NCBI GenBank assembly: GCA_964565875.1
Contig: CAZMGP010000016.1
Location: 12,269-76,268 of the forward strand
Source of the DNA: an uncultured Enterobacteriaceae bacterium
Lineage (GTDB): Bacteria > Pseudomonadota > Gammaproteobacteria > Burkholderiales > SG8-39
Length of the DNA stretch: 64,000 bases
Direction of reading: 5' to 3'
The position numbers and the translations under genes are program-made. The notes beneath the pieces were generated by a model that did not search any database, was not told the origin of the DNA, and saw only the letters and a program-made list of their open reading frames with translations. Position 1 is the first letter of the stretch. Each line of letters starts with the position of its first letter. This document shows positions 1 to 64,000 of this stretch, piece by piece.

Positions 1-491
1 ATCACGGGCAGGAGCACGTGCTTGCCGAAGAGCATGGAAAGGCCGGAGAGCGCGAGGATGCAGAAGCTGATCGCCATGCTCCAGTGCGCCATGCGCTCAA
101 AGCTGGAGAAGCGTTCGATCATCTTGCCGCTCGCCGGGCTGTGCAGGCCGATCGGCCCGTGCACCTTGTAGAACACGCCGATGGTGATCAGGGCGAGCAC
201 CACCACCCAGCCGCCGTAGAACGTGATCGGGCCGTTGCGCAGTGCGCGCCAAGTCTCGCCCTGGCTCTGGATCAGAACGCCGGCCTCGCGCCCCTTCGCC
301 GTGGTGATGCCTTCCTTGCCGGAGCGCACTTCACGCCAGGTGGGCGCGTTGTTGCCGGGCTGCACTTGCTGGCGCTGCGCCTGGGAGTCCTGCGGCGCGC
401 CCGCCTGTCCCTGCGCGAGCGCCGCGGCGCTCGCCAGGCCGAGCGCAAGTGCGAGCAGGAGAGTGCGCATGCCTGATAAGAAGTCTCGCAT
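1..491 (-). CDS. Formate dehydrogenase gamma subunit (membrane cytochrome b), N-terminal part; gene continues past the left edge
   Basis: Absent from the ORF track because it has no stop in the window. Manual translation from ATG at 491 (SD GGGAGG 4 nt upstream) gives MRDFLSGMRTLLLALALGLASAAALAQ..., then IERFSSFERMAHWSMAISFCILALSGLSMLFGKHVLLPV. That HW-containing first helix is typical of FdoI-type b cytochromes. It is the last gene of the fdh operon. Confidence 0.7.
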   Translation of the reverse strand, partial: MRDFLSGMRTLLLALALGLASAAALAQGQAGAPQDSQAQRQQVQPGNNAPTWREVRSGKEGITTAKGREAGVLIQSQGETWRALRNGPITFYGGWVVVLALITIGVFYKVHGPIGLHSPASGKMIERFSSFERMAHWSMAISFCILALSGLSMLFGKHVLLPV

Positions 492-500
492 GGTTCCTCC

Positions 501-752
501 CTATTCGACGCGTGCGTATTCGTTCTGCCCCTGATTGCGCGACTTGAGCGCGTTCTCCCAGCTCGCCTTGTCGCCCTTCGACCACTTGGAGCTGGTGTAG
601 AGGCTGTTGGACGGATCGTTTTCCCAGGGCCGCGTATCGGTCTTGCCTTGGTACTTGCCCTGCTCGTAGACGACGACCTGCTCGCGCTCGCCGCAACCCG
701 CCAGGCCGGCAAGCAGCGCAGCCACGCACAGCATAGAAAGCATTGGTCTCAT
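501..752 (-). CDS. Small lipoprotein (83 aa) embedded in the fdh operon
   Basis: C-terminal part of ORF 501..1202. Internal ATG at 752 overlaps the fdhB stop (ATGA). Signal plus lipobox MRPMLSMLCVAALLAGLAGC; hydrophilic mature part. Confidence 0.55.
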   Translation of the reverse strand: MRPMLSMLCVAALLAGLAGCGEREQVVVYEQGKYQGKTDTRPWENDPSNSLYTSSKWSKGDKASWENALKSRNQGQNEYARVE

Positions 753-1363
753 GACTTGGCTCCTTTGGCTGGCTGTTCGGGTTTGCCGTAGGCGGTCGAC
801 CAGCCCCAGGCTTCCACGCCCTTGCCGCGGCGCAGGACGCGCGTGCGGAAGATCTCGGCCACTACGTCGGCGTCGCCCGCGAGCAACGCCTTGGTCGAGC
901 ACATCTCGGCGCAAGCGGGGAGCTTGCCCTGCGCCAGACGGTTGGAGCCGTATTTCTCGAACTCTTCCTTGGAATTGTCCTTTTCCGGTCCGCCCGAGCA
1001 GAAAGTGCACTTGTCCATCTTGCCGCGCATGCCGAACACGCCCGCCTGCGGGAACTGCGGCGCCCCGAAGGGGCAGGCGTAGAAGCAGTAACCGCAGCCG
1101 ATGCACATGTCCTTGTCGTGCAGCACCACGCCCTGCTCGGTGCGGTAGAAGCAATCGACCGGGCACACGGCCATGCACGGCGCATCCGAGCAGTGCATGC
1201 ACGACACCGAGATCGATTTTTCCCCCGGCACGCCGTCGTTCATGGTCACCACGCGGCGGCGGTTCACGCCCCAGGGCACCTCGTTCTCCTGCTTACAGGC
1301 AGTCACACAGCCGTTGCACTCGATGCAGCGCTCGGCGTCGCACAGGAATTTCATTCTCGCCAT
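749..1363 (-). CDS. Formate dehydrogenase beta (4x[4Fe-4S]) subunit
   Basis: 204 aa with ferredoxin-type Cys clusters (CIECNGCVTAC, CMHCSDAPCMAVCP, CIGCGYCFYACP, CTFC). Strong SD GAGGAGGAGGAGA. Lies directly downstream of the alpha subunit. Confidence 0.9.
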   Translation of the reverse strand: MARMKFLCDAERCIECNGCVTACKQENEVPWGVNRRRVVTMNDGVPGEKSISVSCMHCSDAPCMAVCPVDCFYRTEQGVVLHDKDMCIGCGYCFYACPFGAPQFPQAGVFGMRGKMDKCTFCSGGPEKDNSKEEFEKYGSNRLAQGKLPACAEMCSTKALLAGDADVVAEIFRTRVLRRGKGVEAWGWSTAYGKPEQPAKGAKS

Positions 1364-1379
1364 GATCGTCTCCTCCTCC

Positions 1380-4292
1380 TCAGGCGCGCTCGATCTGGCA
1401 GAGCGTGGTCTTGGTTTCTTGCATCATGGTCACGGCGTCGTAACCGTAGGTCGTCGCGGTGTTCACCGCTTCGCCGCGGACGATCGGCGCCGCCCCGTCC
1501 GGATAGAAGTCGAGCATGTCCTTGCCCATCCACCAGCCGGAGAAGTGGAACGGCAGGAACACCGTATCCGGTCCGACGCGCTCGGTGACCTGCGCCATGA
1601 CCTTCAGCTTCGCCCCGGTCGGAGTCTTCACCCAGACGTAGTCGTTGTTGCGGATGCCGCGGTCGTTTGCCGACTTGGGATTGATCTCGACGAACATGCT
1701 CTGCTGCAGCTCGGCGAGCCAGGCGTTGGAACGCGTCTCCTCGCCGCCGCCCTCGTACTCGACCAGCCGGCCGCTGGTCATGATCAGCGGGAACTCCTTG
1801 GAGATGTCCTTGTTCTTCTGCTGCACCGACTTGTACAGCGTCGGCAGGCGCCAGAACGCCTTCTTGTCGTCGTGGGTCGGATACTTGTCGATGAGATCCG
1901 GCCGCGGCGAATAGAGCGGTTCGCGGTGCAGCGGCACGCCGTCGGGGAAGTTCCACACCACCGCGCGCGCCTTCGCATTCCCGAACGGATGGCAGCCGTG
2001 GACTTTCATCACCACGCGCTGGATGCCGCCGGAGAGGTCGGTCTTCCAGTTCTTGCCCTCGGCCTCTTTCTTCTCCTCGTCGGTGAGGTCGTCCCACCAG
2101 CCGAGCTTCTTCAGGAGCACGTGGTCGAATTCGGGATAGCCGGTGGTCAGATCGGCGCCCTTGGAGTACGAGCCGTCCTCGGCGAGCAGGTTCACCCCGT
2201 CCTTCTCCACGCCGAAGTTCGCGCGGAAGTTGCCGCCGCCGTCCATGACGTGGCGCGCGGTCATGTACAGGTTGGGCGAGCCCGGGTGCTTGAGCTCGGG
2301 CGTGCCGTAGCAGGGCCAAGGCAGGCCGTAATAGTCGCCGTCACAAGGCCCGCCCTTGGCGCGCAAGGTCTTGACGTCGAAGGTGTGCATGTTCTTCATG
2401 TGCAGCTTGAGCCGCTCGGGGGACTGCCCGGTATAGCCGATGGTCCAGGTGCCGCGGTTGAATTCGCGCGTGATGTCCTCGATCACGGGCTCGTCGTTCT
2501 TCACCTGGATGTTCTGCTTGCCGTCGCGCTTGCCCACCAACTGGTCGGCGAAGCCGAACTTCTTCGCGAACAGATACATGATGGTCTGGTCGGGCTTGGA
2601 CTCGAACAGCGGCTCGATCACTTTCTCGCGCCACTGCAGCGAGCGGTTGGAGGCGGTGACGCTGCCCGAAGTCTCGAACTGCGTCGCCGCCGGCAGCAGG
2701 TAGACGCCGTCCTTCCTCACCATCGCCGCCATCGCGGCGGTGGCCGACGGATAAGGATCGATCACCACCAGCAGGTCGAGCTTCTTCATCGCCTCGACCA
2801 TTTCCTTGCCGCGCGTCTGGCTGTTCGGCGCATGGCCCCAGTAGATCACAGCGCGCAAGTTCGGGTCCTGGTCGATGAGCTCGTTCTTCTCCGTTACGCC
2901 GTCGATCCAGCGCGACACGGTGATGCCCGGTTTGGTCATCATCGCTTCGGAGGCATACTGCTTCTTCAGCCAGGCAAGATCGACGTTCCAAACCTTTGCC
3001 CAATGCGCCCAGGCGCCGGGGATGATGCCGTAGTAGCCGGGCAGCGAATCCGGATTCGGCCCGATGTCGGTCGCGCCTTGCACGTTGTCGTGGCCGCGGA
3101 AGATGTTCGCGCCGCCGCCCATGACGCCGATGTTCCCCAGTGCGAGCTGGAAGATGCAGAAGGCGCGCACCATGGCGTTGCCGATGGTGTGCTGAGTCTG
3201 CCCCATGCACCAGACGATGCTCGAGGGCCGGTTCTTGGCCATGGTCTCGGCGATCTTGTAGCAATCCTCCTCGGACACGCCGGCGACTTCCTTCACCCGG
3301 TCGGGAGTCCACTTCATCACCTCTTCCTTCACCTTCTCCATGCCGTAGACGCGGTCGTGGATGTATTGCTTGTCCTCCCAGCCGTTCTTGAACACGTGAT
3401 AGAGCACGCCGTAGATCACCGGGATGTCGGTGCCGGAGCGGATGCGCACGTAATGGTCGGCCTTGGCCGCGGTGCGGGTGAAGCGCGGATCGGCGACGAT
3501 GATCTTGGCGCCGCCTTCCTTCGCATGCAGGATGTGCAGCAGCGACACCGGATGCGCTTCGGCGGCGTTAGAGCCCATGAACCAAATCGCCTTCGCGTTC
3601 TGCATGTCGTTGTAGGAGTTGGTCATGGCGCCGTAACCCCAGGTGTTGGCGACGCCGGCGACCGTAGTCGAATGGCAGATGCGCGCCTGGTGGTCGGTGT
3701 TGTTGGTGCCGAACAGGCGCACGAACTTGCACAGCAGATAGGACTGTTCGTTGCTGTGCTTGGACGAGCCGATCCAGTAGGTCGCGTCCGGGCCGCTTTC
3801 CTTTCTGATCGCGAGCAGCTTGTCGCCGACTTCGCTGATCGCCTGCTGCCACGAGATGCGCTGATACTTGCCGTTCACCAGCTTCATCGGATATTTCAGC
3901 CGGTGGGAGTGTTCGGTCATGCCGTGCTCGCGCACCGCCGCGCCCTTGGCGCAGTGCGAGCCGAGATTGATGGGCGAATCGAACACCGGCTCCTGCCGCA
4001 CCCACACCCCGTTCTGCACCACCGCGTCGATGGCGCAGCCGACCGAGCAGTGGGTGCAGATGGTGCGCTTCACCTCGACCTTGCTGCCCTCTGCGGGTAC
4101 CGGCGCGGCGTCGGCCTTGCCGATGACGTTGAACGGCAACTGCGAGGCGAATGCACCCGCACCGGCGGCGAGGCCGGAGCGCTTGAGGAAGGCGCGGCGA
4201 TCGACGGTGGTCGCCGCTGCGCCTGCGAGGCCGCGTGTCAGCTTGCTGCGCCCTTCACCGGACGCGACGTTGGTGGACTTGCGCGTGAGCAT
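1380..4292 (-). CDS. Formate dehydrogenase alpha subunit (molybdopterin), Tat-exported, Cys-type
   Basis: 970 aa. Twin-arginine signal (DRRAFLKRSGLAAGAGA), N-terminal CTHCSVGC Fe-S motif, and active-site region ARICHSTTV with Cys where Sec-type enzymes carry U. Continuous ORF with no in-frame TGA. Confidence 0.93.
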   Translation of the reverse strand: MLTRKSTNVASGEGRSKLTRGLAGAAATTVDRRAFLKRSGLAAGAGAFASQLPFNVIGKADAAPVPAEGSKVEVKRTICTHCSVGCAIDAVVQNGVWVRQEPVFDSPINLGSHCAKGAAVREHGMTEHSHRLKYPMKLVNGKYQRISWQQAISEVGDKLLAIRKESGPDATYWIGSSKHSNEQSYLLCKFVRLFGTNNTDHQARICHSTTVAGVANTWGYGAMTNSYNDMQNAKAIWFMGSNAAEAHPVSLLHILHAKEGGAKIIVADPRFTRTAAKADHYVRIRSGTDIPVIYGVLYHVFKNGWEDKQYIHDRVYGMEKVKEEVMKWTPDRVKEVAGVSEEDCYKIAETMAKNRPSSIVWCMGQTQHTIGNAMVRAFCIFQLALGNIGVMGGGANIFRGHDNVQGATDIGPNPDSLPGYYGIIPGAWAHWAKVWNVDLAWLKKQYASEAMMTKPGITVSRWIDGVTEKNELIDQDPNLRAVIYWGHAPNSQTRGKEMVEAMKKLDLLVVIDPYPSATAAMAAMVRKDGVYLLPAATQFETSGSVTASNRSLQWREKVIEPLFESKPDQTIMYLFAKKFGFADQLVGKRDGKQNIQVKNDEPVIEDITREFNRGTWTIGYTGQSPERLKLHMKNMHTFDVKTLRAKGGPCDGDYYGLPWPCYGTPELKHPGSPNLYMTARHVMDGGGNFRANFGVEKDGVNLLAEDGSYSKGADLTTGYPEFDHVLLKKLGWWDDLTDEEKKEAEGKNWKTDLSGGIQRVVMKVHGCHPFGNAKARAVVWNFPDGVPLHREPLYSPRPDLIDKYPTHDDKKAFWRLPTLYKSVQQKNKDISKEFPLIMTSGRLVEYEGGGEETRSNAWLAELQQSMFVEINPKSANDRGIRNNDYVWVKTPTGAKLKVMAQVTERVGPDTVFLPFHFSGWWMGKDMLDFYPDGAAPIVRGEAVNTATTYGYDAVTMMQETKTTLCQIERA

Positions 4293-4304
4293 GATGGCGC
4301 CTCC

Positions 4305-4505
4305 TCAGACCTTGGCCGTGCGGTAGTAATTGCGAACGTGATCCGTCGCCTGATAGCCGCGCGTATTCTTCTTGTCTTCGCCGCCCGCCGCCGCTTGGCT
4401 TTGCTGCGCCGGCCGCGCGGCCAGTGCCGCCGCGCCCGCGGCACCGCTCGCGCCGACGGCAAGCAGGAAATTCCTGCGGCTCAGTTTGGGTTTGCTTGCG
4501 CTCAT
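4305..4505 (-). CDS. Small twin-arginine-signal protein of formate dehydrogenase regions
   Basis: 66 aa, SRRNFLLAVGASGAAGAAALA Tat motif, immediately upstream of the alpha subunit, SD GAGGAGGAGGA. Confidence 0.8.
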   Translation of the reverse strand: MSASKPKLSRRNFLLAVGASGAAGAAALAARPAQQSQAAAGGEDKKNTRGYQATDHVRNYYRTAKV

Positions 4506-4557
4506 TTTCCTCCTCCTCGCAAAAGAACCTAGGCCGAAAACGTCTGACCGGGGGGGG

Positions 4558-5169
4558 TCAGACCATGCTGAAAGCCTCCGCCTCCACGTCCAGAAATGCC
4601 TTGGTGAAACGCGCTACGTATTTATAAAAATTCGTTTGGGGCGAAGCCGCCACTGCAGCGCAAAATCGAGCATAGCAGGGCGCGAGATAGTTTGAAAAGA
4701 AAACTTTCTGTTCCTGCACTGCAGCATCGTCCAAGCCTGCGGCGATGAGGTGGCGCATCACCTCGAACAGGCCGGCGAAGTGGTCCTCGTATTCCGCCGC
4801 CCCGCTCTGGCGGGCGAGGCCCATGGCGACAAGCTCGTCGCGCAGCCGCACCAGGTTCGCCTCCTTGCGCGACGCCGCCAGGTAGTGCGAAGCGTAGGGC
4901 GTGACCTCGGCCATGCCGGTGCCGACGAAGACGCTGTCGTATTCCTCGCGCACGGCGTCCGCCTGCGCCTCGGCCGCAGCCGCCGCGAGCGCCTGCCATG
5001 CCGCAGCGAGTTCGGCCGCTCCCGCGGCCGGAAGCGCCTCCCCGCGGGCGATGGCCGCCAGCAGTTGCGCGTCCGGCGCGGCGTGGAACAGCACCGCGGC
5101 GAGACCGTAGAAATCGGCGCGCGCGCGGTCTTCGGCCGAGAGTTCGGCGCGGGCAAGCACCGCGTTCAC
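4558..5169 (-). CDS. TorD/DmsD-like redox-enzyme maturation chaperone
   Basis: GTG start at 5169 overlaps the upstream stop (GTGA). Sequence VNAVLARAELSAEDRARADFYGLAA..., EYDSVFVG motif resembles TorD-family EYxxLF. Position between the Fe-S protein and fdh genes. Confidence 0.72.
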   Translation of the reverse strand: MNAVLARAELSAEDRARADFYGLAAVLFHAAPDAQLLAAIARGEALPAAGAAELAAAWQALAAAAAEAQADAVREEYDSVFVGTGMAEVTPYASHYLAASRKEANLVRLRDELVAMGLARQSGAAEYEDHFAGLFEVMRHLIAAGLDDAAVQEQKVFFSNYLAPCYARFCAAVAASPQTNFYKYVARFTKAFLDVEAEAFSMV

Positions 5170-7265
5170 GAGCGCACCTCGACTATGGATAGCTCGTCTT
5201 TCTTCTCCATCATGTCGATCACGCGGCAGTCGGCGCACATTTGCAGCCGTCTTGCACCCGCTCCGGCGAACATGGCGTGGCCGCCGAGCTTGCCGAGCAT
5301 GCTGTCGATCATGCGGCGGGTAGCGAAAGGCTTGCCGCAGCGCACGCAATGGAAGGGCTCGGCCTGGTTCAGCACCTGTTCCTTGCGCGCCTCTTCATTT
5401 AGAGCCAGACGCGGCAGGAGCGCGACAGCGTTCTCGGGACAGGTGCTGACGCACAGCCCGCACTGCAGGCAATTGCGTTCGATGAACTTCAGCATCGGGG
5501 TGTCCCGGCCATCGACGAGCGCCGATGCCGGGCAGGCGCCAATGCAGGCCATGCACATGGTGCAGGCCGCGCGGTCGATGGCGACACCGCCCCAGGGCGC
5601 GCCCTTCTCCAGGGCGATCACATCCTTGGGCGCGGGCGCCTGGCGCAGCAGGTGTTCGAGCGCGAATTCGAGCGTGCTGCGCTTGTTCTCGCCCAGCTTG
5701 AACTTCGCCGCATCGGCGACCGTCGCCGCCGGCGCGAGCCCCCAGAGTTCCCCCTCCAGGACCGCACCCGTCGTCGCGACGAGCTTGAAATGCGTGCCGG
5801 TGTAACCGAGCGCGGCGAGTACGGTTTCGCCATGGCGCAGTTGGCCCTGTAGCGCGGCGCCGTATTCTTCGGCCTCTTTCTCGTCAGCGAGCAGCACGAC
5901 CTGGCTCGCGCCGTAGGCGAGCGCTGCGAGCAAGGCATCCAGGCCGAGCGCCGCCACGCTCCACACTTCGAGCGGGATCACCCGTGCCGGCAGGCCGTTC
6001 CCCTTCCCTGCCTGCGCGCGCCGACCCAGCCGCGCGATCGCCTCGCGTCCCTCTTTGGCATTGTGGATGAGGATGCAGGCGTCCTTGCCGCCCGCTCTTC
6101 GATAGGTGTCGAGCACGGTCTTCAGCTGCGTACCCAGTTCGGCTGCGCGCGGCAGCAGATGGGTCATGGCGCCGGAAGGGCAGACCGTGGCGCAGCCGCC
6201 GCAGCCCATGCACAGGTGCGGCTCGACCTTGATGCCGTCGCCGTCCGCGGAGATCGCCCCCGTCGAACAGGTGTCGATGCAGTTATTGCAACCGGTCTTC
6301 CCCGAGCGGCTGTGAGCACAGAGCCGCGCGTTGTAGGAGAAGAACTTCGGCTTTTCGAATTCCCCGACCAGACTCGCCAGGTTCACCGCGGCAAGCGCCT
6401 GCGCCAGCGGATCGCGCCCCGGGGCGAAATAGCCCTGCGGCGGCTGGGCGAGACGTATCGCGGGTGTCTCGCCCAGATCGAGCACCAGGTCGAAGCGCTC
6501 GCTGCGGCGCCGATCGGTGCGCGCAAAATCGATGGCACCGATGTCGCCGCAGGCCTTGACGCATTCCCGCTGCGCCTTGCATTTGGCGGCATCGATCTGG
6601 TAGCTGAAGTCGATCGCCCCCTCCGGGCAGGCGCGGATGCAGGCGTTGCAGCGGGTGCAGGTTTCGAGGTCGATCGGGTTCGTCTGCTCCCAGACCGCGT
6701 CGAACGCGCCGAGATAACCGGAGAGCGAGGCGAGCCTTCCCGACCAGACCGGATAGGCCCGCTCGGCGCCGAGTTCGCTCGCGGCATCGTAGGCGTGCGC
6801 GCCGTCGGCGCCGCCGGTGATGAGAACGTTGACCTTGAGCTCCCCCTTCAGGCGCTCGGCCCATTGCAGCGCGGCTGCAGCCGGCCCGGCGATCAATAGC
6901 TGCCCCTCCGAGCGGTAGCCGACGGCGGCGAGCGGCTCAGGCTCGGGCAGGCTGGCGGCGGCGAGCAGTGCCGCGATCTTGGGCGTCGCCTGCCGGCCTT
7001 GCTTCGACCAGCCGGCAGTCTCGCGGATGTTGACGAACTTGAGTTCGGCTGGGGACTGCGCCTGCGCCGCAAGTTCGGCAAAGAGCGGAGCCTCCTGGGT
7101 GCAGGCGACGAGGCAGGCGTCGCCCTGCAGCGCTTGGCGAAAGGCGTCGATCTCGGCGCGGCACAGTTCGCTGTGGACGGTGAGCGGCTCGCCGGAATTC
7201 AATGCAACACTCAGCCCCCTGGCATCGAGCGCCATGGTGCGGTTGCAGTTGCACAGCTTTACCAT
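5166..7265 (-). CDS. Large multi-cluster 4Fe-4S ferredoxin-domain protein
   Basis: 699 aa with several CxxCxxCxxxCP motifs (CTRCNACIRACP, CMGCGGCATVCP, CTMCMACIGACP, CLQCGLCVSTCP). Confidence 0.8.
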   Translation of the reverse strand: MVKLCNCNRTMALDARGLSVALNSGEPLTVHSELCRAEIDAFRQALQGDACLVACTQEAPLFAELAAQAQSPAELKFVNIRETAGWSKQGRQATPKIAALLAAASLPEPEPLAAVGYRSEGQLLIAGPAAAALQWAERLKGELKVNVLITGGADGAHAYDAASELGAERAYPVWSGRLASLSGYLGAFDAVWEQTNPIDLETCTRCNACIRACPEGAIDFSYQIDAAKCKAQRECVKACGDIGAIDFARTDRRRSERFDLVLDLGETPAIRLAQPPQGYFAPGRDPLAQALAAVNLASLVGEFEKPKFFSYNARLCAHSRSGKTGCNNCIDTCSTGAISADGDGIKVEPHLCMGCGGCATVCPSGAMTHLLPRAAELGTQLKTVLDTYRRAGGKDACILIHNAKEGREAIARLGRRAQAGKGNGLPARVIPLEVWSVAALGLDALLAALAYGASQVVLLADEKEAEEYGAALQGQLRHGETVLAALGYTGTHFKLVATTGAVLEGELWGLAPAATVADAAKFKLGENKRSTLEFALEHLLRQAPAPKDVIALEKGAPWGGVAIDRAACTMCMACIGACPASALVDGRDTPMLKFIERNCLQCGLCVSTCPENAVALLPRLALNEEARKEQVLNQAEPFHCVRCGKPFATRRMIDSMLGKLGGHAMFAGAGARRLQMCADCRVIDMMEKKDELSIVEVRS

Positions 7266-7566
7266 CCTCGCTCCGCGCGTTGTCGTTATATTTATCGCGT
7301 TCCCCTGGCGCCCAGTGCTCTATCACACTGTGACATTTTTCATTAGAGCATCGCGGCATATGCGTGTCAATGCATATGGCGGGCGACGCTCTTGCGGGGC
7401 ACAGCTTCGATCGTTCTTGTCCCGGCTCGGCCGGATTGGCTTGGAATCCCCGTTGCGTCGTAGCCCCAGGCTCGACGCTTCTCTTCTGTTACAAGCGGCA
7501 GGCGCCCCCCCCCGGCCGCTTGCGGCTGCTGTTCGAATTCGGGTGCGGAGTCTAACAGCTTGTAGC

Positions 7567-7590
7567 AAAAAAGGGGCACGCCCCTATTTT
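7567..7590 (-). terminator. Candidate intrinsic terminator after the DUF3306-like gene
   Basis: Minus strand reads AAAATAGGGGCGTGCCCCTTTTTT: a short GC stem followed by T6, 11 nt after the stop at 7601. The stem is only 4-5 bp. Confidence 0.4.
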
Positions 7591-7600
7591 CAACAGGCTG

Positions 7601-8146
7601 CTAAGCGATCTTCGAGCTTCGCCGGGCCGCGGACTCCCCCGCGGGATCCGCTCCGCCCGGCACCGCGTCCGCGAGTGGCGCCTGCGCCGCTGCGGAGGGC
7701 GGCATTTCGGATGGTGAAATTTCGGCCGGCGGCGCGGCCTGCTCGGCCGCGCCCGCTGCGGCCTTGTCCTCGTCCGCGAACAAGGACAAGGCGTTCGCCT
7801 GGCGCAATTCCCGCAGCATCGCCTCCGGGATGGGGTCCGGCCGCGAATAATCGTCGATGTAGGTATCCAGCCCGTCCATGGTGTTGAAATGCGGATCGCC
7901 GAACAGCTTCTTCAGCGCCGTGCGGCGCAGGCTTTCGTCCACCTTGGGATCGAGAAAGCCGCGGTAGTCCGAACGCAGGCCGTCGAGCGCCTCGACGGCG
8001 GGCAATTCGGGCACGGGTGCCGGGGGCGTGGCAGGAAGCGGCGCCGCCGGCACGGCGCTCGCGCCCTGCTCTTCTTGCGCGGTATCTTGCTTCGCCGCGC
8101 GCTTGCGCCGCGACCAGCGCGCGAGGAACGATTCGTTCTCGGCCAT
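7601..8146 (-). CDS. DUF3306-like protein (uncharacterised, fdh-associated)
   Basis: 181 aa, N-terminus MAENESFLARWSRRKR followed by a low-complexity Ala/Pro region. The family name is recalled from memory, not searched. Confidence 0.65.
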   Translation of the reverse strand: MAENESFLARWSRRKRAAKQDTAQEEQGASAVPAAPLPATPPAPVPELPAVEALDGLRSDYRGFLDPKVDESLRRTALKKLFGDPHFNTMDGLDTYIDDYSRPDPIPEAMLRELRQANALSLFADEDKAAAGAAEQAAPPAEISPSEMPPSAAAQAPLADAVPGGADPAGESAARRSSKIA

Positions 8147-8150
8147 GGTC

Positions 8151-8615
8151 CTAAGCTCTACGCGCGCCGTTGAAGGACGGCGGACGGCTGCGCTTCTTCG
8201 GCTCCGGACGGTAGTGCTGCTGCACGAACTCGGCCAGCCAGGCGCGCAGCTCCTCGCTCATGGCGACGCTGTCGACCTGCTCGCCCGCGTCCATGAAACG
8301 CGCCGCCTCGCCGTAGCTCAGCGTGACGAAGCAGGGAACCGCCATGGCGCCCTCGCTGCGCCAGACGACGAACACGCAAGGCTGCGGCGCCGACAGATTG
8401 AGGTAGTAGTTTTCGGCCTCGTCGCGGTGGAGCGAAAGCGCAAGGCCCTGGTGCAACCACTGGCTGCGCTCTGCATCCTGGCGCAGCAGCCGCGGCGAGG
8501 CGCCTTCGCCCGCGTCGGGCAGGACACCGATCGCCTGCCAGGCCTCGTCCTGCCAGCGATTGGCAAGTACGCGACGTTCCATGACGACGGCAAGCTGTTG
8601 AACGCGAACACTCAT
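8151..8615 (-). CDS. DUF3305-like protein (uncharacterised, fdh-associated)
   Basis: 154 aa, immediately upstream of the DUF3306-like gene. The family name is recalled from memory. Confidence 0.65.
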   Translation of the reverse strand: MSVRVQQLAVVMERRVLANRWQDEAWQAIGVLPDAGEGASPRLLRQDAERSQWLHQGLALSLHRDEAENYYLNLSAPQPCVFVVWRSEGAMAVPCFVTLSYGEAARFMDAGEQVDSVAMSEELRAWLAEFVQQHYRPEPKKRSRPPSFNGARRA

Positions 8616-8686
8616 GATGCCTCACTATACTAGCGTAGCGCCCGCTCTGCTATGATCGCCCATCTCACGGTATTCACCGCATCCAT

Positions 8687-9778
<1,092 letters not shown>

Positions 9779-9793
9779 GCGCGCCGGCGAGCG

Positions 9794-10648
9794 ATGAGCG
9801 AGAAGCCCGCAATCAGCCACGCCAGCCGCGCGCCGACCTTCGCCGTCGAGGCGGTGAACGAGCGCGGCGAAATGGTGCCGACCGCGATCGCCGGCGAACA
9901 CCCGTTGACGCTGTACGTCGACAAGCGCGAGATCGTCACGCTGATGACGCTCGGCCAGGCGCCCGAAGCGCTCGCCGTCGGCTATTTGCGCAATCAGCGC
10001 CTGGTCGAGTCGGTGGCGGAGATCGCATCCGTTCAGGTCGACTGGGAGGCCGATGCCGTCGCGGTAAGCACGCGCCGCCAGGCGAAAGGCGCCGACCAGC
10101 GCCTGCGCGAAAAGATGAAGAAGCGCACTGTCACTACCGGCTGCGGCCAGGGCACGGTGTTCGGCGATCTGATGGAGGAGATCGACCGCGTGCAACTGCG
10201 CGACGACGTGAGCCTGGACGAAGCAACGCTGTACGCGCTCTTGGAGGAGGTGCGCCGCCACGAGACCGTGTACAAGACCGCGGGCGCGGTGCACGGCTGT
10301 GCGCTCGCGACCAACGAGGCGGGGGCGAGCCGCATCCTCAGCTTCGTCGAAGACGTCGGGCGGCATAACGCCGTCGACACCATCGCCGGCCAGATGTGGC
10401 TGGAGGACATCGACGGCTCGGACAAGATCTTCTACACCACCGGTCGCCTGACTTCGGAAATGGTGATCAAGGCGGCGCAAATGCAGATCCCGTTTCTGGT
10501 ATCGCGCTCAGGCCTCACCCAGATGGGCTACGAAATAGCCGCCAAGATCGGCATCACCATGCTCGGCCGCACCACGGGCAGACACTATCTGCTGTTCACC
10601 GGGGGCCACCGCTTCAAGCGGCAGCTCGCGCCGACGATGCTCGCCTAG
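9794..10648 (+). CDS. fdhD: Formate dehydrogenase accessory sulfurtransferase
   Basis: 284 aa with typical FdhD length and sequence (EHPLTLYVD, TGCGQG, SRSGLTQMG). Confidence 0.88.
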   Translation: MSEKPAISHASRAPTFAVEAVNERGEMVPTAIAGEHPLTLYVDKREIVTLMTLGQAPEALAVGYLRNQRLVESVAEIASVQVDWEADAVAVSTRRQAKGADQRLREKMKKRTVTTGCGQGTVFGDLMEEIDRVQLRDDVSLDEATLYALLEEVRRHETVYKTAGAVHGCALATNEAGASRILSFVEDVGRHNAVDTIAGQMWLEDIDGSDKIFYTTGRLTSEMVIKAAQMQIPFLVSRSGLTQMGYEIAAKIGITMLGRTTGRHYLLFTGGHRFKRQLAPTMLA

Positions 10649-10665
10649 TGGATGCAGCGCGCAGA

Positions 10666-11277
10666 ATGAAGAACGTCACCGGCCTGATCCTCGCTGGCGG
10701 CCAGGGCAGGCGCATGGGCGGCGTGGACAAGGGGCTGCAGGCGTTTCGCGGCAGGCGCCTCGTCGAGCACGTGTACGAGCGCCTCGCGCCCCAGGTCGGC
10801 GGCATCATCATCAACGCCAACCAGAACCAGGACGCGTACCGCACGCTCGGCGTGCGCGTCGTCGGCGACGCCATCGGCGGCTTTGCCGGCCCGCTCGCCG
10901 GCCTGCACGCGGGGCTGTCGATCGCGCGCCGGCCGTATGTCGTTTGCGTGCCCTGCGATTCGCCCTTGCTGCCCGAGGACTTGGTCGAGCGCCTGTACGC
11001 GGGGATCGAGGCTGCCGCGGCCGACATCGCGGTGCCGAAGACGGGCAAGTGGCAGCAGCCGGTGTTCTGCCTGGTGCGTGCGGGCGTGCTGCCGCATCTC
11101 AGCGACTATCTCAGGGGCGGCGGGCGCAAGGTCGACGCCTGGTACGCGACGCTGCGCGTCGCCGAGGTCGCCTTCGACGACGAGGCCGAGGCGTTTTCGA
11201 ACATCAATACCAGCGAAGAATTGAAAGCACTAGAATCGGCAGCGGAAGAGCGTGAAGCCTCCCCGCCCTCGCCCTGA
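10666..11277 (+). CDS. mobA: Molybdenum cofactor guanylyltransferase
   Basis: Internal ATG at 10666 of ORF 10396..11277. MKNVTGLILAGGQGRRMGGVDKGL is the canonical MobA N-terminus. Confidence 0.88.
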   Translation: MKNVTGLILAGGQGRRMGGVDKGLQAFRGRRLVEHVYERLAPQVGGIIINANQNQDAYRTLGVRVVGDAIGGFAGPLAGLHAGLSIARRPYVVCVPCDSPLLPEDLVERLYAGIEAAAADIAVPKTGKWQQPVFCLVRAGVLPHLSDYLRGGGRKVDAWYATLRVAEVAFDDEAEAFSNINTSEELKALESAAEEREASPPSP

Positions 11278-11318
11278 TTTCCGCCGCGGCCGATAGCAAG
11301 CAAGCGCCTAGACAGATC

Positions 11319-12584
11319 ATGACCAGCCTGAAACACATCACCAGCTGCATGGACGACTACGACCCGAATGCGCTCGCCGTGGACCAGGCGCGCGCGGTTA
11401 TCCGCGCACTTCTCACGCCGGTCGCCGCGAGCGAGCGCGTCGCCGTGCGCAGCGCCCTCGGCCGCGTGCTGGCCGAGGACATCGTCTCGACCATCGACGT
11501 ACCGGCCCACGACAACTCGGCCATGGACGGCTATGCCCTGGCGCATGCCGATCTGAAGCCCGAGGGCGACACCGTCCTGCGCCTGGCGGGCAGCGCCTTT
11601 GCCGGCCAGCAGTTCGCAGGCAAGCTCGGCGCAGGCGAATGCGTGCGCATCATGACCGGCGCGGTGATGCCGGCGGGCGCAGACACCGTGGTGATCCAGG
11701 AGATCGTGCAAGCCGAAGGCGAGCGGATTACCATCCCTGCCGGGCAGAAACGCGGCCAGAACCGGCGGCTCGCGGGAGAGGATCTCGCCCGCGGCAAGCC
11801 CGTGCTCGAAGCCGGCGCGCCGATCCGACCGGCCGAGCTGGGGCTACTCGCCTCACTCGGGCTCGCCGAGGTGACGGTGCGGCGGCGCCTGCGCGTGGCG
11901 TTCTTTTCCACCGGCGACGAACTCACCCAGGTCGGCACGCCGCTCGCGCCGGGCGCGGTGTACGACAGCAACCGCTACACCCTGTACGGCATGCTCTCGC
12001 GCCTCAACTTCGAATTGATCGACATGGGCGTGGTGCGCGACGACAAGGCGAGCCTGGAGCGCGCGCTGCGGACCGCGGCGGCCGACGCCGACGCGATCAT
12101 CACCTCGGGCGGCGTCTCGGTGGGCGAAGCCGACTTCATTCGCGAGCTGCTGTCGCGACTGGGCGAAGTGGTGTTCTGGAAAATCGCGATGAAGCCGGGG
12201 CGACCGATGGCCTTCGGCAAGCTCGGCGCGGCGCATTTCTTCGGCCTGCCGGGCAATCCGGTGGCGGTGATGGTGACCTTCTATCAGTTCGTGCGCGAGG
12301 CCCTGCTCGCGCTCTCGGGCCGCAGCGGCGACTGCGCCCTGCCGCTATTGCGCGTGCCTTGCAGCGCGGGAATCAAGAAGCAGCCGGGCCGCACCGAATT
12401 CCAGCGCGGCCTGCTCGCGCGCGATGCGCGCGGCGAATGGAGCGTGTGCCCGACCGGTGCGCAGGGCTCGGGCGTGCTGCGCTCGATGTCGGCGGCGAAC
12501 TGCTTCATCGTGCTCGAGCATGAACGCGCCTCGGTCAGGCCGGGCGATATGGTGCAGGTGCAGTTGTTCGAAGGCGTCGTCTAG
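11319..12584 (+). CDS. moeA: Molybdopterin molybdotransferase
   Basis: 421 aa with MoeA/gephyrin E-domain features (NSAMDGYA, TGDEL, SGGVSVGEADF). Confidence 0.92.
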   Translation: MTSLKHITSCMDDYDPNALAVDQARAVIRALLTPVAASERVAVRSALGRVLAEDIVSTIDVPAHDNSAMDGYALAHADLKPEGDTVLRLAGSAFAGQQFAGKLGAGECVRIMTGAVMPAGADTVVIQEIVQAEGERITIPAGQKRGQNRRLAGEDLARGKPVLEAGAPIRPAELGLLASLGLAEVTVRRRLRVAFFSTGDELTQVGTPLAPGAVYDSNRYTLYGMLSRLNFELIDMGVVRDDKASLERALRTAAADADAIITSGGVSVGEADFIRELLSRLGEVVFWKIAMKPGRPMAFGKLGAAHFFGLPGNPVAVMVTFYQFVREALLALSGRSGDCALPLLRVPCSAGIKKQPGRTEFQRGLLARDARGEWSVCPTGAQGSGVLRSMSAANCFIVLEHERASVRPGDMVQVQLFEGVV

Positions 12585-12594
12585 TCTGCGGACG

Positions 12595-12863
12595 AGGGTC
12601 TGTTCACATTTACCGCATGAAGCACGTTGCCGCCAAATGCGGATGACTGCAAGGCGCGCGACGCAGCCAAGGGTAACTCCCTTGGCAAGGAGCGCAACGC
12701 CGCAGGCGCCGCATTTGGCGGCAACCCACAGGGACGGGGCAATTTGGGCGCATCGCTGCGTTGCTCGTCGCTCATTTGGAATGACCAAACCGCGCTCCTC
12801 GCGCCTTGCGCCGCATCCCAAATTGTCCCCGTCGAGCTCATGTGCTAAATGTGAACAGACCCT
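12595..12863. repeat. 269-bp nested inverted-repeat element (MITE-like or structured RNA) between convergent moeA and rmuC
   Basis: Perfect 18-bp terminal inverted repeats: AGGGTCTGTTCACATTTA (12595-12612) and its reverse complement (12846-12863). Inner 14-bp perfect IR 12629-12642/12709-12722 encloses an 8-bp hairpin 12666-12686. A second 16/17-bp IR lies at 12733-12748/12817-12833. Confidence 0.6.
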
Positions 12864-14121
12864 AAGGCTTGCGCTCGTCGGCGAGCCGCACCACGCTGGC
12901 GGCGCCCGGGGTCTCTTCGATCTCCGCGGCCTCGATGCGCTGGAACTGCTGGCTGATCTTGCCGCCAGTGACCTGAATCCGCTCCACGTCCTCGTTCGCC
13001 TGGCGGATGTGGTCGGCGAGCTTCTTCATGCGCTCATCGAACCTTCCGAACTCGACCGCCAGGCGCGCCAGCGCGTCCTTGATCAGGTGCACCTGCTTGC
13101 GCGTCTCGACGTCTTTCAGCACCGCGCGCGCCGTGTTCAACACCGCCATCAGCGTCGTCGGCGAAACGATCCATACCCGGCGCGCGTTGGCGTATTCGAC
13201 CACTTCGGCGTGGTAGGCGTGGATTTCGGCGAACACCGCCTCCGCCGGAACGAACATCACCGCGCCGTCCGAGGTCTCGTTGGCGATGATGTATTTCGCC
13301 GCGATGGCGTCGACGTGGCGCTTGACGTCGGCGCGGAAGGCCTTCTGCGCTAAGTTCCTATCTACCTCGTTCGCGTCCGCGGCGAACATACGGTGGTAGT
13401 TCTCCAAGGGGAACTTCGAGTCCACTGCCACCATGCCGGTCGGCTCGGGCAGCATCAGCACGCAGTCGGCGCGCGCGTTGTTCGACAGCGTGTACTGCAG
13501 CGCGTAGGAGCCGGGCGGCAGCATGTTGCGCACCAGGGCCTCGAGCTGCACTTCGCCGAAGGCGCCGCGCGAGCGTTTGTCGCCGAGCAGCTCCTGCAGG
13601 CTCACCACGCTGCCGCTCAAGCTGTCGATCTTCTTCTGCGCCTCGTCGATGGTCGCCAGCCGCTGCATCACGTTGACGAAGGTTTCGTTGGTCTTCTTGA
13701 AGCCTTCGTCCAGGCGCTCGTTCACGCGGCCGGCGATGTGGTCCAGGCGCTGGTCGATCTTCGCGCCCAACTGTTCGGTAGTCGCGGCGAGTTGCGTCAC
13801 CATCGCCTCGCGGCTCTGGCCGAGGTTCTCTGCGAGCGACAGCTTGAGCGCATGCACTGAATCGCGCGTCTGCCTGAGTTCGTCGGCAACTACGCCGCGC
13901 AAACGCTCGGCGGCGTCGGTCTGCGCCTGCGCGATACGGTCACCTTGGCGCGCGAGGCCCTCGTGAAGGTCGCCGAGCATTTGCCGATGCTTCTCCTCCA
14001 GCCCTTGCGCGATCGCCTGCGGCAAGGCGTCGACGGCGCGGCCGATGCCGGAAAGCCGCCAGGCGAGCCAGGCGGCGATGGCGACGAGCAGGATGCAGAC
14101 GATGAGCACGATTTCGAGCAT
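12862..14121 (-). CDS. rmuC: DNA recombination protein RmuC
   Basis: 419 aa with N-terminal TM helix, long coiled-coil and C-terminal RmuC-type domain. Confidence 0.88.
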   Translation of the reverse strand: MLEIVLIVCILLVAIAAWLAWRLSGIGRAVDALPQAIAQGLEEKHRQMLGDLHEGLARQGDRIAQAQTDAAERLRGVVADELRQTRDSVHALKLSLAENLGQSREAMVTQLAATTEQLGAKIDQRLDHIAGRVNERLDEGFKKTNETFVNVMQRLATIDEAQKKIDSLSGSVVSLQELLGDKRSRGAFGEVQLEALVRNMLPPGSYALQYTLSNNARADCVLMLPEPTGMVAVDSKFPLENYHRMFAADANEVDRNLAQKAFRADVKRHVDAIAAKYIIANETSDGAVMFVPAEAVFAEIHAYHAEVVEYANARRVWIVSPTTLMAVLNTARAVLKDVETRKQVHLIKDALARLAVEFGRFDERMKKLADHIRQANEDVERIQVTGGKISQQFQRIEAAEIEETPGAASVVRLADERKP

Positions 14122-14290
14122 GCGCGCAGTATAGCCGATCGATTCGGGCGCGAACGCGGCTGCGGCGCAGGCGGGCGCCTGGCGCGCGGCGAGTTCGGCG
14201 CGATTCGTCTCTATCGCCGTTGACGGTTGTCAAACGGCCCTTTGCCCCGCTCACTATGATGGATAAAGAGCCGAAATCGATCCTTAGGAA

Positions 14291-15478
14291 ATGACCGTGT
14301 CGCCCGCCCGCGTCCTGCTCGTCTTAGCGATGCTCGCCGCTGCGGCGGTGCGCGCCGACGAGCAACCCGGGGTGGTGAAAGTCGGCGCGATCCTCAGCCT
14401 CTCCGGTGTTGCTGCCGCCATCGGCGACGCGCAGCTGAAGACCCTGCAGCTCTATGTAGAGCGCACGAATGCGCAAGGCGGCGTGCTCACGCGCAAGCTC
14501 GTGTTGCAGCATTTCGACGATGCGAGCGATGCGCGTACTGCAAGCGATTTCGCCCGCAAGCTGTCCGAGCGCGACCACACGAGCCCCGACCACGCCGACT
14601 TCGTCATCGGCGGCAGCACGAGCGAGACGAGCCTCGCCATCGCCACCGTGCTCGCGCGCTCCGGCGTACCCTTCCTCGCCCTGGGCAGCGCCAGCCGCAT
14701 CATCGATCCGCCGCGCCGTTGGATATTCAAGACGCCGCCGACCGAGCGCACCGAGATCCGCACCATTCTCTCCGACATGAAGAAGCGCGGCTATACGCGC
14801 ATCGGCCTGCTCACCGAAGAAAATGAATTCGGCCGGGAGTGCGCGAAGGAATTACGCGACCAGACCGGCCGCAACAGCCTCGGGCGCAGGACCTACGGTG
14901 TCTCGCTCGAGTCCGACCAGAGTTTTGGCGGCAACGACGAAGAACTCGCGCAGGCGATCGCCCGCGTAAAGGGCACGGCCGGTATGCAGGCGCTGGTCGT
15001 GCTCGGTCTAGGCGAGCGGCCCGCGCTGGCGACCAAGCGCATCCGCGCGGAAGGCATCGCGCTTCCCATCTATCAGGCCCACGGCGTGGTCACGGAAGAC
15101 TTCCTGCGCGTGGCGGGCAAGGACGCCGAAGGCGTCCTCGCGGCCGGCCCCGCTCTCGCCGTGGTGGATCAGTTGCCGGATGCCGATCCGCAGAAGGCGG
15201 TGATCAAGGCCTATGTGGCGAATTATCGCGAACGCTACGGCGCGGCCCCGAGCGAATTCGGCGCCTATGCCTACGATGCCCTGATGCTCGCGATTGCGGC
15301 AATCGGGCGCGTGGACACCCTGAACTACGACGAAGTTCGGCGCAGTTTCGATCTCACCCGCAACCACGTGGGCGTGACCGGCATCTACGAAGAGAGCCCC
15401 GGCAACGTATTCAGTCTCGGCGCGAAGACGCTGCGCATGCTGCATGTCAAAGACGGCGCCTGGCGCCTCGCAGATTGA
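14291..15478 (+). CDS. Periplasmic substrate-binding protein (type I, Leu/Ile/Val-binding-like), orphan
   Basis: 395 aa, signal peptide, VKVGAILSLSGVAAAIG motif typical of the LivK-like family. Confidence 0.78.
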   Translation: MTVSPARVLLVLAMLAAAAVRADEQPGVVKVGAILSLSGVAAAIGDAQLKTLQLYVERTNAQGGVLTRKLVLQHFDDASDARTASDFARKLSERDHTSPDHADFVIGGSTSETSLAIATVLARSGVPFLALGSASRIIDPPRRWIFKTPPTERTEIRTILSDMKKRGYTRIGLLTEENEFGRECAKELRDQTGRNSLGRRTYGVSLESDQSFGGNDEELAQAIARVKGTAGMQALVVLGLGERPALATKRIRAEGIALPIYQAHGVVTEDFLRVAGKDAEGVLAAGPALAVVDQLPDADPQKAVIKAYVANYRERYGAAPSEFGAYAYDALMLAIAAIGRVDTLNYDEVRRSFDLTRNHVGVTGIYEESPGNVFSLGAKTLRMLHVKDGAWRLAD

Positions 15479-15486
15479 GCGAGCGC

Positions 15487-17979
15487 CTAGTTCGCCTCGC
15501 GCAGCGCAGCCATCGGCGGATGGTTGAGCGCGGCGCGCGCGCCCAGCCACGCATTGAGCGCCACGCAGACTAGGCCGGCCGCCGGCCCGACGATCCAGAT
15601 CGCGGCGTTGAACTGCCACGGAAGCTGGAAAACGCGATCGGTCAGAACATAGCCGATCGCCGTCGCGCCGCCCGCGGCGAGCACGCCGGCGGTGAACCCA
15701 AGAGCGAGGAACTCTGCCCGCTGCGCGCCGGCCACCCGCGCGCGGCTTGCGCCCAGCGCCCGCATCAGGGCGGCTTCCTGCACGCGCTCGTCCTGCGTTG
15801 AAAGCAGCGCCGCGTACAGCACCAGCACTCCGGCAACGAGCGCGAACACGAACACGAACTCTACCGCGCGGATCACCCGGTCCATGACGCCATTCACTTG
15901 GCGCATGACCGCGCCGACGTCAATCACGGTGAAATTCGGAAACTCACGCGTCAGTTCGTTCGCGAATTTCGCGCCGCCTTCGGCGAGCCGGAAGCTCGTC
16001 ATGTAGCTCACCGGGAACCCCGCCAGCGCCTTGGGCGTGGTGATGAAGAAGAAGTTCGGCCGCATCGACTCCCAATCGAGCTTGCGCACGCTGGTCACCG
16101 GCAGCGAGACGCTCGCGCCGCCGCCGGCGAAAGTCAGCGTGTCGCCGAGCTTGATGTCCAGGCGCTCGGCGATCCAGGTCTCGACCGAAACCGCGCCCTG
16201 GGGTAAGTCCTCCGGCGCGAACCAGCGTCCGTCCGTCACCTGATTCCCGGCGGGCAGGGTCTGCATATAGGAGAGGTTGAATTCGCGGTCGATCTGGCGC
16301 CGCGCGCGCTCGTCGCTGTAGTCCGCAGCGGAAACCGCGCGGCCGTTGATCGCCGTGAGCCGTGCCCGCACCATGGGGAAGGTCGTGGCGCCGTCCACGC
16401 CGCGCGCATCCAGAAAGTCCGCGAGCGAGCGCACCTGGTCCGGCTGAATGTTGATGATGAAGCGGTTGGGCGCATCCTGCGGCAGTTTGGTGCGCCAGGA
16501 CTCGAGCAGGTCGCCGCGGATGAAGGTGAGCAGTAGCAGCACGGTCAGCCCGAGCGCGAGGGCAACGATCTGCACTGCGTTCGCGCGGCTGCGCCGGCGC
16601 AGGTTGGCGAGGCCATAGCGCCAGCTGAGGCTGCCGCCGCGGCCGAGGCGGGCGAGCAGGCGCAGCGCGGCGAGTCCGACGAACCAGAACACGGCGAACG
16701 CCGCCGTGAAGCCGGCCGCGACGATGCCTCCGAGGCGCAGTTCCCCCGCCTGCCACACGAGCAGCGCTGCGAGCGCGCCCAAGCCGAGGGCATAGAGCGC
16801 GAGCGCGCTTTGCGCCGGCGGCCCCACCTCGCGGCGGATGACGCGCACGGCAGGTACGTTCTGCAACTGCAGGAGCGGCGGCAGCGCGAAGCCGAGGAGC
16901 AGCAGCATGCCCGCGGCATAGCCCTGCGCCAGCGGATACAGACCCGGCGGCGGCAGGGAGGAGGAGACGAAGTCGGCGAGCCAGCGCGCGATCACCGCCT
17001 GGCCGGCATAGCCGAGAATGCAACCGATCGAACTCGCCATCAGTCCGAGCGCCGCGAACTCCCAGCCGAACAGGGCGAACAGCCGCGACTGGCGCGCGCC
17101 CAGGCAGCGCATCACCGCATAGCCGTCCAGATGGCGCTCGCTGTAGCGGCGGGTGGAGAGCGCGATCGCCACGGCGGCGAGCACGACGCCGAGCATTGCC
17201 GACAGGCCGAGGAACTGCTGCGCCCGATCGAGCCCCGCACGCACTTCCGGACGCGCATTGCCCAGGGACTCGATGCGCTGTCCCGGACCGAGCCGCGCCT
17301 TGGCCCAGGCCGCGTAGGCGTCGGTTGCGCTGCGCTCGCCCGCGACGTAGAGCTGATAGCTCGCGCGGCTGCCCTGCCGGATCAGGCCGGTCGCCGCGAG
17401 TTCGTCGGCGCGCAGCAGCAGTCGCGGCGCAATGTTGAAGAAGCTCACCCCGCGGTCGGGTTCCAGGGTCAGCACCGCGGCGACGCGAAAACGCGAATTG
17501 CCGAGCTCGATGCTCTGCCCGACATCGGCGCCGAGTGCGCCCGCCAGGCGCTCGTCCACCCAGACCGTGCCCGGCTGCGGCAGAGAATCGGTCTCGGCGT
17601 CTTCGGCATTGAGCCGCGGTGCGATGCGCAGTTTGCCGCGCAGGGGATAGCCTGCGCTCACCGCCTTGATCGCGGCGAGTTGCGTCGCCTCCCCCGCGCG
17701 TACCATGCTGATGAAAGTGACGCCGTCCACCCGGGCGAGGCCGCGCTGCGCCGCCTCATCGACAATAGCCCGATCGAAAGCATGATCGGAGACGAGCAGC
17801 ACGTCCGCCCCGATCAGCTGCTGCGCTTCGCGCGTCAAGGACTGCCACACGCGGTCGGCAAAGAAGCCGACGCTGCTGATGCTCGCCACGGCGACGACGA
17901 GGGCAAGCGCGAGCACGCGCAGCTCCCCCGCACGCCAGTCGCGCGCAAGCATGGCAAGCGGCAGCGGCGGGCTCTTCAT
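15487..17979 (-). CDS. FtsX-family ABC transporter permease (YbbP-like)
   Basis: Preferred ATG at 17979 overlaps the upstream ATPase stop (ATGA). About 830 aa with duplicated FtsX-type permease halves. Confidence 0.85.
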   Translation of the reverse strand: MKSPPLPLAMLARDWRAGELRVLALALVVAVASISSVGFFADRVWQSLTREAQQLIGADVLLVSDHAFDRAIVDEAAQRGLARVDGVTFISMVRAGEATQLAAIKAVSAGYPLRGKLRIAPRLNAEDAETDSLPQPGTVWVDERLAGALGADVGQSIELGNSRFRVAAVLTLEPDRGVSFFNIAPRLLLRADELAATGLIRQGSRASYQLYVAGERSATDAYAAWAKARLGPGQRIESLGNARPEVRAGLDRAQQFLGLSAMLGVVLAAVAIALSTRRYSERHLDGYAVMRCLGARQSRLFALFGWEFAALGLMASSIGCILGYAGQAVIARWLADFVSSSLPPPGLYPLAQGYAAGMLLLLGFALPPLLQLQNVPAVRVIRREVGPPAQSALALYALGLGALAALLVWQAGELRLGGIVAAGFTAAFAVFWFVGLAALRLLARLGRGGSLSWRYGLANLRRRSRANAVQIVALALGLTVLLLLTFIRGDLLESWRTKLPQDAPNRFIINIQPDQVRSLADFLDARGVDGATTFPMVRARLTAINGRAVSAADYSDERARRQIDREFNLSYMQTLPAGNQVTDGRWFAPEDLPQGAVSVETWIAERLDIKLGDTLTFAGGGASVSLPVTSVRKLDWESMRPNFFFITTPKALAGFPVSYMTSFRLAEGGAKFANELTREFPNFTVIDVGAVMRQVNGVMDRVIRAVEFVFVFALVAGVLVLYAALLSTQDERVQEAALMRALGASRARVAGAQRAEFLALGFTAGVLAAGGATAIGYVLTDRVFQLPWQFNAAIWIVGPAAGLVCVALNAWLGARAALNHPPMAALREAN

Positions 17980-18665
17980 CAGCCAGAAATGCGCCCGGCC
18001 ACCAGGCGCACCTGTCGCTCGCAACGGCGCGCGATGGCGTCGTCGTGGGTCACCAGCACGAGCGTGGTGCCGGCCTCGGCGTTGAGCGCGAACATCAGAT
18101 CGATGACGGCGGCGCCGGTTGCCGCGTCCAGATTGCCGGTGGGCTCGTCGGCGAGCAGCAGCTTCGGCTGCATGACGAAGGCACGGGCGAGCGCCACGCG
18201 TTGCTGTTCGCCGCCGGAAAGATGCTTGGGATAGTGCGCGAGACGCTCGGCCAGCCCGACGCGCTCGAGCATGGCGGCGGCGAGCTGCGCCGCATCCGCC
18301 GCGCCTGCGAGTTCGAGCGGCAGCATCACGTTTTCCAGGGCGTTCAAGGCGGGCAGCAGCTGAAACGACTGGAACACGAAACCGAGCAGCCGAGCGCGCA
18401 GCGCCGCGCGGCCGTCTTCATCCAGCGCGAACAGATCGATGCCGTCCAGGTGCACGCTGCCTGCGCTCGGCGTATCCAGCCCCGCGAGCAGCCCGAGCAG
18501 CGTCGACTTGCCCGAGCCCGAGGCGCCGACGATGGCGACCGCCTCGCCCTTGGTCACATCGAGCTCGATCTCATGCAAAATAGTCAACTGGCTCGCGCCG
18601 TTCGGCACCACTTTGGACAGGCCGGCCGCCGTTACCATCACCGCATTCTCTATGGGTCGGTTCAT
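17979..18665 (-). CDS. ABC transporter ATP-binding protein (YbbA-like)
   Basis: 228 aa with Walker A GASGSGKST, signature LSGGEQQR and Walker B LLLADEPT. Confidence 0.9.
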   Translation of the reverse strand: MNRPIENAVMVTAAGLSKVVPNGASQLTILHEIELDVTKGEAVAIVGASGSGKSTLLGLLAGLDTPSAGSVHLDGIDLFALDEDGRAALRARLLGFVFQSFQLLPALNALENVMLPLELAGAADAAQLAAAMLERVGLAERLAHYPKHLSGGEQQRVALARAFVMQPKLLLADEPTGNLDAATGAAVIDLMFALNAEAGTTLVLVTHDDAIARRCERQVRLVAGRISG

Positions 18666-19272
18666 GCTGTTGCGACTGTTGTTGGGCTGCCTGCTGTTGC
18701 TGCCGCTCTCAGGCCGGGCCGAGGGCAGGATCCTCGTCTATGGCGACAGCCTGTCCGCCGCCTACGGCTTGAGCGAAGACGCCGGATGGCCCGCCTTGTT
18801 GCAGGCGCGGCTGCGGCAGAAAAAGATAAATTATACCGTGGTGAACGCGAGCATCAGCGGCGAGACCACGAGCGGCGGCGCAGCGCGCATCGCCGATGCG
18901 CTCGCTAAGGCGCGACGGCCGCAGGTGGTGATCCTCGAACTGGGCGCAAACGACGGCCTGCGCGGGCTGCCGCCGGCGCAGATGCGCGCGAATCTCGCGA
19001 CCATCATCGATGCCTGCAAGAAGGAAGGAGCGCGCGTGTTGCTCGTCGGCATGCGCATGCCGCCCAATTACGGCGAGGCGTACACGCGCGAGTTCGCCGA
19101 GGTCTATGCGAGCCTCGCACGCGAGCGCAAGATAGCCTTGATCCCGTTCCTGCTCGCCGCGCTAGACGATCGGCGCGAGCTGTTCCAGGCCGACGACCTG
19201 CATCCTACGGCTGCCGCGCAGCCTATCCTCCTCGACACCATCTGGAAGGGGCTCGCGCCCCTATTGAAATAG
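18652..19272 (+). CDS. GDSL/SGNH arylesterase / lysophospholipase L1 (TesA-like)
   Basis: Signal peptide then ILVYGDSLSAAYG (GDSL block), GANDG and DDLHP blocks. Divergent from the ybbA-like gene as in the classic tesA-ybbA-ybbP arrangement. Start may be 18652 or 18664. Confidence 0.85.
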   Translation: MGRFMLLRLLLGCLLLLPLSGRAEGRILVYGDSLSAAYGLSEDAGWPALLQARLRQKKINYTVVNASISGETTSGGAARIADALAKARRPQVVILELGANDGLRGLPPAQMRANLATIIDACKKEGARVLLVGMRMPPNYGEAYTREFAEVYASLARERKIALIPFLLAALDDRRELFQADDLHPTAAAQPILLDTIWKGLAPLLK

Positions 19273-19282
19273 GGCCACAGAC

Positions 19283-20425
19283 ATGAGCGAGTCGAAATCA
19301 CGAAAGTATCCCGCCGTGTTCATGCGCGGCGGCACCAGCAAGGCGATCGTCTTCCATGCGCGCGACCTGCCGGAGGAGCGCGCTGCCTGGGACGAGATCT
19401 TCCTATCCGCCATGGGCAGCCCCGACCCGCACGGGCGGCAGCTCGACGGCATGGGCGGAGGCATCTCTTCGCTATCCAAGGTGTGCGTGATCACGCCTTC
19501 GCGGCGCGACGACGCGGACATCGACTACACCTTCGCCCAGGTGCAAGTGAAGGAGGCAAAAGTGGATTACAGCGGCAACTGCGGCAACATGTCTTCTGCC
19601 GTCGGACCCTTCGCCGTGGACGAAGGCATCGTCCCGGCTGCGGACGGCGATGCCCTGGTGCGCATTTACAACACCAATACCAGGAAGATCATTCATGCCA
19701 CTTTCCGCGTGGCCGGCGGCCGCGCCGCGGTGGCGGGCGAATTGGAGATTCCCGGTGTCGCCGGCACCGGCTCGCCTGTGCGGCTGGACTTCATCAATCC
19801 GGGCGGGGCCACTACCGGCCGCCTGCTGCCGACGGGCAAGAGCGCGGATACGCTCGACGTCCCCGGCCTGGGCCGCATCGCCGTGTCCATGATCGACGCC
19901 GCGAATGCCTGCGCCTTCGTCGCCGCGAGCAGCCTCGGTCTAAAGGGCACCGAAATGCCGGACGAGCTCGATCGCGACGCGGCGGCGATGGCGAAGCTTG
20001 CCGCCATCCGCCTGCAGGCCTCGATGGCGATGGGCATCAGCCGCGACCTGGAGGCGGCGCGCGCGAAGAAGGCCGTGCCCTACATCGGCTTCGTCTCTCC
20101 GCCGCAGGATGCGATCACGCTCTCGGGTGAACGCCTGCCCGCCGAGGCTGCCGATCTGACCGTGCGCATGATCTCCAACGGCCAGCCGCACCGGGCGCTG
20201 CCGCTCACCGCTTCGCTTTGTGCCGCGGTCGCGGCGCGGATTGCAGGTAGCGTGGTTCAGGCGGCCGCCCGCGCGGGTGCGGGCGAGCGGCTACGCCTGG
20301 CGATGCCCTCGGGCGTGCTCACCGTAGGCGCCGAGGCGGCACAAGTCGCCGGCGCCTGGCAGGCGACGCGCGGGTCGTTCTATCGCACGGCGCGGCGACT
20401 GTTCGAAGGTTACGTCTACGCGTAA
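19283..20425 (+). CDS. PrpF-family isomerase (2-methylaconitate isomerase / 4-oxalomesaconate tautomerase family)
   Basis: 380 aa with N-terminal AVFMRGGTSKA motif typical of PrpF-family proteins. Confidence 0.78.
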   Translation: MSESKSRKYPAVFMRGGTSKAIVFHARDLPEERAAWDEIFLSAMGSPDPHGRQLDGMGGGISSLSKVCVITPSRRDDADIDYTFAQVQVKEAKVDYSGNCGNMSSAVGPFAVDEGIVPAADGDALVRIYNTNTRKIIHATFRVAGGRAAVAGELEIPGVAGTGSPVRLDFINPGGATTGRLLPTGKSADTLDVPGLGRIAVSMIDAANACAFVAASSLGLKGTEMPDELDRDAAAMAKLAAIRLQASMAMGISRDLEAARAKKAVPYIGFVSPPQDAITLSGERLPAEAADLTVRMISNGQPHRALPLTASLCAAVAARIAGSVVQAAARAGAGERLRLAMPSGVLTVGAEAAQVAGAWQATRGSFYRTARRLFEGYVYA

Positions 20426-20631
20426 ACCAGAATTGCGTGCGCCGATTGCAGCGCAGCATTGTCTTCGCCGGGTTTGGCCACTGGACGACAGAACTAGAAC
20501 TGTTTAGCATGATCTAAATACATGAAGTCGGCCACGCGTGCGTTGCACGTCAAAAAATAGAATCAGAGCCGACGCGGGAACAGGACGCAGGCATGCGCTT
20601 TTTTGTTCACCCAGAGAGAAGGAGAAGGAAA

Positions 20632-21987
20632 ATGACCTCGAATAAGCCGTTCACGCGGCGCAAGTTTCTGGCGACCACCGCCGCCACCTCGGCAGTCACG
20701 CTCACCCCCCCGTTCATCCGCACCGCGAAAGCCGCCGGCAAGCTCTCGGTCGGTTTCTGGGACCACTGGGTTCCGAACGCCAACAACACCCTGACCAAGC
20801 TGTGCAACGAGTGGGCGGCGAAGGAGAAGGTCGACATCAAGATCGACTACATCACTTCGCAGGGCGCGAAGAACGAACTGACCATCGTCGCCGAGGCTCA
20901 GGCGAAATCGGGCCACGACATCCTGCAATTCCCGGCCTGGTACACCTCCGACCAGGCGAAGAACCTGGTTGCGGTCGACGACCTCATGGCTGCGGCGATG
21001 AAGGCGAACGGCAACGCGCCTGCGGTTGTCGAGTTCCTCGGCAAAGTCGGCGGCCACTGGATGGCCATGCCCGCAACCACCGGCAGCCAGGTCAAGGGCC
21101 CTTGCGGGCGCATCGACCTGCTGAAGAAGTTCGCCGGACTCGACGTCGTCAAGATGTATCCGGGCGCAGGCGGCAAGCCGGACCAGGCGCTGCAGGACCA
21201 GTGGACCTGGGACGCCTTCCTCGCGGCGGCGGAGAAATGCCACAAGGGTGGCAATCCCTTCGGCGTCGGATTCGGGCAGACGACCGACTCGGTCGACTGG
21301 GTCGGTGCGCTGTTCCATGCCTTCGGCTCGCAGCTCGTCGACGAGAAAGGCAATATCACGGTGAAGTCCGACGCCACCAAACAGGTGCTGCAGTACGCGC
21401 AGCGGCTGGTCAAGGTCGTGCCGCCGGACGTGTTCGCCTGGGACGACGCATCGAACAACAAATATCTGATCTCCGGTCAGGGATCGCTCATCATGAATCC
21501 GCCCAGCGCCTGGGCGGTGGCCAAGCGCGACAACATCAAGGTCGCCGAACAGTGCTGGACCTTCCCTTCGCCGAAGGGGCCGAAAGGCCGCTACGCGCCG
21601 GGTCTGCCGTTCTTCTGGGGCATCTGGAACTGGTCGAAGAACATTCCGGCCGCAAAAAGCCTGCTCGCGTACCTGGCGCAGCGCTCCTCCATCGAGCAGC
21701 TGGTCAACGCCAGCGACGGCTACGACATTCCCGGCTACTCCGGACTGCGCGATTTCAAGATCTGGTCGGAGGAAGGCCCGCCCAAGGGCACGGTGTACAA
21801 CTATCCGCCGCGGACTGACCAGATCGTGTCGATCGCCGGCGCACCCGCGCCGGTGCGGATCGCCAACCAGATCTACACCCAGGCGACCATGACCAAGATG
21901 ATCGCCAAGTGCACTCAGGGCGGCCAGTCGGTCGACCAGGCGATCGGCTGGGCGGCATCGGAACTCGAAGGCTTCATGCGGGCCTAG
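20632..21987 (+). CDS. Sugar-type ABC transporter substrate-binding protein, Tat signal
   Basis: ATG at 20632 preceded by AAGGAGAAGG. TRRKFLATTAATSAVTL signal. Extracellular solute-binding family-1-like. Confidence 0.85.
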   Translation: MTSNKPFTRRKFLATTAATSAVTLTPPFIRTAKAAGKLSVGFWDHWVPNANNTLTKLCNEWAAKEKVDIKIDYITSQGAKNELTIVAEAQAKSGHDILQFPAWYTSDQAKNLVAVDDLMAAAMKANGNAPAVVEFLGKVGGHWMAMPATTGSQVKGPCGRIDLLKKFAGLDVVKMYPGAGGKPDQALQDQWTWDAFLAAAEKCHKGGNPFGVGFGQTTDSVDWVGALFHAFGSQLVDEKGNITVKSDATKQVLQYAQRLVKVVPPDVFAWDDASNNKYLISGQGSLIMNPPSAWAVAKRDNIKVAEQCWTFPSPKGPKGRYAPGLPFFWGIWNWSKNIPAAKSLLAYLAQRSSIEQLVNASDGYDIPGYSGLRDFKIWSEEGPPKGTVYNYPPRTDQIVSIAGAPAPVRIANQIYTQATMTKMIAKCTQGGQSVDQAIGWAASELEGFMRA

Positions 21988-22070
21988 GGTCCGCGGCCGG
22001 TGATCGTTCCCCGGCGGGAGGCACGCCTCCCGCCGGAGCTTTGTCCAAGCCGCAATCCCGAGGGGACCTT

Positions 22071-23000
22071 ATGTCAGATACCGCAGCGAGCCACGCAGGT
22101 TCGCCCGCCGCAGCCCGCCGCCTGACGATGAAGAAGTTCGCGCGGCGCAAATCCACGATCGCGTTCGTCATGGCGCTGCCGCTGATTCTGCTGATCACCC
22201 TGCTGGTGATCTATCCGGCGCTGTATTCCATGCATCTCGCGACGCTGAACAAGTCGATGGAGCGCTTCGTCGGCTTCGGCAATTTCGAGTTCCTCTTCAA
22301 GCGCGACACCTTCTGGATGGTGGTCAAGCAATCGTGCATCTTCGCCCTCAGCGCAGTGTTCTTCAAAGCGCTGATCGGCTTCATCGTGGCGCACTTCGTC
22401 CACAACATTCCCGCCAAGGGCCAGCGCAAATGGCGCGGCATGCTGCTCGTGCCCTGGGTGATCCCGCCGGCGATGAGCACGCTCGGCTGGTTCTGGCTGT
22501 TCGACCCGACCTACAGTGCGTTCAACTGGATTTTCGTGCGCATCGGCATCGAGCCCGTGAACTGGCTCGGCGACCCGCTGTGGGCGCGCTTCTCGGTGAT
22601 CCTGGTGAACATCTGGTACGGCGCGCCCTTCTTCCTCATCATGTACCTCGCGGCGCTCAAATCGGTGCCGGAGCAGCTGTTCGAGGCGGCCTCGATCGAC
22701 GGCGCCAACTGGTGGCAGAAGATCTGGTACATCACGCTGCCGATGATGCGCAATATCATCTCCATCACCGTGCTGTTCTCGCTCATCGTCACCTTCGCCA
22801 ACTTCGACATCGTGCGCGTCCTGACTTATGGCGGTCCCGTGGACCAGACGCACGTGTTCGCCACTTGGGCCTTCATGCTCGGCATCCAGGGCAACGACAT
22901 TCCGCTAGGCGCGAGCGTCTCGCTGTTCATGTTCCCGATCCTCGCCGTATCGGCGATTTTCATCCTGCGCGGCGTGAACAAGCGCACCAGCGAGGCCTGA
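22071..23000 (+). CDS. Sugar ABC transporter permease (MalF-type)
   Basis: Internal ATG at 22071. Six-TM pattern and EAASIDGA EAA-loop motif. Confidence 0.85.
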   Translation: MSDTAASHAGSPAAARRLTMKKFARRKSTIAFVMALPLILLITLLVIYPALYSMHLATLNKSMERFVGFGNFEFLFKRDTFWMVVKQSCIFALSAVFFKALIGFIVAHFVHNIPAKGQRKWRGMLLVPWVIPPAMSTLGWFWLFDPTYSAFNWIFVRIGIEPVNWLGDPLWARFSVILVNIWYGAPFFLIMYLAALKSVPEQLFEAASIDGANWWQKIWYITLPMMRNIISITVLFSLIVTFANFDIVRVLTYGGPVDQTHVFATWAFMLGIQGNDIPLGASVSLFMFPILAVSAIFILRGVNKRTSEA

Positions 23001-23002
23001 GC

Positions 23003-23911
23003 ATGAGCGCAATCGCCGCCACCGCCGGACGGACGGGCAAAACTAGCCGCGGCAGCATCCAGAGCGGCCGCCGCTGGGCGCTCATCTGGTCCTACATCTT
23101 TCTCGCGATCTTCGCGGCGTTCTTCCTGATGCCGCCGCTATACATGCTGGTCACTTCGTTGAAGAGCAGCGCCGAGGTTTCGGCGATCACCAACCCCTGG
23201 TGGGTGTATCACCCGACGCTGGAGAACTACGAGGCGCTGCTCGGCTCGGCGACCTACATGACGTTCTTCCGCAATTCGGCGGTGATCGCGGCGATCGTGG
23301 TGGTTGTCACCATGCTGATCAGCGTACCGGCGGCGTTCGCCCTGTCGCGCATGCGCTTCTGGGGCTCGGCGACGCTCGCGACCGGCGTATTCCTCACCTA
23401 CCTCGTGCCCGACACGCTGCTGTTCATCCCGCTGTTCAAGATCTTCGCCTGGATCCACGAGCACACCGGCATCGAACTGATCAACCACTGGTGGGCGCTG
23501 ATCATCATCTATCCCACGCTGACGGTGCCTTTCGCCACCTGGATCCTGATCGCCTATTTCGCCTCGATCCCGAAGGAACTCGACGAAGCGGCCTTGATCG
23601 ACGGCGCGGGCTACGTGCAGATGTTGACCAAGATCTTCATTCCGGTGGCGTTGCCCGGGATCATCGCCGCCACGATCTTTGCCTTCACCGTCGCCTGGTC
23701 GCAGTTCCTCTATCCGCTCGCCTTCACCACTTCCGCGGACCAGCTGGTGCTGCCGGTCGGGATCGTCACCACCCTGATCAAGGGCGACGTGTACAACTGG
23801 GGCCAGATCATGACGGGCGCGCTGCTCGGCGCGGCGCCGCCGCTCCTCATTTACGCTTTTCTCATGGACTATTACATCGCCGGACTCACAGCCGGCGCGA
23901 CCAAGGGGTAG
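23003..23911 (+). CDS. Sugar ABC transporter permease (MalG-type)
   Basis: Internal ATG at 23003, 2 nt after the upstream stop. [11 protein letters not shown]-loop motif. Confidence 0.85.
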
Positions 23912-23915
23912 ACGC

Positions 23916-25019
<1,104 letters not shown>

Positions 25020-25078
25020 GCGAGCTTGAATAGCCGCGCAGCGCCGTCCTGCGCGCAGATCCCCGCGCCGTCCGAGTG

Positions 25079-26131
25079 CTAGAGGATGCGCAGGCCTTCG
25101 CCCGCGCGCATCGTGCCGATGCGCCGCGCGGCGGCGAAACCCTGCTTCTTGAATTCTGCCAGCACCTCGGCTTCCGCTTCGGGCGCACAGGAGACGAGCA
25201 AGCCGCCGCTCGTCTGTGGATCGGTGATGAGCGTCTTCTTCCACTCGGGCGCAGCCGCCGGCATGCGCACTTCGCCGCCATAGCCGCTCCAGTTGCGCCC
25301 GGTCGCACCGGTCGCCGTGCCCTGCTCGGCGAAGCGCCGTGCCTCGTCGATGATGGGCAGATCGTCGAAGCACACTTCGGCGCCCAGATCCGAGCCGCGG
25401 CAGATTTCGAGCAGATGTCCGGCAAGCCCAAAGCCGGTGACGTCGGTCATGGCGTGCACGCCGGAGAGTTGTCCCAGCCGCGTTCCCGGCGTATTCAACT
25501 GAGTGGTGGCGGCGATCATCTGCGCGTAGCCTTCGGCTGAAAGCGCGCCCTTCTTCAGCGCCGCCGAAAGCACGCCCACGCCCAGCGGTTTGCCAAGGAC
25601 GAGGACGTCGCCCGCCAGCGCGCGGTCGTTACGCTTCACCCTCTCCGGATGCACCAGTCCGAGCCCGACCAAGCCGTAGATCGGCTCGAGCACGTCGATC
25701 GAATGGCCGCCGGCGATGGGGATACCCGCGCTCGCGCACACCGATTCCCCCCCAGCGAGTATCTTCTGGATCACTTCCACCGGCAGTTTATCGAGCGGCA
25801 TGCCGACGATGGCGAGCGCCATGATGGGATAGCCGCCCATGGCGTAGATGTCGGAGAGCGCATTGGTCGCGGCGATGCGCCCGAAATCGTAGGGATCGTC
25901 GACGATGGGGGTGAAGAAGTCGGTGGTCGCGACCAGCGCCTGATCATCGTTCAAGCGATAGACCGCGGCGTCGTCGCTTGACTCCGTTCCCACCAGCAGG
26001 TCCTTGGGCAGCGCCCGCAGCGGTGTCGCGGCGAGCAGCTCGGTGAGCACCCCAGGGGCGATTTTGCAACCGCAGCCGCCGCCGTGGGAAAACTGCGTCA
26101 GGCGAAAAGGAATGTCGGCAGGCTTGTTCAT
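25079..26131 (-). CDS. selD: Selenide, water dikinase (Cys-type)
   Basis: Internal ATG at 26131, 350 aa. N-terminal SHGGGCGCKI motif (Cys, not Sec) and AIR-synthase-like fold motifs. Confidence 0.92.
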   Translation of the reverse strand: MNKPADIPFRLTQFSHGGGCGCKIAPGVLTELLAATPLRALPKDLLVGTESSDDAAVYRLNDDQALVATTDFFTPIVDDPYDFGRIAATNALSDIYAMGGYPIMALAIVGMPLDKLPVEVIQKILAGGESVCASAGIPIAGGHSIDVLEPIYGLVGLGLVHPERVKRNDRALAGDVLVLGKPLGVGVLSAALKKGALSAEGYAQMIAATTQLNTPGTRLGQLSGVHAMTDVTGFGLAGHLLEICRGSDLGAEVCFDDLPIIDEARRFAEQGTATGATGRNWSGYGGEVRMPAAAPEWKKTLITDPQTSGGLLVSCAPEAEAEVLAEFKKQGFAAARRIGTMRAGEGLRIL

Positions 26132-26233
26132 CGAGCTGGCGCTCCGTTTGGTGACGGGGATTGCTGTAAACTTGCGGATGATTCTAAAACATAGAAGCCG
26201 CAGGCGTAGGCGCTGCGGCTTCGACGAAAATCC

Positions 26234-27295
26234 GTGAAATTTCCAAAGGTGGTTACCGTAGCACAGCTCGCCGAGTTTGACGAGGTGATCGACGTGCGCT
26301 CGCCGGCGGAATACGTCGAAGACCATGTTCCCGGCGCGGTCAACTGCCCGGTTCTGGACGACGCCGAGCGCGCGGCGATCGGTACCCTGTACAAGCAGGT
26401 ATCGCCGTTCGATGCGAAGAAGCGCGGCGCCGCGCTGGTGGCGAAGAACATCGCGCAGCACATCGAGCAGAAGTTCGCCGATCGCGGCAAGGGTTGGCGC
26501 CCGCTCGTCTACTGCTGGCGCGGCGGCAAGCGCAGCGGCGCCATGGCACACATCCTGTCCGAGATCGGCTGGCACGCGGCGCAGTTGGAAGGCGGTTATC
26601 GCGCCTACCGCCGCGAAATACTGACGCAACTCGCAGAGCTGCCGACGCGCTTTGCCTACCGCGTCATCTGCGGCGCCACCGGCAATGCGAAAAGCCGTCT
26701 GCTCGAGGCCTTGGCCGAGGCGGGGGCGCAGGTGCTCGACCTCGAAGCGATCGCCAGCCACCGCGGCTCGGTGCTGGGCGATCTCCCCGAACGGGCGCAG
26801 CCGTCGCAGAAGATGTTCGACAGCCTGGTGTGGGACGCCCTGCGCCGGTTCGATCCCAAGCGCTGCGTGTATGTCGAGGCGGAGAGCAGGAAGATCGGCC
26901 AACTGCAGGTTGCGCAACCCCTGCTCGAGCGCATGCGCGCGAGCCCCTGCGTACAGATCGAGGCGCCGATGTCCGAGCGCGTGGCCTTTCTCATCGAAGA
27001 ATACGGACATTTCCTCGGCGACCCGCAGGAGCTGAAGGCGAAGCTCGCGGCGCTAGCCCACCTGCACAGCAAGGAAACGCTCGCGCGCTGGATGGAGGAA
27101 GTCGACGCAAAGCAGTGGGATGCGCTCGTCGCCGACCTACTCGTCAACCACTACGACCCGGCTTACCGCCGCGCGACGCTGAAGAACTTCAGCCAGCTCG
27201 CCCTCGCGCCGGTGCTGCGGCCGGCGCAGCTCGACGCGGCAACGCTTGCGCGCATCGCGCGCGGGCTCGTCGCCGAGGAAAACGCGGAACGCTAA
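26234..27295 (+). CDS. selU: tRNA 2-selenouridine synthase
   Basis: GTG start, 353 aa. N-terminal rhodanese domain (VYCWRGGKRS active-site loop) and P-loop-like GATGNAKS. Divergent from selD. Confidence 0.86.
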   Translation: MKFPKVVTVAQLAEFDEVIDVRSPAEYVEDHVPGAVNCPVLDDAERAAIGTLYKQVSPFDAKKRGAALVAKNIAQHIEQKFADRGKGWRPLVYCWRGGKRSGAMAHILSEIGWHAAQLEGGYRAYRREILTQLAELPTRFAYRVICGATGNAKSRLLEALAEAGAQVLDLEAIASHRGSVLGDLPERAQPSQKMFDSLVWDALRRFDPKRCVYVEAESRKIGQLQVAQPLLERMRASPCVQIEAPMSERVAFLIEEYGHFLGDPQELKAKLAALAHLHSKETLARWMEEVDAKQWDALVADLLVNHYDPAYRRATLKNFSQLALAPVLRPAQLDAATLARIARGLVAEENAER

Positions 27296-28434
27296 GCGGG
27301 GATCGCTTCGCCGGCGAGCGCGATCGCCCGGTATTGGGTGAGCGAAGGCACGTCGGGCGCGACGCGCATCAGCCGCGCGCCGAGGTCAATCACCACCGAA
27401 GCGACGGTCTCGATGCGCATCTCCGGCGCCAGCGAAGCATCGGGCCGGCGGCAGATCGACAGGAAACCGTCCGTCTCGTCGCGCAGCGCGGCCTCGAGAT
27501 CCTCGGGTGAGAATTTGCCGGCATGGCCGCGCACGATCTCACCGATGCGTTCCAGACGCGGATAGGTGGAGAGGCTGGGCGCGAGCGAGGCCTCGTCCTG
27601 CGCCGCTTCCGGCGCAAGAAAATGATTGGTGTGGCAAAGCGTCGCACCCTCGCCTCGCACCGGATACAGCCCGCGCGGCGAGAACTCGAGCGCGGCCAGG
27701 GCGCCGGAGGCATCCGCGCAGAGGACATTCGACGACCCGCCGAAAGCGAGCTTGGACGCATAGGCGATCGCCTGCTCCACGTCGTCCAGCCTGAGCAGCG
27801 CCGCAAGCAATACATGCACCGGCACGCCGGTGCGGCTGCCGTCGTCGGATGAGCGCAGGATGTTGAGGCAGACACCAAAGCCGCGGTCGTTGAGACCGAT
27901 CTTCGCGAGCATCCCCGCCTCGGTGAGGGTGAGGGAAGCGGAGCCGTCCGGCTCGCGCCGGCGCAACAGGATCAGGCTCGCGCGCTGCGCCCCCAGCCAG
28001 TCCCAATTCTGCGCGAGCAGCGTCGTGCCCGTCGTGCTGCGCTCGGGCTTCACCGCGATCGCGGTGCACTCGCCCCAGTCGGGCACGCCCGCTTGCGCAT
28101 TGGCGCGCGCGATTTTCTTCCAATCGACGTGTGCCTCGCCCGGATAGCTCGGCGGCAGGATCTCGGTACGGGCGTTGAGGGCGAGAATCTCGTTCACCTG
28201 GCGGCCGGCGCCCGCGGCGATGCCTTCGATCTCTTCCAGGAAGTCCGGGTGCAGGTCGCCGATCAAACGACGGTAACCCGCGGCGCGCTCCTGCGCCCCG
28301 CTCCAGGGTATGCCGCAGAAAGCGAACAGCCTGGCGTAGGTCGCAATCGAGCGCTCGATGCGGATGCGCGCGCGGCTGCCGTGGATTCTGCCACGCTCAC
28401 GCGCGGGCCCCGAGACGTCGATAAGCGGAAACAT
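27292..28434 (-). CDS. C45-family peptidase / acyl-CoA:6-APA acyltransferase-like protein
   Basis: 380 aa. WGECTAIAV resembles the Gly-Cys self-processing nucleophile site. LAQNWDW motif. Family assignment is from memory. Confidence 0.65.
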   Translation of the reverse strand: MFPLIDVSGPARERGRIHGSRARIRIERSIATYARLFAFCGIPWSGAQERAAGYRRLIGDLHPDFLEEIEGIAAGAGRQVNEILALNARTEILPPSYPGEAHVDWKKIARANAQAGVPDWGECTAIAVKPERSTTGTTLLAQNWDWLGAQRASLILLRRREPDGSASLTLTEAGMLAKIGLNDRGFGVCLNILRSSDDGSRTGVPVHVLLAALLRLDDVEQAIAYASKLAFGGSSNVLCADASGALAALEFSPRGLYPVRGEGATLCHTNHFLAPEAAQDEASLAPSLSTYPRLERIGEIVRGHAGKFSPEDLEAALRDETDGFLSICRRPDASLAPEMRIETVASVVIDLGARLMRVAPDVPSLTQYRAIALAGEAIPA

Positions 28435-28523
28435 GTTTTTCCCCTCCTGCGACCCTGCTGCCGGCCGCCGATTTGCCTACTATACTGAATTAATCGATTC
28501 GCCGCCGTCGCGCGCCAGCTTCC

Positions 28524-29078
28524 ATGCGCCCCTTTCCTCGGGCAGCCTTACTCCTCGCCGGGCTCTGTGCCCTGTGGGGGTCGGCGCGCGCCGACGAAGC
28601 CCTGGACGAACTCGTCGCAGCGCGCGATCTCATCTGCGAATTTCACAACACGGGGGCGCCGAGGAGCCTGCTGCGCGGTTTGGTCGAGCCGGAGCGTTTC
28701 GACATGCTGCTGGTGATCGAGGACATCGATCCGCATGCCGCGCGTGCGCGCGCGGTCGCGAGCGACCAGGTGGGCGCAAAGCGCCTGCGCGTCTATCAGA
28801 CCGGCAGCGCCGTGCATTTCGTGCAGGACCGGGGCAGAAGCGTCGTCGTCACGACGGTGACGAGCTGCGAAAGATGGGCGCAGAAAGGCGCGCAGGAAAC
28901 TTGCGTGCGCTATCGCGCGCTCAATTCCTGGCACTTCGACATGTCGGTACACCGCGACCCGGACGCCGCGTTCCGCAAGCTCAGCACCAGCTCCTATTAC
29001 GGCAGCTGCGAGCCCTGGTATCTGGACGGCGTACACTCCGTTGGAAACGCCGCGGGCGCCCCTATAGTCCGCCCATGA
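28524..29078 (+). CDS. Secreted hypothetical protein
   Basis: 184 aa with signal peptide MRPFPRAALLLAGLCALWGSARA, no recognisable domain. The 3' end overlaps the convergent HDAC-like gene by 17 nt. Confidence 0.5.
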   Translation: MRPFPRAALLLAGLCALWGSARADEALDELVAARDLICEFHNTGAPRSLLRGLVEPERFDMLLVIEDIDPHAARARAVASDQVGAKRLRVYQTGSAVHFVQDRGRSVVVTTVTSCERWAQKGAQETCVRYRALNSWHFDMSVHRDPDAAFRKLSTSSYYGSCEPWYLDGVHSVGNAAGAPIVRP

Positions 29079-29985
29079 CCTTGATATGCGCGACCACGCC
29101 ACGGGCGAGCGCCGACAGGTTGTAGCCACCCTCGAGCAAGGACACCATGCGCCCTTCGGCGTGCTTGTCCGCAATCGCTTTCACCTGCGCGGTGACCCAG
29201 GCGTAATCGGCATCCACCAGACGCAGCATGGCCATATCGTCGTCCACATGCGCGTCGAAGCCGGCGGAAAAGAAGACCATCTGCGGCCGATGCTCTTCCA
29301 GTGCGGGCAACCACTGCTCGGTCACCGCCTGGCGAAAAGGCAGGCTGCCGGCGCCGGCCGGCAGCGGCACGTTGACCATGTTGGGCGCCGGGTCCTCGGT
29401 GCCGCTATAGGGGTAGAAGGGGTGCTGGAAAGTGCTGACCATCAAGGCACGGGGGTCGTCGCTGAACGCATCCTCGGTGCCGTTGCCGTGATGCACGTCG
29501 AAATCGACGATGGCGACGCGCTCGAGCCCATGGTGCTCCAGCGCGTGCTTGGCGGCGATGGCGACGTTGTTGAACAGGCAAAAGCCCATGGCGCGATCGC
29601 GCGTCGCGTGGTGTCCCGGCGGACGCACGCTGCAGAATGCGCTCTCCACCTGCCGGGACATGACGAGGTCGGTGGCGAGCACCGCCGCGCCCGCCGCATG
29701 CAGCGCGGCATCCCAGGTGTGCGGATTCATCGCCGTGTCGGGATCGAGGTGCACGGTGCCGGCGGCGGGGGAACTCGAGCGAATGTGGCTGATGTACTCC
29801 ATCGCATGCACCCGCGCGATGCTGCTGATACTCGCTGCGGGCGCTTCGTGATGGACGAGATGCTGGCCGACGCCCGAGGCGATCAGCTGATCCTCGATGG
29901 CGGCGAGCCGCTCGGGACATTCCGGATGGTAGGCCCCCATGTCGTGTTTGCGGCAATGCGGGTGGGTGATGAATGCAGTGGCCAT
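29062..29985 (-). CDS. Histone deacetylase-family (acetoin utilisation / acetylpolyamine amidohydrolase-like) protein
   Basis: 307 aa with RPPGHHA and IVDFDVHHGNGTED zinc/catalytic motifs. Confidence 0.88.
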   Translation of the reverse strand: MATAFITHPHCRKHDMGAYHPECPERLAAIEDQLIASGVGQHLVHHEAPAASISSIARVHAMEYISHIRSSSPAAGTVHLDPDTAMNPHTWDAALHAAGAAVLATDLVMSRQVESAFCSVRPPGHHATRDRAMGFCLFNNVAIAAKHALEHHGLERVAIVDFDVHHGNGTEDAFSDDPRALMVSTFQHPFYPYSGTEDPAPNMVNVPLPAGAGSLPFRQAVTEQWLPALEEHRPQMVFFSAGFDAHVDDDMAMLRLVDADYAWVTAQVKAIADKHAEGRMVSLLEGGYNLSALARGVVAHIKVMGGL

Positions 29986-30006
29986 GACGCACGTCTTGCA
30001 GGCAAT

Positions 30007-30090
30007 GGAAACGGGATCCGCACGAGGGTTTCCTCCTCCTCATATGCGGCGGTATCGGCGGCCGTTTCCGCGCGAGCGGAAGCGGCCGCC
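30007..30090 (+). other. Structured element: hairpin presenting a UUUCCUCCUCCUC loop, overlapping a 15-bp GNRA-capped hairpin
   Basis: Inner stem CCGCA/TGCGG (30018-22/30045-49) with a 22-nt CU-rich loop. Outer stem GGAAACGG/CCGTTTCC (30007-14/30062-69). Competing 15-bp stem 30057-71/30076-90 with GCGA loop. Strand and function unresolved. Confidence 0.35.
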
Positions 30091-30167
30091 TAATGAATAT
30101 TAGCCGAATTCCACGTAAGATGACGAATGCATTGTGAATATTCGCACCGCTCCCGGCCGGCCTGCGG

Positions 30168-31160
30168 ATGGGATGGGAATGCCTGCCGGGCAAAAGACGG
30201 AGAACCCGATTGCTGCTACACGCTGAAAACAAGTTCGCCCAGCGCGACACCTCGATTCACCGCGTCATCGCCAATGCGAGCGAGGTCATACTCGGCAAGG
30301 AGCGGCAGATACGGCTCGCCGTCGCCTGCCTGCTCGCCCGCGGCCACCTGCTCATCGAAGACCTGCCGGGCGTGGGCAAGACTACGCTCGCGCATACGCT
30401 GGCGAAGCTGCTCGGTCTCAACTTCCAGCGCATCTCCTTCACCAGCGACTTGCTGCCGGCGGACATCATCGGCGTATCGGTATTCGACCGCGACGGCGGC
30501 GTGTTCAAATTCCATCCCGGGCCGATCTTCGCGCAGCTGATCCTCGCCGACGAAGTGAACCGCGCCACGCCGAAGACGCAAAGCGCGCTGCTCGAAGCGA
30601 TGGAGGAGCACCAAGTCACCGCGGAGGGCGAGACACGCCCCTTGCCCGAGCCCTTCTTCGTCATCGCCACGCAGAATCCCTCGCACCAGGTCGGCACCTT
30701 CCCGCTGCCCGAATCGCAGCTCGACCGCTTTCTGATGCGTATCGAACTGGGCTATCCCGACCGCGAAGCGGAGCGCGCGCTGCTGCAGAGCGCCGAACGG
30801 CGCAACCTGGTCGCGACGCTGACTTCCTGCCTCGCGCCAGGGGAGCTGATCGAGCTGCAGGCGAACGCCAATCAAGTGCACGCCGCGAACGCCCTGCTCG
30901 ATTATGTCCAGGCCATCGTAGAGTACACGCGGCGCACGCCCGAGTTCGCGAACGGCATGTCGCCGCGCGCGGCGCTCGGCCTGCTGCATGCCGCCAAAGC
31001 CTGGGCCATGCTCGAAGGCCGCGACGCGGTGCTGCCCGAGGACGTGCAGGCCGTGCTCCCCGGTGTCGCCGGCCACCGCTTGATTCCGGCACAGGACGGC
31101 GCACGCAAGCGTGCCTCCGAGATCACCGCAGCCTTGATCGAGGCGGTGTCGATTCCTTGA
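30168..31160 (+). CDS. MoxR-family AAA+ ATPase
   Basis: Walker A DLPGVGKTTLA and Walker B LILADEVNR. A TTG at 30210 (GGAG 7 nt upstream) is a plausible alternative start. Confidence 0.88.
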   Translation: MGWECLPGKRRRTRLLLHAENKFAQRDTSIHRVIANASEVILGKERQIRLAVACLLARGHLLIEDLPGVGKTTLAHTLAKLLGLNFQRISFTSDLLPADIIGVSVFDRDGGVFKFHPGPIFAQLILADEVNRATPKTQSALLEAMEEHQVTAEGETRPLPEPFFVIATQNPSHQVGTFPLPESQLDRFLMRIELGYPDREAERALLQSAERRNLVATLTSCLAPGELIELQANANQVHAANALLDYVQAIVEYTRRTPEFANGMSPRAALGLLHAAKAWAMLEGRDAVLPEDVQAVLPGVAGHRLIPAQDGARKRASEITAALIEAVSIP

Positions 31161-31185
31161 TTCTCCCCCGAGCGCAGGAAATCGC

Positions 31186-32211
31186 ATGCGCCAAGCCCGA
31201 TCGCAGCCGGCAGCCGACCGCGAGTTCTTCTTCAGCCGACGCAGCATGAGGGCCATGCTGCAAAGGCTGCTCGCGCACTCCCAGCTCTACAACATCTTCT
31301 TCGGTCCGCGCCAACCCGAGACCGGTACCATCTTCCTGCGGCAGAACCGCGTCTACATCCTGCCGACGCGCCCGGGGCTCGGTTTCGGCCTCGCCCTGAT
31401 CGTCATGCTGATCGGCTCGATCAACTATAACCTGTCGCTCGGCTACATCCTCACCTTCCAGCTTGCCAGCATGGCGCTGGTGGCGATTCTGCACACTTTC
31501 CGCAACCTGGTGCATCTGTATATTTCGCCCGGCCGGGTCGAACCCGTGTTCGCAGGCGAAACCGCCTGGTTCGAGCTGTTCGTGGAAAACCGCGCAGCCT
31601 ACGACCGCGCCTCGATCGCACTCTGGCACGAGGACAAGGCGACGCCGTGCGACGTGACTGCAAGCGGCGATGCGCGCTTGACGATTCCAGTGAAAACCGA
31701 ACGCCGCGGCTGGCTCGAGCCCGGACGCATAACCGTGGAGACGCGCTTTCCCGTGGGGCTGCTGCGCGCCTGGAGTTATGTGCGGCCCGACATGCGCTGC
31801 CTGGTCTACCCGCGGCCCGACGAAGGCCTGCTGCCCCTGCCCGAGCCCAGCGGCGGCACAGGCGAGAAGCGCGTCAGCGGCGGCGGCAGCGACGATTTTT
31901 CCGGCCTGCGCGCCTATCAACCGGGCGATTCGCCGCGCCACGTCCACTGGCGGGCGGTCGCGAGGGGGCGAGGAATGCAGACCAAGGTTTTCAGCGGCCG
32001 CGCCGCTGCCGAACTGTGGCTGGACTGGAATCTGCTGCCGCCCGGCATGGACGTCGAAGCGAAGCTCGCGCGCCTCACGCGCTGGGTGCTCGCCGCGGAC
32101 GAAGACGGCACGCGCTACGGCCTGCGCCTGCCCGGTCTGGAAATCGCCCCGGATGCCGGTCGGCCGCATCGGCTCGCCTGTCTGAAGGCGCTCGCGCTCC
32201 ATGAGCTCTAA
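31186..32211 (+). CDS. DUF58 (vWA-like) protein, MoxR partner
   Basis: 341 aa. DDFSGLRAYQPGDSPRHVHW is the characteristic DUF58 motif. Follows moxR. Confidence 0.85.
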   Translation: MRQARSQPAADREFFFSRRSMRAMLQRLLAHSQLYNIFFGPRQPETGTIFLRQNRVYILPTRPGLGFGLALIVMLIGSINYNLSLGYILTFQLASMALVAILHTFRNLVHLYISPGRVEPVFAGETAWFELFVENRAAYDRASIALWHEDKATPCDVTASGDARLTIPVKTERRGWLEPGRITVETRFPVGLLRAWSYVRPDMRCLVYPRPDEGLLPLPEPSGGTGEKRVSGGGSDDFSGLRAYQPGDSPRHVHWRAVARGRGMQTKVFSGRAAAELWLDWNLLPPGMDVEAKLARLTRWVLAADEDGTRYGLRLPGLEIAPDAGRPHRLACLKALALHEL

Positions 32212-34144
32212 GCCGAGCATCGCGCTGCGCGACCTGCTGTGGCTGCTCGCGGGCCTCGCACTCGTCGCTGCGCCGCACACGCCGCGCTTGCCCTGGTGGC
32301 TGAACCTGATCGCGGGGATGCTCTTCGCTTGGCGCATCTACCTCGCTTGGGGCGAGCGCGTCCTGCCCAAGAAATGGCTGCTGACCTTGTTCGTCCTCGG
32401 CGGCATGTTCGGCGTCTACTTCACCTATCGCACGATATTCGGGCGCGATTCGGGCGTGGCGCTGCTGGTGCTGTTCCTGTCGCTGAAGCTGATGGAAATG
32501 AGTTCCACGCGCGACGCCATGGTGCTCATCCTGCTCACCTACTTTCTTGCGCTGACGAATTTCTTCTACTCGCAGACGCTGCCCACGGCGGGGCTGATGC
32601 TGGTCTCGGTGCTGGTCAACACCGCGAGCCTGGTGAATTTCGCCGCGCCCAATCGTAGCCTGCGCGCCAACCTGCGCACCGCAGGCCTGCTGCTCGCGCA
32701 GGCCGGACCGGTAATGCTGATCCTGTTCTTTCTGTTTCCACGGGTGCAGGGGCCGCTGTGGGGACTGCCGCAGGATGCCTACAGCGGCGTCACCGGACTG
32801 TCGGACTGGATGGCGCCCGGCGCCATCAGTCGGCTGTCGCAATCCGATGCCATCGCTTTCCGCGTCAAGTTTCAGAAGGACATCCCGCCCAAGACTCAGC
32901 TCTACTGGCGCGGCCCGGTGTTCTGGAACTTCGACGGCCGCACCTGGCGCCCAGGCGCCTTCCGTCCCTTCGGCCAGTTGAAGTTCGAATCCACGGGTGC
33001 AGCTTACGATTACGAGGTCACGCTCGAACCACACAATCACAATTGGTTATTCGCGCTCGATTTGCCGGCGACGGTTCCGCCGAACGCCAACGTCACACCG
33101 GATTACCTGATCCTCGCGCGCCTGCCGGTGCGCAACCGGGTGCGCTACGACATGCGCTCCTACACCAGCTTTACCGAGCGCGGCGCGGACACGCCGGATG
33201 ACCTGCGGCCGGGGCTGCAGCTGCCGCGCGGCTTCAATCCGCGCGCACGCCGCCTCGCCGAAGAGTGGGTGGCCGGCGCGAGTACGGACACCGCCATCGT
33301 GCAGCGCGCCCTGCGCTTCTTCGGCGAAGGGGACTTCGTCTATACCCTGGAGCCGCCACTGCTCGGGCGCGACTCGGTGGACGAATTCCTGTTCGGAACG
33401 AAAAGCGGCTTCTGCGAGCACTATGCCTCCGCCTTCGTCTTCCTCATGCGCGCCGCGGGACTGCCCGCGCGGGTGGTGACCGGTTACCAGGGCGGCGAGA
33501 TCAATCCCGTCGACCAATACCTGATCGTGCGCCAGTCGGACGCTCATGCCTGGGCGGAAGTCTGGCTGAAAGGCCGCGGCTGGGTGCGCTTCGACCCCAC
33601 CGCCGCCGCTTCGCCGGTACGCGTGGAATCCGGCGTCGCCGCGGCGGTGCCCGCGACCGACCCTCTGCCTTTGATGGCGCGCACTACGCTCGCCTGGCTG
33701 CGCGAAGCGCGCTACAACTGGGACGCGCTCGCCAACAAATGGAATCAGCTGGTGCTCGGCTACAACCCCGAGCGGCAGCGCGAGTTCCTCACCTACATGG
33801 GCATGCACGAGCCGAGCTGGGAGAACATGGCGCTGATACTGTTCTGGGGCATCGGCGGCCTGCTCGCGCTGCTCACCGCCTGGCTGCTGCGGCGCATACG
33901 CTCGATCGATCCGGCGCAGCGCGTGTGGCTCGCCTTCTGCGCCAAGCTGGGAAGGAAGGGCAGTCCGCGCGCCGCGTACGAAGGCCCGGCGGATTTCGTC
34001 GAACGCTCGGCGCGAAGATTCCCCGCCAGGGCGGAGCAGATACGCGCCATCGGCGAGCGCTACGTCAAGCTGCGCTATGGCGAACTCGCCGACCCGCGCC
34101 TGCTATCCGAGCTGCGCGCGCTGGTACGGGGCTTGCGGCTATGA
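32201..34144 (+). CDS. Transglutaminase-domain membrane protein (TgpA-like)
   Basis: 647 aa with N-terminal multi-TM region and transglutaminase core GFCEHYASAFVFLMRAAGLPARVVTGY. Confidence 0.85.
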   Translation: MSSKPSIALRDLLWLLAGLALVAAPHTPRLPWWLNLIAGMLFAWRIYLAWGERVLPKKWLLTLFVLGGMFGVYFTYRTIFGRDSGVALLVLFLSLKLMEMSSTRDAMVLILLTYFLALTNFFYSQTLPTAGLMLVSVLVNTASLVNFAAPNRSLRANLRTAGLLLAQAGPVMLILFFLFPRVQGPLWGLPQDAYSGVTGLSDWMAPGAISRLSQSDAIAFRVKFQKDIPPKTQLYWRGPVFWNFDGRTWRPGAFRPFGQLKFESTGAAYDYEVTLEPHNHNWLFALDLPATVPPNANVTPDYLILARLPVRNRVRYDMRSYTSFTERGADTPDDLRPGLQLPRGFNPRARRLAEEWVAGASTDTAIVQRALRFFGEGDFVYTLEPPLLGRDSVDEFLFGTKSGFCEHYASAFVFLMRAAGLPARVVTGYQGGEINPVDQYLIVRQSDAHAWAEVWLKGRGWVRFDPTAAASPVRVESGVAAAVPATDPLPLMARTTLAWLREARYNWDALANKWNQLVLGYNPERQREFLTYMGMHEPSWENMALILFWGIGGLLALLTAWLLRRIRSIDPAQRVWLAFCAKLGRKGSPRAAYEGPADFVERSARRFPARAEQIRAIGERYVKLRYGELADPRLLSELRALVRGLRL

Positions 34145-35205
34145 GCGTGCCGAAGCGCTCGAAGCTTCGATCCGACGGAATCGGCAAGCCGCACGGCCGG
34201 CTGCTGCGCTTGCTTTGCGCGCTCTGCCTGGCACTCGGCATCGCCGCGCCGGTGCCGGCAGCGAGTTCCTATGAGCGGCGCGCAGAGGTGCGCCAATTCA
34301 TCGCCGAAATGGTCGAGCGCCACGGCTTCGTCAAGCGCGAGTTGCAGACGCTATTCAGCCGCGCGCGCTTTCAGCCCGCCATCATCAAGGCGATCACCCC
34401 GCCCAGCGTGCCGCGCGCCAGGTCGTGGCAGGCCTACCGCGCGCTGTTCCTCACGCGCGAGCGCATCGACGCCGGCGTCGCGTTCCGCGAGAAGCAACGC
34501 GAGGCGCTGGCGCGGGCGAGCGAACTCTACGGCGTACCCGAGGAAATCATCGTCGCCATCATCGGCGTGGAAACCGTCTACGGCCGCAACACCGGCAGCT
34601 ACCGCGTCATCGACGCGCTTTCCACCCTCGCCTTCGACTATCCGCCGCGCGCCGAATTCTTCCGCGGCGAGTTGGAGAATTTTCTGCTGTATGCGCGCGA
34701 CGCGGATATCGACGTGCTCAGCGCCAAAGGTTCCTACGCCGGCGCCATCGGCATTCCCCAGTTCATGCCCGGCAGCTATCGGCGCTACGCCGTCGACATG
34801 GACGGCGACGGCAGGCAGGATCTGTTCGGCAGCTATGCCGATGCGATCGGCAGCGTCGCCAATTTTCTCAAGCAGCACGGCTGGCAGACCGGGCAGCCGG
34901 TCGCCTTTGCGGCGCGCGTGCAGGGCGAGCAATACCGCAAGCTGATCGATGCCGGAATCAAGCCGACTTACCGTTTTTCCGACTTGGGCGAATTCGGCGT
35001 GCGCGCCGAGGGCGAAGCGGCGGCCGAGGAGCCCTGCGCGCTGATCGAGCTTGCCACGCCCGACGAGTCAAGCGAATACCTGGTCGGGCTGGAGAATTTC
35101 TATGTGATCACGCGCTACAATCGCTCCAGCCACTACGCCGCCGCGGTGCTCGAACTGGCGCAGGCCTTGAAATCGGCTTTCCCTTCCAACGGAACCACCC
35201 AATGA
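34141..35205 (+). CDS. mltB: Lytic murein transglycosylase B
   Basis: ATG at 34141 overlaps the upstream stop (ATGA). Signal peptide; EIIVAIIGVETVYG and GAIGIPQFMP motifs. Confidence 0.86.
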   Translation: MSVPKRSKLRSDGIGKPHGRLLRLLCALCLALGIAAPVPAASSYERRAEVRQFIAEMVERHGFVKRELQTLFSRARFQPAIIKAITPPSVPRARSWQAYRALFLTRERIDAGVAFREKQREALARASELYGVPEEIIVAIIGVETVYGRNTGSYRVIDALSTLAFDYPPRAEFFRGELENFLLYARDADIDVLSAKGSYAGAIGIPQFMPGSYRRYAVDMDGDGRQDLFGSYADAIGSVANFLKQHGWQTGQPVAFAARVQGEQYRKLIDAGIKPTYRFSDLGEFGVRAEGEAAAEEPCALIELATPDESSEYLVGLENFYVITRYNRSSHYAAAVLELAQALKSAFPSNGTTQ

Positions 35206-35696
35206 ACAGTCGAGCGATTTCGATCCGACAGGCGACGCGTGCAGACGTGCCGCTCGTGCTCCAGTTCGTCAAGGGTCTCGCCGAATACGAGAAACTCACG
35301 CATCTGCTCGAGGCGACCGAGGACATGCTCGCCGAGGAGTTGTTCGGCCCGAAAAGCCACACCGAAGTGCTGCTTGGCCATGCCGGCGCCGAGTCGGTGG
35401 GCTTCGCGGTGTACTTCCACAACTTCTCCACCTTTCTCGGCAGGAAGGGCCTGTACCTGGAGGACCTGTACGTGCGGCCCGAGCATCGGCGCCGCGGCTA
35501 CGGCCGGGCCCTGCTGCTGGAAGTCGCGCGCATCGCCGCCGCGCGCAACTGCGGCCGCCTGGAATGGTCCGTGCTCGATTGGAACGAGCCGGCGATCTTC
35601 TTCTACGAGCAGCTCGGTGCGACCATCATGCACGAGTGGAAGCTGGTGCGCGTCACCGGCGCCGCACTGGATAGGCTGGCGCAGACGAAAGGCTAG
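35202..35696 (+). CDS. GNAT-family N-acetyltransferase
   Basis: ATG at 35202 overlaps the mltB stop (ATGA). 164 aa with acetyl-CoA motif RRRGYGRALL. Confidence 0.85.
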   Translation: MNSRAISIRQATRADVPLVLQFVKGLAEYEKLTHLLEATEDMLAEELFGPKSHTEVLLGHAGAESVGFAVYFHNFSTFLGRKGLYLEDLYVRPEHRRRGYGRALLLEVARIAAARNCGRLEWSVLDWNEPAIFFYEQLGATIMHEWKLVRVTGAALDRLAQTKG

Positions 35697-35719
35697 CGCC
35701 TCGGCAGCGGCACCTCCGC

Positions 35720-36613
35720 TCAGGCGGCGGGCGCCTCTAATTGCGCCAAGGCGCGCCGGATGTCCTCGACCGCCTCGGGTTTCAGCGGCTCCTGCGGCGC
35801 GATGGCATCGCCGACGTCGAAGCCCTGCAGCATGAGCGCGGTCTTGATGCAGGCGGCGAGCGCATATTTGGCGAACACCTCGTTGATCGCCCATTGGCGG
35901 CGCTGCTCCGCGAACGCCTCGTCCCATTTCCCCGCGCGGGCAAGTTCGTATAGGCGCACGCACTCCCGCGGCATGACGCAGCCGGGTCCCGCCATCCAGC
36001 CGACGCCACCGAGCTTCAACACCAAGAGCGGAATGTGCGCCGAAGCGCTGAAGACCTTGATCCGCTCGCCCATGCGGTTGAGCAGGCTGAGGATGCGGCC
36101 GGTGTTCCCGGACGCGTCCTTCACGTATTCGATATTGGGCAGGTGCGACAGCGCATCGAGCACGTCCATCGGAATGTCGCCGCCGAGCAGTCCCGGGTTG
36201 GTGTAGAGCGTCATCGAACTCTGCGGCAGCGACTCGGCGACCGCGGCGAAATAGCGCTCGATCGCCCGCGGCGGCAGCGGAAACATCTGCTGCAGGATGA
36301 GGATCATCCCTTGCGCGCCGAACTCGGCATAGGCCTCGGCCTGCCTCAGCGCATCGGCGGTGGAAAACGCCGCGACGCCGGCGAGCACCGGCACGCGCTG
36401 CGCCGCGGCATCGATCACGATGCGCACGATTTCGCGCCGCTGCTCGAACGACAGATAGGCGAACTCGCCGGTGCTGCCCAAGGGGCTAAAGCCGTGCACG
36501 CCGCAGGCGATGAGATGCTCGACCAGGTCGCGCAGCACGCGCTCGCGCACGCGTCCGGTCGCCGCATCGATGGGGGATACGAGATAGGGGAAGATGCCGC
36601 GGAAGTCCGTCAT
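35720..36613 (-). CDS. Dihydrodipicolinate synthase-family (class I aldolase) protein
   Basis: Internal ATG at 36613, 297 aa. GSTGEF motif and YVKDASG (Schiff-base Lys context). Confidence 0.83.
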   Translation of the reverse strand: MTDFRGIFPYLVSPIDAATGRVRERVLRDLVEHLIACGVHGFSPLGSTGEFAYLSFEQRREIVRIVIDAAAQRVPVLAGVAAFSTADALRQAEAYAEFGAQGMILILQQMFPLPPRAIERYFAAVAESLPQSSMTLYTNPGLLGGDIPMDVLDALSHLPNIEYVKDASGNTGRILSLLNRMGERIKVFSASAHIPLLVLKLGGVGWMAGPGCVMPRECVRLYELARAGKWDEAFAEQRRQWAINEVFAKYALAACIKTALMLQGFDVGDAIAPQEPLKPEAVEDIRRALAQLEAPAA

Positions 36614-36745
36614 GGAATCGATCGCCGTGTGTGGGTCGACGCGAATGATAGCGTGCTTTGGCTCGCGACAATTGCGCGCGAGCGCGCTTGCAACTTGGCG
36701 CGCGCGCAGCGACAATCGCCTTCTCTTTCGACAAAGCACCACAGC

Positions 36746-37246
36746 ATGAACAGCAGCAAGCCGCGCGGCCCGCGCATCGTCGTGCGCCGCTCCGGGATCC
36801 ACGGCCGCGGCGTCTTCGCCCGTCGCGCGATCCGCGAGGATGAAACCGTGTGCGAATACAAGGGCGAGATCATCAGCGAAGCCGAGGTCGCCCGCCGCTA
36901 TCCTGAAGACATGCACGGTCTGAACCACACCTTCGTCTTCGGCGTGGCGCACGATCACAACATCGACGGCGGCAGCAAAGGCAACATCGCCCGCTGGATC
37001 AACCATTCCTGCGGGCCCAATTGCGACACCTACGAGAAGGACAAGCGCATTTTCATCCGCGCGATCCGCGACATCCGCGCGGGAGAAGAGCTCAGCTACG
37101 ATTACGCCATCGAGGCGGGCGAGCGCATCACCAAGGAGGTGAAGTCGCGCTGGCCCTGCTGGTGCGGCGCCAAACGCTGCCGCGGAACGGTGCTGGTGCC
37201 GACGCCGAAGCCGCGCAAGAAGAAGGCAAAGCGGCGCAGCCGCTGA
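36746..37246 (+). CDS. SET-domain protein-lysine methyltransferase-like protein
   Basis: Internal ATG at 36746, 166 aa. SET signatures GRGVFA, INHSCGPNC and ELSYDY, a post-SET-like CWCGAKRCRG, and a Lys/Arg-rich tail. Confidence 0.85.
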   Translation: MNSSKPRGPRIVVRRSGIHGRGVFARRAIREDETVCEYKGEIISEAEVARRYPEDMHGLNHTFVFGVAHDHNIDGGSKGNIARWINHSCGPNCDTYEKDKRIFIRAIRDIRAGEELSYDYAIEAGERITKEVKSRWPCWCGAKRCRGTVLVPTPKPRKKKAKRRSR

Positions 37247-37255
37247 AGCTTGCCT

Positions 37256-37873
37256 TCAGTCCACGACGCGGTAGAGCCAAGGCCGCTCGCCGCGATCGCG
37301 CGCGGCAAAAGCATCGATAGCCGCGGCGTGCATGAGCGTCTCACCGACGGCATCGAGCCCCTCGAGCAGCATGTGCTTGCGCTGCGCTTCGATGTCGAAC
37401 GCGTAGGTTCTTCCCTCTGCCGTCGTCACGCGCTGCCGCTCCAAGTCGATTGCGATCTCGCGCGCCTCTGCCCGAACCGCCGCGGCGATTTCATCGACCG
37501 TGGCGGCAGACAATCGAATCGGCAGCAGACCGTTCTGGAAGCAGTTGCCATAGAAGATGTCGCCGAACGAGGGCGCGATGACGCTGCGTACGCCCAGGTC
37601 CCACAGCGCCCACACCGCGGTTTCGCGTGAGCTGCCGCAGCCGAAGTTTTCGCCCGCAAGCAGAATCTTCGCGCCGCGCCACGGCGCCTGGTTGAGCACG
37701 AACTGGGGATTCTCGCTGCCGTCGGGAAGATAGCGCAGCGACTCGAACGCCCAGGGGCCGAATTCGCCGCGATCGAGCCGCGCCAGCCGCTCCATGCGGA
37801 TGATGCAGTCGGTGTCCACGTTGGCGAGCATCAGAGGCGCCGCCACCGCGCGCAGTTCGGTGAATTTATCCAT
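37256..37873 (-). CDS. Aconitase-family dehydratase small subunit (LeuD-like)
   Basis: 205 aa with GENFGCGSSRE motif, downstream of the large subunit. Confidence 0.85.
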   Translation of the reverse strand: MDKFTELRAVAAPLMLANVDTDCIIRMERLARLDRGEFGPWAFESLRYLPDGSENPQFVLNQAPWRGAKILLAGENFGCGSSRETAVWALWDLGVRSVIAPSFGDIFYGNCFQNGLLPIRLSAATVDEIAAAVRAEAREIAIDLERQRVTTAEGRTYAFDIEAQRKHMLLEGLDAVGETLMHAAAIDAFAARDRGERPWLYRVVD

Positions 37874-37914
37874 GTGCGATTCCTTGCGCGGTATTCACGG
37901 GCGAAGGCCCCCGA

Positions 37915-39321
37915 TCAAAATGTGCGGGCATCGACGATCTCTCCCGCCAAGGCCGCGGCAGCGACCATGGTCGGACTCGCGAGGTGGGTGCGCGCACGCG
38001 GCCCCTGTCGCCCGACGAAGTTGCGGTTGGAGGTGGACATGCAGCGCTCGAGCGGAGCGATGACCTCGCCATTCGACCCCGCGCACAAGGCACAGCCCGG
38101 CTCGCGCCAATCGAAACCGGCCGCGCGAAAGATGCCGTCCAGTCCTTCCGCTTCGGCCTCGCGTTTGATGCGCTGCGAGCCCGGCACCACCCAGGCGCGC
38201 ACGTGCGGCGCCACGCGGCCGCCCGAGCGCCGCACCAACTCCGCCGCGCGGCGCAGGTCGCCGAGGCGCGCGTTGGTGCAGGAACCGATGAAGGCGCGAT
38301 CGATGCGTGTGCCGGCGATGGGCGCATTTGCTGCGAGCCCCATGTATTCGAGCGCGGTCTGCAAGGCGGCGCGCCGGCGCGGATCGCTTGCGGCAGCGGG
38401 ATCGGGCACGCGAGCATCCACGCCGACGACGTCCTGCGGGCTCGTGCCCCAGGTAAGCTGCGGCTGCACCCGCGACGCATCGACTTCGAGCTCGCGCTCG
38501 AAGCGCGCGTCGGAATCGGTCGCTAGCGTCTGCCAGTAGGCCTGCGCCGCATCCCAATCACCGCCGGAAGGCGCATAGCGCCTGCCGGCAAGCCAGGCAT
38601 AGGTGCGTTCGTCGGGTGCGATCACGCCGACCTTGGCGCCCCATTCGATCGACAGATTGCACAGCGTCATCCGCCCTTCCAGGTCCATGTCGCGGATGGC
38701 GGAACCGGCATATTCCACGGCATAGCCGGTGCCGGCGGCAACGCCTTCGCGGCCGATGAGATAAAGGATGAGATCCTTGGCCTCGACACCGGCGCCGCGG
38801 CGGCCGCTGAATACGACGCGCATGCGCCGCGGCCGCTTCTGCACGATGGCGTGGGTCGCGAGCACGTGCACGAGCTCGGAGGCGCCGACGCCCCAGGCGA
38901 GCGCGCCCAGCGCCCCATGGGTGCTGGTGTGGCTGTCGCCGCAGAGCAGCAGCGTGCCGGGCTGCGTCAGCCCGAGCTCGGGACCGACCACGTGCACGAT
39001 GCCCTGCTCGGGCTCGTTGACGTCGAACAGGCGGATACCCCACTTGCGGCAATTCGCGCGCATGCCGTCGATGAGCGCATTGCTCCAGTCGGAATTGCCG
39101 CCGCTGCGCCCGGGCGCCGAGGACACCAGGTGATCGGGCACCGCGAATACTGAGCTGGGATCGCGCACGCTCAAGCCGCGCCGGCCGATTTCCTTCAAGG
39201 CGCTGCGGCCTGACATGTCGTGCAGCAGCAGCCGATCGACGTAAAGCAGCGACGTCCCGTCGCCCAGTTCGGCAACGGCGTGTGCGTCCCAAAGCTTGTC
39301 GAATAGCGTACGCGCCGGCAT
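37915..39321 (-). CDS. Aconitase-family dehydratase large subunit (LeuC-like, divergent)
   Basis: 468 aa with cluster ligand contexts CGDSHTS, IGSCTNARL and PGCALCAG. The N-terminal substrate region (LLHDMSGRSAL) differs from canonical LeuC as I recall it. Confidence 0.85.
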   Translation of the reverse strand: MPARTLFDKLWDAHAVAELGDGTSLLYVDRLLLHDMSGRSALKEIGRRGLSVRDPSSVFAVPDHLVSSAPGRSGGNSDWSNALIDGMRANCRKWGIRLFDVNEPEQGIVHVVGPELGLTQPGTLLLCGDSHTSTHGALGALAWGVGASELVHVLATHAIVQKRPRRMRVVFSGRRGAGVEAKDLILYLIGREGVAAGTGYAVEYAGSAIRDMDLEGRMTLCNLSIEWGAKVGVIAPDERTYAWLAGRRYAPSGGDWDAAQAYWQTLATDSDARFERELEVDASRVQPQLTWGTSPQDVVGVDARVPDPAAASDPRRRAALQTALEYMGLAANAPIAGTRIDRAFIGSCTNARLGDLRRAAELVRRSGGRVAPHVRAWVVPGSQRIKREAEAEGLDGIFRAAGFDWREPGCALCAGSNGEVIAPLERCMSTSNRNFVGRQGPRARTHLASPTMVAAAALAGEIVDARTF

Positions 39322-39478
39322 GGAAGCGCCTTTTTACCGCAAACCCAGAGGCGGCGCAAAGCCCCGGGGCCCCAACTACGCCGACGGCCATTGCGCGCTG
39401 CGGATTGACCATGCGCACGCCACGAGGTCTAATAGGCGCCCCTAACGGCGCGCGAGAAGACTAACTCCCCAGCGTCCG

Positions 39479-40195
39479 ATGAACGCTCCAGCGCAGCGCG
39501 TGCGGCAGTTCCGCTACTTCGATTTGGTCCTCGCGGCCTTCGTCGTGGTGCTGCTTTGTTCGGACCTCATCGGCCCGGCGAAGATCGCCCAGGTGAACCT
39601 GCCGGCGATCGGCACGGTGAATTTCGGCGCCGGGGTGCTGTTCTTTCCGATTTCCTACGTATTCGGCGACATACTCACCGAAGTCTACGGTTATGCCCGC
39701 GCACGCAAAGTCATTTGGGCAGGCTTCGCCGGACTCGGCTTTGCCTCGTTCATGGCGGCGGTGGTGGTGGCGCTGCCGCCTGCTCCCTTCTGGCACAACC
39801 AGGCGGCGTACGAGACGGCGTTCGGCTCCACTTGGCGCATCGTCGCCGCTTCGATGTCGGCCTACTTCTGCGGCGAATTCGTCAACTCCTACGTGCTCGC
39901 GAAGATGAAGATCATGACTGCGGGCAAATGGCTGTGGACCCGCACCATAGGCTCCACGCTGTTCGGCGAAGCGGTGGATTCGACTCTGTTCTACCCCCTG
40001 GCGTTCTACGGCTCGGGCATCATCCCCGACGACAAGCTGCCCTTGGTCATGGCCTCGCAATTCGTCGCCAAGGTCGGGGTCGAAGTGCTGTTCACGCCGC
40101 TCACCTACAAGCTGGTTGCCGCTTTGAAGCGCGCAGAACAGGAGGACTACTACGATCGCGACACCAATTTCAGCCCCTTCACTCTCGAAGCCTGA
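39479..40195 (+). CDS. yhhQ: Queuosine-precursor transporter (YhhQ/DUF165 family)
   Basis: 238 aa multi-TM protein with FPISYVFGDILTEVYGY motif. Confidence 0.83.
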   Translation: MNAPAQRVRQFRYFDLVLAAFVVVLLCSDLIGPAKIAQVNLPAIGTVNFGAGVLFFPISYVFGDILTEVYGYARARKVIWAGFAGLGFASFMAAVVVALPPAPFWHNQAAYETAFGSTWRIVAASMSAYFCGEFVNSYVLAKMKIMTAGKWLWTRTIGSTLFGEAVDSTLFYPLAFYGSGIIPDDKLPLVMASQFVAKVGVEVLFTPLTYKLVAALKRAEQEDYYDRDTNFSPFTLEA

Positions 40196-40217
40196 GCGGC
40201 GCGCGAACTGGCGCTTT

Positions 40218-40226
40218 TGATATAAT
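40218..40226 (+). promoter_or_regulatory. Candidate extended -10 promoter element TGATATAAT
   Basis: TGnTATAAT match about 125 nt upstream of the HD-domain gene. No convincing -35. Confidence 0.3.
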
Positions 40227-40351
40227 GGTTTTCATTGCTTGGCTGTGCAGAAGGACGCAGACCGGGCGACACCGATGGCGCGGCAGGCGCTCCCGCCCGC
40301 AGCGCGGGTAATCCACCAAACGATCCCGCACGGGCGCGGCGGAGGCGGCAG

Positions 40352-41287
40352 ATGACTCATCGCGGCAACGATTACGACGTCAGCGCGCAAATCAATACCA
40401 CCGATCCGCAGACGGTGAACGCCGCCGTCGACCGCATCTACCTGGATCTCTACCCCGCCGCCTCCACACAGCAGCTCGACCGCGCGTTTCGCGACGTCAC
40501 CCGCATCTACCGCGGTGAATTTCCGGGATATCGCTCCTGCGACACGGCTTACCACGACGTGCAGCACGTGTTGGACGTAACGCTCGCCATGGCGCGGCTG
40601 ATCGACGGTTACGAGCGCGCCCGCATCGGCACGCAGCCCTTCGGCGAGGCGCTGTTCCGCCTGGGGGTGATCACGGCGCTATTTCACGACGTGGGCTACT
40701 TGCGCAAGGTGAAGGACCATACGCACAAGCAGGGGGCCGAATACACCCTGATCCACGTGTCGCGCGGCGCGCAGTTTCTGAAGGATTACCTGCCGCGCGT
40801 CGGCCTGGGCGAGATGGCCGACATCGCCGCGGAGCTGATCCATTTCACCGGCTACGAGACGCCGGTGTCGAAGATCAAGGTCCCGGCTCCGATCTACAAG
40901 TTGCTCGGCAGCATGCTCGGCTCGGCCGACATCATCGCCCAGATGGCGGACCGCTGCTATCTGGAAAAATGCCGCGACCGGCTGTATCCGGAATTCGTCG
41001 CCGGTGGCCTGGCGCGCAAGCGCACGCCCGAAGGCAACGAGCAGATCTTGTTCGCCTCCGGCGACGATTTGGTGATCAAGACGCCGGAATTCTTTCAGGG
41101 TGCTTCGAAGCGCCTCGAAGTCGACCTGGGCGGCACCTACTCCTATGCGCAGCGCCATTTCGGGGGTCAGAATCTGTACCTGGAGGAATTGAACAAGAAC
41201 ATCCGCTTCGCCAAGGAAATGGGCGCGCAGGGCGACGCCTCCTTGCTCAAGCGCAATCCTCCGGAAACGCTGACGGCGAAACCTTGA
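40352..41287 (+). CDS. HD-domain protein (metal-dependent phosphohydrolase-like)
   Basis: ATG at 40352 preceded by GGAGG. YHDVQH and LFHDVGY motifs. 311 aa. Confidence 0.7.
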   Translation: MTHRGNDYDVSAQINTTDPQTVNAAVDRIYLDLYPAASTQQLDRAFRDVTRIYRGEFPGYRSCDTAYHDVQHVLDVTLAMARLIDGYERARIGTQPFGEALFRLGVITALFHDVGYLRKVKDHTHKQGAEYTLIHVSRGAQFLKDYLPRVGLGEMADIAAELIHFTGYETPVSKIKVPAPIYKLLGSMLGSADIIAQMADRCYLEKCRDRLYPEFVAGGLARKRTPEGNEQILFASGDDLVIKTPEFFQGASKRLEVDLGGTYSYAQRHFGGQNLYLEELNKNIRFAKEMGAQGDASLLKRNPPETLTAKP

Positions 41288-41416
41288 TCGCCCGCGTTCT
41301 GTAGGAGGCCCGCCCCCGGGCCGATCTCACTTCGATCTGGTAGCGATCGCGGCGTGGCCCCGAGGGGCTAAAGGCGCCGCTCCCGCTGTTGTGATCCTTC
41401 CCGCCCGGGCACGCTC

Positions 41417-42349
41417 TTAAAGCAGCACGTCCTTCGACAAACCGCGCCAACGCAGCACGCGCCGCAGCTGCCCCAATGCCTCGAGCTGGATCTGTCGCAC
41501 GCGCTCGCGCGTCAGGCCGAGTTGCTCGGCCAGTTCCTCCAGGGTGCAGACTTCCTGGCCGTTCAAGCCGAAGCGTCGCTCGATCACGGTGCGCTGCTTT
41601 TCGTTCAGGTGCGCGAGCCACTGTTTCACCAGCGATTCGATTTCCTGCGCTTGCAGGCCGGTTTCTGGATTGATGGTCTGCTCGTCCGACACCGTTTCGC
41701 CGATCGACAGCATCGGATCGATATCGAGCGGCGCGTCGAGCGATGCGACGTGCTCGTTGTGGGAAAGCAGGCTGCGGATCTCGTCCGCCGGCCGATCGAG
41801 AAGATGCGCGATGTCCTCGATGCTCGCGTCGCGCTCGCCGTGCACCTCCAGATGGCGCTTGGCGCGCAGGACCAGATTAAGTTCCTTGATCACGTGCACC
41901 GGCAGCCGGATGGTGCGCGACTGATTCATGATCGCGCGCTCGATGTTCTGGCGGATCCACCAGGTGGCGTAGGTCGAAAAGCGGAAGCCGCGCTCGGGAT
42001 CGAATTTTTCCAGGGCGTGCATCAGGCCGAGGTTGCCTTCCTCGACCAGGTCGAGCAGCGGCACGCTGCGATTGATGTAATGCTTGGCGATGTTCACCAC
42101 CAGGCGCAGGTTGCGCTCGATCATCTTCTGCCGCGCGGCGAAGTCGCCCTGCGCCGCGCGCCGCGCATACTGCAATTCCTCCTCGGGCGAAAGCAGCGGA
42201 TTGAGCCCGATCTCGTGCAAATAGATCTGCGTGACGTCGGAGAGGAACTCGATTTCCGGGTCGACCGCCTCCGCCTGGCCGGCGCTCGCCTGTTCGGCTG
42301 GCGGCTCGCCCTCGAGTTCCTCGTCCGATGGGGAAGATCGCTGGTTCAC
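41417..42349 (-). CDS. rpoS: RNA polymerase sigma factor RpoS
   Basis: 310 aa sigma-70-family protein (regions 2-4: FSTYATWWIRQ, C-terminal HTH) downstream of nlpD in the surE-pcm-nlpD-rpoS arrangement. GTG start overlaps the nlpD stop. Confidence 0.88.
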   Translation of the reverse strand: MNQRSSPSDEELEGEPPAEQASAGQAEAVDPEIEFLSDVTQIYLHEIGLNPLLSPEEELQYARRAAQGDFAARQKMIERNLRLVVNIAKHYINRSVPLLDLVEEGNLGLMHALEKFDPERGFRFSTYATWWIRQNIERAIMNQSRTIRLPVHVIKELNLVLRAKRHLEVHGERDASIEDIAHLLDRPADEIRSLLSHNEHVASLDAPLDIDPMLSIGETVSDEQTINPETGLQAQEIESLVKQWLAHLNEKQRTVIERRFGLNGQEVCTLEELAEQLGLTRERVRQIQLEALGQLRRVLRWRGLSKDVLL

Positions 42350-43311
42350 TGTGGCGGGAGGTATTTGCTGGGATCGACCGGTTTGCCGAGCTTGCGAATC
42401 TCGAAATGCAGCCCAGGGGCATCGGCGTCGGAATTGCCGACTTCCGCAATCTTCTGCCCCTTGACCACGTTCTGCCCTTCCTTCACCAGGATGTCCTTGT
42501 TGTGGGCGTAGGCCGAGAGGTAGGTCTTATTGTGTTTGATGATGACGAGTTTGCCGTAGCCACGCAGGCCGCTGCCGCTGTAGACCACGCGCCCCCCAGC
42601 GGAGGCGAGCACCGGATCGCCGAGCTTGCCGGAAATGTCTATTCCCTTGTTGCTCGCCTCCGAGAATCCGGCGCGGATCTTTCCGCGCGCAGGCCAACTC
42701 CAGTCGACCTTGTCCTCGTCCTCGACATCGGCATCCGTCTTCGCCGGCGGTGCCGCAGCCGGTGCTGCCGCAGGGGGCGCCGCGGCGGGCGCGGGCTGGG
42801 GAACGGTCCGCGCTTCCGAGCGCTGCAGCAATGCCACGTTCTCCGACGAGTAGGGAAGCTTACGCGCCTGCGGCTCCGTCTTCACCGCCCCTTCGCCGGC
42901 GGCGGACCGTGCCGCAGCCGGTTCCTTGCCCTGCGCCTGCGCGCCGAGCGGCCGCGATTCCACGCGTCCGGCGCTGCTCACCGGATTCACCGTCACCCCA
43001 GATTCCGGCGCCGCGGCCGGCGGCTTCAAGCGTAGCTGCTGACCGACCTGGATGCGGTTCGGGTCGTCGAGGTTGTTCCAGGCCGCGAGTTCCTTGTAGT
43101 CCTGCCCCTGATCGAGCGCAATGCTGTACAACGTATCGCCGCGCTTCACCACATAGGCTTCGGGCCGCTGCTCGGGCGCCTTGGCGGCAGTCCGCGGCGC
43201 GGCAGGAGGCGCACGCTCGATCACCGGCGCCTGTACCGGCCGGCTGGCGCAGCCCGCCAGGGACAGAGCGGCAACCAGGCAGGACAAGGAAAGTATGGAT
43301 GCGTGCCTCAC
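42346..43311 (-). CDS. nlpD: LysM/M23 peptidase lipoprotein NlpD
   Basis: Lipobox LSLAGC, LysM ([13 protein letters not shown]), Pro/Ala-rich linker and C-terminal M23 domain. Confidence 0.88.
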
Positions 43312-43970
43312 TCGACCCCCATCAACATGGGCACGAAACGCACCGCGGACAGCGTCGTTTCGGTGAAACCGCTGCGGCTGCGCTCGACCAAGCGCAGAAC
43401 TTGATCGGACGTGCCGAAGGGCAGGATCATCCTTCCGCGCAGCGCGAGTTGCGCGAGCAGTGCCCGCGGTAGCTGCGGGCTGGCAGCCGCCAGGATGATG
43501 GAATCGAAGGGCGCGACTTCCGGTAGGCCCAGGTTGCCGTCGCCATGCTTCAAGCGCAGGTTGGGCAGGCGCAAACTGCGCAGATTGGCGCGCGCCTTCG
43601 CCAACAGCGGCGCGATGCGCTCGATGGAGTAGACATCGGTCGCGAGTTGCGCCAGCACCGCCGCCTGATAGCCGCAGCCGGTGCCGACTTCCAGCACCTT
43701 GCCCAGCTCGCGGCCGGCACGCAGCGCCTGGATCATCAAAGCGACCACGAAAGGCTGGGAGATGGTCTGGGAAAAGCCGATCGGCAGTGCCGTGTCCTCG
43801 TAGGCGCGGCTGGCGAGCGCCTCCTCGACGAACAGGTGGCGCGGCACCTGGTTAATCGCCGCGAGCACCGCCTCGTCGACAATGCCTTCCTTGCGCAGGC
43901 GTTGGACCATGCGCGCGCGCGTGCGCTGCGAGGTCATGCCTATGCCCTGGTGCTGCGCCGGCCGGATCAT
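43308..43970 (-). CDS. pcm: Protein-L-isoaspartate O-methyltransferase
   Basis: Internal ATG at 43970 overlaps the surE stop (ATGA). 220 aa with SAM motif [13 protein letters not shown]. Confidence 0.9.
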
Positions 43971-44710
43971 TGCTTCAACCAATCGCGCAACTGCGGAATC
44001 TGGCCGACATGGGTCAGATCCACCTGCAGCGGCGTCACCGAAACGCGCTTGGCCGCAACGGCGTAGAAATCGGTGCCTTCGCCCGCGTCCTGCGCACCGC
44101 CCGCGGGACCGACCCAATAGACCGTCTCGTCGCGCGGATTACGCTCCTTCACCACGGGCTCGGCCTTATGGCGTTTGCCCAGGCGCGTGACTTCCATGCC
44201 GTGCAGCTCGCGATAGGGAACGTCGGGCACGTTGATGTTGAGCAGCACCGCGCCCGAAACCGGCCTGCGCTGCAGGCGCTCGACCATTTCCAAGGTCACG
44301 CGCGCCGCGGTCGCGAGATGCTTGCCCTCCTTGCTCGCGAGCGATATCGCGATGGAGGGAATGCCGAGGAGATAGCCTTCGGTCGCCGCCGCGACGGTGC
44401 CGGAGTAGATGGTGTCGTCGCCCATGTTGGCGCCGAGATTGATGCCTGACACCACCATGTCGGGAAGGTAGTCGAGCAGCCCGGTGACTGCCAGATGCAC
44501 GCAGTCGGTCGGCGTACCGTTTACGTACAGGAAGCCTTCGTCCGAGCGCTTGACCGACAGCGGCCGGTCCAGCGTCAGCGAATTGGATGCGCCGCTGCGG
44601 TCGCGCTCCGGCGCCACCACCGCGATATCGGCTACGGCGGAAAGCGTATTGGCGAGCTTGGCCAGCCCCGGGGAAAAGTAGCCGTCGTCGTTGCTGAGCA
44701 GGATGCGCAT
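43967..44710 (-). CDS. surE: 5'/3'-nucleotidase SurE
   Basis: 247 aa with canonical [11 protein letters not shown]-terminus. Confidence 0.92.
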
Positions 44711-44824
44711 GTGCGTCGGATTATAAAGGAGCGCGTCCCTTCCTGTACGCCGGTTGCATGGCGCGCCCGCTGGCCGCTGCGATGCAATTCCCCGATGCCG
44801 CGCGCCGCGCCTTGGCGCATGCGC

Positions 44825-45973
44825 TCAATAGGTGCCGGGCACCAGTATCGAAGAATTCACCTGCTTCACGTCGCGCAATCCGCAGAACGCGATCGTGAGG
44901 TCAATCTCGTTGCGGATGATTTCCAGCGCCTTGGTCACGCCTGCCTCTCCCATCGCTCCCAAGCCGTACACGAACGCGCGGCCGATGAATACGCCCTTGG
45001 CGCCGAGTGCAAGCGCCTTGACCACGTCCTGGCCGGAGCGAATGCCGCTGTCCATCAGCACTTCGATCTTGTTCCCCACCGCGCGCGCGATCGGCGGCAA
45101 AGCTGCGATCGCGGAAGGCGCGCCGTCGAGCTGCCGCCCGCCGTGGTTGGAGACGACGATCGCGTGTGCGCCGGTGCGCGCCGCAATTTCCGCATCCTCC
45201 GCGTCCATGATGCCCTTCAGGATCAGCTTGCCGCCCCACGCATCCTGGATCCACTTTACGTCGTCCCAGTTGAGCGTGGGGTCGAGCTGGCTCGCGCTCC
45301 AGGAAGAAAGCGAACTCAAGTTCTCGACGCCGGTAGCGTGGCCGACAACGTTGCGAAAGGTGCGGCGATTCGTGCCGAGCATGCCCAGGCCCCAGCGCGG
45401 CTTGGTGACCATGTTCGCCATGTTGCGCAGCGTGATCTTGGGCGGCGCCGACAGCCCGTTCTTGATGTCCTTGTGCCGCTGCCCCATGATCTGCAGGTCG
45501 AGGGTGAGAACGAGCGCCGAGCAACCGGCCGCCTTGGCGCGCGCGATCAACCGTCGGATGAAATCGCGGTCGCGCATGACGTAGAGCTGAAACCAGAACG
45601 GGGCGCTGACGTTCTCGGCCACGTCTTCGATCGAGCAGATGCTCATCGTCGACATCGTGAACGGCACACCGAACTTTTCCGCGGCGCGCGCCGCCAGGAT
45701 CTCCCCGTCTGCATGCTGCATGCCCACGAGGCCGACCGGCGCCAAGGCCACCGGCATGCTCAGCTCCTGGCCGGCCATCGTCGACTTGAGCGTGCGATGC
45801 TCCATGTTGATGGCGACGCGCTGGCGCAGTTTGATCTTGGAAAAATCGCTCTCGTTCTCGTGGTACGTGCCTTCGGTCCAGGAACCGCCATCTGCATACT
45901 CGTAGAACATGCGCGGCACGCGCCTCCTCGCGAGTTGGCGCAAATCTTCGACACAGGTGATCACCGGGGGCAT
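44825..45973 (-). CDS. FMN-dependent alpha-hydroxy-acid dehydrogenase (L-lactate dehydrogenase-like)
   Basis: Internal ATG at 45973, 382 aa. SNHGGRQLD and GIRSGQDV motifs. Confidence 0.87.
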   Translation of the reverse strand: MPPVITCVEDLRQLARRRVPRMFYEYADGGSWTEGTYHENESDFSKIKLRQRVAINMEHRTLKSTMAGQELSMPVALAPVGLVGMQHADGEILAARAAEKFGVPFTMSTMSICSIEDVAENVSAPFWFQLYVMRDRDFIRRLIARAKAAGCSALVLTLDLQIMGQRHKDIKNGLSAPPKITLRNMANMVTKPRWGLGMLGTNRRTFRNVVGHATGVENLSSLSSWSASQLDPTLNWDDVKWIQDAWGGKLILKGIMDAEDAEIAARTGAHAIVVSNHGGRQLDGAPSAIAALPPIARAVGNKIEVLMDSGIRSGQDVVKALALGAKGVFIGRAFVYGLGAMGEAGVTKALEIIRNEIDLTIAFCGLRDVKQVNSSILVPGTY

Positions 45974-46070
45974 AACGACTCCGCATGCTGACAAAAGAAA
46001 GATCCCTCCTCCCACGGACCCGTCGCGAAATGCATTTCCTGCAGCGGGCCGACCTCGGGGAGCATGAGGG

Positions 46071-46139
46071 GATGCGCCCCGCGGGAAGCCCCCTTGGGGG
46101 ACGCCCCGAAGGAAGTGCCCTTGGGGCATGTCCCCTCAC
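46071..46139. repeat. Imperfect 27-29 nt tandem repeat (about 2.4 copies) of GGGG-N-CCCC mini-palindromes
   Basis: GATGCGCCCCGCGGGAAGCCCCCTTGGGG / GACGCCCCGAAGGAAGTGCCCTTGGGG / CATGTCCCC. Intergenic, upstream of the lldD-like gene. Confidence 0.4.
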
Positions 46140-46255
46140 ATTTGGTAACGAATACTAAGGCAAAGCGGGGGCGAATGCCAGGAAAGTGCGCGCCGGAACC
46201 GTGGGCGCGCGCCACCTGCACGGCGAGCCCGAAACGCAGCGTTGCGCGGAGTGCG

Positions 46256-46801
46256 TCAGCGCGTCCAGGTTGCGCGCAGGAGATTGTCTTCTTTGTTGTA
46301 GCGGAACTCGAGATCGCCTTTGTAGGCGTTGTGCAGCGCCTGCGCGATATCGCGCGCAAGATGCGTGTCGGTGGTCGTCACGGTCACGCCCTCGGCGTTA
46401 TCCTCGATGGCCATGATCCTCTGCAGCGGATGCTCCGCCTTTTCCTTCATCTCGTGATTGCGCAGAAGACTCAAAATATCGTCGCGGTGCTGCTGCAGAA
46501 ATTCGCCCTTCAGGGTCACGAAACCCGCCGGAAAGTGATCGTGTATGCGGTGACAGGCGGGACAGCGTGCTGCCTGCGCCTGCGCCGGCGCTTCTCCCCA
46601 GATCCAGCGGCCGCCGCGGAATACTGCGCCGCAATCCGGACAGCGCGTAGGCTCGCGCAGCTTGTGCCCGGACTTGTAGCTATCGTGAACCAGTTCCTTG
46701 AACAGTTGCTCCCTGCCGATCGGAGTGAAATTCCTGAGCCCGCCTTTCATGCTCGTCCCCTTGATTTTCGTCGCCATGTCGCTGAGCGCGCATCGCGTCA
46801 C
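46256..46801 (-). CDS. Conserved hypothetical protein with zinc-ribbon-like CPDC...CPAC pair
   Basis: 181-aa ORF. Start is uncertain (alternative Met residues at codons 9 and 18). No function recognised. Confidence 0.6.
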   Translation of the reverse strand: MTRCALSDMATKIKGTSMKGGLRNFTPIGREQLFKELVHDSYKSGHKLREPTRCPDCGAVFRGGRWIWGEAPAQAQAARCPACHRIHDHFPAGFVTLKGEFLQQHRDDILSLLRNHEMKEKAEHPLQRIMAIEDNAEGVTVTTTDTHLARDIAQALHNAYKGDLEFRYNKEDNLLRATWTR

Positions 46802-46923
46802 AAATCAACATACGCCCTCCGCGCATGGTCGATATGATTTCCGTCAAACGCGGCAGGAGGCGTTCCCGCGCCCCAGGCGGCTCGGACGTTCGAGGCGGCG
46901 GCGGAAGAGTTGCGCGGGTTGGA

Positions 46924-47523
46924 TTACGCGCTCGGGACGGCGCTTGCGCGCCGATCGAGCGAACCCGGCGCACGCACGGCGAGTAGCGAGCCCCAGCGCG
47001 CGATCCCGAGCGTGCCGAAGTATTCCCCGTGGGCGAGGCCTTCCTCAATCATCCAGCGCGTGAGTTCTTCGGCAGTGGGCGCCGACAGTTCGCGCTCGGC
47101 GCGGCATTCGCCTTCGCTCGTGTGCACGCGCATTTCCGCGCGCACAGCCATGCGCCGCATCGGCGCGTTGTCGCCGAGGAACATGACGAAGACGTGCCTA
47201 ACCCCGCACAGCCTCGCGCGGACGAGGAGCCTTTGCATGAGCAAGGTGCCGATGCCCTGGCCGCGGCGGTCCGCACGGACGGAAAATGCCATCTCGCTCG
47301 CGTCGGCGCCGTGCACGAGTTCCGCCAGTCCGATCAACTCCGCCCGCTCGTCGAAAGCGCCTAGGATCGAGTTGCCGGCAAAGTCGAGGCCGCGGACGTA
47401 GTTCAATATAGTCGCGTCCCCGAGCGCGCAGCAAAAGCGCCTGCGTCGGTCGGCCGGCGAGAGCGCCAGGTAGAAATCCTCGACGGCGTTCTGCTCGAAT
47501 ACGGTTAGCGGTCTGATAATCAT
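46924..47523 (-). CDS. GNAT-family acetyltransferase-like protein
   Basis: Internal ATG at 47523. RRGQGIGTLLM acetyl-CoA motif. Confidence 0.7.
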   Translation of the reverse strand: MIIRPLTVFEQNAVEDFYLALSPADRRRRFCCALGDATILNYVRGLDFAGNSILGAFDERAELIGLAELVHGADASEMAFSVRADRRGQGIGTLLMQRLLVRARLCGVRHVFVMFLGDNAPMRRMAVRAEMRVHTSEGECRAERELSAPTAEELTRWMIEEGLAHGEYFGTLGIARWGSLLAVRAPGSLDRRASAVPSA

Positions 47524-47663
47524 CCCAATTTGTCGCCTTACGCATCTACTTTGACCATGTATAGCATCTTGGTGCAATGCAGCATAGTGTTTTATATGAT
47601 CGTGAAGATCAGAAAATCCAATGGGGATAGAGCAATAATTGAACGAAAAATCACACTTGACTA

Positions 47664-47692
47664 TTGCATTGCAGCAAAGATTGTTGTATAGT
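47664..47692 (+). promoter_or_regulatory. Sigma-70-type promoter of the candidate sRNA
   Basis: TTGCAT (47664-69), a 17-nt spacer, then TATAGT (47687-92). Confidence 0.45.
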
Positions 47693-47699
47693 CTTTTCC

Positions 47700-47778
47700 A
47701 ACGGGGTTTCTCCTCCTCCTCCTTTGGAATCCCGTCTTCAAGCCGGTGGCGCTCCCAAAAGCCCCACCGGCTTTTTTT
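47700..47778 (+). ncRNA. Candidate ~80-nt small RNA with anti-Shine-Dalgarno loop (UCCUCCUCCUCC)
   Basis: Bracketed by the promoter above and an intrinsic terminator. Hairpin 1 is a 10-bp stem (47701-10/47726-35) with a 15-nt loop UCCUCCUCCUCCUUU. The terminator loop also contains CUCCC. It resembles, from memory, the betaproteobacterial toxic small RNA family. Confidence 0.5.
47742..47778 (+). terminator. Intrinsic terminator
   Basis: GCCGGTGG/CCACCGGC 8-bp stem (47742-49/47764-71) followed by T7 (47772-78). Confidence 0.65.
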
Positions 47779-47836
47779 CGGAATAAATTCATCATCCTAG
47801 GCTGTTATCCCCAAGTCAGGCGCGCGTCCCGTGCCT

Positions 47837-47852
47837 TGGCATAGCGCTTGCT
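47837..47852 (+). promoter_or_regulatory. Sigma-54 (-24/-12) promoter-like sequence
   Basis: TGGCAT-N5-TTGCT has exact consensus spacing (consensus TGGCAC-N5-TTGCW). It lies about 230 nt upstream of the gene starting at 48080. Confidence 0.35.
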
Positions 47853-48079
47853 ACCTTTAGTCGCGACTGTGCCTCGCCAGACCAAGCACAGACAATAACT
47901 GCATAATTGTCAATAGCTTATTGCGCATGACAGGCTCGCGCCTAGGCGCGCGCAGCGTAGGGGAGGATGCCGGATGCTGAAAGTTCAACGAGTCTCTGTC
48001 ACACGTTCGACACAATCCGCCGTGCAGGACTGCCGACGCACGTCGCCGATCGGCGTCTGGTGAGCAAAGCGCATCGGAA

Positions 48080-49573
48080 TTGGACATGAGGTCCGGCATT
48101 TCCCAGGCAAGAAGTTCCGGCGCGGGTACGTTCAACCTCCTGCGCCACTATGCGACGACCAGCCTCGTCAGCGTCGTGGTCGCAGCAGCGCTGCTCGTGG
48201 CGCTCTACCGCCAACTCGAAATTCAGGAGAACGTCGAGCTCGCGCAGAAGAGCGACGTGGCCGCGGCCGACACGCTGTTCGACTCGGTGAGGCCGCAGCT
48301 CGGCCAATATCTGGCCGACGTGGCGCGCACGGACCGCGCATATCGATCCGACGCGCGCATACCCGCCGAACTCGCATCCGAGCTTGCAGGCATGGTGCGC
48401 CCGCCCTCGGTCGCCGCCATCGAGATCTACGACGACGCGGGCGTCATCGTCTATTCCACCCGCTCCGGCAGGACCGGCGCCGTCGCGGCCGGCAACCCGG
48501 GATTTGCGTCTGCGCGGCGCGGCGAGGCGGTGAGCGAAGTGCCCTCGCGCAATTGGCTCGATCAGTTCAAGTGGGCCGCCGACGAGGAAGACGTCGGACG
48601 GACCTACCTACCCGTGCGGCGTAGCGGCCGCGAACCGGTGCTCGGCGTCATCGCCCTCGAAACGGACTACGGCCCGCTGCGGGCGGGAAACGAGCACGAG
48701 GTGCGCACCGTCATCGCCGGCGTTGCCGCGATTCTCCTGCTGCTCTACGCCGTGCTGTTCTTCACCGTGTTGCGCGCGCATCGAATCATCACCACGCAAC
48801 AGGCGACGATACGCGAGCGCACCGAGACTCTGGAAGCCGTTTCTGCGATGCTCCTGAACCAGAGCGAGATCGAAAAGAAGAAACTCGCGAACGAATTGCA
48901 GGAAGACCTGGCGCAAACCTTGAGCGCGATCAGGATGCGCATCGAGGAGGGCCTGGATCCGGCGAGTGCGACGGAGCCGCAGGCGCAGCCGCTCGCGCGC
49001 ATCGTTTCCGCGCTGCGCGGCGTGGTCGAAGAACTGCATCACACTGCCATGGCCCTGCGGCCGTCCAGCCTCGACGAGCTCGGGCTGCTGCCGACGCTAC
49101 ATTGGTACTGCCGCGATTTCGAGCGCACGCATCCCGGCGTGATGGTGGAGCGCAAGCTGTTGCTGCGCGAAGAGGAGGTTCCCGCGCATCTCAAGATTGA
49201 GATCTATCGCGTCGTCGAAACCATCCTCAAAGACATCGCAGAGCACGCGCAGAGCGGCCGCATCGAGCTTGCCCTCGCGTTCATCGGCGACACGCTGGCG
49301 CTCAGCATCGACGCGGCGCCGGCTGCCCTCGATGTGGGAGCGCCAGAGGCAGACGCGGCAGCCCGTGCGCGCCTGGACTTCGTCATCGCCAAGGAACGCA
49401 CCAAGCTCTCGGGTGGCAGATTCTCCGTAGCGCGCGCGAGGCGCGGTGCGCTTACCCTGCGCGCGGACTGGCCGATCGCGGCGTCCGAGCGGGCGCGCCA
49501 AGCAGACCGCAGCGACGCCGATACGCTAGCGGCATCAATTGGTCCGTTGCAAGATACCTTCCGCAACGGGTGA
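48080..49573 (+). CDS. Membrane sensor with degenerate HisKA_3/HATPase transmitter (pseudo-histidine kinase)
   Basis: 497 aa with two TM helices flanking a ~170-aa periplasmic domain. The C-terminal half is homologous to the neighbouring kinase, but the H-box His is replaced (ANELQEDLAQ vs AADLHDGLGQ) and the N, G1 and G2 boxes are lost. Confidence 0.8.
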   Translation: MDMRSGISQARSSGAGTFNLLRHYATTSLVSVVVAAALLVALYRQLEIQENVELAQKSDVAAADTLFDSVRPQLGQYLADVARTDRAYRSDARIPAELASELAGMVRPPSVAAIEIYDDAGVIVYSTRSGRTGAVAAGNPGFASARRGEAVSEVPSRNWLDQFKWAADEEDVGRTYLPVRRSGREPVLGVIALETDYGPLRAGNEHEVRTVIAGVAAILLLLYAVLFFTVLRAHRIITTQQATIRERTETLEAVSAMLLNQSEIEKKKLANELQEDLAQTLSAIRMRIEEGLDPASATEPQAQPLARIVSALRGVVEELHHTAMALRPSSLDELGLLPTLHWYCRDFERTHPGVMVERKLLLREEEVPAHLKIEIYRVVETILKDIAEHAQSGRIELALAFIGDTLALSIDAAPAALDVGAPEADAAARARLDFVIAKERTKLSGGRFSVARARRGALTLRADWPIAASERARQADRSDADTLAASIGPLQDTFRNG

Positions 49574-50239
49574 TCAAGTAACGAGCAAGCCCTTCTCGAT
49601 GGCGTAGGCCGTCAGTCCCGCAGTCCGGTGCGTACCGAGCTTCGCCATCAGCTTGGCGCGATGCTTCTCCACCGTCTTCACGCTGAGGAACAGGTATTCG
49701 GCGACCTCCTTGTTCGACCTTCCTTCGGCGACAAGCTTGAGCACTTCGCGCTCGCGGTGCGTGAGCATTTCCAGGGAACTGTAGGGCCGCGATCCGTTCC
49801 CCGACTCCGCGGCATGCTCGACGATCGCCGACACGTCTCGGCTGAAATAGCTCTTGCCCGCGGCCACGCTGCGCACGGCCTTGCGCAGTTCCTCGTGCGT
49901 CGCGTCTTTGAGCAGATAGCCGTCCGCGCCCGCGCGCAAGCTGGCGAAGATGAATTCGTCGAGCTTGTGCAAGGTCACCACCAGGATGCGCGTTTCCGGA
50001 TGGCGCCGCTTGATATCGGTGATCGCCTCCATGCCGTTCATGCCGGGCATGGTCAAGTCCATCAGCACCACGTGCGGTTGCAACTCTCCGGCGACACGAA
50101 TCGCATCGCGTCCATTGTCGCATTCGCCGACAACGGAAAAACCCGCCTCCTGTGACAGGAGCGCGCGCAATCCCGTGCGGATCAAGGTGTGATCTTCGAC
50201 GATGAGGATGCGAAGCCTGCCGTCTGCGTTATCGTCCAT
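49574..50239 (-). CDS. NarL/LuxR-family response regulator
   Basis: 221 aa. REC domain (LIVEDH, VVLMDLTMPGMNG) plus a LuxR-type HTH. Confidence 0.92.
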   Translation of the reverse strand: MDDNADGRLRILIVEDHTLIRTGLRALLSQEAGFSVVGECDNGRDAIRVAGELQPHVVLMDLTMPGMNGMEAITDIKRRHPETRILVVTLHKLDEFIFASLRAGADGYLLKDATHEELRKAVRSVAAGKSYFSRDVSAIVEHAAESGNGSRPYSSLEMLTHREREVLKLVAEGRSNKEVAEYLFLSVKTVEKHRAKLMAKLGTHRTAGLTAYAIEKGLLVT

Positions 50240-50299
50240 AGTGTTTTTCCTTCCCTATACAAACCGGCTCCGCCACCGTAACTGCCCCGGGGCGTCGAA

Positions 50300-51511
50300 T
50301 CACCCCAGCTCGAGGCGTGCGGCGTTCGCCGGACCTGCTCTTGTGCGCTCGATCTCGCAGCGCTGCTCGCCCGCGGACCGGGATTGCGGCCAACGCACGC
50401 GGATCGATGTCCCCTTCCCCGGCGCGGACTCGAGCGCATAGTTGCCGCCGGAGTGCCGCGCGCGCTCGCGCATGCTGTGCAAGCCGAGTCCGCCGGCGAA
50501 ATCGCCCTTTGCTCCCGCCGCGTCGGGATCGAAGCCGCGCCCGTCATCCTCGATGCGGAGCTCGAGGGCGCCGCGCCGCTTCGCCAGCCGGACTCTGATG
50601 CAGCAGGCGCCGGCATGCTTGAGCGCGTTGTTGCTGGCCTCTTGCACTATCCTGAATATCGGCGTCTTGAGCGCTTCGGGAATGTCCGATTCGGAAACCT
50701 TGATCTCGCGCTCCACCGCGACGCCGCCGGCGGCGGATTCGAATTCGCGAAAATACCAAGCCAAGGTGGCGAGGATTCCCAGATTGTCCAGGGTGGCAGG
50801 ACGCAGGTTCATGGCGATGCGGCGCACATCTTCGATGGCATCGCGAATCTTGCGGTTCAAGTGCTTCAGATAGGCTTTCGCCTGCACCCGATTGCCTGCG
50901 TCGAGCAATTCCGACAGGCGCACCATCGAAACGCTCACCAGGCTCAATGATTGCCCCAAGCCGTCGTGCAAGTCCGCGGCGATGCGCTGGCGCTCCGCCT
51001 CTTGAATGTTCAAGTGTTGTGCCGCGCGCCGGCACAGTTCGTTCTCCGCGTCGCGCAAGGCGGCAGCCGTGCGTGCTTCTGCACCTAGATCCTGCGCATA
51101 CAACGTCAGGCCATCGAGCCGACCATTACCGTCGCAATGCGCGCTGATTGCCAGCATCGCTTCGAGGATTGCGCCGTCTTTTGCGATCAGCGCCGCTTTC
51201 CCGCTCCAGATGCCGTTGCGCACGGCCAGCGGAATCGCACGGCGCACGATGCCGCGGCGCTGCGCGGGCGCGATGCAGCCGATCAGCGTCGTCGCGGCGG
51301 CCGCCCCGCCGCCTGAGCCCAAAAGTGCGCGGCCCGCTGGGTTGACGTAGCGCAGCTCTCCGCTGCAGTCGGCGATCGCCACCAGCGCGGGCATCGTCTC
51401 GACCGCGGCAAGCAGTCGCGCGCTTAGTTGCTCGCTAGCCGGGCGCCGGCGCAGGCTGCCTGGTGTCGCGCCGGGTTTGCGACGGGCTTCAGGCGGCCGC
51501 GTGACAGGCAT
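50300..51511 (-). CDS. Cytoplasmic PAS-domain histidine kinase (HisKA_3 type, intact)
   Basis: 403 aa. H-box RIAADLHDGLGQ, N-box EASNNALKHA, G1 EDDGRGFD, G2 GGLGLHSMRERA. Confidence 0.9.
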   Translation of the reverse strand: MPVTRPPEARRKPGATPGSLRRRPASEQLSARLLAAVETMPALVAIADCSGELRYVNPAGRALLGSGGGAAAATTLIGCIAPAQRRGIVRRAIPLAVRNGIWSGKAALIAKDGAILEAMLAISAHCDGNGRLDGLTLYAQDLGAEARTAAALRDAENELCRRAAQHLNIQEAERQRIAADLHDGLGQSLSLVSVSMVRLSELLDAGNRVQAKAYLKHLNRKIRDAIEDVRRIAMNLRPATLDNLGILATLAWYFREFESAAGGVAVEREIKVSESDIPEALKTPIFRIVQEASNNALKHAGACCIRVRLAKRRGALELRIEDDGRGFDPDAAGAKGDFAGGLGLHSMRERARHSGGNYALESAPGKGTSIRVRWPQSRSAGEQRCEIERTRAGPANAARLELG

Positions 51512-51608
51512 GGCAGCCCTCGTTCGCGCGCCGCGGGCAATGCACGCGCACCGTCGCTCCCGTCGCAGGCACGGCCTGCGCCGTGCACTTGCTCGCTTGC
51601 GAATTCAT
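51489..51608 (-). CDS. Candidate 39-aa Cys/His-rich small ORF overlapping the kinase start
   Basis: Below the ORF-track size cut-off. ATG at 51608 with SD GGAGG 5 nt upstream. Peptide MNSQASKCTAQAVPATGATVRVHCPRRANEGCHACHAAA. Overlaps the kinase ATG (51511) by 23 nt. Confidence 0.25.
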   Translation of the reverse strand: MNSQASKCTAQAVPATGATVRVHCPRRANEGCHACHAAA

Positions 51609-51891
51609 GTTTGCCTCCACTCCTCTGGACGATCGGGGGCGCTTTTCTAGCGCACGTTGTTACCCGAATTTCGTGCCCGGCTCGAGCGCATCGAGCGGCG
51701 CCAACTCTATCGAGTTCAGACGCCAGAATCTCGGCAATATTTAACATTAATTCACATTTCCTCCGAGTTCCGTATGAGAGTGTGAATTTATTCCTAGTCG
51801 CGCTGGAGTTGCCGCGCGCGCAACTGGCCGGACGGACGCTCAGCCGCGACGCGCAGTCCGCGGCGTTTGCGCCGGGATTTCGCCGCCTTCG

Positions 51892-52542
51892 TTACTTGTT
51901 GTGACAGGTCTTGCACAGAGCACTGCCCGTGCCCGCTACCTTCAGCAGCCCCGGGCCGGGCACCGTGTACTTGTTGTGAACGTCGTGGCAGGTGGAGCAC
52001 TCCACTTGTCCGCTGAATAGAATCACCGAAGCGATGGTGCCGGTCTGCGTCTGCGTTCCCGAGCCGATGGTCACCACCTGCGAGCTCGGGTCGAACAACG
52101 AGCCGTTCGCCACGGCCAAGGCGGAATCGTAGACGAAACCGATCGGATGATCGTCCTTCAGATTGGCACCGATGTTGTTGGCGCTGCTGATGTAAGTTGA
52201 GCCTGACGCGCCGCCGAAACTATCCACCGCGACGGTGCCGTCGTGGCACGACAGGCACAGTTTCGACAATATCCCCGGCTGCCCGATGCTGGCCTTCAGC
52301 GTCGCACTGCCGTAGAGCGCGTAACTTTGGGCGGACAGCGCGTGATTCCATTGCGGCGCGCCCGGGATCGAAGTCATCGAACTGTGCGAGTCGTGGCAAG
52401 TGATGCAGACCTGGCCACCCGACCAGTTGTAATTGGTGAAGTCGTGGGCCGAACCCAGGATCGATCCGGCCTCGGCGGCGTGCGCCGCGAGCACCAACAC
52501 GCCTGCCACAGACAACTTAATCGCGCGCTTGCTCCAGTACAT
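51892..52542 (-). CDS. Tetrahaem c-type cytochrome, paralogue 3
   Basis: Preferred ATG at 52542 (SD GGGAGGA). 216 aa with signal peptide. Four CxxCH motifs (CITCH, CLSCH, CSTCH, CKTCH). Ends 2 residues after the last haem motif. Confidence 0.88.
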   Translation of the reverse strand: MYWSKRAIKLSVAGVLVLAAHAAEAGSILGSAHDFTNYNWSGGQVCITCHDSHSSMTSIPGAPQWNHALSAQSYALYGSATLKASIGQPGILSKLCLSCHDGTVAVDSFGGASGSTYISSANNIGANLKDDHPIGFVYDSALAVANGSLFDPSSQVVTIGSGTQTQTGTIASVILFSGQVECSTCHDVHNKYTVPGPGLLKVAGTGSALCKTCHNK

Positions 52543-52618
52543 GTCGATCCTCCCGTGCCAGTGCGGGCAAGTCCGCCGATCGGCGATGGACACCACTTCC
52601 CGCGCTGCCGCCTTCTCC

Positions 52619-53269
52619 CTAGTAATTGTGACAAGCGAAGCAAATCGCGCTTCGCGCCGTGCTGATTTTCATCAGCCTTGCCGTCGTCGCCGTGTAGGTG
52701 TTGTGCACGTCGTGGCAGGACGAACATTCGATCTGCCCGCCGTAGAGCATCATCGCGGCGATGGTACCGGTTTTCGTCTGCGCGCCGCTGCCGATCGTCA
52801 CCGTGGTGACGCTCGGATCGAACAGCGCTGCGTCGCGAACGGCGAGCGCGGAGTCATAAAGAAAACTCGAAGGATGATGCACGTTCAAGTCGGTCCCGAG
52901 CTTGTTCGCGCTGCTGATATACACGCCGCCGGGTGCCCCCCCGTAGCTGTCGACCGCGACCGTGCCGTCGTGGCAGGAAAGGCACAGCTTCGATGCGCTC
53001 GAGGGCTGGCCCATCACCGCTTTGAGCGTCGTGCTCGAGTACAGCGTGTACACCTGGGTGCTGCCGGCGTGGTTCCATAGCGGCGCGGCGATCACGGCGC
53101 TTTGTCCCTTGTGCGGCACGTGGCAGGCGATGCAGATCTGCCCGCCCGACCACGCCGCCGTGGAAAAATCGTGTGCCGATCCCATGATCGTGCCCGCTGC
53201 GGCAGGATGGGTTGCGAGCGCGAACAATGCCGCCGCCAGACATGCGCTCATCCGCTTCGTCGTATTCAT
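52619..53269 (-). CDS. Tetrahaem c-type cytochrome, paralogue 2
   Basis: Preferred ATG at 53269 (SD GGAGG 9 nt upstream). 216 aa with signal peptide. CIACH, CLSCH, CSSCH, CFACH. Confidence 0.88.
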   Translation of the reverse strand: MNTTKRMSACLAAALFALATHPAAAGTIMGSAHDFSTAAWSGGQICIACHVPHKGQSAVIAAPLWNHAGSTQVYTLYSSTTLKAVMGQPSSASKLCLSCHDGTVAVDSYGGAPGGVYISSANKLGTDLNVHHPSSFLYDSALAVRDAALFDPSVTTVTIGSGAQTKTGTIAAMMLYGGQIECSSCHDVHNTYTATTARLMKISTARSAICFACHNY

Positions 53270-53296
53270 GCCGCTCACCCTCCTGATACGCGCCCG

Positions 53297-55015
53297 CTAA
53301 TAGCTTTTCGGATTATGGCTCTCCCCGTGGCACACCAGATAGCACTGTCCATGGTTGGTCCCGGTGGAGATGAACTGCAGTCTTCCGTTCACCGGCTTGA
53401 CGATCGAGGTGTCGAAATTGATCAGCTTGCTGTTGTTGGTCGGCGTGCCCTGGGTGGAGCTGATGCCGTGCGGATCGTGGCAGGCGTTGCAGGGCGAGCG
53501 CTCCTCCACCACGTGCTTGCGGTGGCCGTCGTCCGTGCCGAAGGGCGAGGCACCATTGCTGGCGGAGGTCAGCACGGTGCGGTTATGGCACTTGTAGCAA
53601 AGCGCGTAATTCGCCGCGCTCTCGGTAGTGCGGTCTGCAGTGACGTATTGGCGCTCGAGCAAGGTCGGATAGATCGAGCCATGCGGCCCCTTCGGTCCGG
53701 TCCCGCCCGCACCGGGCCCAGTATTGTTGTTGTGGCAGTCCCCGCAGCGCATCGTGCTCGCGATCGTCCAGGGCGGCAGCAGGCTGGGCACGTTGGTGTT
53801 CTTCCCCGGGCCGGCAACCGGATGGTAGGAAGGATTGCCGGTGTTGAATTCGAGGCGCGTGTTGTTCTGCGCGATTTGCCGCGTCGTGTGCGACGCCGGC
53901 ATGCCGCTGCTGTCGGCGTGGCAGCGGAAACAGATCTGGTACTCGGCGATGACCGGATTGATGGCGAGGCCGTTGATGTCGATACCGCGTACGCCGGTCA
54001 GCGAACCGGGCACGGTGCCGGCGACGGCGTTCGATGCATGGGGATTGTGGCAGTCCTGGCATTCCACATGGCGCGATTGCACCACGGCAGTTTCGCTCGG
54101 ATCGTGCACGCCGGTGTTGGCCGCCACCGGATGGATCGAAGCCTTGTTGAATTCCGTCTGGATGTTGAACGTCGCCACGTTGGCGTTGTGGCAGGGGTAG
54201 CAATTGGCCTCCTCCGCCGCCGCGTTTTGCAACCACCTTTTGCCGCCGGCCGAATGCGGCCGGTGGCAGTTCTCGCAGCCGTTGGCCGCGACCGTGGCGC
54301 CGCTCGTATGCGCCCAGGGGCTCGCGCCGACGCCGTTCCAGGTCTTCGGCGACAAGCTGTGGTCGCTCTGCGCCCAATAGTTCTTCAGATGGCAGACCTG
54401 GCACAGCGCCGAGGCCTGATTCGGCATCACCAGGAACTTGCCGTTGGGATCCTCGTGCGGATCGTGGCAGGAGGTGCACTGCAGTTGGCCGGTGGAGTCC
54501 AGCCGCACCGGCCCGGTGAGCGTCGCCGGGTCGGCGAGTTCACCGCGCGTAGACGCAAGCGTCAACGTATAGGCGATGGACACCGGGTGGTCGTCGGAGA
54601 GATCGGTGCCGAGCAGCGTATTGCCTGCGCCCAGGGTCGTCGTCCCGCTCGCCATCGCGACCGCGCTGGCGCGGCTCAGCACTTCGCCCAATGCGATGGT
54701 GCCGTCGTGGCAGGACAAGCACATGAGCGACCCGCGCGTCGGCTGGCCGGCGTTGGCTTTGGCGGTCGAACTGGTGTAAGGCGTATAGGTCGAGGCGGGC
54801 GTGCGCCGGTTCCACAGCTGCATGCTCGGCGCCGCATTGTGCGGCGCGTGACAAAAAACGCAAATCTGGGTTTCGCCCGTCGCCTTCACCGTCCCCGGCC
54901 CGGATACGGAGAGATTGTGCTTGGTCGCTGCAATCCCGGCCCAGGCTTGGCTCGCGCTCAGCATCAGGGCCGCGGCGAGCAGGCGTGTCCACCGGCGCCG
55001 ATGTGCGCCGTTCAC
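53297..55015 (-). CDS. Multihaem c-type cytochrome (11 CxxCH + 1 CxxxCH)
   Basis: 572 aa. GTG start overlaps the upstream stop (GTGA). Signal peptide ...ASQAWA. KHNLS...CVFCHAPH N-terminal module. Confidence 0.9.
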   Translation of the reverse strand: MNGAHRRRWTRLLAAALMLSASQAWAGIAATKHNLSVSGPGTVKATGETQICVFCHAPHNAAPSMQLWNRRTPASTYTPYTSSTAKANAGQPTRGSLMCLSCHDGTIALGEVLSRASAVAMASGTTTLGAGNTLLGTDLSDDHPVSIAYTLTLASTRGELADPATLTGPVRLDSTGQLQCTSCHDPHEDPNGKFLVMPNQASALCQVCHLKNYWAQSDHSLSPKTWNGVGASPWAHTSGATVAANGCENCHRPHSAGGKRWLQNAAAEEANCYPCHNANVATFNIQTEFNKASIHPVAANTGVHDPSETAVVQSRHVECQDCHNPHASNAVAGTVPGSLTGVRGIDINGLAINPVIAEYQICFRCHADSSGMPASHTTRQIAQNNTRLEFNTGNPSYHPVAGPGKNTNVPSLLPPWTIASTMRCGDCHNNNTGPGAGGTGPKGPHGSIYPTLLERQYVTADRTTESAANYALCYKCHNRTVLTSASNGASPFGTDDGHRKHVVEERSPCNACHDPHGISSTQGTPTNNSKLINFDTSIVKPVNGRLQFISTGTNHGQCYLVCHGESHNPKSY

Positions 55016-56049
55016 ACCGCGCCCCCGACATAGCGCAGCACCTGCACGCGCTGGTTATAGGAATCGGCGATATAGATCCGGTCGTGCTCGTCGATGAAAA
55101 TGCCGGTCGGCAGCCAAAACTCGCCGCGCTCGCGGCCGAGTGTTCCGACGGAGAGGAGCAGCGCGCCGCGCTCGTCGAATACCTGCAGCGCGTTGAACAG
55201 CGAATCCACCACGTAGACGTGTCCGTAGCGGTCGGTGGCGACGCCCTTCTGCCGGCCGAGGTCGCCGTTGCCGTCGCCGTAGCGTCCGAACTTGCCGACG
55301 AAGTGCCCCTGCGGATCGAACATTTGCACGCGGAAGTTCAACGCGTCGGTGACGTAGAGCCGCCCTTCGGCGTTGCGCCAGGCGAGCGTCGGATAATTGA
55401 ATTCGCCGTCCGCCGTGCCGCGACGGCCGATGCTCGTAACCAGGGCACCGCCGCGGTCGAATACCTGCACGCAGTGCGCCCGCGTGTCGACCACGAACAG
55501 GCGTCCGCTTGCGGGATCGAAGGCGAGGCCCGTAGGCTGCTGCAGCTTCGCCTGCAATGGAAGCGGCGCAGCCGTCTTCGCGCCGGGCCGGATGAGGTAG
55601 ACCGCGGCGAGCGCCGAGTCGCTGACGTAGACTTCGCCTTCCGCGCCGCGCGCAAGGCCCACCGGGGAGAGCAAGGGGCGCTCCTGTGGCCCTTGGATGA
55701 GCGCGTATTCGCCGCGCGCGCGGTCGAAGCGATGTACCCCTTTCACGCCGGGGTCGGCGACGTACACGACGTCGCCTACCGTCACCACCGACATCGGCCG
55801 AATCAGGCGTGTTTCGCTGCGCCCGAACAAGAGATCGCCCAGACGCGCCAGCAGTCCGCGTTCGATGCCCAAATCCTCGGGTCGGGAAAAGGCGCGCACG
55901 TAGGCAAGACGCGGTGGATCGGGCGCCGCGGGCCATGCCAGGGCGGGTTCCTCGTGCCGCTCTTGCGCGCTCGGCGCGCAGCCGGCGAGCGCAAGCGCCA
56001 GGGCGAGCCCAAGCGAGGTGCTGAAGATCGCTTTGGCCGTCACGCTCAA
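55012..56049 (-). CDS. NHL-repeat beta-propeller lipoprotein
   Basis: Preferred TTG at 56049 overlaps the barrel-gene stop (TTGA); GTG at 56043 is also possible. Lipobox LALAGC. Six repeats of the type (V/L)YV(A/V/T)DxxNxxVQ(V/M)FD. Confidence 0.83.
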   Translation of the reverse strand: MSVTAKAIFSTSLGLALALALAGCAPSAQERHEEPALAWPAAPDPPRLAYVRAFSRPEDLGIERGLLARLGDLLFGRSETRLIRPMSVVTVGDVVYVADPGVKGVHRFDRARGEYALIQGPQERPLLSPVGLARGAEGEVYVSDSALAAVYLIRPGAKTAAPLPLQAKLQQPTGLAFDPASGRLFVVDTRAHCVQVFDRGGALVTSIGRRGTADGEFNYPTLAWRNAEGRLYVTDALNFRVQMFDPQGHFVGKFGRYGDGNGDLGRQKGVATDRYGHVYVVDSLFNALQVFDERGALLLSVGTLGRERGEFWLPTGIFIDEHDRIYIADSYNQRVQVLRYVGGAV

Positions 56050-58148
56050 AAGTCCCTGCGCGCGAGCAATTGAACGAGCGCGCGCGAGCGTTTGAAATCG
56101 CCCTGCGTCTCGAGCGTGCGTCCGATATCCAGGCTCACGCTCGCCTTGCGGTAACGCCACTGCGCCTTCAGCGACTCCATCGTCCGGCGGCGCGGAATCG
56201 GGCTGCCGTTGTCGCTTTCGTAGCCCGCGTTCAAAGACAGATCGATACCGAACCAGTAGCGCGACCAGTAGCGCAGGTCATAGCCTTGGAGGTTCACGTT
56301 CTGCAGGGAGTTGGCGTAGTCGACGCGCATGCGCCGCGCCGACAGCCGAATGTTGCCGGTGCCGAAAAACGGCTCCTCCGACTGCACGTAGACGTCGCCC
56401 GACTGGCGCTTGTAGGGGGAAATGGTTTCGCGCCGGTCTTCGTGCTCCAGGTTGCCGCCGATGCTGATTTCGAAGCGCGCTTTCAGCGGCAGATCGGCGC
56501 GCAGGCCGTAGAGATTGCTCTTGATGGCATTCAGCGGAAAAGTCGGCGTGCCCGAAGTCAGGCGCGGCGCCGAATCGAAATAGCGGAAATAGACGCTGGC
56601 GTAGCTGAGCCAGCCCAGACTCAGATTCAGCGTCTGATCGGCCTGGTTGTAGGTGAAGCTGCCGCCGACGTCGTAAGCGTAATCCGCGAGCACGTCCTGC
56701 CCGTCGACGATCGCCCCGCCGATGAGCCGTTGCACCCGGGTCAGCGTGCCGATCACGGTCAGCGTGTAGTCGAAACCTTCGACATAGGTCTGCGTGCGCG
56801 TGGCGTTGGCGAGCACCAGGCTGCCGCTCGCCACATGCTGCTGGGCGAGCGCGACGAACGAAGTTCCGGCGAGCGTGAGGCGTTCGCCGATGATGCGTGC
56901 CTGTGTCGCCGCCGCCTGCTGCTCGCGCTGGTCGTAGCGCAAGCCGTAGCTCGCCAGCGCCGTGGTGCTACCCAGCTTCTCTTGATAGCGGACGGATCCG
57001 TCCGCGCCGCGGTTACGCGCGTCGAGTTGCTTGGTCCGATTATCGTCGGCGTGCACCCCGAGTGCGCCGGTCCACTCGGGGCGCGGCGCATAAGTCAAGC
57101 CGGCGGAAGCCGCGTGCGCCACCGAACTCAGATCGGCCTGATCGCTCGCTGCGTAATTGAGCAAGCCGAAAGTCTGCAATTCCTTGGAATGCCGGCCGCG
57201 CAGGTCGAGCAGGATCCGCTCGTCCTTCCGGTCCGGGATCGAAGTGCCGCCGGCGAGCGCGTAGCTTTGCGTGTTGACGGTGATGAGGTTGGTCAGGTCG
57301 TACTCGCGCGCGCTGCCGAATTGGAAGCGCGAATCGAGGTTGAGACCCTGATTGCTCGAATTCGACGCCTGAATCGGCAGATTCGGGCTGCCGCTCAACG
57401 ACGCCTGCTGCGTCGTCTGGAATTGCAGCTGGGTCGATCCCAGGCCACCGAAGCTGCGGCTCGCCCGCAGATTTACCCGGTCCACCTGATCGTCGACGAT
57501 GCGGTCCGCGCCGCGCCCTTGAAAATGCGAGCGCGTCGCATCGATGAACAGCGGTACCGGCGTCACCGGGGCGAGCAGCGAGAAATCGAAGCCGTAACGC
57601 GTGTTTTCCTGCGTCATCACCTGCCCCGGCGCGACGCTCACGGTCGGGTTGAGGTGATCGAAGAACAGCGATCCCTGATAGGGCTTGTCGTGCAGGAAAC
57701 TCGCGCGGCTGGTGAAATTGTAGAGGGTGCCGCGCGATTGGGTTTCGCCCGCATCCGAGACGAAACTGCCGTGCTGCAGGATCGGCCCCCCGCCGATATC
57801 CAGCGACAGCAGATTGGGATGATAGACATAGCTGTGCGTCATCAAGAACACTTCCTCGCGCATGTCCGACATGGCCTGGCGCGAGCGCGAACCGGCTGCC
57901 GCGCCCACCGCAGGCTGTTCGGTGGCGAAGTCGTCACGCAGGTAGCGCATGGTGACGTAGCCCTCGGTCCCGGTGATACGGAAAGGCGCGATCTGTTGCG
58001 CGACGCAAGGCCAGGCGCCGAGCGCGGCCATAGCGACTGCGACGCGAAATACACCGCTGATCGAGGCATGCTCGCATGTCAGGCTTCCTGCTCGTTGCGC
58101 CTCGGCGGCCGGGGCACAGAAGGACAATTCCGCTATGCGCGCCGTCAA
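56046..58148 (-). CDS. Large outer-membrane beta-barrel (porin-like) protein
   Basis: 700-aa ORF. Alternating amphipathic strand pattern throughout (YGFDFSL, LQFQTTQ, GIDLSLNAGYES) and a C-terminal ...LLARRDF with terminal Phe. The TTG start at 58148 overlaps the upstream stop. The N-terminus/signal peptide is uncertain. Confidence 0.7.
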   Translation of the reverse strand: MTARIAELSFCAPAAEAQRAGSLTCEHASISGVFRVAVAMAALGAWPCVAQQIAPFRITGTEGYVTMRYLRDDFATEQPAVGAAAGSRSRQAMSDMREEVFLMTHSYVYHPNLLSLDIGGGPILQHGSFVSDAGETQSRGTLYNFTSRASFLHDKPYQGSLFFDHLNPTVSVAPGQVMTQENTRYGFDFSLLAPVTPVPLFIDATRSHFQGRGADRIVDDQVDRVNLRASRSFGGLGSTQLQFQTTQQASLSGSPNLPIQASNSSNQGLNLDSRFQFGSAREYDLTNLITVNTQSYALAGGTSIPDRKDERILLDLRGRHSKELQTFGLLNYAASDQADLSSVAHAASAGLTYAPRPEWTGALGVHADDNRTKQLDARNRGADGSVRYQEKLGSTTALASYGLRYDQREQQAAATQARIIGERLTLAGTSFVALAQQHVASGSLVLANATRTQTYVEGFDYTLTVIGTLTRVQRLIGGAIVDGQDVLADYAYDVGGSFTYNQADQTLNLSLGWLSYASVYFRYFDSAPRLTSGTPTFPLNAIKSNLYGLRADLPLKARFEISIGGNLEHEDRRETISPYKRQSGDVYVQSEEPFFGTGNIRLSARRMRVDYANSLQNVNLQGYDLRYWSRYWFGIDLSLNAGYESDNGSPIPRRRTMESLKAQWRYRKASVSLDIGRTLETQGDFKRSRALVQLLARRDF

Positions 58149-59287
58149 CGGTTGAGCTTGGCCGTGGTCTTCGCCGACGCGCCGTCTTCAGCCGCGTAGT
58201 CCGCGCCGCGCATCTTGCCGAAACCGAAGACATCGACCTTGTTTTGGCCGAATTGGCTCACTACGAATATCAGGTATTGCAGATCGAATCCCGGTGCGGC
58301 GTAACGACGGAACGCCTCTACGTTGTCGTAGTCGATGGCGACCGCGGCGGGAAGATTCAATCCTTCGCGATTGTCGCCCGGCTGGCCGAAGAACAGCAGC
58401 AGGTGGCCGTCGTTGTCGAACACCTGCACGTTCTCGAAGGCCGAGTCGCCGACGTACAGGCGCCCCTCGCGGTCGATGGCGATGCCCTTCGGCCGGGAAA
58501 AATTGCCGCGTTCGTTGCCGATCTCGCCGTAGGCGCGCAGCGGTGCGCCGTCGGCGGTGAAGCGCTGCACGCGGAAATTGCTGGTTTCCACCACGTAGAC
58601 GTCGCCGTTCGGGCCGATGGCGATGTTGGTCGGATGAAACAGCTCTCCCAGCTTCGATCCCGCCTGGCCGAACGTGAACAGCAGCTTGCCCGAGCGCTTG
58701 TCCAATACCTGCACCTGATGGTGCTGGATGTCGACCACGTAGAGTCGCTCTCCCGCGATGGCGGTGTCCACCGGCTTGAACTGCTTATCGCCGCCGAATG
58801 CATTGACGAATCGGTCGTCGCGATCGAACACCAGCACTTGGTCACGGCCGGTGTCGGTGACGTACTTGGTGCCGTCGGCGTCGACAGTGATGTTGATCGG
58901 CCGCTTCATGCGGCCGCTCGGGGCGCCATTGACGAGGCTGAACGACTGCCGCGCGAGATCGAACACCGCCAACCCCGGCGCGCGGCTGTCGACGACGTAG
59001 AGCTTACCGTCGAACATCGCCACGCCGTAGGGCTGCTTGAGCTGCTGCACCTTGGCGTCGTCGCCGAGAACGAACTGCGCGAATCCGCTCGTCGCTGCGC
59101 CCAGGTCACGCTCGCCGCTGATGGTCTTGAGATGCTGGATGCGCGGAGCTTCCGGCGCCGGCGGATAGAACGTCGGTCCCTGGACACGCGGCGCCTCCAC
59201 CGGCGCCGTCGCGCATGCCGCGAGCAGCGCGACGAGGCAGACGCTCGCCGCACTCCGGCGCAAATTCATCGCGCGCATCCGGACCAT
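58145..59287 (-). CDS. NHL-repeat beta-propeller lipoprotein (paralogue)
   Basis: 380 aa with lipobox LLAAC and repeated LYVVDxxxxxVQVxD-type NHL blades. Confidence 0.85.
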   Translation of the reverse strand: MVRMRAMNLRRSAASVCLVALLAACATAPVEAPRVQGPTFYPPAPEAPRIQHLKTISGERDLGAATSGFAQFVLGDDAKVQQLKQPYGVAMFDGKLYVVDSRAPGLAVFDLARQSFSLVNGAPSGRMKRPINITVDADGTKYVTDTGRDQVLVFDRDDRFVNAFGGDKQFKPVDTAIAGERLYVVDIQHHQVQVLDKRSGKLLFTFGQAGSKLGELFHPTNIAIGPNGDVYVVETSNFRVQRFTADGAPLRAYGEIGNERGNFSRPKGIAIDREGRLYVGDSAFENVQVFDNDGHLLLFFGQPGDNREGLNLPAAVAIDYDNVEAFRRYAAPGFDLQYLIFVVSQFGQNKVDVFGFGKMRGADYAAEDGASAKTTAKLNR

Positions 59288-59298
59288 TGCTCTCGCTG

Positions 59299-59961
59299 CT
59301 ACTTGTTGTGGCAGGCCACGCAGATCTTGCTGCCCGCCGTGTCCATCTTCACCATGCCGGTGCCGTTGGCGCCGACGGCGAAAGTGTTATGCACGTCGTG
59401 GCAGGAGGAGCATTCCATCTGGCCGTTGAACAGCATCACCGAGGCCACGGTACCGGTCTTGGTCTGCGCTCCGGCGCCGATGGTCACGGTTTTCGTCGCC
59501 GGGTCGAACAGCGAGCCGTTGGCGTTGGCGAGCGTGGTGTCGTAGAGGAAACCGATCGGATGATCGTCGTTCAGGGCGGCGCCGCCGAGATTGTTCTTTG
59601 CGCTGATGGTCGTGGTGCCCACCGTGCCGCCGAAGCTGTCGACCGCCACTGTACCGTCGTGGCAGGACAGGCACAGCTTGGAGTTGCCCTCCGGCTGCCC
59701 CAGCGCTGCTTTCAATGTCGGGCTGCTGTAGAGCGTATACACCTGCGTCGTCACCGCGTGGTTCCACAGGGGCGCCGCGGACACCGAGGTATTGCTGTTG
59801 TGCGGCGTATGGCAGGTAACGCAGACCTTCTGTCCCGGGTTCCAGTTCGCGGTGGAAAAGTCGTGCGCCGATCCCGCCAAAGTGCCGGCGAAGCCGAACT
59901 GTGCCGCTAGCAGCAGTCCCGTCCCTGCGATCCATTTAACTGCGACTGTCAGTGATTTCAT
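59299..59961 (-). CDS. Tetrahaem c-type cytochrome, paralogue 1 (first gene of operon)
   Basis: 220 aa, SD GAGGAG, signal peptide. CVTCH, CLSCH, CSSCH, CVACH. Confidence 0.88.
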   Translation of the reverse strand: MKSLTVAVKWIAGTGLLLAAQFGFAGTLAGSAHDFSTANWNPGQKVCVTCHTPHNSNTSVSAAPLWNHAVTTQVYTLYSSPTLKAALGQPEGNSKLCLSCHDGTVAVDSFGGTVGTTTISAKNNLGGAALNDDHPIGFLYDTTLANANGSLFDPATKTVTIGAGAQTKTGTVASVMLFNGQMECSSCHDVHNTFAVGANGTGMVKMDTAGSKICVACHNK

Positions 59962-60116
59962 TTTCTTGCTCCTCTAGCTGGTCTGGCCACGGTGTCCAAT
60001 GCATTCCCGCTACGCGTCGTCTCACGCCAACGATGCTATCGAAGGCGCTCGCACTGTACGAAATGCGACTTTGAGTCGAAAGTAGGGCATTTGCCCATTC
60101 TTGCCGACCCGCAATC

Positions 60117-60133
60117 GTCGCGATAATCGCGAC
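60117..60133. promoter_or_regulatory. 17-bp perfect palindrome in the divergent intergenic region (candidate operator)
   Basis: GTCGCGAT-A-ATCGCGAC. A second 12-bp palindrome GGGCATTTGCCC lies at 60085-60096. Confidence 0.3.
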
Positions 60134-60243
60134 GCGCGGCGCCCGCGCTTTGCGCCCGTGCCGCGCGACGCATCGAATGCGCGGCGACGCCGCAGACTGG
60201 GCGAAGCAAACCGTGAAACGCTGCAAATAGCGAGCACCCGACC

Positions 60244-61137
60244 ATGAACTACGAAGCCACGCTGACTCAAGCGGCGGCCGCGCGCCGCCCGGACACCCCT
60301 GCACCTGCTGTCGACACGCCTGCGCCTGCGCAGCAGCCGAAGCGCGTACCGCCGTCCGCCGCGATCGCCGCCATGTCGACGATGCTCCTCGTCTGGGCGT
60401 GGAACGTGCACCACGCCGGCCTGTACCAATCGGGAAAGGGTCTCGGCTACGTTCTCGGCCTAGTCGGCGGCTCGCTGATGCTGGTGCTGCTCCTCTACCC
60501 GTTGCGCAAGCACCTGCGCGTCATGCACGAATGGGGGCCGCTCAAATATTGGTTTCGTTTCCACATGATCGCGGGCGTGCTGGGGCCGCTGCTGGTGTTG
60601 TTCCATTCGACCTTCCGCGTCGGTTCGCTGAACGCGGCCGTAGCGCTCGCCTGCATGCTGCTCGTTGTCGCGAGCGGGCTCGCCGGCCGCTTTCTCTACC
60701 GCAAGATTCACCACGGCCTGTACGGCAGCCGCGCGAGCCTGCAGGAATTGCAGCAAACCCTGGCGCGCGAACGCGAAGCGCTGTCGCATTTGCTCGCGCG
60801 CCTGCCGCAAGTCGAGCGCGAGATCGACCGCTTCGCCGCCCTGGTCGCCCACGAGCCGCAAGGCTGGTACCGGCGCTGGGCGCATTTTCTATCGCTGGGT
60901 GCGAAACGCGCACTCGCGGTGCACCGTGCGCGGCGCGCCGTAGCGGCGCACGGTGTCCGATCAGACCTCGCCGCCCTGCTCGTCACCATCGACGCCACGC
61001 TGAAAGCGGTACAGCGCACGGCGCAGTTCTCCACCTATGAGCGCCTGTTTTCCCTCTGGCATGTGGTCCACATTCCGTTCTTGTGCATGCTGGTCATCAC
61101 TGCCCTCATCCATGTCGTGGCTGTTCACGTTTACTAG
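60244..61137 (+). CDS. Integral membrane protein with two His-x13-His helices (candidate di-haem b electron conduit)
   Basis: 297 aa with about 5 predicted TM helices. FRFHMIAGVLGPLLVLFH and WHVVHIPFLCMLVITALIHVV carry His pairs with 13 intervening residues. Confidence 0.7.
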   Translation: MNYEATLTQAAAARRPDTPAPAVDTPAPAQQPKRVPPSAAIAAMSTMLLVWAWNVHHAGLYQSGKGLGYVLGLVGGSLMLVLLLYPLRKHLRVMHEWGPLKYWFRFHMIAGVLGPLLVLFHSTFRVGSLNAAVALACMLLVVASGLAGRFLYRKIHHGLYGSRASLQELQQTLAREREALSHLLARLPQVEREIDRFAALVAHEPQGWYRRWAHFLSLGAKRALAVHRARRAVAAHGVRSDLAALLVTIDATLKAVQRTAQFSTYERLFSLWHVVHIPFLCMLVITALIHVVAVHVY

Positions 61138-62923
61138 GTTCATCGCCGCCGCCGCTCATTTCGTAGTCGCCATCTTCTTCGCCGGCGCTGCGCCTGCCGC
61201 GGCGCAGATGCTCGAGTCGGCGATCATGCCGGGCGCGGTCATTCAAGGCCACATCAAGCAGGAATCCGATTGCAAGAACTGCCACGTGCGCTTCGACCGG
61301 GCGGCGCAGCCGCGACTGTGCCTGGACTGCCACAAGGAGGTGGCGCGCGACGTGCAGGCGAAGACCGGCTACCACGGGCGCCTGAAGGAGCGCGAGTGTC
61401 GCGGCTGCCATACCGAGCACAAGGGGCGCAATGCCCGCATCGTCGTGCTCGACGAGCATGCCTTCGATCACGCCCAGACCGATTTCCTGTTGCAAGGCAA
61501 GCACGCCAAGCTCGCCTGCTCGAGTTGCCACCGCCCGCGCGTCAAACATCGGCAGGCGCCCACTTCCTGCGTCGGCTGTCACCGCAAGGACGACAAGCAC
61601 AAGGAGACACTAGGCGCCAAATGCGAAAGCTGCCACAGCGAAAAGAGCTGGAAGGAGGCGCGCTTCGATCACGCCAAGACGCAGTTCCCGCTCGTCGAGC
61701 GTCACGCCAAAGTGAAGTGCGCAGAATGCCACGCCGACGCACAGCACTTTGCCAAAACCGCGCGCGATTGCATCGCCTGCCACCGCAAGGACGACAAGCA
61801 CAAGGCGACGCTGGGCGCGAAATGCGAGAGCTGCCACAGCGAAAAGTCGTGGAAGGAAACGCGTTTCGAGCATGCGAAAACGCGCTTCCCGCTGCTCCTT
61901 TCTCACGCCAAGGTGAAGTGCAACAAGTGTCACGAAGACATGCAGCATTTGGCGAAGACCGCGAGCGACTGCGCCTCTTGTCACCGCAAGGACGACGCGC
62001 ACAAGGGAGCGCTGGGCGCGAAATGCGAGGGTTGCCACAACGAAAGGACCTGGAAAGAGGCGATTCGCTTCGATCACGCACGCGACGCGCGCTTTCCGCT
62101 GCGCGACAAGCATCAGGCCGCCAAATGCCAAAGCTGTCACAAAGATGTCCGTTTTCGCGACAAGCTGCCGACTGCCTGCTTCGGCTGCCACGAGCGCGAC
62201 GATCGCGAGAAAGGGCACAAGGGCCGCTACGGCGAGAAGTGCGAGTCTTGCCATGCCGAGAAGGCGTTCAAATCCGTTACCTTCGAACACGCCCGCGACG
62301 CGAAATTCGAACTGAAAGGCAAGCATGCGCAGGCCAAGTGCGACACCTGCCACAGCGGCGTTCTCTACCGCGACAAGCTCAAGCAGCGCTGTTTCGCCTG
62401 CCACGAAAAGGACGACAAGCACAAAGCGCAGCTAGGGCCGGAATGCGATCGCTGCCATAGCGAGCGCAACTGGAAGGAAACCTCGTTCGATCACGACCGT
62501 TCCGCGTTCCGGCTGCTCGACAAACACAAGGGCTTGGAGTGCAAGAAATGCCATGCGAGCCCCGCGTTCAAGGACGCAAAGTCCGAATGCGCCTCCTGCC
62601 ACGCCAAGGACGACTTTCACAAGGAGCGACTCGGCCCCGGCTGCGGCCAATGCCATCGGCCGCAGTCGTGGAAGACCTGGGAGTTCGACCACAATCAGCG
62701 CTCGCGCTTCAAGCTCGCCGATGCGCACGTGCGCGTGAAGTGCCTCGCCTGCCACGTGAAGCCGGTGAAGGAGAAGCTTACGCTTGCCGTCGAATGCTAC
62801 AGTTGCCACCGTGAGGACGACATCCATTTCGACACCAACGGCCAAAAATGCGAGCGCTGCCACGTGCCACAGAACTGGCGCAAAACCGTCGGCGACGCAC
62901 TGCTGCCGAAGAAGGATCGCTGA
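61112..62923 (+). CDS. 24-haem periplasmic cytochrome c (eight tandem trihaem c7-type modules)
   Basis: Preferred ATG at 61112 with signal peptide MSWLFTFTRFIAAAAHFVVAIFFAGAAPAAAQ. I counted 24 CxxCH motifs in a repeating FDH...C..CH...C..CH..DD.HK..LG..C..CH pattern. Confidence 0.9.
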   Translation: MSWLFTFTRFIAAAAHFVVAIFFAGAAPAAAQMLESAIMPGAVIQGHIKQESDCKNCHVRFDRAAQPRLCLDCHKEVARDVQAKTGYHGRLKERECRGCHTEHKGRNARIVVLDEHAFDHAQTDFLLQGKHAKLACSSCHRPRVKHRQAPTSCVGCHRKDDKHKETLGAKCESCHSEKSWKEARFDHAKTQFPLVERHAKVKCAECHADAQHFAKTARDCIACHRKDDKHKATLGAKCESCHSEKSWKETRFEHAKTRFPLLLSHAKVKCNKCHEDMQHLAKTASDCASCHRKDDAHKGALGAKCEGCHNERTWKEAIRFDHARDARFPLRDKHQAAKCQSCHKDVRFRDKLPTACFGCHERDDREKGHKGRYGEKCESCHAEKAFKSVTFEHARDAKFELKGKHAQAKCDTCHSGVLYRDKLKQRCFACHEKDDKHKAQLGPECDRCHSERNWKETSFDHDRSAFRLLDKHKGLECKKCHASPAFKDAKSECASCHAKDDFHKERLGPGCGQCHRPQSWKTWEFDHNQRSRFKLADAHVRVKCLACHVKPVKEKLTLAVECYSCHREDDIHFDTNGQKCERCHVPQNWRKTVGDALLPKKDR

Positions 62924-62944
62924 GGAGCCGGGGCGCGCACGTCG

Positions 62945-64000
62945 ATGAGCAACTTGCTCCTCCCCTTGAGCTATCTCGTGCCGCTCGTGCTGCTGCTCGG
63001 CACCTACGTCTATCGCTGGCGCCGGCGCGAGGCGCGCGCCGCGGACACGCTCGCGCGCTCGCTGAAGACGGGGTTGACCGAGCCGCCCAGCCTGCATCCC
63101 GTGATCGACCTGAATTTGTGCATGGGATCTGGCGCGTGCACGCGCGCCTGTCCGGAAGGGACCTTGGGCATCGTCAAGGGCAAGGCGCACATGATCAACC
63201 CCACCGTCTGCATCGGCCACGGCGCCTGCGCCGCTGCATGTCCGGTCGAGGCGATCAAGCTGGTGTTCGGATCGGCGCGCCGCGGCGTCGACATTCCCTA
63301 CGTCAAGCCGACGTTCGAGACCAACGTGCCTGGGATATTCATCGCCGGCGAACTCGGCGGCATGGGACTGATCCGCAATGCCGCCGAACAGGGACGGCAG
63401 GCGATGGAGTCGATTGCGCGCAACCGCGCGCAGCCCGATCAGTTGGACGTCGTGATCATCGGCGCGGGTCCGGCCGGACTGTCGGCGACGCTCGCGGCGA
63501 TGGAGCACAAGTTGCGCTTCGTCACGCTGGAGCAGGAGGACTCTCTCGGCGGCTGCGTCTACCACTATCCGCGCAACAAGATCGTCGCCACCCATCCGGT
63601 GACGCTGCCGCTGGTAGGCAAAGTCAAGTTGGGTGAGATCTCGAAGGAATCCTTACTCGAATTCTGGCAGGGCATCGTCAAGCGCACGTCGATGTCGATC
63701 CGTTTCGGCGAATGCATGGACAGCATCACCGCCGTGGACCGCGGGTTCATCGTGAAGACCGGGCGCGCTGAATACCGCTGTCGCTCGGTGCTGCTCGCCA
63801 TCGGCCGCCGCGGATCTCCGCGCAAGCTCGGCGTGCCCGGCGAGGAACTGTCCAAAGTCGTCTATCGCCTCATCGACCCGGAGCAATATCGGGGCAAGCA
63901 TGTGCTGGTGGTGGGCGGCGGCAACAGCGCGGTCGAAGCCGCAGTCGCGCTCGCGGAAGAACCGGGATCGAGCGTGACCATTTCCTACCGCGGCGAGAGC
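62945..64000 (+). CDS. Membrane-anchored Fe-S / FAD-NAD(P)-binding oxidoreductase, N-terminal 352 codons (runs off the right edge)
   Basis: Absent from the ORF track because it has no stop in the window. Manual translation: N-terminal TM helix (LLLPLSYLVPLVLLLGTYVY), two ferredoxin-like motifs CMGSGACTRACP and CIGHGACAAACP, then VVIIGAGPAGLSA (FAD) and VLVVGGGNSAVEAA (NAD(P)) Rossmann motifs. Confidence 0.8.
   Translation, partial: MSNLLLPLSYLVPLVLLLGTYVYRWRRREARAADTLARSLKTGLTEPPSLHPVIDLNLCMGSGACTRACPEGTLGIVKGKAHMINPTVCIGHGACAAACPVEAIKLVFGSARRGVDIPYVKPTFETNVPGIFIAGELGGMGLIRNAAEQGRQAMESIARNRAQPDQLDVVIIGAGPAGLSATLAAMEHKLRFVTLEQEDSLGGCVYHYPRNKIVATHPVTLPLVGKVKLGEISKESLLEFWQGIVKRTSMSIRFGECMDSITAVDRGFIVKTGRAEYRCRSVLLAIGRRGSPRKLGVPGEELSKVVYRLIDPEQYRGKHVLVVGGGNSAVEAAVALAEEPGSSVTISYRGES

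What the first reader, a model, noticed from the sequence alone, without database searches (positions are those of the whole stretch)
47664..47778. Promoter-to-terminator small RNA whose loop is a perfect antisense of the extended Shine-Dalgarno sequences of the formate dehydrogenase genes in this window
Seen in sequence: a near-consensus promoter (TTGCAT-17-TATAGT) is followed by a 10-bp hairpin whose 15-nt loop is UCCUCCUCCUCCUUU. Then comes an 8-bp GC stem plus U7 terminator whose loop contains CUCCC.

The segment UCUCCUCCUCCUC (47709-47721) is identical to plus-strand 1369-1381. It is therefore perfectly complementary over 13 nt to the fdhB leader GAGGAGGAGGAGA. It is complementary over 11 nt to the leader of the small Tat protein (4508-4518).

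From memory: a betaproteobacterial 'toxic small RNA' family carries CCUCCUCCC anti-SD motifs in its hairpin loops. Membership is not verified here.

Inference: this is a trans-acting translational repressor or titrator targeting mRNAs with unusually long GGAGGAGG SDs, possibly including fdh.
Basis: partly seen in the sequence, partly recalled or inferred. Interest (0 to 1): 0.6.

Follow-up and report, generated by a model that had tools for sequence, protein, structure and literature searches.

The report
Genus-conserved anti-Shine-Dalgarno small RNA gene
This is very probably a real ~80-nt regulatory RNA gene whose exposed CU-rich loop mimics the ribosome's anti-Shine-Dalgarno sequence; it is a diverged relative of the known betaproteobacterial 'toxic small RNAs', and its proposed special link to formate dehydrogenase does not hold up in related genomes.

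Summary
The sequence features are all present as described. The element is not a chance hairpin. About 20 of 22 genomes of the same uncultured Burkholderiales genus carry 1-4 copies. Conservation starts at the -35 region, peaks in hairpin 1 (96% pairwise identity, invariant UCCUCCUCCUCCUUU loop), continues through a covarying terminator and stops after the U-run.

No Rfam family reaches its gathering score (RF02278 19.7 of 50 bits; ar14 27.3 of 58.8; CcsR1 22.8 of 65.3). Even so, the RNA shares three things with canonical RF02278 'toxic'/double-hairpin sRNAs: the core UCUCCUCC...CUCCUCCUUUGG, the hairpin-plus-terminator layout, and a distinctive promoter motif (A-tract, TTGC-N-GCAnCA, TAnnnT). 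Canonical RF02278 genes coexist with it in the genus. I read it as a separate, diverged branch of that kind.

The likely mechanism is Hfq-assisted occlusion of strong ribosome-binding sites. The fdh-specific idea fails the comparative test. The 13-nt fdhB and 11-nt Tat-ORF complementarities occur only in this genome, and relatives have ordinary SDs. Genome-wide, about 170 RBS-positioned sites pair over 9 nt or more. Periplasmic solute-binding protein genes account for five of about a dozen RBS sites pairing over 12 nt or more.

The parts
47661..47679 (+). Conserved promoter/operator-like motif CTATTGCATTGCAGCAAAG. It contains the -35 hexamer TTGCAT (47664-47669).
   Evidence: TTGC and GCAnCA are at least 90% conserved in 31 loci. 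The same motif at the same spacing lies upstream of canonical RF02278 genes in this genus and in other families.
47687..47692 (+). -10 hexamer TATAGT, 17 nt after the -35. The predicted transcription start is about 47699-47700.
   Evidence: The sequence is. The aligned position in relatives reads TAnTAT (TACTAT, TATTAT, TAGTAT). The TSS is inferred, not measured.
47701..47735 (+). Hairpin 1: a 10-bp stem and a 15-nt loop UCCUCCUCCUCCUUU (47711-47725). This is the anti-SD seed and it mimics the 16S rRNA 3' tail (CCUCCUUU).
   Evidence: Fold. Mean pairwise identity is 0.96 across 30 loci. The loop is identical in 27 of 31 aligned loci; four paralogue copies carry insertions or substitutions. 99.6% of stem cells pair, but there is no both-sided covariation.
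47740..47778 (+). Rho-independent terminator: a GC-rich helix (core 47742-47749 with 47764-47771) and a U7 run at 47772-47778. The U-run is also a plausible Hfq-binding 3' end.
   Evidence: Fold. Four pairs show both-sided compensatory changes (GC to AU, GC to CG). 0 of 500 shuffles reach the observed covariation score. Conservation drops to 0.29 immediately after the U-run.
47570..47611 (.). A second copy of the palindromic motif (TGGTGCAATGCAGCA, 47570-47584) plus the inverted repeat TGATC-N5-GATCA (47597-47611). It lies between the sRNA and the divergent GNAT gene. It could be an operator or promoter for the GNAT operon, or an upstream + strand promoter giving a longer isoform.
   Evidence: The block is conserved in GNAT-linked loci of relatives, where the repeat reads TGATG-N5-CATCA, so both arms have changed. 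Its function was not tested.
46924..47523 (-). Divergently transcribed GNAT acetyltransferase gene. It is the first gene of a GNAT / BCAM0308-family / LldD-like operon and is the conserved syntenic neighbour of the sRNA.
   Evidence: Pfam and NCBIfam hits. tblastn finds GNAT next to the sRNA in most loci of the genus.
1369..1381 (-). fdhB (FDH3 beta) leader GAGGAGGAGGAGA, with 13-nt perfect complementarity to 47709-47721. It is a candidate target in this genome only.
   Evidence: Duplex energy is -29.1 kcal/mol, against -15.3 for a 16S tail. It is not conserved in 16 relatives.
4508..4518 (-). Leader of the small twin-arginine ORF upstream of fdhA, GAGGAGGAGGA, with 11-nt complementarity.
   Evidence: Duplex energy is -24.4 kcal/mol. 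The 13 relatives examined have ordinary SDs such as GAGGAG or GGAGGAG.

Best explanation
Window 47700-47778 (+) is proposed to be an independently transcribed ~80-nt trans-acting sRNA. A sigma-70-type promoter, overlapped by a conserved palindromic motif (probably the site of an unidentified regulator), would drive an RNA made of one hairpin and an intrinsic terminator.

The hairpin displays an invariant 15-nt CU-rich loop. The loop repeats the 16S rRNA anti-SD sequence (CCUCC) and ends in CCUCCUUU, like the 16S 3' tail. It would pair with purine-rich Shine-Dalgarno regions of many mRNAs and block 30S binding. This would probably be helped by Hfq, which the genome encodes and which typically binds terminator U-tails. 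mRNAs with long or strong SDs would be favoured, chiefly periplasmic solute-binding protein genes and some redox enzymes. In this genome that set includes fdhB.

The gene is a diverged, genus-restricted sister lineage of the Burkholderiales 'toxic small RNA' / double-hairpin RNA kind (Rfam RF02278).

What is shown: structure, conservation boundaries, covariation, copy number, synteny, promoter-motif sharing and complementarity statistics. What is inferred: transcription, Hfq dependence, repression and the target set.
For: - **Discrete unit.** BLAST matches in about 20 of 22 genus genomes begin at the -35 and end at the U-run. Pairwise identity runs 0.33 upstream, 0.67 in the promoter, 0.96 in hairpin 1, 0.79 in the terminator and 0.29 downstream.
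- **RNA structure.** z = -5.84. 98.2% of cells pair. Four terminator pairs show compensatory changes. 0 of 500 shuffles reach the covariation score.
- **Not coding.** The alignment has 1- and 2-nt indels.
- **Kinship to RF02278.** Full-length sub-threshold hits to RF02278, ar14 and CcsR1. My model R1 cross-hits canonical GUUGUCUCCUCC..CCUCCUCCUUUGGUGG sRNAs in 16 other genera at 27-32 bits. The promoter motif is shared at identical spacing.
- **Published behaviour of the kind.** The CU-rich regions are the reverse complement of RBSs, 55-80% of predicted interactions lie at start regions, and ncS27 overexpression slows growth (PMC5688073, PMC4603805).
- **Targets.** 422 sites pair over 9 nt or more, about 170 of them at RBS positions. 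Five of about a dozen RBS sites pairing over 12 nt or more are SBP_bac_6, NMT1, Peripla_BP_6 and two TctC receptor genes.
- **Energetics.** Loop-target duplexes are -22 to -29 kcal/mol, against -12 to -17 for a 16S tail.
- **Hfq.** An Hfq gene is present.
Against: - All carriers are uncultured MAGs.
- No Rfam model reaches its gathering score.
- The hairpin-1 stem is invariant, so it gives no covariation support.
- The -35 matches the consensus at only 3 of 6 positions, and the promoter scan was negative.
- Long complementarities (fdhB, the Tat ORF, the TCCAAAGGAGGAG sites) are not conserved in relatives. No conserved specific target was identified.
- SD complementarity is partly trivial for any CU-rich loop.
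Confidence: 0.65

Rival explanations
1. A dedicated regulator of the formate dehydrogenase operon. The sRNA would have evolved to pair with the unusually long SDs of fdhB and of the small Tat ORF, and would control FDH synthesis.
For: There are 13-nt and 11-nt perfect complementarities within the same 64-kb window. fdhB is among the six or so longest RBS-located matches in the 5.1-Mb genome. The duplex energy is -29.1 kcal/mol. The distantly similar CcsR RNAs have been linked to C1 metabolism; this comes from the title of a paper I recall, not one I read here.
Against: The loop is invariant across the genus, but fdhB leaders in 16 relatives read AAGAGGAC, AGGGGGA, AAGGGGA or AGGAGGAGAAG. Tat-ORF leaders in 13 relatives read GAGGAG or GGAGGAG. 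The sRNA is syntenic with a GNAT operon, not with fdh, which lies 43 kb away. Many other genes pair equally well.
Confidence: 0.1
2. A transcribed RNA that is not an mRNA repressor. It could be a decoy or sponge for another purine-rich RNA or for an RNA-binding protein. It could also be the processed 3' part of a longer transcript started at the upstream motif at 47570-47600, as the long form of ncS27 is.
For: The hairpin-1 stem is invariant even where pairing would tolerate change, which hints at constraint beyond structure. A second promoter-like copy of the motif lies about 95 nt upstream on the same strand. ncS27 is processed from a longer form (PMC5688073).
Against: No CsrA or ProQ homologue was found by tblastn. 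The loop carries no GGA motifs. Conservation is low between 47612 and 47660 in the genus alignment. The second paralogue group lacks the upstream block at that distance.
Confidence: 0.12
3. Not an RNA gene at all. It would be a conserved DNA element, such as a regulator-binding region plus a bidirectional terminator or insulator for the divergent GNAT operon, or a small protein-coding ORF (47664-47786 + encodes 40 aa; 47661-47795 - encodes 44 aa).
For: Short ORFs overlap the element. A palindromic DNA motif is present. Transcript data are lacking.
Against: The GNAT gene points away, so it needs no terminator here. The U-run follows the helix only on the + strand. Compensatory changes preserve RNA pairing. 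Indels of 1-2 nt break both ORFs in relatives. The unit recurs at unlinked loci with the same promoter-hairpin-terminator order.
Confidence: 0.05

Closest known systems
Betaproteobacteria toxic small RNA (Rfam RF02278), also called the 'double-hairpin RNAs' ncS03, ncS05, ncS27 and ncS62 of Burkholderia cenocepacia
   Same: - Same order (Burkholderiales), 60-90 nt long and multicopy.
- CU-rich anti-RBS sequence in unpaired regions, with a hairpin followed by an intrinsic terminator.
- Shared core UCUCCUCC...CUCCUCCUUUGG.
- Shared promoter motif (A-tract, TTGC-N-GCAnCA, about 9 nt, then TAnnnT).
- Predicted to act at ribosome-binding sites (PMC5688073).
   Different: - It scores 19.7 bits against a gathering score of 50.
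- The canonical form has two separate motifs: a single-stranded 5' UCUCCUCC, and CCUCCUCC in the loop of a CCACC/GGUGG stem. Here both are merged into one 15-nt loop closed by an unrelated 10-bp stem (CGGGGUUUC/GGAAUCCCG).
- Canonical copies coexist with it in 9 of 22 genus genomes, so it is a separate lineage.
- It has fixed synteny with a GNAT operon.
Cuckoo RNAs of Alphaproteobacteria: CcsR1-4 (RF02791) and ar14/NfeR1 (RF02344)
   Same: - Anti-SD CCUCCUCC motif presented in hairpin loops.
- Modular hairpins ending in a terminator.
- Multicopy.
- Full-length sub-threshold CM alignments at 22.8 and 27.3 bits, E about 0.002-0.003.
   Different: - The scores are far below the gathering scores of 65.3 and 58.8.
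- Cuckoo RNAs carry the exact CCUCCUCCC motif in every one of 2-4 hairpins (PMC4615179). Here only hairpin 1 carries a motif, and the CUCCC in the terminator loop is not conserved.
- It belongs to a different class of bacteria, and there is no evidence of shared ancestry.
16S rRNA 3' tail (anti-Shine-Dalgarno)
   Same: The loop ends in CCUCCUUU, the same letters as the usual proteobacterial 16S 3' end. That identity comes from general knowledge, because the 16S gene is not assembled in this MAG. The loop therefore recognises the same mRNA sequences.
   Different: The loop repeats the UCC unit four times. This allows 11-14-nt duplexes roughly twice as stable as the SD/anti-SD duplex. It is a competitor, not part of the ribosome.

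Membership tests
Rfam RF02278 Betaproteobacteria_toxic_sRNA | Covariance-model score at or above the gathering score (50 bits) | tested here: not met
   19.7 bits, E = 0.13. There was no gathering-level hit in the window. The best hit in the whole genome scores 24.4 bits.
Rfam RF02278 Betaproteobacteria_toxic_sRNA | Two CU-rich anti-RBS motifs: a 5' single-stranded UCUCCUCC, and CCUCCUCC in the loop of hairpin 1 | tested here: inconclusive
   Both motif sequences are present but fused into one loop, UCUCCUCCUCCUCCUUU. The CCACC/GGUGG stem is absent.
Rfam RF02278 Betaproteobacteria_toxic_sRNA | The second hairpin is a Rho-independent terminator, and total length is about 60-90 nt | tested here: met
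Rfam RF02278 Betaproteobacteria_toxic_sRNA | Several homologous copies per genome in Burkholderiales, with a common upstream motif | tested here: met
   There are 2 close copies in this genome and 1-4 in relatives. The promoter motif is shared with canonical RF02278 genes. PMC5688073 reports 3-5 copies and a common upstream motif in Burkholderia, but its sequence could not be compared.
Rfam RF02278 Betaproteobacteria_toxic_sRNA | Growth inhibition when cloned in E. coli, or when overexpressed in the native host | not testable with these tools
   This needs an experiment.
Cuckoo RNA family (RF02791 CcsR1, RF02344 ar14) | 2-4 adjacent hairpins, each carrying CCUCCUCCC in its loop | tested here: not met
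   Only hairpin 1 carries a CU motif (CCUCCUCCU...). The terminator-loop CUCCC is specific to this genome.
Cuckoo RNA family (RF02791 CcsR1, RF02344 ar14) | CM score at or above the gathering score | tested here: not met
   22.8 of 65.3 bits and 27.3 of 58.8 bits.
Hfq-dependent trans-acting sRNA (general class) | Own promoter, an intrinsic terminator with a U-tail of at least 6, an accessible seed, and Hfq encoded in the genome | tested here: met
   Actual Hfq binding was not tested.
Hfq-dependent trans-acting sRNA (general class) | A detectable discrete transcript | not testable with these tools

The most novel reading that the evidence does not exclude
A single unidentified regulator would recognise the palindromic TTGC-N6-GCAA / TGnTGC-N3-GCAnCA operator. 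Across several Burkholderiales families it would control a whole set of anti-SD sRNAs: canonical tsRNAs plus this fused-loop lineage. Together these would act as 16S-tail mimics that retune translation of strong-SD mRNAs (uptake systems and respiratory enzymes such as FDH) in response to one signal. The fused four-repeat loop would be a high-affinity specialist for extended SDs.
Probability: 0.2. Interest if true: 0.55.

Novelty: new variant of a known kind. Interest (0 to 1): 0.32.

Why it matters
The physiological role and upstream regulator of the Burkholderiales 'toxic'/double-hairpin sRNAs were described as unknown in the 2015-2017 B. cenocepacia papers read here. This locus adds three things:
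- A distinct lineage that the Rfam model misses.
- A shared promoter/operator motif that links the new and canonical lineages and gives a handle for finding the regulator.
- A cautionary example: striking sRNA-SD complementarity (13 nt to fdhB) can be lineage-specific and non-conserved.

It is of practical use for annotating groundwater, lake and soil Burkholderiales MAGs. It is not a new principle.

Tried and rejected
1. **Rfam at gathering thresholds** gave nothing, and only sub-threshold hits appeared at relaxed E-values.
2. **The consensus promoter/terminator scan** gave no calls. The -35 is 3 of 6, and the terminator loop exceeds the tool's 8-nt limit.
4. **Target co-evolution with the loop's UUUGG.** I tested whether targets are enriched for CC before AAAGGAG at RBSs. 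The result was 12 of 93 against a background of about 10%, so not enriched.
5. **Conservation of the 13-mer TCCAAAGGAGGAG.** It lies at three RBSs in this genome. I tested whether it is conserved in the genus. It occurs in 1 of 22 other genomes, so it was rejected as a conserved target signature.
6. **fdhB and Tat-ORF leader conservation** was rejected.
7. **Genome-wide search for the operator pattern** TGNTGCNNNGCANCA gave 24 hits, mostly in high-GC coding sequence, consistent with chance. No regulon could be inferred.
8. **The lxa/FNR-type motif** (TGA-N6-TCA, PMC3721108) was considered because the neighbouring gene is BCAM0308-family. It is not present at the sRNA promoter (sequence).
9. 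**Strong matches in two genomes outside the genus.** A match in a different family (G117) and one in an 'Acidobacteriota' MAG both lie on contigs of 2.5-2.9 kb. I regard them as likely binning errors rather than transfer.

Full report
**Observation**

- TTGCAT lies at 47664-47669, followed by 17 nt and TATAGT at 47687-47692.
- A 10-bp hairpin pairs 47701-47710 with 47726-47735. Its 15-nt loop at 47711-47725 reads UCCUCCUCCUCCUUU.
- An intrinsic terminator follows: a GC core (47742-47749 with 47764-47771) and a U7 run at 47772-47778.

The 83-nt stretch folds at -36.1 kcal/mol, z = -5.84, and no shuffle does as well. The loop is open in both the MFE and centroid structures.

TCTCCTCCTCCTC at 47709-47721 recurs exactly at 1369-1381 and, with one mismatch, at 4506-4518 and 30029-30041. 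That is 4 matches against 0.06 expected. Read on the minus strand, 1369-1381 is GAGGAGGAGGAGA, 5 nt before the ATG of an FDH3 beta-subunit gene (NF038355, 341 bits). Read the same way, 4508-4518 is GAGGAGGAGGA, just before the ATG of a 66-aa twin-arginine ORF that precedes the FDH alpha subunit.

Two details need correcting. The -35 matches TTGACA at only 3 of 6 positions, and the consensus scanner called neither promoter nor terminator. The CUCCC in the terminator loop is peculiar to this genome.

**Is it a real unit?**

The window comes from a 5.15-Mb, 64% GC, 155-contig MAG. A 161-nt query around the element finds matches in about 20 of the 22 other genomes of the same genus, with 1-4 copies each. 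The genomes without a match are incomplete: G007 is 73% and G016 is 75% complete. BLAST finds nothing in 18 other genera.

An exact-pattern scan of named genome records returns 28 contigs. All are uncultured 'Burkholderiales/Betaproteobacteria bacterium' MAGs from groundwater, lakes and soil.

The matches begin at the -35 and end at the U-run. Mean pairwise identity by segment is as follows:

| Segment | Identity |
|---|---|
| Upstream flank | 0.33 |
| Promoter | 0.67 |
| Hairpin 1 and linker | 0.96 |
| Terminator | 0.79 |
| Immediately downstream | 0.29 |

In the 31-sequence alignment, 98.2% of the cells of the predicted pairs form standard pairs. Four terminator pairs show both-sided compensatory changes (GC to AU, GC to CG). 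No shuffle out of 500 reaches the observed covariation score, and slid-partner controls collapse to 36-55% pairing.

The hairpin-1 stem is essentially invariant, so it neither supports nor contradicts the fold. Single- and double-nucleotide indels rule out the overlapping 40-53-aa ORFs.

The gene has a fixed neighbour, a divergently transcribed GNAT acetyltransferase / BCAM0308-family / LldD-like operon. A second close copy sits on contig C122 of the same genome: model R1 scores it 83 bits, against 96.7 for the window copy.

**What kind of RNA?**

No Rfam family reaches its gathering score. At relaxed thresholds, three anti-SD sRNA families align full-length:

| Family | Score (bits) | Gathering score (bits) |
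|---|---|---|
| ar14 | 27.3 | 58.8 |
| CcsR1 | 22.8 | 65.3 |
| RF02278 (betaproteobacterial toxic sRNA) | 19.7 | 50 |

A covariance model built from the genus alignment (R1) was searched against 200 genomes of the order. It picks up sRNAs in 16 other genera at 27-32 bits. These read GUUGUCUCCUCC-A(U/C)CCUCCUCCUUUGGUGGAUU followed by a terminator, which is the canonical RF02278 architecture.

RF02278 itself scores above its cut-off in 9 of the 22 genus genomes and in other families, but not in this genome. The present RNA is therefore a separate lineage that coexists with canonical tsRNAs. It is not their ortholog.

Two features argue that the lineages are related rather than convergent.
- **Shared core.** Both carry UCUCCUCC...CUCCUCCUUUGG. 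Here the core is fused into one loop and closed by a different stem.
- **Shared promoter.** Canonical tsRNA genes of this genus and of other families carry an A-tract, then TCTTGC(A/G)nnGCAnCAA, about 9 nt, then TAnnnT. This is the same layout as CTATTGCATTGCAGCAAAG ... TATAGT here. One canonical gene has the perfect palindrome TGGTGCAATGCACCA.

B. cenocepacia papers describe RF02278 members (ncS03/05/27/62) as 'double-hairpin RNAs'. [quoted passage not shown] They occur in 3-5 copies per genome, and some copies share a common upstream motif. Between 55% and 80% of predicted interactions lie at start regions. Overexpressing ncS27 attenuates growth, and silencing it does the opposite (PMC5688073, PMC4603805). 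The alphaproteobacterial cuckoo family is defined by CCUCCUCCC in every hairpin loop (PMC4615179). That definition is not met here.

**Mechanism and targets**

The loop repeats the anti-SD unit and ends in CCUCCUUU, like the usual 16S 3' tail. That comparison rests on general knowledge, because the MAG lacks an assembled 16S gene.

In this genome, 422 sites are complementary to the loop region over 9 or more contiguous nucleotides. About 170 of them sit 2-15 nt before a plausible start codon.

The RBS-positioned sites of 12 nt or more number about a dozen. They include:
- periplasmic solute-binding protein genes: SBP_bac_6, NMT1, Peripla_BP_6 and two TctC receptors;
- a 2-oxoacid:ferredoxin oxidoreductase gamma subunit;
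- a UGSC-family protein;
- a SnoaL-like/DUF4440 protein;
- fdhB.

Loop-leader duplexes are -22 to -29 kcal/mol, against -12 to -17 for a 16S tail on the same leaders. Hfq is encoded (84% identical to E. coli Hfq over 68 residues). No CsrA or ProQ homologue was found.

The best-supported mechanism is therefore Hfq-assisted occlusion of strong ribosome-binding sites across a broad target set, as proposed for the known kind. Transcription, Hfq binding and repression are inferred, not shown.

**The fdh hypothesis**

The sRNA loop is invariant in the genus, so a conserved target should keep its complementarity. It does not.
- Sixteen orthologous fdhA-fdhB junctions read AAGAGGAC, AGGGGGAC, AAGGGGAA, AAGGAGAGG or at most AGGAGGAGAAG.
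- Thirteen orthologous Tat-ORF leaders read GAGGAG, GGAGGAG or AAGGAGG.
- The striking 13-mer TCCAAAGGAGGAG, found at three other RBSs of this genome, occurs in only 1 of 22 relatives.

Extended (GGA)n SDs thus look like a peculiarity of this genome. In this organism fdhB may well be repressed by the sRNA, but there is no evidence that the RNA exists for fdh. It lies 43 kb away and is syntenic with an unrelated operon.

**Regulation**

The -35 region is embedded in a conserved, roughly palindromic motif (TTGC-N6-GCAA, or TGnTGCn-N-nGCAnCA). A second copy lies about 95 nt upstream at 47570-47584. It is followed by an inverted repeat at 47597-47611, TGATC-N5-GATCA, whose two arms change together in relatives to TGATG-N5-CATCA.

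This suggests control by a dimeric regulator shared with the divergent GNAT operon and with canonical tsRNA genes. A genome-wide pattern search gave mostly chance-level hits, and no regulator could be named. The FNR-like lxa motif reported for BCAM0308-type loci (PMC3721108) is not the motif seen here.

**Verdict**

The general interpretation (anti-SD sRNA of the betaproteobacterial toxic-sRNA kind) is supported as 'works like, and probably descends from'. Formal family membership is not met. The fdh-specific interpretation is not supported.

I rate the novelty as a new variant of a known kind: a fused-loop lineage missed by Rfam, restricted to one uncultured genus. Interest is moderate to low (0.32). 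The main value is for annotation, and the shared promoter motif gives a lead to the unknown regulator of this sRNA class.

Noticed in passing
window 47570-47611: A second copy of the palindromic promoter/operator motif (TGGTGCAATGCAGCA) lies here, followed by TGATC-N5-GATCA and AGAAAA. The block is conserved in relatives, where both arms of the inverted repeat have changed (TGATG-N5-CATCA). It may be the operator or promoter of the GNAT operon, or an upstream + strand promoter.
   Followed up: partly
window 47837-47852: A sigma-54-like element, TGGCAT-N5-TTGCT, lies downstream of the sRNA terminator and upstream of the NarX/UhpB-like sensor kinase ORF at 48080-49573.
   Followed up: no
L041:1501-1572 (+) and L042:1501-1573 (-); also G000:C5:105208-105292(-), C24 about 15134(-), C36:26248-26312(+), C15 about 60331(+): The genome holds at least six further hairpin-plus-terminator candidates with CUCCUCC-type loops. 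They are unrelated in stem sequence. On C36 a tsRNA-like unit is followed in tandem by a hairpin with a (CUC)n loop.
   Followed up: partly
G000:C7 about 59730 (-): A candidate sRNA with a UUUCCUCCCAUCCUU loop and a strong terminator has a perfect FNR/Anr box (TTGATcttgATCAA) about 60 nt upstream. It may be an oxygen-responsive anti-SD sRNA.
   Followed up: no
window 30029-30041: TTTCCTCCTCCTC followed by CAT lies here. On the minus strand this reads ATGAGGAGGAGGAAA. No ORF of 50 aa or more starts within 15 nt, so its role is unclear.
   Followed up: partly
L044 (G117:C146) and L073 (JAGWRH010000290.1, 'Acidobacteriota' MAG): Near-identical copies of the sRNA, one with the GNAT gene alongside, lie on contigs of 2.5-2.9 kb assigned to other taxa. 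These are most likely binning errors.
   Followed up: partly
window 44825-47523 (-): The conserved neighbour operon encodes a GNAT acetyltransferase, a BCAM0308-family protein (a family named from the low-oxygen-activated lxa locus of B. cenocepacia) and an LldD-like FMN-dependent dehydrogenase.
   Followed up: partly

What the first reader, a model, noticed from the sequence alone, without database searches (positions are those of the whole stretch)
51892..59961. Seven-gene operon of multihaem cytochromes, NHL beta-propeller lipoproteins and a large outer-membrane barrel: candidate uncharacterised extracellular electron-transfer machine
Seen in sequence: one tightly packed minus-strand operon. 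It encodes, in order, a tetrahaem cytochrome, an NHL lipoprotein, a 700-aa beta-barrel, an NHL lipoprotein, a 12-haem cytochrome and two more tetrahaem cytochromes.

The middle four genes are joined by 4-nt start/stop overlaps (TTGA, TTGA, GTGA), which implies stoichiometric co-production. All the cytochromes carry Sec signal peptides. Both NHL proteins carry lipoboxes. The barrel ends in a terminal Phe, like outer-membrane proteins.

Established knowledge: porin-cytochrome complexes (MtrCAB, Geobacter Pcc) move electrons across the outer membrane, but none of them uses NHL propellers.

From memory, to be verified: NHL-repeat proteins and a barrel accompany the filament-forming cytochromes OmcS/OmcE in Geobacter. 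NHL proteins also accompany an undecahaem cytochrome in the proposed 'Uet' electron-uptake cluster of Ca. Tenderia electrophaga.

Inference: this is a betaproteobacterial outer-membrane conduit or cytochrome secretion-assembly system whose mechanism is undescribed.
Basis: partly seen in the sequence, partly recalled or inferred. Interest (0 to 1): 0.88.

Follow-up and report, generated by a model that had tools for sequence, protein, structure and literature searches.

The report
OmcE-like cytochrome nanowire gene cluster
This betaproteobacterial operon encodes relatives of the Geobacter OmcE 'nanowire' cytochrome plus a giant outer-membrane barrel, two propeller lipoproteins and a 12-haem cytochrome; it is a real, widely conserved module for moving electrons across the cell surface, but of a kind already described (OmcE and Uet clusters), not an unknown machine.

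Summary
In detail: there are seven tightly packed minus-strand genes with the stated order, haem counts, lipoboxes, overlaps and terminal Phe.

The interpretation needs updating.
- The three tetrahaem proteins are full-length homologues of OmcE, the Geobacter and Desulfuromonas nanowire subunit (E 1e-16 to 1e-18 against solved filaments). All four CXXCH motifs and all four distal His ligands are kept.
- The 12-haem protein starts with an even better OmcE-like domain. Its 8-haem tail is related to Geobacter GSU0615.
- Both NHL lipoproteins match the NHL lipoprotein of the Geobacter omcE cluster.
- The 700-aa protein models confidently (pLDDT 93) as a barrel of about 30 strands. It belongs to a large unannotated family with no detectable sequence homology to the Geobacter barrel.

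The five-gene core recurs in the same order in more than 50 beta- and gammaproteobacterial genomes. Its composition matches the published 'Uet' cluster and the 'minimal omcE cluster'.

Next door lies a divergent operon of the PCC3 type: an inner-membrane di-haem-b protein, a 24-haem cytochrome and an FeS flavoprotein.

Verdict: a new member of a known kind. Function is inferred, not shown. The most novel reading is that the 12-haem protein anchors and wires the filament through the barrel.

The parts
59299..59961 (-). g1: secreted tetrahaem cytochrome, OmcE homologue (UetA-like); candidate major filament subunit
   Evidence: It has 4 CXXCH motifs. It matches the solved OmcE filaments over its full length: 9yuq E 8e-18, 7tfs E 2e-16. 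The 4 distal His are invariant. Orthologues are the first gene of the core in nearly all related loci. A strong GAGGAG Shine-Dalgarno lies upstream.
58145..59287 (-). g2: NHL beta-propeller lipoprotein (lipobox LLAAC, Ala at +2, so outer-membrane sorting is expected)
   Evidence: Pfam NHL E 1e-19. Matches the NHL protein of the Geobacter omcE cluster at E 4e-40. It is 33% identical to g4.
56046..58148 (-). g3: outer-membrane beta-barrel of about 30 strands with a small inserted beta subdomain (about residues 427-474); ends in Phe
   Evidence: No Pfam hit. AlphaFold2 gives pLDDT 93.2 and pTM 0.83, with 30 long strands. Foldseek finds only generic large outer-membrane barrels at TM 0.3-0.36. The family has 920 representative clusters, none annotated.
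55012..56049 (-). g4: second NHL beta-propeller lipoprotein (lipobox LAGC)
   Evidence: Pfam NHL E 5e-25. Matches the Geobacter NHL361 protein at E 2e-63, 35% identity over 322 aa.
53297..55015 (-). g5: 12-haem cytochrome (UetJ-like). Residues 1-211 form an OmcE-like tetrahaem domain. Residues 212-572 form an 8-haem extension related to Geobacter GSU0615-type cytochromes.
   Evidence: It has 11 CXXCH plus one CX3CH, all invariant in 99 orthologues. The N-terminal domain matches OmcE 7tfs at E 7e-29. The C-terminal part matches Geobacter MHC370 at E 5e-13 and shares the terminal CX3CH..PKSY motif.
52619..53278 (-). g6: second OmcE-like tetrahaem paralogue (58% identical to g1)
   Evidence: It is present only in the closest relatives (L001, L054, L022).
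51892..52596 (-). g7: third OmcE-like tetrahaem paralogue (60% identical to g1). The likely true start is 52542.
50300..51511 (-). PAS / HisKA_3 histidine kinase downstream of the operon
   Evidence: Pfam. It is syntenic in L001 and L054.
49574..50239 (-). NarL/LuxR-type response regulator
   Evidence: Pfam Response_reg plus GerE. It is syntenic in L001 and L054.
60244..61137 (+). u1: divergently transcribed inner-membrane protein of the PCC3/PCC4 'IMP' type, a candidate di-haem-b transmembrane electron carrier
   Evidence: No Pfam hit. About 5 hydrophobic segments by hydropathy and by eye. The motifs W103x3H107x13H121, S144GxxG148 and W272x3H276x13H290 are at least 90% conserved in 31 sequences. 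This equals the signature defined in PMC5566968.
61037..62923 (+). u2: 24-haem periplasmic cytochrome built of c7/c3-like repeats. The real start is probably about 61112.
   Evidence: 24 CXXCH motifs. Pfam Cytochrome_C7 E 2e-30. It lies next to u1 in about 30 loci.
62945..64000 (+). u3: membrane-anchored 2x[4Fe-4S] plus FAD/NAD(P) oxidoreductase (cut by the window end)
   Evidence: Pfam Fer4_10 and Pyr_redox_3. It is adjacent to u2 in 28 related loci.

Best explanation
This is a proteobacterial member of the OmcE/Uet type of outer-membrane cytochrome module.

Shown here (by sequence or model):
- g1, g6 and g7 are OmcE-fold tetrahaem cytochromes.
- g5 is an OmcE-like domain fused to an 8-haem rod.
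- g3 is an outer-membrane barrel of about 30 strands.
- g2 and g4 are outer-membrane-anchored NHL propeller lipoproteins, homologous to the one in the Geobacter omcE cluster.

Inferred mechanism:
1. All seven proteins are exported by Sec and receive their haems in the periplasm.
2. The barrel, with the two propellers docked on its periplasmic face, is both the exit pore for the tetrahaem subunits and the housing for g5.
3. g5's 8-haem tail carries electrons through the outer membrane.
4. g1, the first gene with the best ribosome-binding site, polymerises outside the cell into an insulated OmcE-like haem wire by His-to-haem ligation between subunits.
5. g6 and g7 are minor or alternative subunits, controlled by the adjacent PAS kinase and LuxR-type regulator.
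6. The divergent u1-u2-u3 operon connects the module to the inner membrane. It encodes a di-haem-b membrane protein, a periplasm-spanning 24-haem cytochrome and an FeS flavoprotein.

The direction of electron flow is unknown. The hosts are mostly denitrifying or lithotrophic beta- and gammaproteobacteria, which suits electron uptake from, or bidirectional exchange with, minerals or partner cells.
For: Homology to solved OmcE filaments:
- g1 matches over its full length (E 8e-18 and 2e-16).
- The g5 N-domain matches at E 7e-29.
- All 4 CXXCH motifs and the 4 distal His are invariant in g1, g6, g7, g5N and both solved OmcEs, and in 68-70 of 70 orthologues.

Homology of the accessory genes to the Geobacter omcE locus:
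- NHL lipoproteins: E 4e-40 and 2e-63.
- g5 C-terminal part against the GSU0615-type cytochrome: E 5e-13, with a shared terminal CX3CH..PKSY motif.
- Some related loci also carry separate GSU0615-like (36-39% identity) and GSU0616-like proteins.

Barrel: AlphaFold2 pLDDT 93.2 with 30 long strands. Foldseek places it only among large outer-membrane barrels, including MtrB and the FimD/PapC ushers.

Synteny and coupling:
- The core order g1-g2-g3-g4-g5 is kept in more than 50 of 64 genome loci.
- The 4-nt g4/g5 overlap is conserved in distant loci.

Literature:
- Petersen et al. define nanowire-type OmcE homologues by exactly this context (large barrel plus propeller lipoprotein) and report them in Pseudomonadota.
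- The uet cluster has the same components and is expressed on cathodes.
- oscEFG are proposed to be needed for OmcS secretion.

Inner-membrane link: u1 has the PCC3/PCC4 IMP signature, u2 has 24 haems, and u3 is co-conserved in 28 loci.
Against: - No filament, localisation or phenotype data exist for any proteobacterial member.
- Identity to the solved OmcEs is only about 30-40%.
- The g1 family carries an extra His (WNH, 60 of 70 orthologues) and loop deletions.
- The barrel shows no detectable sequence homology to the Geobacter omcE-cluster barrel: pairwise search, an HMM of 131 sequences and hhalign at 2.4% probability all failed. Equivalence of the pore is therefore only positional and architectural.
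- The g5 structure model failed (pLDDT 58), so its rod shape and fit into the barrel are untested.
- The operon encodes no prolyl isomerase, unlike UetB in Tenderia and the folding factor OscH in Geobacter.
- Most cultured hosts (Azoarcus, Aromatoleum, Ramlibacter) are not known for extracellular electron transfer.
Confidence: 0.6

Rival explanations
1. A porin-cytochrome conduit without a polymer (the published Uet model). g5 sits in the barrel as MtrA sits in MtrB. The tetrahaem proteins act as monomeric surface or periplasmic redox partners, like MtrC or small shuttles. The NHL propellers only stabilise the complex.
For: - The Uet description proposes this arrangement.
- Foldseek lists MtrB among the best barrel matches.
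- g5 gives weak hits, below the curated thresholds, to the DmsE/MtrA decahaem and MtrC-domain families.
- The barrel, g4 and g5 are translationally coupled, as expected for a stoichiometric complex.
- The count of eight His per four haems cannot tell a monomer from a polymer.
Against: - g1, g6 and g7 align end to end with two experimentally solved filament subunits and keep every ligand.
- Their genomic context meets the criterion used to pick nanowire-type OmcE homologues.
- A barrel of about 30 strands is wider than needed to hold one haem rod (MtrB has 26).
Confidence: 0.25
2. A dedicated secretion and assembly machine only. The barrel and propellers export and assemble the cytochromes, in a usher-like way as proposed for OscEFG, but carry no current. 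Electrons reach the exported cytochromes through other conduits encoded elsewhere in the genome.
For: - The osc genes are described as secretion factors for OmcS.
- The ushers FimD and PapC are among the structural matches.
- Petersen et al. describe the barrel as 'secretion or anchor'.
Against: - g5 is universally co-encoded and translationally coupled to the barrel and NHL genes.
- It carries 12 invariant haem sites, which argues for a resident electron-carrying component.
- The PCC3-type inner-membrane and periplasmic genes are adjacent.
Confidence: 0.1
3. A periplasmic redox enzyme system unrelated to extracellular electron transfer. The cytochromes would be electron carriers for a periplasmic reductase or oxidase, the barrel a substrate porin, and the NHL proteins enzymes or binding proteins.
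For: - The tetrahaem proteins give weak hits, below threshold, to NrfH/NrfB-type families.
- The NHL proteins give hits below threshold to ScyF/SGL-type propellers.
- The hosts are mostly denitrifiers.
Against: - All those hits are far below the curated cut-offs and reflect shared motifs only.
- The operon encodes no catalytic subunit.
- The homology to OmcE and to its cluster partners is specific and full length.
Confidence: 0.05

Closest known systems
omcE nanowire gene cluster of Desulfuromonadia (G. sulfurreducens GSU0615-0619 region; D. soudanensis WTL); OmcE filament structures 7TFS and 9YUQ
   Same: - A tetrahaem OmcE-fold subunit with identical haem-ligand positions.
- Homologous NHL beta-propeller lipoproteins.
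- A GSU0615-related multihaem domain.
- A large barrel of 700-750 aa with no Pfam family and a C-terminal Phe.
- All in one compact cluster.
- The published minimal set is 2 multihaem cytochromes, 2 propeller lipoproteins, OmcE and a barrel.
   Different: - The gene order differs.
- The barrels show no detectable sequence homology.
- Here one 12-haem protein fuses an OmcE-like domain to the GSU0615-like part, instead of two separate multihaem cytochromes.
- There are three tetrahaem paralogues.
- There are no glycosylation genes.
- A PCC3-type inner-membrane operon lies alongside.
- No filament has been observed experimentally.
uetABCDEFGHIJ cluster of 'Ca. Tenderia electrophaga' / Tenderiales and some Gallionella
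   Same: The component list matches: tetrahaem (UetA), a barrel predicted at 28 strands (UetC), two NHL proteins (UetH, UetI), and an 11-12-motif 'doubled CXXCH' cytochrome (UetJ). c7-type trihaem modules are also present here, as the 24-haem u2. The barrel family is also found in gammaproteobacteria (Thioalkalispiraceae, Thiohalobacter).
   Different: - This operon has no prolyl isomerase (UetB), no cupredoxin (UetF) and no separate trihaem proteins (UetD, UetE, UetG).
- The order here is A-H-C-I-J rather than A to J.
- Direct sequence comparison with the Tenderia proteins could not be run.
osc (OmcS-companion) cluster of G. sulfurreducens (Shen et al. 2025, read only through secondary sources)
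   Same: The concept is the same: accessory proteins encoded next to a nanowire cytochrome are needed for its secretion and assembly, in a porin-like pathway.
   Different: The subunit there is the hexahaem OmcS, which is unrelated in sequence to OmcE. Homology of g2-g4 to OscE, OscF and OscG was not testable here.
PCC3 / PCC4 putative porin-cytochrome clusters of Fe(II) oxidisers (He et al. 2017)
   Same: u1 has the defining inner-membrane-protein signature: about 300 aa, 5 TM helices, SGxxG on TM4, and WX3HX13H on TM3 and TM5. u2 is a repeat-rich periplasmic cytochrome with 24 haems, in the 21/24/27 range reported for PCC3.
   Different: The outer half is different. PCC3 has one very large extracellular cytochrome (10-63 haems) and its own porin, with no OmcE-like tetrahaem and no NHL propellers.
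MtrCAB / Geobacter Pcc porin-cytochrome complexes
   Same: A multihaem cytochrome is co-encoded with a large outer-membrane barrel. MtrB is among the best structural matches.
   Different: There is no membership of the MtrB, MtrA/DmsE or MtrC families: all hits fall far below the curated cut-offs. The barrel is larger (about 30 against 26 strands). NHL lipoproteins are present.

Membership tests
OmcE-type nanowire subunit | Secreted protein of about 220-240 aa with four CXXCH motifs | tested here: met
   g1, g6 and g7 each have 4 CXXCH motifs and a signal peptide.
OmcE-type nanowire subunit | Four conserved distal His ligands (bis-His haems) at OmcE positions | tested here: met
   H31, H58, H149 and H208 (OmcE numbering) are invariant in g1, g6, g7, g5N, 7TFS and 9YUQ. 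They are kept in 68-70 of 70 orthologues.
OmcE-type nanowire subunit | Full-length sequence similarity to a solved OmcE filament subunit | tested here: met
   g1 matches 9yuq at E 8e-18 and 7tfs at E 2e-16 over residues 11-220. Against Geobacter OmcE, g6 scores E 4e-25 and g7 E 1e-22.
OmcE-type nanowire subunit | Genomic context with a large outer-membrane barrel and a beta-propeller lipoprotein (the criterion of Petersen et al.) | tested here: met
OmcE-type nanowire subunit | Polymerises into an extracellular filament, with one haem ligated by a His of the neighbouring subunit | not testable with these tools
   This needs AlphaFold3 with haems, cryo-EM or biochemistry. The property is known for OmcE.
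Desulfuromonadia omcE gene cluster | NHL/beta-propeller lipoprotein(s) homologous to the cluster's propeller | tested here: met
   Against the Geobacter NHL361 protein, g4 scores E 2e-63 and g2 E 4e-40.
Desulfuromonadia omcE gene cluster | Accompanying multihaem cytochromes of the GSU0615/0616 type | tested here: inconclusive
   The g5 C-terminal 8-haem part is homologous to the GSU0615 type (E 5e-13, shared terminal CX3CH..PKSY). However, it is fused to an OmcE-like domain, and the window has no GSU0616-like gene.
Desulfuromonadia omcE gene cluster | Barrel homologous to the 752-aa Geobacter barrel | tested here: not met
   No hit by blastp or phmmer, by an HMM of 131 family members, or by hhalign (2.4% probability). 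Only size, position, lack of a Pfam family and the terminal Phe are shared.
Uet cluster (Tenderiales) | Tetrahaem, large barrel, two NHL proteins and an undecahaem-type cytochrome co-encoded | tested here: met
   Composition compared with the published list. The match is by description only.
Uet cluster (Tenderiales) | UetB prolyl isomerase, UetD/E/G trihaem c7 proteins and UetF cupredoxin inside the cluster; gene order A to J | tested here: not met
   None of these lies in 51892-59961. The order here is tetrahaem-NHL-barrel-NHL-12-haem.
Uet cluster (Tenderiales) | Sequence orthology to the Tenderia proteins (ALP54622-ALP54629, UetJ) | not testable with these tools
PCC3/PCC4 inner-membrane protein (for neighbour u1) | About 300 aa, five TM helices, SGxxG on TM4, WX3HX13H on TM3 and on TM5 | tested here: met
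   u1 is 297 aa. The motifs W103x3H107x13H121, S144GxxG148 and W272x3H276x13H290 are at least 90% conserved in 31 sequences. The definition is in PMC5566968. Five helices were read by eye; the 19-residue hydropathy scan flagged only about four hydrophobic stretches.
MtrCAB / Pcc porin-cytochrome | MtrB-family porin and an MtrA/DmsE-family decahaem cytochrome | tested here: not met
   The barrel has no Pfam hit. For g5, TIGR03508 scores 48.6 bits against a cut-off of 192. The Foldseek TM-score to MtrB is only 0.36.
osc (OmcS companion) machinery | Homology of the barrel and propellers to OscE, OscF and OscG | not testable with these tools
   The Osc sequences and the primary paper were not available.

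The most novel reading that the evidence does not exclude
The 12-haem protein (g5, UetJ type) may be a built-in anchor subunit. In this reading, its N-terminal OmcE-fold module joins or nucleates the end of an extracellular filament made of the tetrahaem paralogues. Its covalently attached 8-haem tail threads the barrel of about 30 strands down to the 24-haem periplasmic cytochrome and the di-haem-b inner-membrane protein. That would give one continuous haem path from the cytoplasmic membrane to a micrometre-scale wire.

This would answer an open question about insulated cytochrome nanowires: how they are started, anchored and electrically plugged into the cell. Petersen et al. state that no such candidate is encoded in the Desulfuromonadia omcE operons.

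A variant of the idea is that g5 itself polymerises through its OmcE domain and forms a wire decorated with 8-haem side arms.
Probability: 0.2. Interest if true: 0.8.

Novelty: new member of a known kind. Interest (0 to 1): 0.45.

Why it matters
Cytochrome nanowires have been seen only in Desulfuromonadia and two archaea. How they are exported, anchored and fed with electrons is unresolved.

This locus shows a compact proteobacterial version that may be easier to dissect. It recurs in more than 50 beta- and gammaproteobacterial genomes, including cultured strains such as Azoarcus sp. DN11, Aromatoleum toluvorans Td21 and Ramlibacter lithotrophicus.

The sequence evidence here links three literatures that had been treated separately:
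- Geobacter OmcE nanowires.
- The Tenderia and Gallionella 'Uet' electron-uptake cluster.
- The PCC3 inner-membrane and periplasmic module.

If the module works as inferred, OmcE-type wires would take part in electron uptake or exchange by denitrifying, sulfur-oxidising and iron-oxidising proteobacteria, not only in metal reduction.

Tried and rejected
- The first genome-contig scan, using the barrel as a single protein, found nothing. The 142-sequence alignment was too divergent to use. A 29-sequence alignment worked.
- Tests for homology between the window barrel and the Geobacter 752-aa barrel were all negative: blastp and phmmer, an HMM, and hhalign.
- AlphaFold2 of g5 with a 125-sequence alignment gave pLDDT 58. 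I did not use it or search folds with it.
- The PDB sequence search found no solved relative for g5's C-terminal 8-haem part. For u2 it found only a cytochrome c3 at E 3e-5.
- The sigma-70 promoter and terminator scan gave nothing above the shuffled controls.
- Inverted repeats in the g1/u1 intergenic region are not conserved in L001 or Azoarcus DN11, so I dropped them as candidate operators.
- The source organism could not be named. The identical g5 protein (P0391) is in NCBI on a 77.5-kb contig but carries no name or record.
- The primary papers of Shen et al. 2025 and Wang et al. 2022 are not held. Their content is cited only through secondary sources.
- I rejected the NCBIfam hit of the barrel to a phage tail-tube family. 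At 32 bits it is below the cut-off of 60, and it probably reflects a beta-rich insert.

Full report
**1. Observation**

The region 51892-59961 carries seven consecutive minus-strand ORFs. Their third-codon-position GC is 0.81-0.85, the same as the rest of the 65% GC window, so nothing suggests recent acquisition.

| Gene | Coordinates | Size | Features |
|---|---|---|---|
| g1 | 59299-59961 | 220 aa | 4 CXXCH |
| g2 | 58145-59287 | 380 aa | lipobox LLAAC |
| g3 | 56046-58148 | 700 aa | ends RRDF |
| g4 | 55012-56049 | 345 aa | lipobox LAGC |
| g5 | 53297-55015 | 572 aa | 11 CXXCH plus C558-x3-C562-H |
| g6 | 52619-53278 | 219 aa | 4 CXXCH |
| g7 | 51892-52596 | 234 aa | 4 CXXCH |

- The junctions g2/g3, g3/g4 and g4/g5 are 4-nt overlaps. 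The other gaps are 11, 18 and 22 nt.
- g7 almost certainly starts at the ATG at 52542, behind a GGGAGGA Shine-Dalgarno. That gives 216 aa, as in its orthologues.
- The twelfth haem motif of g5 is CX3CH.
- The barrel's start codon is uncertain.
- Pfam confirms NHL repeats in g2 and g4 and multihaem domains in the cytochromes. It finds no family at all for the 700-aa protein.

**2. What the cytochromes are**

A sequence search of the PDB gave the key result.

- g1 aligns end to end with two cytochromes solved as extracellular filaments. One is the D. soudanensis OmcE bundle (9YUQ, E 8e-18). The other is the G. sulfurreducens OmcE nanowire (7TFS, E 2e-16).
- The first 211 residues of the 12-haem protein g5 match OmcE even better, at E 7e-29.
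- I aligned g1, g6, g7, the g5 N-domain and both solved OmcEs. All four CXXCH motifs and the four distal histidines that complete bis-His ligation are invariant.
- The same eight positions are kept in 68-70 of 70 tetrahaem orthologues from related loci.
- g1, g6 and g7 are 57-60% identical to each other and 32-37% identical to Geobacter OmcE. The g5 N-domain is 40% identical to it.
- The g1 family has one extra His (WNH, 60 of 70 orthologues) that OmcE and g5 lack.
- All 12 haem motifs of g5 are invariant in 99 orthologues, and 17 further His are conserved.

**3. Comparison with the Geobacter omcE locus**

I fetched the G. sulfurreducens locus. Its order is purHDE, a trihaem cytochrome, resB, ccsB, two multihaem cytochromes (370 and 330 aa), an NHL protein (361 aa), OmcE, a 752-aa protein without a Pfam family, then glycosyltransferases.

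- g4 and g2 match the NHL protein at E 2e-63 and 4e-40.
- g2 and g4 are paralogues, 33% identical.
- The C-terminal 8-haem part of g5 matches the 370-aa cytochrome at E 5e-13. The two also share an unusual C-terminal CX3CH..PKSY ending.
- So g5 looks like an OmcE-like domain joined to a GSU0615-like domain.
- The barrels do not match by blastp or phmmer, by an HMM built from 131 diverse family members, or by hhalign (2.4% probability).

**4. The barrel**

- The family is large: 263 clusters at 90% identity and 920 representative clusters at 50% identity.
- All members listed by the annotated search are nameless or 'hypothetical protein', with no Pfam domain; the representative library holds no annotation at all.
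- AlphaFold2 with a 142-sequence alignment gave pLDDT 93.2 and pTM 0.83. The model is all-beta, with 30 long strands and a small beta insert at about residues 427-474.
- Foldseek against the PDB returned only generic large outer-membrane barrels at TM 0.3-0.36: TonB-dependent receptors, MtrB, the FimD/PapC ushers, LptD and SlpA.
- The barrel is wider than MtrB and LptD (26 strands each).

**5. Distribution and synteny**

A scan of one genome per species found 64 loci. The hosts are beta- and gammaproteobacteria:

- Betaproteobacteria: Rhodocyclaceae, Sulfuritalea, Sterolibacterium, Azoarcus sp. Aa7, Aromatoleum toluvorans Td21, Rhodoferax, Ramlibacter lithotrophicus, Thiobacillus and Rubrivivax.
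- Gammaproteobacteria: Acidiferrobacteraceae, Thiohalobacter, Thioalkalispiraceae, Thiogranum, Ca. Thiodiazotropha and Sedimenticola.

Findings from these loci:

- In more than 50 of them the order tetrahaem-NHL-barrel-NHL-(11+1)-haem is identical, although barrel identity falls to 25%.
- The 4-nt overlap between the second NHL gene and the 12-haem gene recurs in distant loci.
- The two extra tetrahaem genes occur only in the nearest relatives (L001, L054, L022). The kinase and regulator are seen in L001 and L054.
- Some loci also carry separate GSU0615-like and GSU0616-like cytochromes and five-haem OmcE-like proteins.
- The complete genome of Azoarcus sp. DN11 has the eight-gene locus.
- The window's own genome is in NCBI (identical g5 protein, 77.5-kb contig) but could not be named.

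**6. Surroundings**

Three genes are transcribed divergently from g1.

- u1 (60244-61137) is a 297-aa membrane protein with no Pfam family.
- It carries W103x3H107x13H121, S144GxxG148 and W272x3H276x13H290, all at least 90% conserved.
- This is exactly the signature He et al. defined for the inner-membrane protein of the PCC3/PCC4 clusters, a presumed di-haem-b carrier.
- u2 (to 62923) has 24 CXXCH motifs in c7/c3-like repeats. That falls in the 21/24/27 range of PCC3 periplasmic cytochromes.
- u3 (62945 to the window end) is a membrane-anchored 2x[4Fe-4S] plus FAD/NAD(P) oxidoreductase.
- u3 lies next to u2 in 28 related loci.
- Downstream of g7 lie a PAS/HisKA_3 kinase and a LuxR-type regulator. 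They are syntenic in the closest relatives.

**7. What is already known**

- Petersen et al. (bioRxiv 10.1101/2025.10.22.684050) solved the second OmcE filament.
- They selected nanowire-type homologues by that context and found them 'predominantly in Thermodesulfobacteriota and Pseudomonadota'.
- They favour a porin-mounted assembly model. They also note that no tip or stopper candidate is encoded in those operons.
- Shen et al. 2025 report that oscE, oscF and oscG are needed for OmcS secretion. I could read this only through PMC13194489 and Petersen et al..
- The uet cluster of Ca. Tenderia electrophaga lists a tetrahaem UetA, a prolyl isomerase, a 28-strand barrel UetC, three c7 trihaems, a cupredoxin, two NHL proteins and an undecahaem UetJ. 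It is linked to cathode oxidation.
- Gallionella genomes have it too, with an '11 and 12' motif doubled-CXXCH UetJ.
- NHL propellers were also noted beside outer-membrane cytochromes in Desulfovibrio ferrophilus.
- In the searchable library no paper connects UetA to OmcE.

**8. Interpretation**

The sequence evidence places this operon in the OmcE/Uet kind of outer-membrane cytochrome module.

- Shown by sequence or model: the OmcE fold signature, the NHL homology, the GSU0615-like tail, the barrel architecture, the conserved synteny and the PCC3-type neighbour.
- Inferred only: export through or assembly on the barrel, polymerisation of g1, electron passage through g5, the roles of g6 and g7, and the direction of electron flow.
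- Main rival: the non-polymer porin-cytochrome model proposed for Uet. Sequence alone cannot separate the two, because a monomer and a polymer need the same number of His ligands.
- Most novel reading not excluded: g5 is an anchor subunit that joins the filament through its OmcE-like domain and wires it through the barrel. My attempt to model g5 failed (pLDDT 58), so this stays a hypothesis.

**9. Verdict**

The locus is a new member of a known kind, perhaps a compact variant. It is not a categorically new machine.

Interest is moderate. A specialist would not be surprised that it exists. However, this operon type ties together the OmcE, Uet and PCC3 literatures. It also points to cultured hosts in which the open questions about nanowire export and anchoring could be tested.

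Noticed in passing
window 60244-64000 (+): A divergent three-gene operon sits next to the finding. It encodes a PCC3/PCC4-type inner-membrane protein (WX3HX13H twice, plus SGxxG), a 24-haem c7/c3-repeat cytochrome, and a membrane-anchored 2x[4Fe-4S]-FAD/NAD(P) oxidoreductase that runs off the window end. It is co-conserved with the operon in about 28 Rhodocyclales-type loci.
   Followed up: yes
window 48080-51511: A PAS/HisKA_3 histidine kinase and a LuxR-type response regulator lie directly downstream of g7. A further 497-aa protein on the + strand has a weak HisKA_3 match. The kinase and regulator are syntenic in the closest relatives (L001, L054). No binding site was identified.
   Followed up: partly
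window 53297-55015: The public call of the identical protein (P0391, 555 aa) starts at an internal ATG and would remove the n-region of the signal peptide. The upstream GTG start (572 aa) has a 4-nt overlap with the NHL gene, fits the orthologues and gives a proper signal peptide.
   Followed up: yes
window g2 residues about 40-50, g4 residues about 38-48; L002:8338-9423: Both NHL lipoproteins and the Geobacter omcE-cluster NHL protein share a short motif just after the lipid anchor: (F/Y/W)-P-P/A-x-P-E/D-x-P-R-I/L. It may be a docking segment.
   Followed up: no
L027, L028, L034, L055, L061 (upstream of the core): Some related loci encode five-haem OmcE-like proteins, plus separate 9-haem GSU0615-like and 7-haem GSU0616-like cytochromes. 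The five-haem type resembles the 'possible new OmcE nanowire family' mentioned by Petersen et al.
   Followed up: no
L001:1672-3900: In the closest relative the locus sits next to ffh and a CcsA-like cytochrome c assembly gene. Desulfuromonadia omcE clusters are reported to lie between ccsB and ffh. This may be coincidence or a shared insertion neighbourhood.
   Followed up: no
window g3 residues about 418-501 (DNA about 56646-56897): The barrel's only family hit is a match below threshold to a phage tail-tube model (32 bits against a cut-off of 60). It coincides with a small beta-hairpin insert that interrupts the barrel strands in the AlphaFold model. The insert could be a plug or an extracellular subdomain.
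   Followed up: partly
window 749-4292 (-): A 970-aa molybdopterin oxidoreductase and a 4Fe-4S subunit lie at the far end of the window. They look like a periplasmic or membrane redox enzyme with no evident link to the operon.
   Followed up: no

What the first reader, a model, noticed from the sequence alone, without database searches (positions are those of the whole stretch)
51892..53269. Three paralogous ~216-220-aa tetrahaem cytochromes (two in tandem here, the third at 59299-59961): candidate polymerising nanowire subunits
Seen in sequence: the three proteins are about 60% identical (F vs G counted by eye) and share an invariant scaffold. That scaffold is GSAHDF...C..CH.(P/S)H...AP.WNH...GQP...SKLCLSCHDGTVAVDS.GG...HP...LFDP...VTIG.G.QT.TGT...GQ.ECS.CHDVHN...C..CHN(K/Y)-stop.

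Each has four CxxCH motifs plus five conserved extra His, which is enough for all-bis-His ligation. Each protein ends only 2 residues after the last haem motif.

Established knowledge: small tetra- and hexahaem cytochromes (OmcE, OmcS, archaeal homologues) polymerise into conductive filaments with continuous haem chains. They have little sequence conservation apart from the haem motifs.

Inference: keeping three diverged copies beside a putative secretion/porin module fits surface-exposed or filament-forming subunits. It could equally fit a set of periplasmic shuttles.
Basis: partly seen in the sequence, partly recalled or inferred. Interest (0 to 1): 0.7.

Follow-up and report, generated by a model that had tools for sequence, protein, structure and literature searches.

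The report
OmcE-family cytochrome nanowire subunit genes

Summary
There are three minus-strand genes: F (51892-52542), G (52619-53269) and H (59299-59961). They encode 216-220 aa proteins that are 57-60% identical, each with four CxxCH motifs and ending two residues after the last one.

They are full-length homologues of the OmcE filament subunit (PDB 7TFS, E 6e-24; 9YUQ, E 2e-21). All four distal His ligands of that family are conserved.

The seven-gene operon is H, NHL lipoprotein, ~30-strand barrel, NHL lipoprotein, undecahaem cytochrome, G, F. This core recurs in most of 80 related loci across many phyla. It has the parts list of the published omcE cluster and of the "Uet" cluster (UetA/C/H/I/J).

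Two other genomes keep the same three-copy layout, and each paralogue has its own orthologue there.

New supporting evidence comes from natural tandem fusions and from the undecahaem protein itself. Both join modules with a fixed 8-9-residue junction. That equals the free subunits' 2-residue tail plus 7-residue mature N-terminus, which argues for head-to-tail stacking.

Polymerisation itself remains untested, because the AF2 monomer model was uninformative. Verdict: a new member of a known kind, of moderate interest.

The parts
59299..59961 (-). H: the head copy of the OmcE-family (UetA-like) tetrahaem subunit, 220 aa. It is the first gene of the operon and the probable principal subunit.
   Evidence: Has 4 CxxCH. 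Matches the family HMM at E 5e-76. BLAST to G. sulfurreducens OmcE gives 32% identity, E 1.5e-21. The position directly upstream of the NHL gene is conserved in nearly all of the 80 loci. It is 81% identical to its L083 orthologue, more than F or G are to theirs.
58145..59287 (-). NHL2: an NHL-repeat beta-propeller lipoprotein, 380 aa.
   Evidence: Pfam NHL at E 1e-19. Lipobox LAAC at residue 22. Matches the Geobacter omcE-adjacent NHL protein at E 3e-40. Conserved after the subunit gene in the related loci.
56046..58148 (-). Large outer-membrane beta-barrel, 700-aa ORF with a C-terminal Phe. It is the putative conduit or anchor and resembles UetC.
   Evidence: No Pfam family. The AF2 model has pLDDT 86.7 with about 30 long beta-strands. 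Foldseek finds only generic similarity to large OM barrels, including MtrB, ushers and LptD, at TM 0.3-0.37. 295 homologues were found, all unnamed. Conserved in synteny. No detectable homology to the Geobacter 752-aa protein.
55012..56160 (-). NHL1: the second NHL-repeat beta-propeller lipoprotein. The likely true start is GTG 56043.
   Evidence: Pfam NHL at E 1e-24. Lipobox LAGC. 35% identity and E 3e-63 to the Geobacter omcE-cluster NHL protein.
53297..55015 (-). Undecahaem cytochrome (11 CxxCH + 1 CxxxCH, 572 aa), UetJ-like. Its residues 10-211 form a complete OmcE-like module. It is the candidate base or anchor of the filament.
   Evidence: Motif counts are. The module matches the OmcE-family HMM at E 1.6e-52 over positions 7-226 and G. 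sulfurreducens OmcE at 36% identity, E 1e-30. In 50/55 orthologues, exactly 9 residues follow the 4th haem His before an HxxSxxxWN segment.
52619..53269 (-). G: a tail copy of the OmcE-family tetrahaem subunit, 216 aa.
   Evidence: Has 4 CxxCH and all ligands. Its orthologues lie in the same position in L083 (72%) and L033. Lineage-specific features are a VHHP doublet and an aromatic C-terminus.
51892..52542 (-). F: a tail copy of the OmcE-family tetrahaem subunit, 216 aa, and the last gene of the operon.
   Evidence: Has 4 CxxCH and all ligands. Its orthologues lie in the same position in L083 (73%) and L033.
60244..61137 (+). TM297: an inner-membrane protein of the PCC3/PCC4 'IMP' type, a putative di-haem b protein. 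It is transcribed divergently from the operon.
   Evidence: Has two W-x3-H-x13-H motifs and an SGxxG motif, as defined by He et al. 2017. Conserved next to the cluster in betaproteobacterial loci L001-L005, L007, L009 and L083.
61037..62923 (+). 24-haem cytochrome built of c7-type repeats (26 aa per haem), a probable periplasmic electron relay. The likely start is ATG 61112.
   Evidence: Has 24 CxxCH. Pfam Cytochrome_C7 at E 2e-30. Co-conserved with TM297.
62945..64000 (+). 4Fe-4S / FAD pyridine-nucleotide oxidoreductase. It runs off the end of the window and is the third gene of the divergent unit.
   Evidence: Pfam Pyr_redox_3 at E 5e-36 and Fer4_10 at E 5e-11. The same gene follows the cytochrome in L083.
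49574..51511 (-). PAS/HisKA_3 histidine kinase (50300-51511) and NarL/LuxR-type response regulator (49574-50239). They are the likely regulators of the cluster.
   Evidence: Pfam hits are. The same pair follows the tail copies in L083, and an HK/RR pair precedes the cluster in L010, L035, L042 and L047.

Best explanation
F, G and H are secreted tetrahaem subunits of the OmcE family, in the UetA-like sister branch.

Proposed mechanism:
1. Each subunit is exported by a Sec signal peptide and loaded with four bis-His c-haems.
2. It passes to the cell surface through, or at, the ~30-strand outer-membrane barrel, with help from the two NHL beta-propeller lipoproteins.
3. At the surface the subunits stack head to tail. 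The N-terminal arm of one subunit (G-x-[IL]-x-G-S-x-H-D-F-S-x-x-x-W) packs against the C-terminal end of the previous one, which stops two residues after its last haem motif. This gives a continuous haem chain like that in OmcE filaments.
4. The undecahaem cytochrome starts with a complete OmcE-like module and carries a built-in copy of the same junction. It is the likely base that sits in the barrel and links the chain to the periplasm. There the 24-haem cytochrome and the di-haem-b-type membrane protein connect it to cell metabolism.

H, the head gene, is the principal subunit. F and G are conserved extra subunits whose differences lie in surface loops and in the C-terminal junction residue. 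They are probably alternative or minor subunits.

Shown: the homology, ligand conservation, cluster conservation, barrel fold and junction rule. Inferred: surface location, polymerisation, polarity and the division of labour among the paralogues. The direction of electron flow is not determined.
For: 1. Homology to solved filament subunits. The profile of F, G and H matches 7TFS_A at E 6e-24 over residues 9-232 and 9YUQ_N at E 2e-21. BLAST to G. sulfurreducens OmcE gives 28-32% identity over the full length.

2. Ligands. In a 99-sequence alignment spanning both clades, H33, H132, H189 and all four CxxCH are invariant, and H53 is present in 98/99.

3. C-terminal rule. 102/108 members end exactly 2 residues after the last CxxCH, as OmcE does.

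4. Cluster. The order subunit, NHL, barrel, NHL, undecahaem is conserved in most of the 80 loci that are long enough to show it. This matches the minimal omcE cluster described by Petersen et al. and the Uet parts list. NHL1 matches the Geobacter cluster NHL at E 3e-63. Both NHL proteins have lipoboxes. The barrel model has pLDDT 86.7.

5. Head-to-tail rule. Natural fusions with 2-4 tandem modules (P0361, P0362, P0365, P0372) have 8-9 residues between the last CxxC-H of one module and the H-D-F of the next in 5 of 6 junctions. The window subunits give 2 + 7 = 9. In 50/55 undecahaem orthologues, exactly 9 residues precede an HxxSxxxWN arm.

6. The paralogues are maintained. The same three-copy layout occurs in L083 and L033, with one-to-one orthology.

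7. Operon structure. The gene gaps are 11, -4, about -4, -4, 27 and 76 bp.
Against: - No member of this WNH/UetA-like branch has been seen as a filament. The solved OmcE proteins are only about 30-36% identical and fall in a separate clade.
- The AF2 monomer model was poor (pLDDT 63) and its Foldseek search found nothing, so the fold and the oligomer are unverified.
- The barrel shows no detectable sequence homology to the Geobacter omcE-adjacent 752-aa protein.
- The gene order differs from Geobacter.
- The authors of the Uet cluster favoured a porin-cytochrome conduit, with polymerisation only as a possibility.
- Tandem fusions show that modules stack. They do not show that free subunits form long polymers.
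- The signal-peptide cleavage site behind the 7-residue count is predicted by eye, not measured.
Confidence: 0.6

Rival explanations
1. This is a porin-cytochrome conduit with single terminal cytochromes, like Mtr or the published Uet model. The undecahaem protein threads the barrel. F, G and H each dock on it as monomeric, surface-exposed tetrahaem caps, in the role MtrC, OmcA and MtrF play. The three paralogues offer different redox potentials or substrate surfaces. No long polymer forms.
For: The Uet model of Eddie et al. treats UetA and UetJ as extracellular partners of a 28-strand barrel. Foldseek places the barrel model near MtrB among other large barrels. The junction rule would be satisfied equally by a single subunit docked on the undecahaem protein. 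Three paralogues recall MtrC, OmcA and MtrF (my own knowledge).
Against: Every free subunit keeps both halves of the junction: the invariant N-terminal His arm and the strict 2-residue C-terminus. That is what a repeating unit needs; a terminal cap needs only one half. Natural fusions reach four modules in a row. Both solved relatives are polymers.
Confidence: 0.25
2. F, G and H are soluble periplasmic tetrahaem shuttles, like cytochrome c3 or c7. They carry electrons between the inner-membrane module and the outer-membrane complex.
For: They have only a plain Sec signal peptide and no lipobox or sorting motif. Pfam sees only Paired_CXXCH_1, c7 and c3 pieces.
Against: The best and full-length matches are to extracellular filament subunits, not to c3 or c7. 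OmcE also has only a Sec signal. A dedicated 24-haem c7-repeat protein beside the cluster already fills the periplasmic role. The subunit gene is tightly linked to the barrel and lipoproteins across phyla.
Confidence: 0.08
3. F and G are redundant duplicates with no role of their own, drifting copies of H.
For: They are less conserved than H (72-73% against 81% to the L083 orthologues). Most related loci (64 of 79 with a count) manage with one copy. One F orthologue, in L033, has lost the H53 ligand.
Against: Both are intact, with strong ribosome-binding sites, signal peptides and every ligand. Each has a positional orthologue in two other genomes at 57-65% cross-paralogue identity, so the duplications are old and the copies have been kept. 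Lineage-specific residues are conserved within each lineage.
Confidence: 0.07

Closest known systems
OmcE cytochrome nanowire of Geobacter sulfurreducens (GSU0618, PDB 7TFS) and of Desulfuromonas soudanensis (DSOUD_2954, presumably PDB 9YUQ), with the omcE gene cluster
   Same: Full-length sequence homology. Four CxxCH and four distal His in the same places. Size of about 215-230 aa. The protein ends 2 residues after the last haem motif. The cluster holds NHL beta-propeller lipoprotein(s), a large outer-membrane barrel and larger multihaem cytochromes.
   Different: Only 28-36% identity, and a separate clade. WNH replaces WNR. The loops are shorter where OmcE carries glycosylated insertions, and no glycosyltransferase genes lie nearby. 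The gene order differs. There are three subunit paralogues instead of one. The large cytochrome contains a complete OmcE-like module, which the two Geobacter cluster cytochromes lack. No barrel homology is detectable.
Uet (undecahaem electron transfer) cluster uetABCDEFGHIJ of 'Ca. Tenderia electrophaga', also reported in Gallionella and Leptothrix cholodnii (Eddie et al. 2022; Hoover et al. 2023)
   Same: The core parts list is the same: a tetrahaem gene at the head (UetA), a ~28-strand barrel (UetC), two NHL proteins (UetH, UetI) and an 11-CxxCH 'doubled CXXCH' cytochrome (UetJ). Betaproteobacterial hosts are already reported.
   Different: The window operon has no peptidyl-prolyl isomerase (UetB), trihaem c7 proteins (UetD/E/G) or cupredoxin (UetF). 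Instead it has a divergent PCC3-type membrane protein plus a 24-haem cytochrome. The gene order differs (A-NHL-C-NHL-J against A-B-C-...-H-I-J). Sequence identity to the Tenderia proteins could not be tested. The held literature does not state that UetA is an OmcE homologue.
OmcS nanowire and its osc (OmcS-companion) operon in G. sulfurreducens (Shen et al. 2025, as summarised in PMC13194489)
   Same: A filament subunit gene lies in one operon with paralogues of itself (omcS, omcT, oscC) and with proteins proposed for secretion, folding and morphology. Inter-subunit His ligation is shared with OmcE.
   Different: OmcS is a hexahaem protein with no sequence similarity to OmcE-family proteins. 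I could not read the primary paper.
Outer-membrane cytochrome cluster of Desulfovibrio ferrophilus IS5 (DFE_448-451, DFE_461-465; Deng et al. 2018)
   Same: A 12-haem and a 14-haem cytochrome are found in the outer-membrane fraction. There are two NHL beta-propeller proteins and small predicted extracellular cytochromes, all induced under electron-donor limitation. Related loci here also carry a 13-14-haem protein after the barrel.
   Different: Homology was not tested because no sequences were at hand. Those authors attributed the nanowire-like structures to membrane extensions.
PCC3 porin-cytochrome cluster of Fe(II)-oxidising bacteria (He et al. 2017)
   Same: The divergent unit has the ~300-aa inner-membrane protein with two WX3HX13H motifs and SGXXG, next to a periplasmic cytochrome with more than 20 haems.
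   Different: PCC3's outer part is a porin plus one very large extracellular cytochrome (median 34 haems). Here the outer part is the OmcE/Uet-type module.

Membership tests
OmcE cytochrome-filament subunit family | Full-length sequence homology to a subunit solved in a filament | tested here: met
   The profile matches 7TFS_A at E 6e-24 (query 11-216, chain 9-232) and 9YUQ_N at E 2e-21. BLAST and phmmer to G. sulfurreducens OmcE give E 1e-19 to 4e-25.
OmcE cytochrome-filament subunit family | Four CxxCH motifs plus four conserved distal His for bis-His ligation | tested here: met
   H33, H53, H132, H189 and all CxxCH are invariant or 98/99 across 99 sequences, including the Geobacter clade. 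F, G and H have the canonical pattern.
OmcE cytochrome-filament subunit family | Polypeptide ends immediately (2 residues) after the last haem motif | tested here: met
   102/108 family members, including OmcE, D. soudanensis OmcE, F, G and H.
OmcE cytochrome-filament subunit family | Gene lies with a beta-propeller lipoprotein and a large outer-membrane beta-barrel (the criterion used by Petersen et al. to pick likely nanowire formers) | tested here: met
   There are two NHL proteins with lipoboxes. NHL1 matches the Geobacter cluster NHL at E 3e-63. The adjacent 700-aa protein models as a ~30-strand barrel at pLDDT 86.7. The criterion is quoted.
OmcE cytochrome-filament subunit family | Barrel homologous to the one in the Geobacter omcE cluster | tested here: not met
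   No BLAST or phmmer hit. hhalign probability is 0.6% with A3 and 10.7% with a 48-sequence profile. Barrels diverge fast, so this is weak negative evidence.
OmcE cytochrome-filament subunit family | Same protein fold and haem arrangement as 7TFS | tested here: inconclusive
   The AF2 model without haems has pLDDT 63. Its Foldseek search of the PDB gives a best E of 7. The literature notes that such coil-rich folds give no fold-search hits beyond close homologues.
OmcE cytochrome-filament subunit family | Polymerises, with a haem ligated by a His of the neighbouring subunit | not testable with these tools
   No multimer or haem-aware prediction and no experiment were available. Indirect support comes from the 8-9-residue junction rule in tandem fusions and in the undecahaem protein.
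Uet (undecahaem electron transfer) cluster | Co-located tetrahaem (UetA), ~28-strand barrel (UetC), two NHL proteins (UetH/I) and an 11-CxxCH cytochrome (UetJ) | tested here: met
   Motif counts are, Pfam NHL and Paired_CXXCH_1, and the barrel model.
Uet (undecahaem electron transfer) cluster | UetB peptidyl-prolyl isomerase, UetD/E/G trihaem c7 cytochromes and UetF cupredoxin in the cluster | tested here: not met
   The seven-gene operon and its immediate flanks hold none of these. A 24-haem c7-repeat protein lies divergently instead.
Uet (undecahaem electron transfer) cluster | Sequence homology to the Ca. Tenderia electrophaga Uet proteins (ALP54622.1 and others) | not testable with these tools
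PCC3/PCC4 inner-membrane protein (He et al. 2017) | About 300 aa, two WX3HX13H motifs and an SGXXG motif | tested here: met
   TM297 is 297 aa. It has WFRFH-x13-H at residue 103, WHVVH-x13-H at 272 and SGLAG at 144. The count of five helices was not established, because the crude hydropathy analysis gave about four segments.
MtrA/DmsE-type decahaem porin-cytochrome | Decahaem protein reaching the family score cut-off | tested here: not met
   The NCBIfam decahem_SO and GSU2203 hits score 19-49 bits against cut-offs of 192-325.

The most novel reading that the evidence does not exclude
The cluster encodes an ordered, multi-component cytochrome filament rather than a simple homopolymer. The undecahaem (UetJ-like) protein carries a built-in cis copy of the inter-subunit junction and acts as the membrane-anchored initiator. 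Free subunits add head to tail onto its N-terminal arm. The conserved tail paralogues F and G are specialised subunits for the tip, for termination or for an alternative surface. That would give the first genetic candidates for the initiator and minor subunits that Petersen et al. reported as missing from omcE operons. It would also mean that the 'Uet' electron-uptake clusters of cathode- and iron-oxidising bacteria are nanowire machines.
Probability: 0.25. Interest if true: 0.8.

Novelty: new member of a known kind. Interest (0 to 1): 0.5.

Why it matters
Cytochrome nanowires have been solved from only a few organisms. How they are anchored, started and stopped is an acknowledged open question.

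This locus belongs to a very large and mostly unnamed sister branch of OmcE. That branch has 4,822 clusters at 50% identity and spans many phyla beyond the five reported.

Three features make the open question testable by sequence-guided experiments:
- a conserved set of three subunit paralogues in one operon;
- a large cytochrome that begins with a full subunit module;
- a fixed 8-9-residue junction shared by natural fusions, that cytochrome, and the sum of the free subunits' two ends.

The locus also ties the Uet electron-uptake cluster of iron- and cathode-oxidisers to the OmcE nanowire family. The literature held here does not state that link. The link would suggest that filaments serve electron uptake as well as metal reduction.

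On its own, however, the window adds one more member to described systems.

Tried and rejected
- **AF2 model of F.** Built from a 99-sequence alignment, it had low confidence (pLDDT 63, pTM 0.57), especially for residues 21-70 and 104-122. Its Foldseek search of the PDB gave nothing (best E 7). I treat this as uninformative, not as evidence against the fold.
- **Barrel homology to the Geobacter omcE-adjacent 752-aa protein.** BLAST, phmmer, HMM and two hhalign runs were all negative.
- **Promoter and terminator scans** around F, G and H. Hits were no more frequent than in shuffled sequence, so they give no sign of separate transcription of F and G.
- **Primary papers.** I tried to read the OmcE structure paper (DOI and PMC9357133) and Shen et al. 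2025 (PMC11845295). Neither is held, so I could not take the identity of the inter-subunit His from the literature.
- **Closer relative.** I looked for one through P0511 and through the exact H protein. Neither is on record. The organism is therefore only placed as betaproteobacterium-like, from its neighbours' labels.
- **PCC3 for the whole cluster.** Rejected, because the outer part is different and only the inner-membrane/periplasmic unit fits.
- **Mtr/DmsE-type decahaem family.** Rejected, because the scores are far below the cut-offs.
- **NCBIfam 'phage tail tube' hit on the barrel.** At 32 bits against a cut-off of 60, I dismissed it as beta-rich noise.
- **Recent gene conversion among the paralogues.** Rejected, because the longest identical DNA run is 21 nt.
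Full report
**1. The observation**

The three ORFs are present on the minus strand. The likely starts are ATG 52542 for F, ATG 53269 for G and ATG 59961 for H. Each start follows a strong Shine-Dalgarno sequence. The resulting products are 216, 216 and 220 aa, which matches the orthologues in the closest related contig.

Each protein has exactly four CxxCH motifs. Pairwise identity is 57-60%. All three carry Sec-type signal peptides and end two residues after the last CxxCH. DNA identity is 64-67% with no long identical runs, so these are old duplicates and not products of recent gene conversion.

**2. What the proteins are**

Pfam and NCBIfam recognise only the C-terminal 'doubled CXXCH' piece. 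A profile of the three proteins searched against all PDB sequences gives two strong full-length matches and nothing else of note:
- 7TFS chain A, the G. sulfurreducens OmcE filament subunit, at E 6e-24;
- 9YUQ, a 218-aa 'putative multiheme cytochrome c', at E 2e-21. I take this to be the D. soudanensis OmcE bundle of Petersen et al., from its length and the paper.

Direct BLAST to G. sulfurreducens OmcE gives 28-32% identity over the whole length.

In a 99-sequence alignment joining window-like proteins and OmcE-like proteins, all four CxxCH are invariant. So are three distal His (H33 in the N-terminal HDF, H132 in DHP, H189 in CHDVH), and H53 is present in 98/99. Petersen et al. likewise report four conserved distal His.

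It is His in 47/47 window-like sequences and Arg in 52/52 OmcE-like sequences. It is therefore a subfamily marker and most simply a substitute for the Arg. Whether it ever ligates a haem is unknown.

**3. The neighbourhood**

The genes H, NHL2, barrel, NHL1, undecahaem, G and F are packed with gaps of 11, -4, about -4, -4, 27 and 76 bp. I read them as one operon.
- Both NHL proteins have lipoboxes and Pfam NHL repeats.
- The 700-aa protein has no Pfam family. It models confidently (pLDDT 86.7) as a barrel of about 30 long strands. It resembles large outer-membrane barrels such as MtrB, ushers and LptD only generically.
- The 572-aa cytochrome has 11 CxxCH plus one CxxxCH.
- Downstream lie a PAS histidine kinase and a NarL-type regulator.
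- Divergently upstream lie a 297-aa membrane protein, a 24-haem c7-repeat cytochrome and a 4Fe-4S/FAD oxidoreductase.
- The membrane protein has the two WX3HX13H motifs and the SGXXG motif that He et al. used to define the PCC3/PCC4 inner-membrane protein, a putative di-haem b protein.
- The wider flanks are housekeeping genes.

**4. Related loci**

A genome scan found 574 confirmed relatives, of which the best 80 loci were kept. The order subunit, NHL, barrel, NHL, ~570-aa 11-CxxCH cytochrome is conserved in most loci long enough to show it.

By the record titles, these loci come from beta- and gammaproteobacteria, Desulfobacterota, Nitrospirota, Bacteroidota, Calditrichota, Ignavibacteria/Chlorobiota, Planctomycetota, Gemmatimonadota, Sumerlaeota and others.

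The divergent membrane-protein/24-haem unit accompanies the cluster only in betaproteobacterial loci. An exhaustive profile search finds 4,822 clusters at 50% identity (E<=1e-3), with 468 at E<=1e-30.

**5. Comparison with the real omcE locus**

I fetched the G. sulfurreducens locus. It has two multihaem cytochromes (9 and 8 CxxCH), an NHL protein, omcE, a 752-aa protein without a Pfam family, and then glycosyltransferases. This agrees with Petersen et al.'s description of the minimal cluster.
- NHL1 and NHL2 match the Geobacter NHL protein at E 3e-63 and 3e-40.
- The barrel has no detectable similarity to the 752-aa protein by BLAST, phmmer, HMM or hhalign.

Of the accessory proteins, then, the NHL lipoproteins are demonstrably homologous. 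The barrel is only analogous as far as these tests can see.

**6. The Uet connection**

The parts list also equals the core of the 'Uet' cluster named in Ca. Tenderia electrophaga and reported in Gallionella and Leptothrix:
- UetA, a tetrahaem predicted to be extracellular and the first gene;
- UetC, a 28-strand barrel with a pore of about 5 nm;
- UetH and UetI, NHL proteins;
- UetJ, an undecahaem.

The window lacks UetB, UetD/E/G and UetF. I could not compare sequences with Tenderia. The Uet authors proposed an electron-uptake conduit and mentioned polymerisation only as a possibility. No paper in the held library discusses both UetA and OmcE. The D. ferrophilus IS5 cluster, with 12- and 14-haem outer-membrane cytochromes and two NHL proteins, looks like the same kind of module but was not tested.

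**7. The three paralogues**

In a neighbour-joining tree, H groups with the betaproteobacterial 'head' copies. F and G each pair with the corresponding tail copy of L033. G. sulfurreducens and D. soudanensis OmcE fall in a separate clade.

The closest contig, L083 (NCBI GCA_023258995.1), reproduces the whole layout, including two 216-aa tail genes and the kinase/regulator pair. Orthology is one to one:

| Window copy | L083 orthologue | Identity |
|---|---|---|
| F | tail 2 | 73% |
| G | tail 1 | 72% |
| H | head | 81% |
| any cross-paralogue pair | — | 57-65% |

All three lineages keep every ligand, except that the L033 F copy has H53 changed to R. G has a lineage-specific VHHP doublet and an aromatic last residue (CHNY or CHSF), where H, F and OmcE end in Lys.

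About one locus in five carries 2-4 small copies. In Bacteroidota- and Calditrichota-type loci, some secondary copies have a fifth CxxCH or lack the N-terminal His.

I conclude that H is the principal subunit. F and G are maintained, faster-evolving extra subunits. Their specific roles are not determined.

**8. Evidence for head-to-tail stacking**

Two observations go beyond plain homology.

First, the best hits of the exhaustive search are natural fusions with two to four complete modules in tandem: P0361, P0362, P0365 and P0372. In five of six junctions, 8-9 residues separate the last CxxC-H of one module from the H of the next module's HDF. For F, G and H, the two-residue tail plus the seven residues of the predicted mature N-terminus before that His add up to 9. 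For OmcE the sum is 8.

Second, the undecahaem protein begins with a complete OmcE-like module (E 1.6e-52). In 50 of 55 orthologues across phyla, exactly nine residues then lead to H-x-x-S-x-x-x-W-N. This is the same signature as the free subunits' N-terminal arm, H-D-F-S-x-x-x-W.

The family-wide rule that free subunits stop two residues after the last haem motif (102/108) fits a C-terminus that must meet the next arm. I therefore infer the following:
- The N-terminal arm of one module binds the C-terminal end of the previous one.
- The undecahaem protein supplies this contact in cis on one side and offers its own N-terminal arm to a free subunit on the other. That makes it a natural base for a chain.

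The two Geobacter cluster cytochromes lack such a module.

**9. What is not shown**

Polymer length, surface location, polarity and the direction of electron flow are all inferences. The AF2 monomer model was poor and its fold search was empty, which is expected for a coil-rich, haem-scaffolded protein. I could not read the primary OmcE paper to learn which His crosses the interface.

The main rival is a porin-cytochrome conduit in which F, G and H dock singly. It is compatible with the junction rule. It explains less well why every free subunit keeps both halves of the junction, and why fusions reach four modules.

**10. Verdict**

The locus is a member of the OmcE family within an OmcE/Uet-type cluster. 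Both the occurrence of this family in Pseudomonadota and the Uet cluster in Betaproteobacteria are already published, so I rate it a new member of a known kind.

Its value lies in three testable features: the three conserved paralogues, the module-bearing undecahaem protein and the fixed junction. These bear on the open question of how cytochrome nanowires are started, anchored and ended.

Noticed in passing
window 53297-55015 (-); also the ~570-aa cytochromes in L001-L080: The undecahaem cytochrome starts with a complete OmcE-like tetrahaem module (residues 10-211, E 1.6e-52). In 50/55 orthologues, exactly 9 residues then lead to an HxxSxxxWN segment that mimics the free subunits' N-terminal arm. 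The two cytochromes in the Geobacter omcE cluster have no such module.
   Followed up: yes
proteins P0361, P0362, P0365, P0372: These are natural tandem fusions of 2-4 complete OmcE-like modules in one polypeptide, with 8-9-residue junctions. P0361 continues into non-haem C-terminal domains. They amount to covalent 'pre-polymerised' versions of the subunit.
   Followed up: partly
window 60244-61137 (+): The 297-aa membrane protein has two W-x3-H-x13-H motifs and an SGxxG motif, the signature of the PCC3/PCC4 inner-membrane protein (putative di-haem b). A 24-haem cytochrome and a 4Fe-4S/FAD oxidoreductase (62945 to the end of the window) follow it. Together they could form a split, NOX/ferric-reductase-like route from cytoplasmic NAD(P)H to the periplasm. 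This is my inference and was not tested.
   Followed up: partly
position 67 of F (WNH); alignment A2: There is a clean subfamily split. All 47 window-like sequences have Trp-Asn-His, and all 52 OmcE-clade sequences, plus the module inside the undecahaem protein, have Trp-Asn-Arg. A ninth conserved His is what Petersen et al. proposed for a filament 'stopper', but here it is present in every member of the branch.
   Followed up: partly
L045, L047, L051, L059, L065 and others: In loci labelled Bacteroidota, Calditrichota, Ignavibacteria and similar (record titles), secondary OmcE-like copies form their own clades. Nine have a fifth CxxCH. Several lack the N-terminal His and/or H53 (for example L059 10816-11451 and L047 16639-17331). 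They could be cap or tip variants.
   Followed up: partly
window 52619-53269 (-) and its orthologues in L083 and L033: The G lineage has a His-His doublet at the DHP ligand site (VHHP). It ends in an aromatic residue (CHNY or CHSF) instead of the Lys found at the end of H, F and OmcE and at position +2 of most cis junctions.
   Followed up: no
L083 2671-4899: In the closest relative, the cluster lies next to ffh (SRP54) and a ccsA-like Cytochrom_C_asm gene. Petersen et al. place the Desulfuromonadia omcE cluster between resB/ccsB and ffh. This may be coincidence, since the ffh-ypjD pairing is common in proteobacteria (my own knowledge), or a trace of shared history.
   Followed up: no
L033 (CAYZFN010000134.1): This MAG contig is titled 'uncultured Enterobacteriaceae bacterium'. 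It carries the same three-copy cluster, and its proteins are 54-69% identical to those of the window, as in the loci titled beta proteobacterium. The label or the binning looks doubtful.
   Followed up: no
loci L022-L080: By the MAG record titles, the full cluster (subunit, NHL, barrel, NHL, undecahaem) occurs in Bacteroidota, Calditrichota, Ignavibacteria/Chlorobiota, Planctomycetota, Gemmatimonadota, Sumerlaeota, KSB1, Deferribacteres and Bdellovibrionota. That is wider than the five phyla listed for OmcE homologues in the 2025 preprint.
   Followed up: partly
window 56046-58148 (-): NCBIfam gives a sub-threshold hit of the barrel (residues 418-501) to a phage tail tube model (NF052337, 32 bits against a cut-off of 60). 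This region is the small insert that interrupts the barrel strands in the AF2 model. The hit is probably noise.
   Followed up: no
window 41417-44117 (-) and 1380-4292 (-): The ordinary chromosomal context includes pcm, an M23/LysM (NlpD-like) peptidase and an RpoS-like sigma factor in a row. A 970-aa molybdopterin oxidoreductase lies near the start of the window.
   Followed up: no
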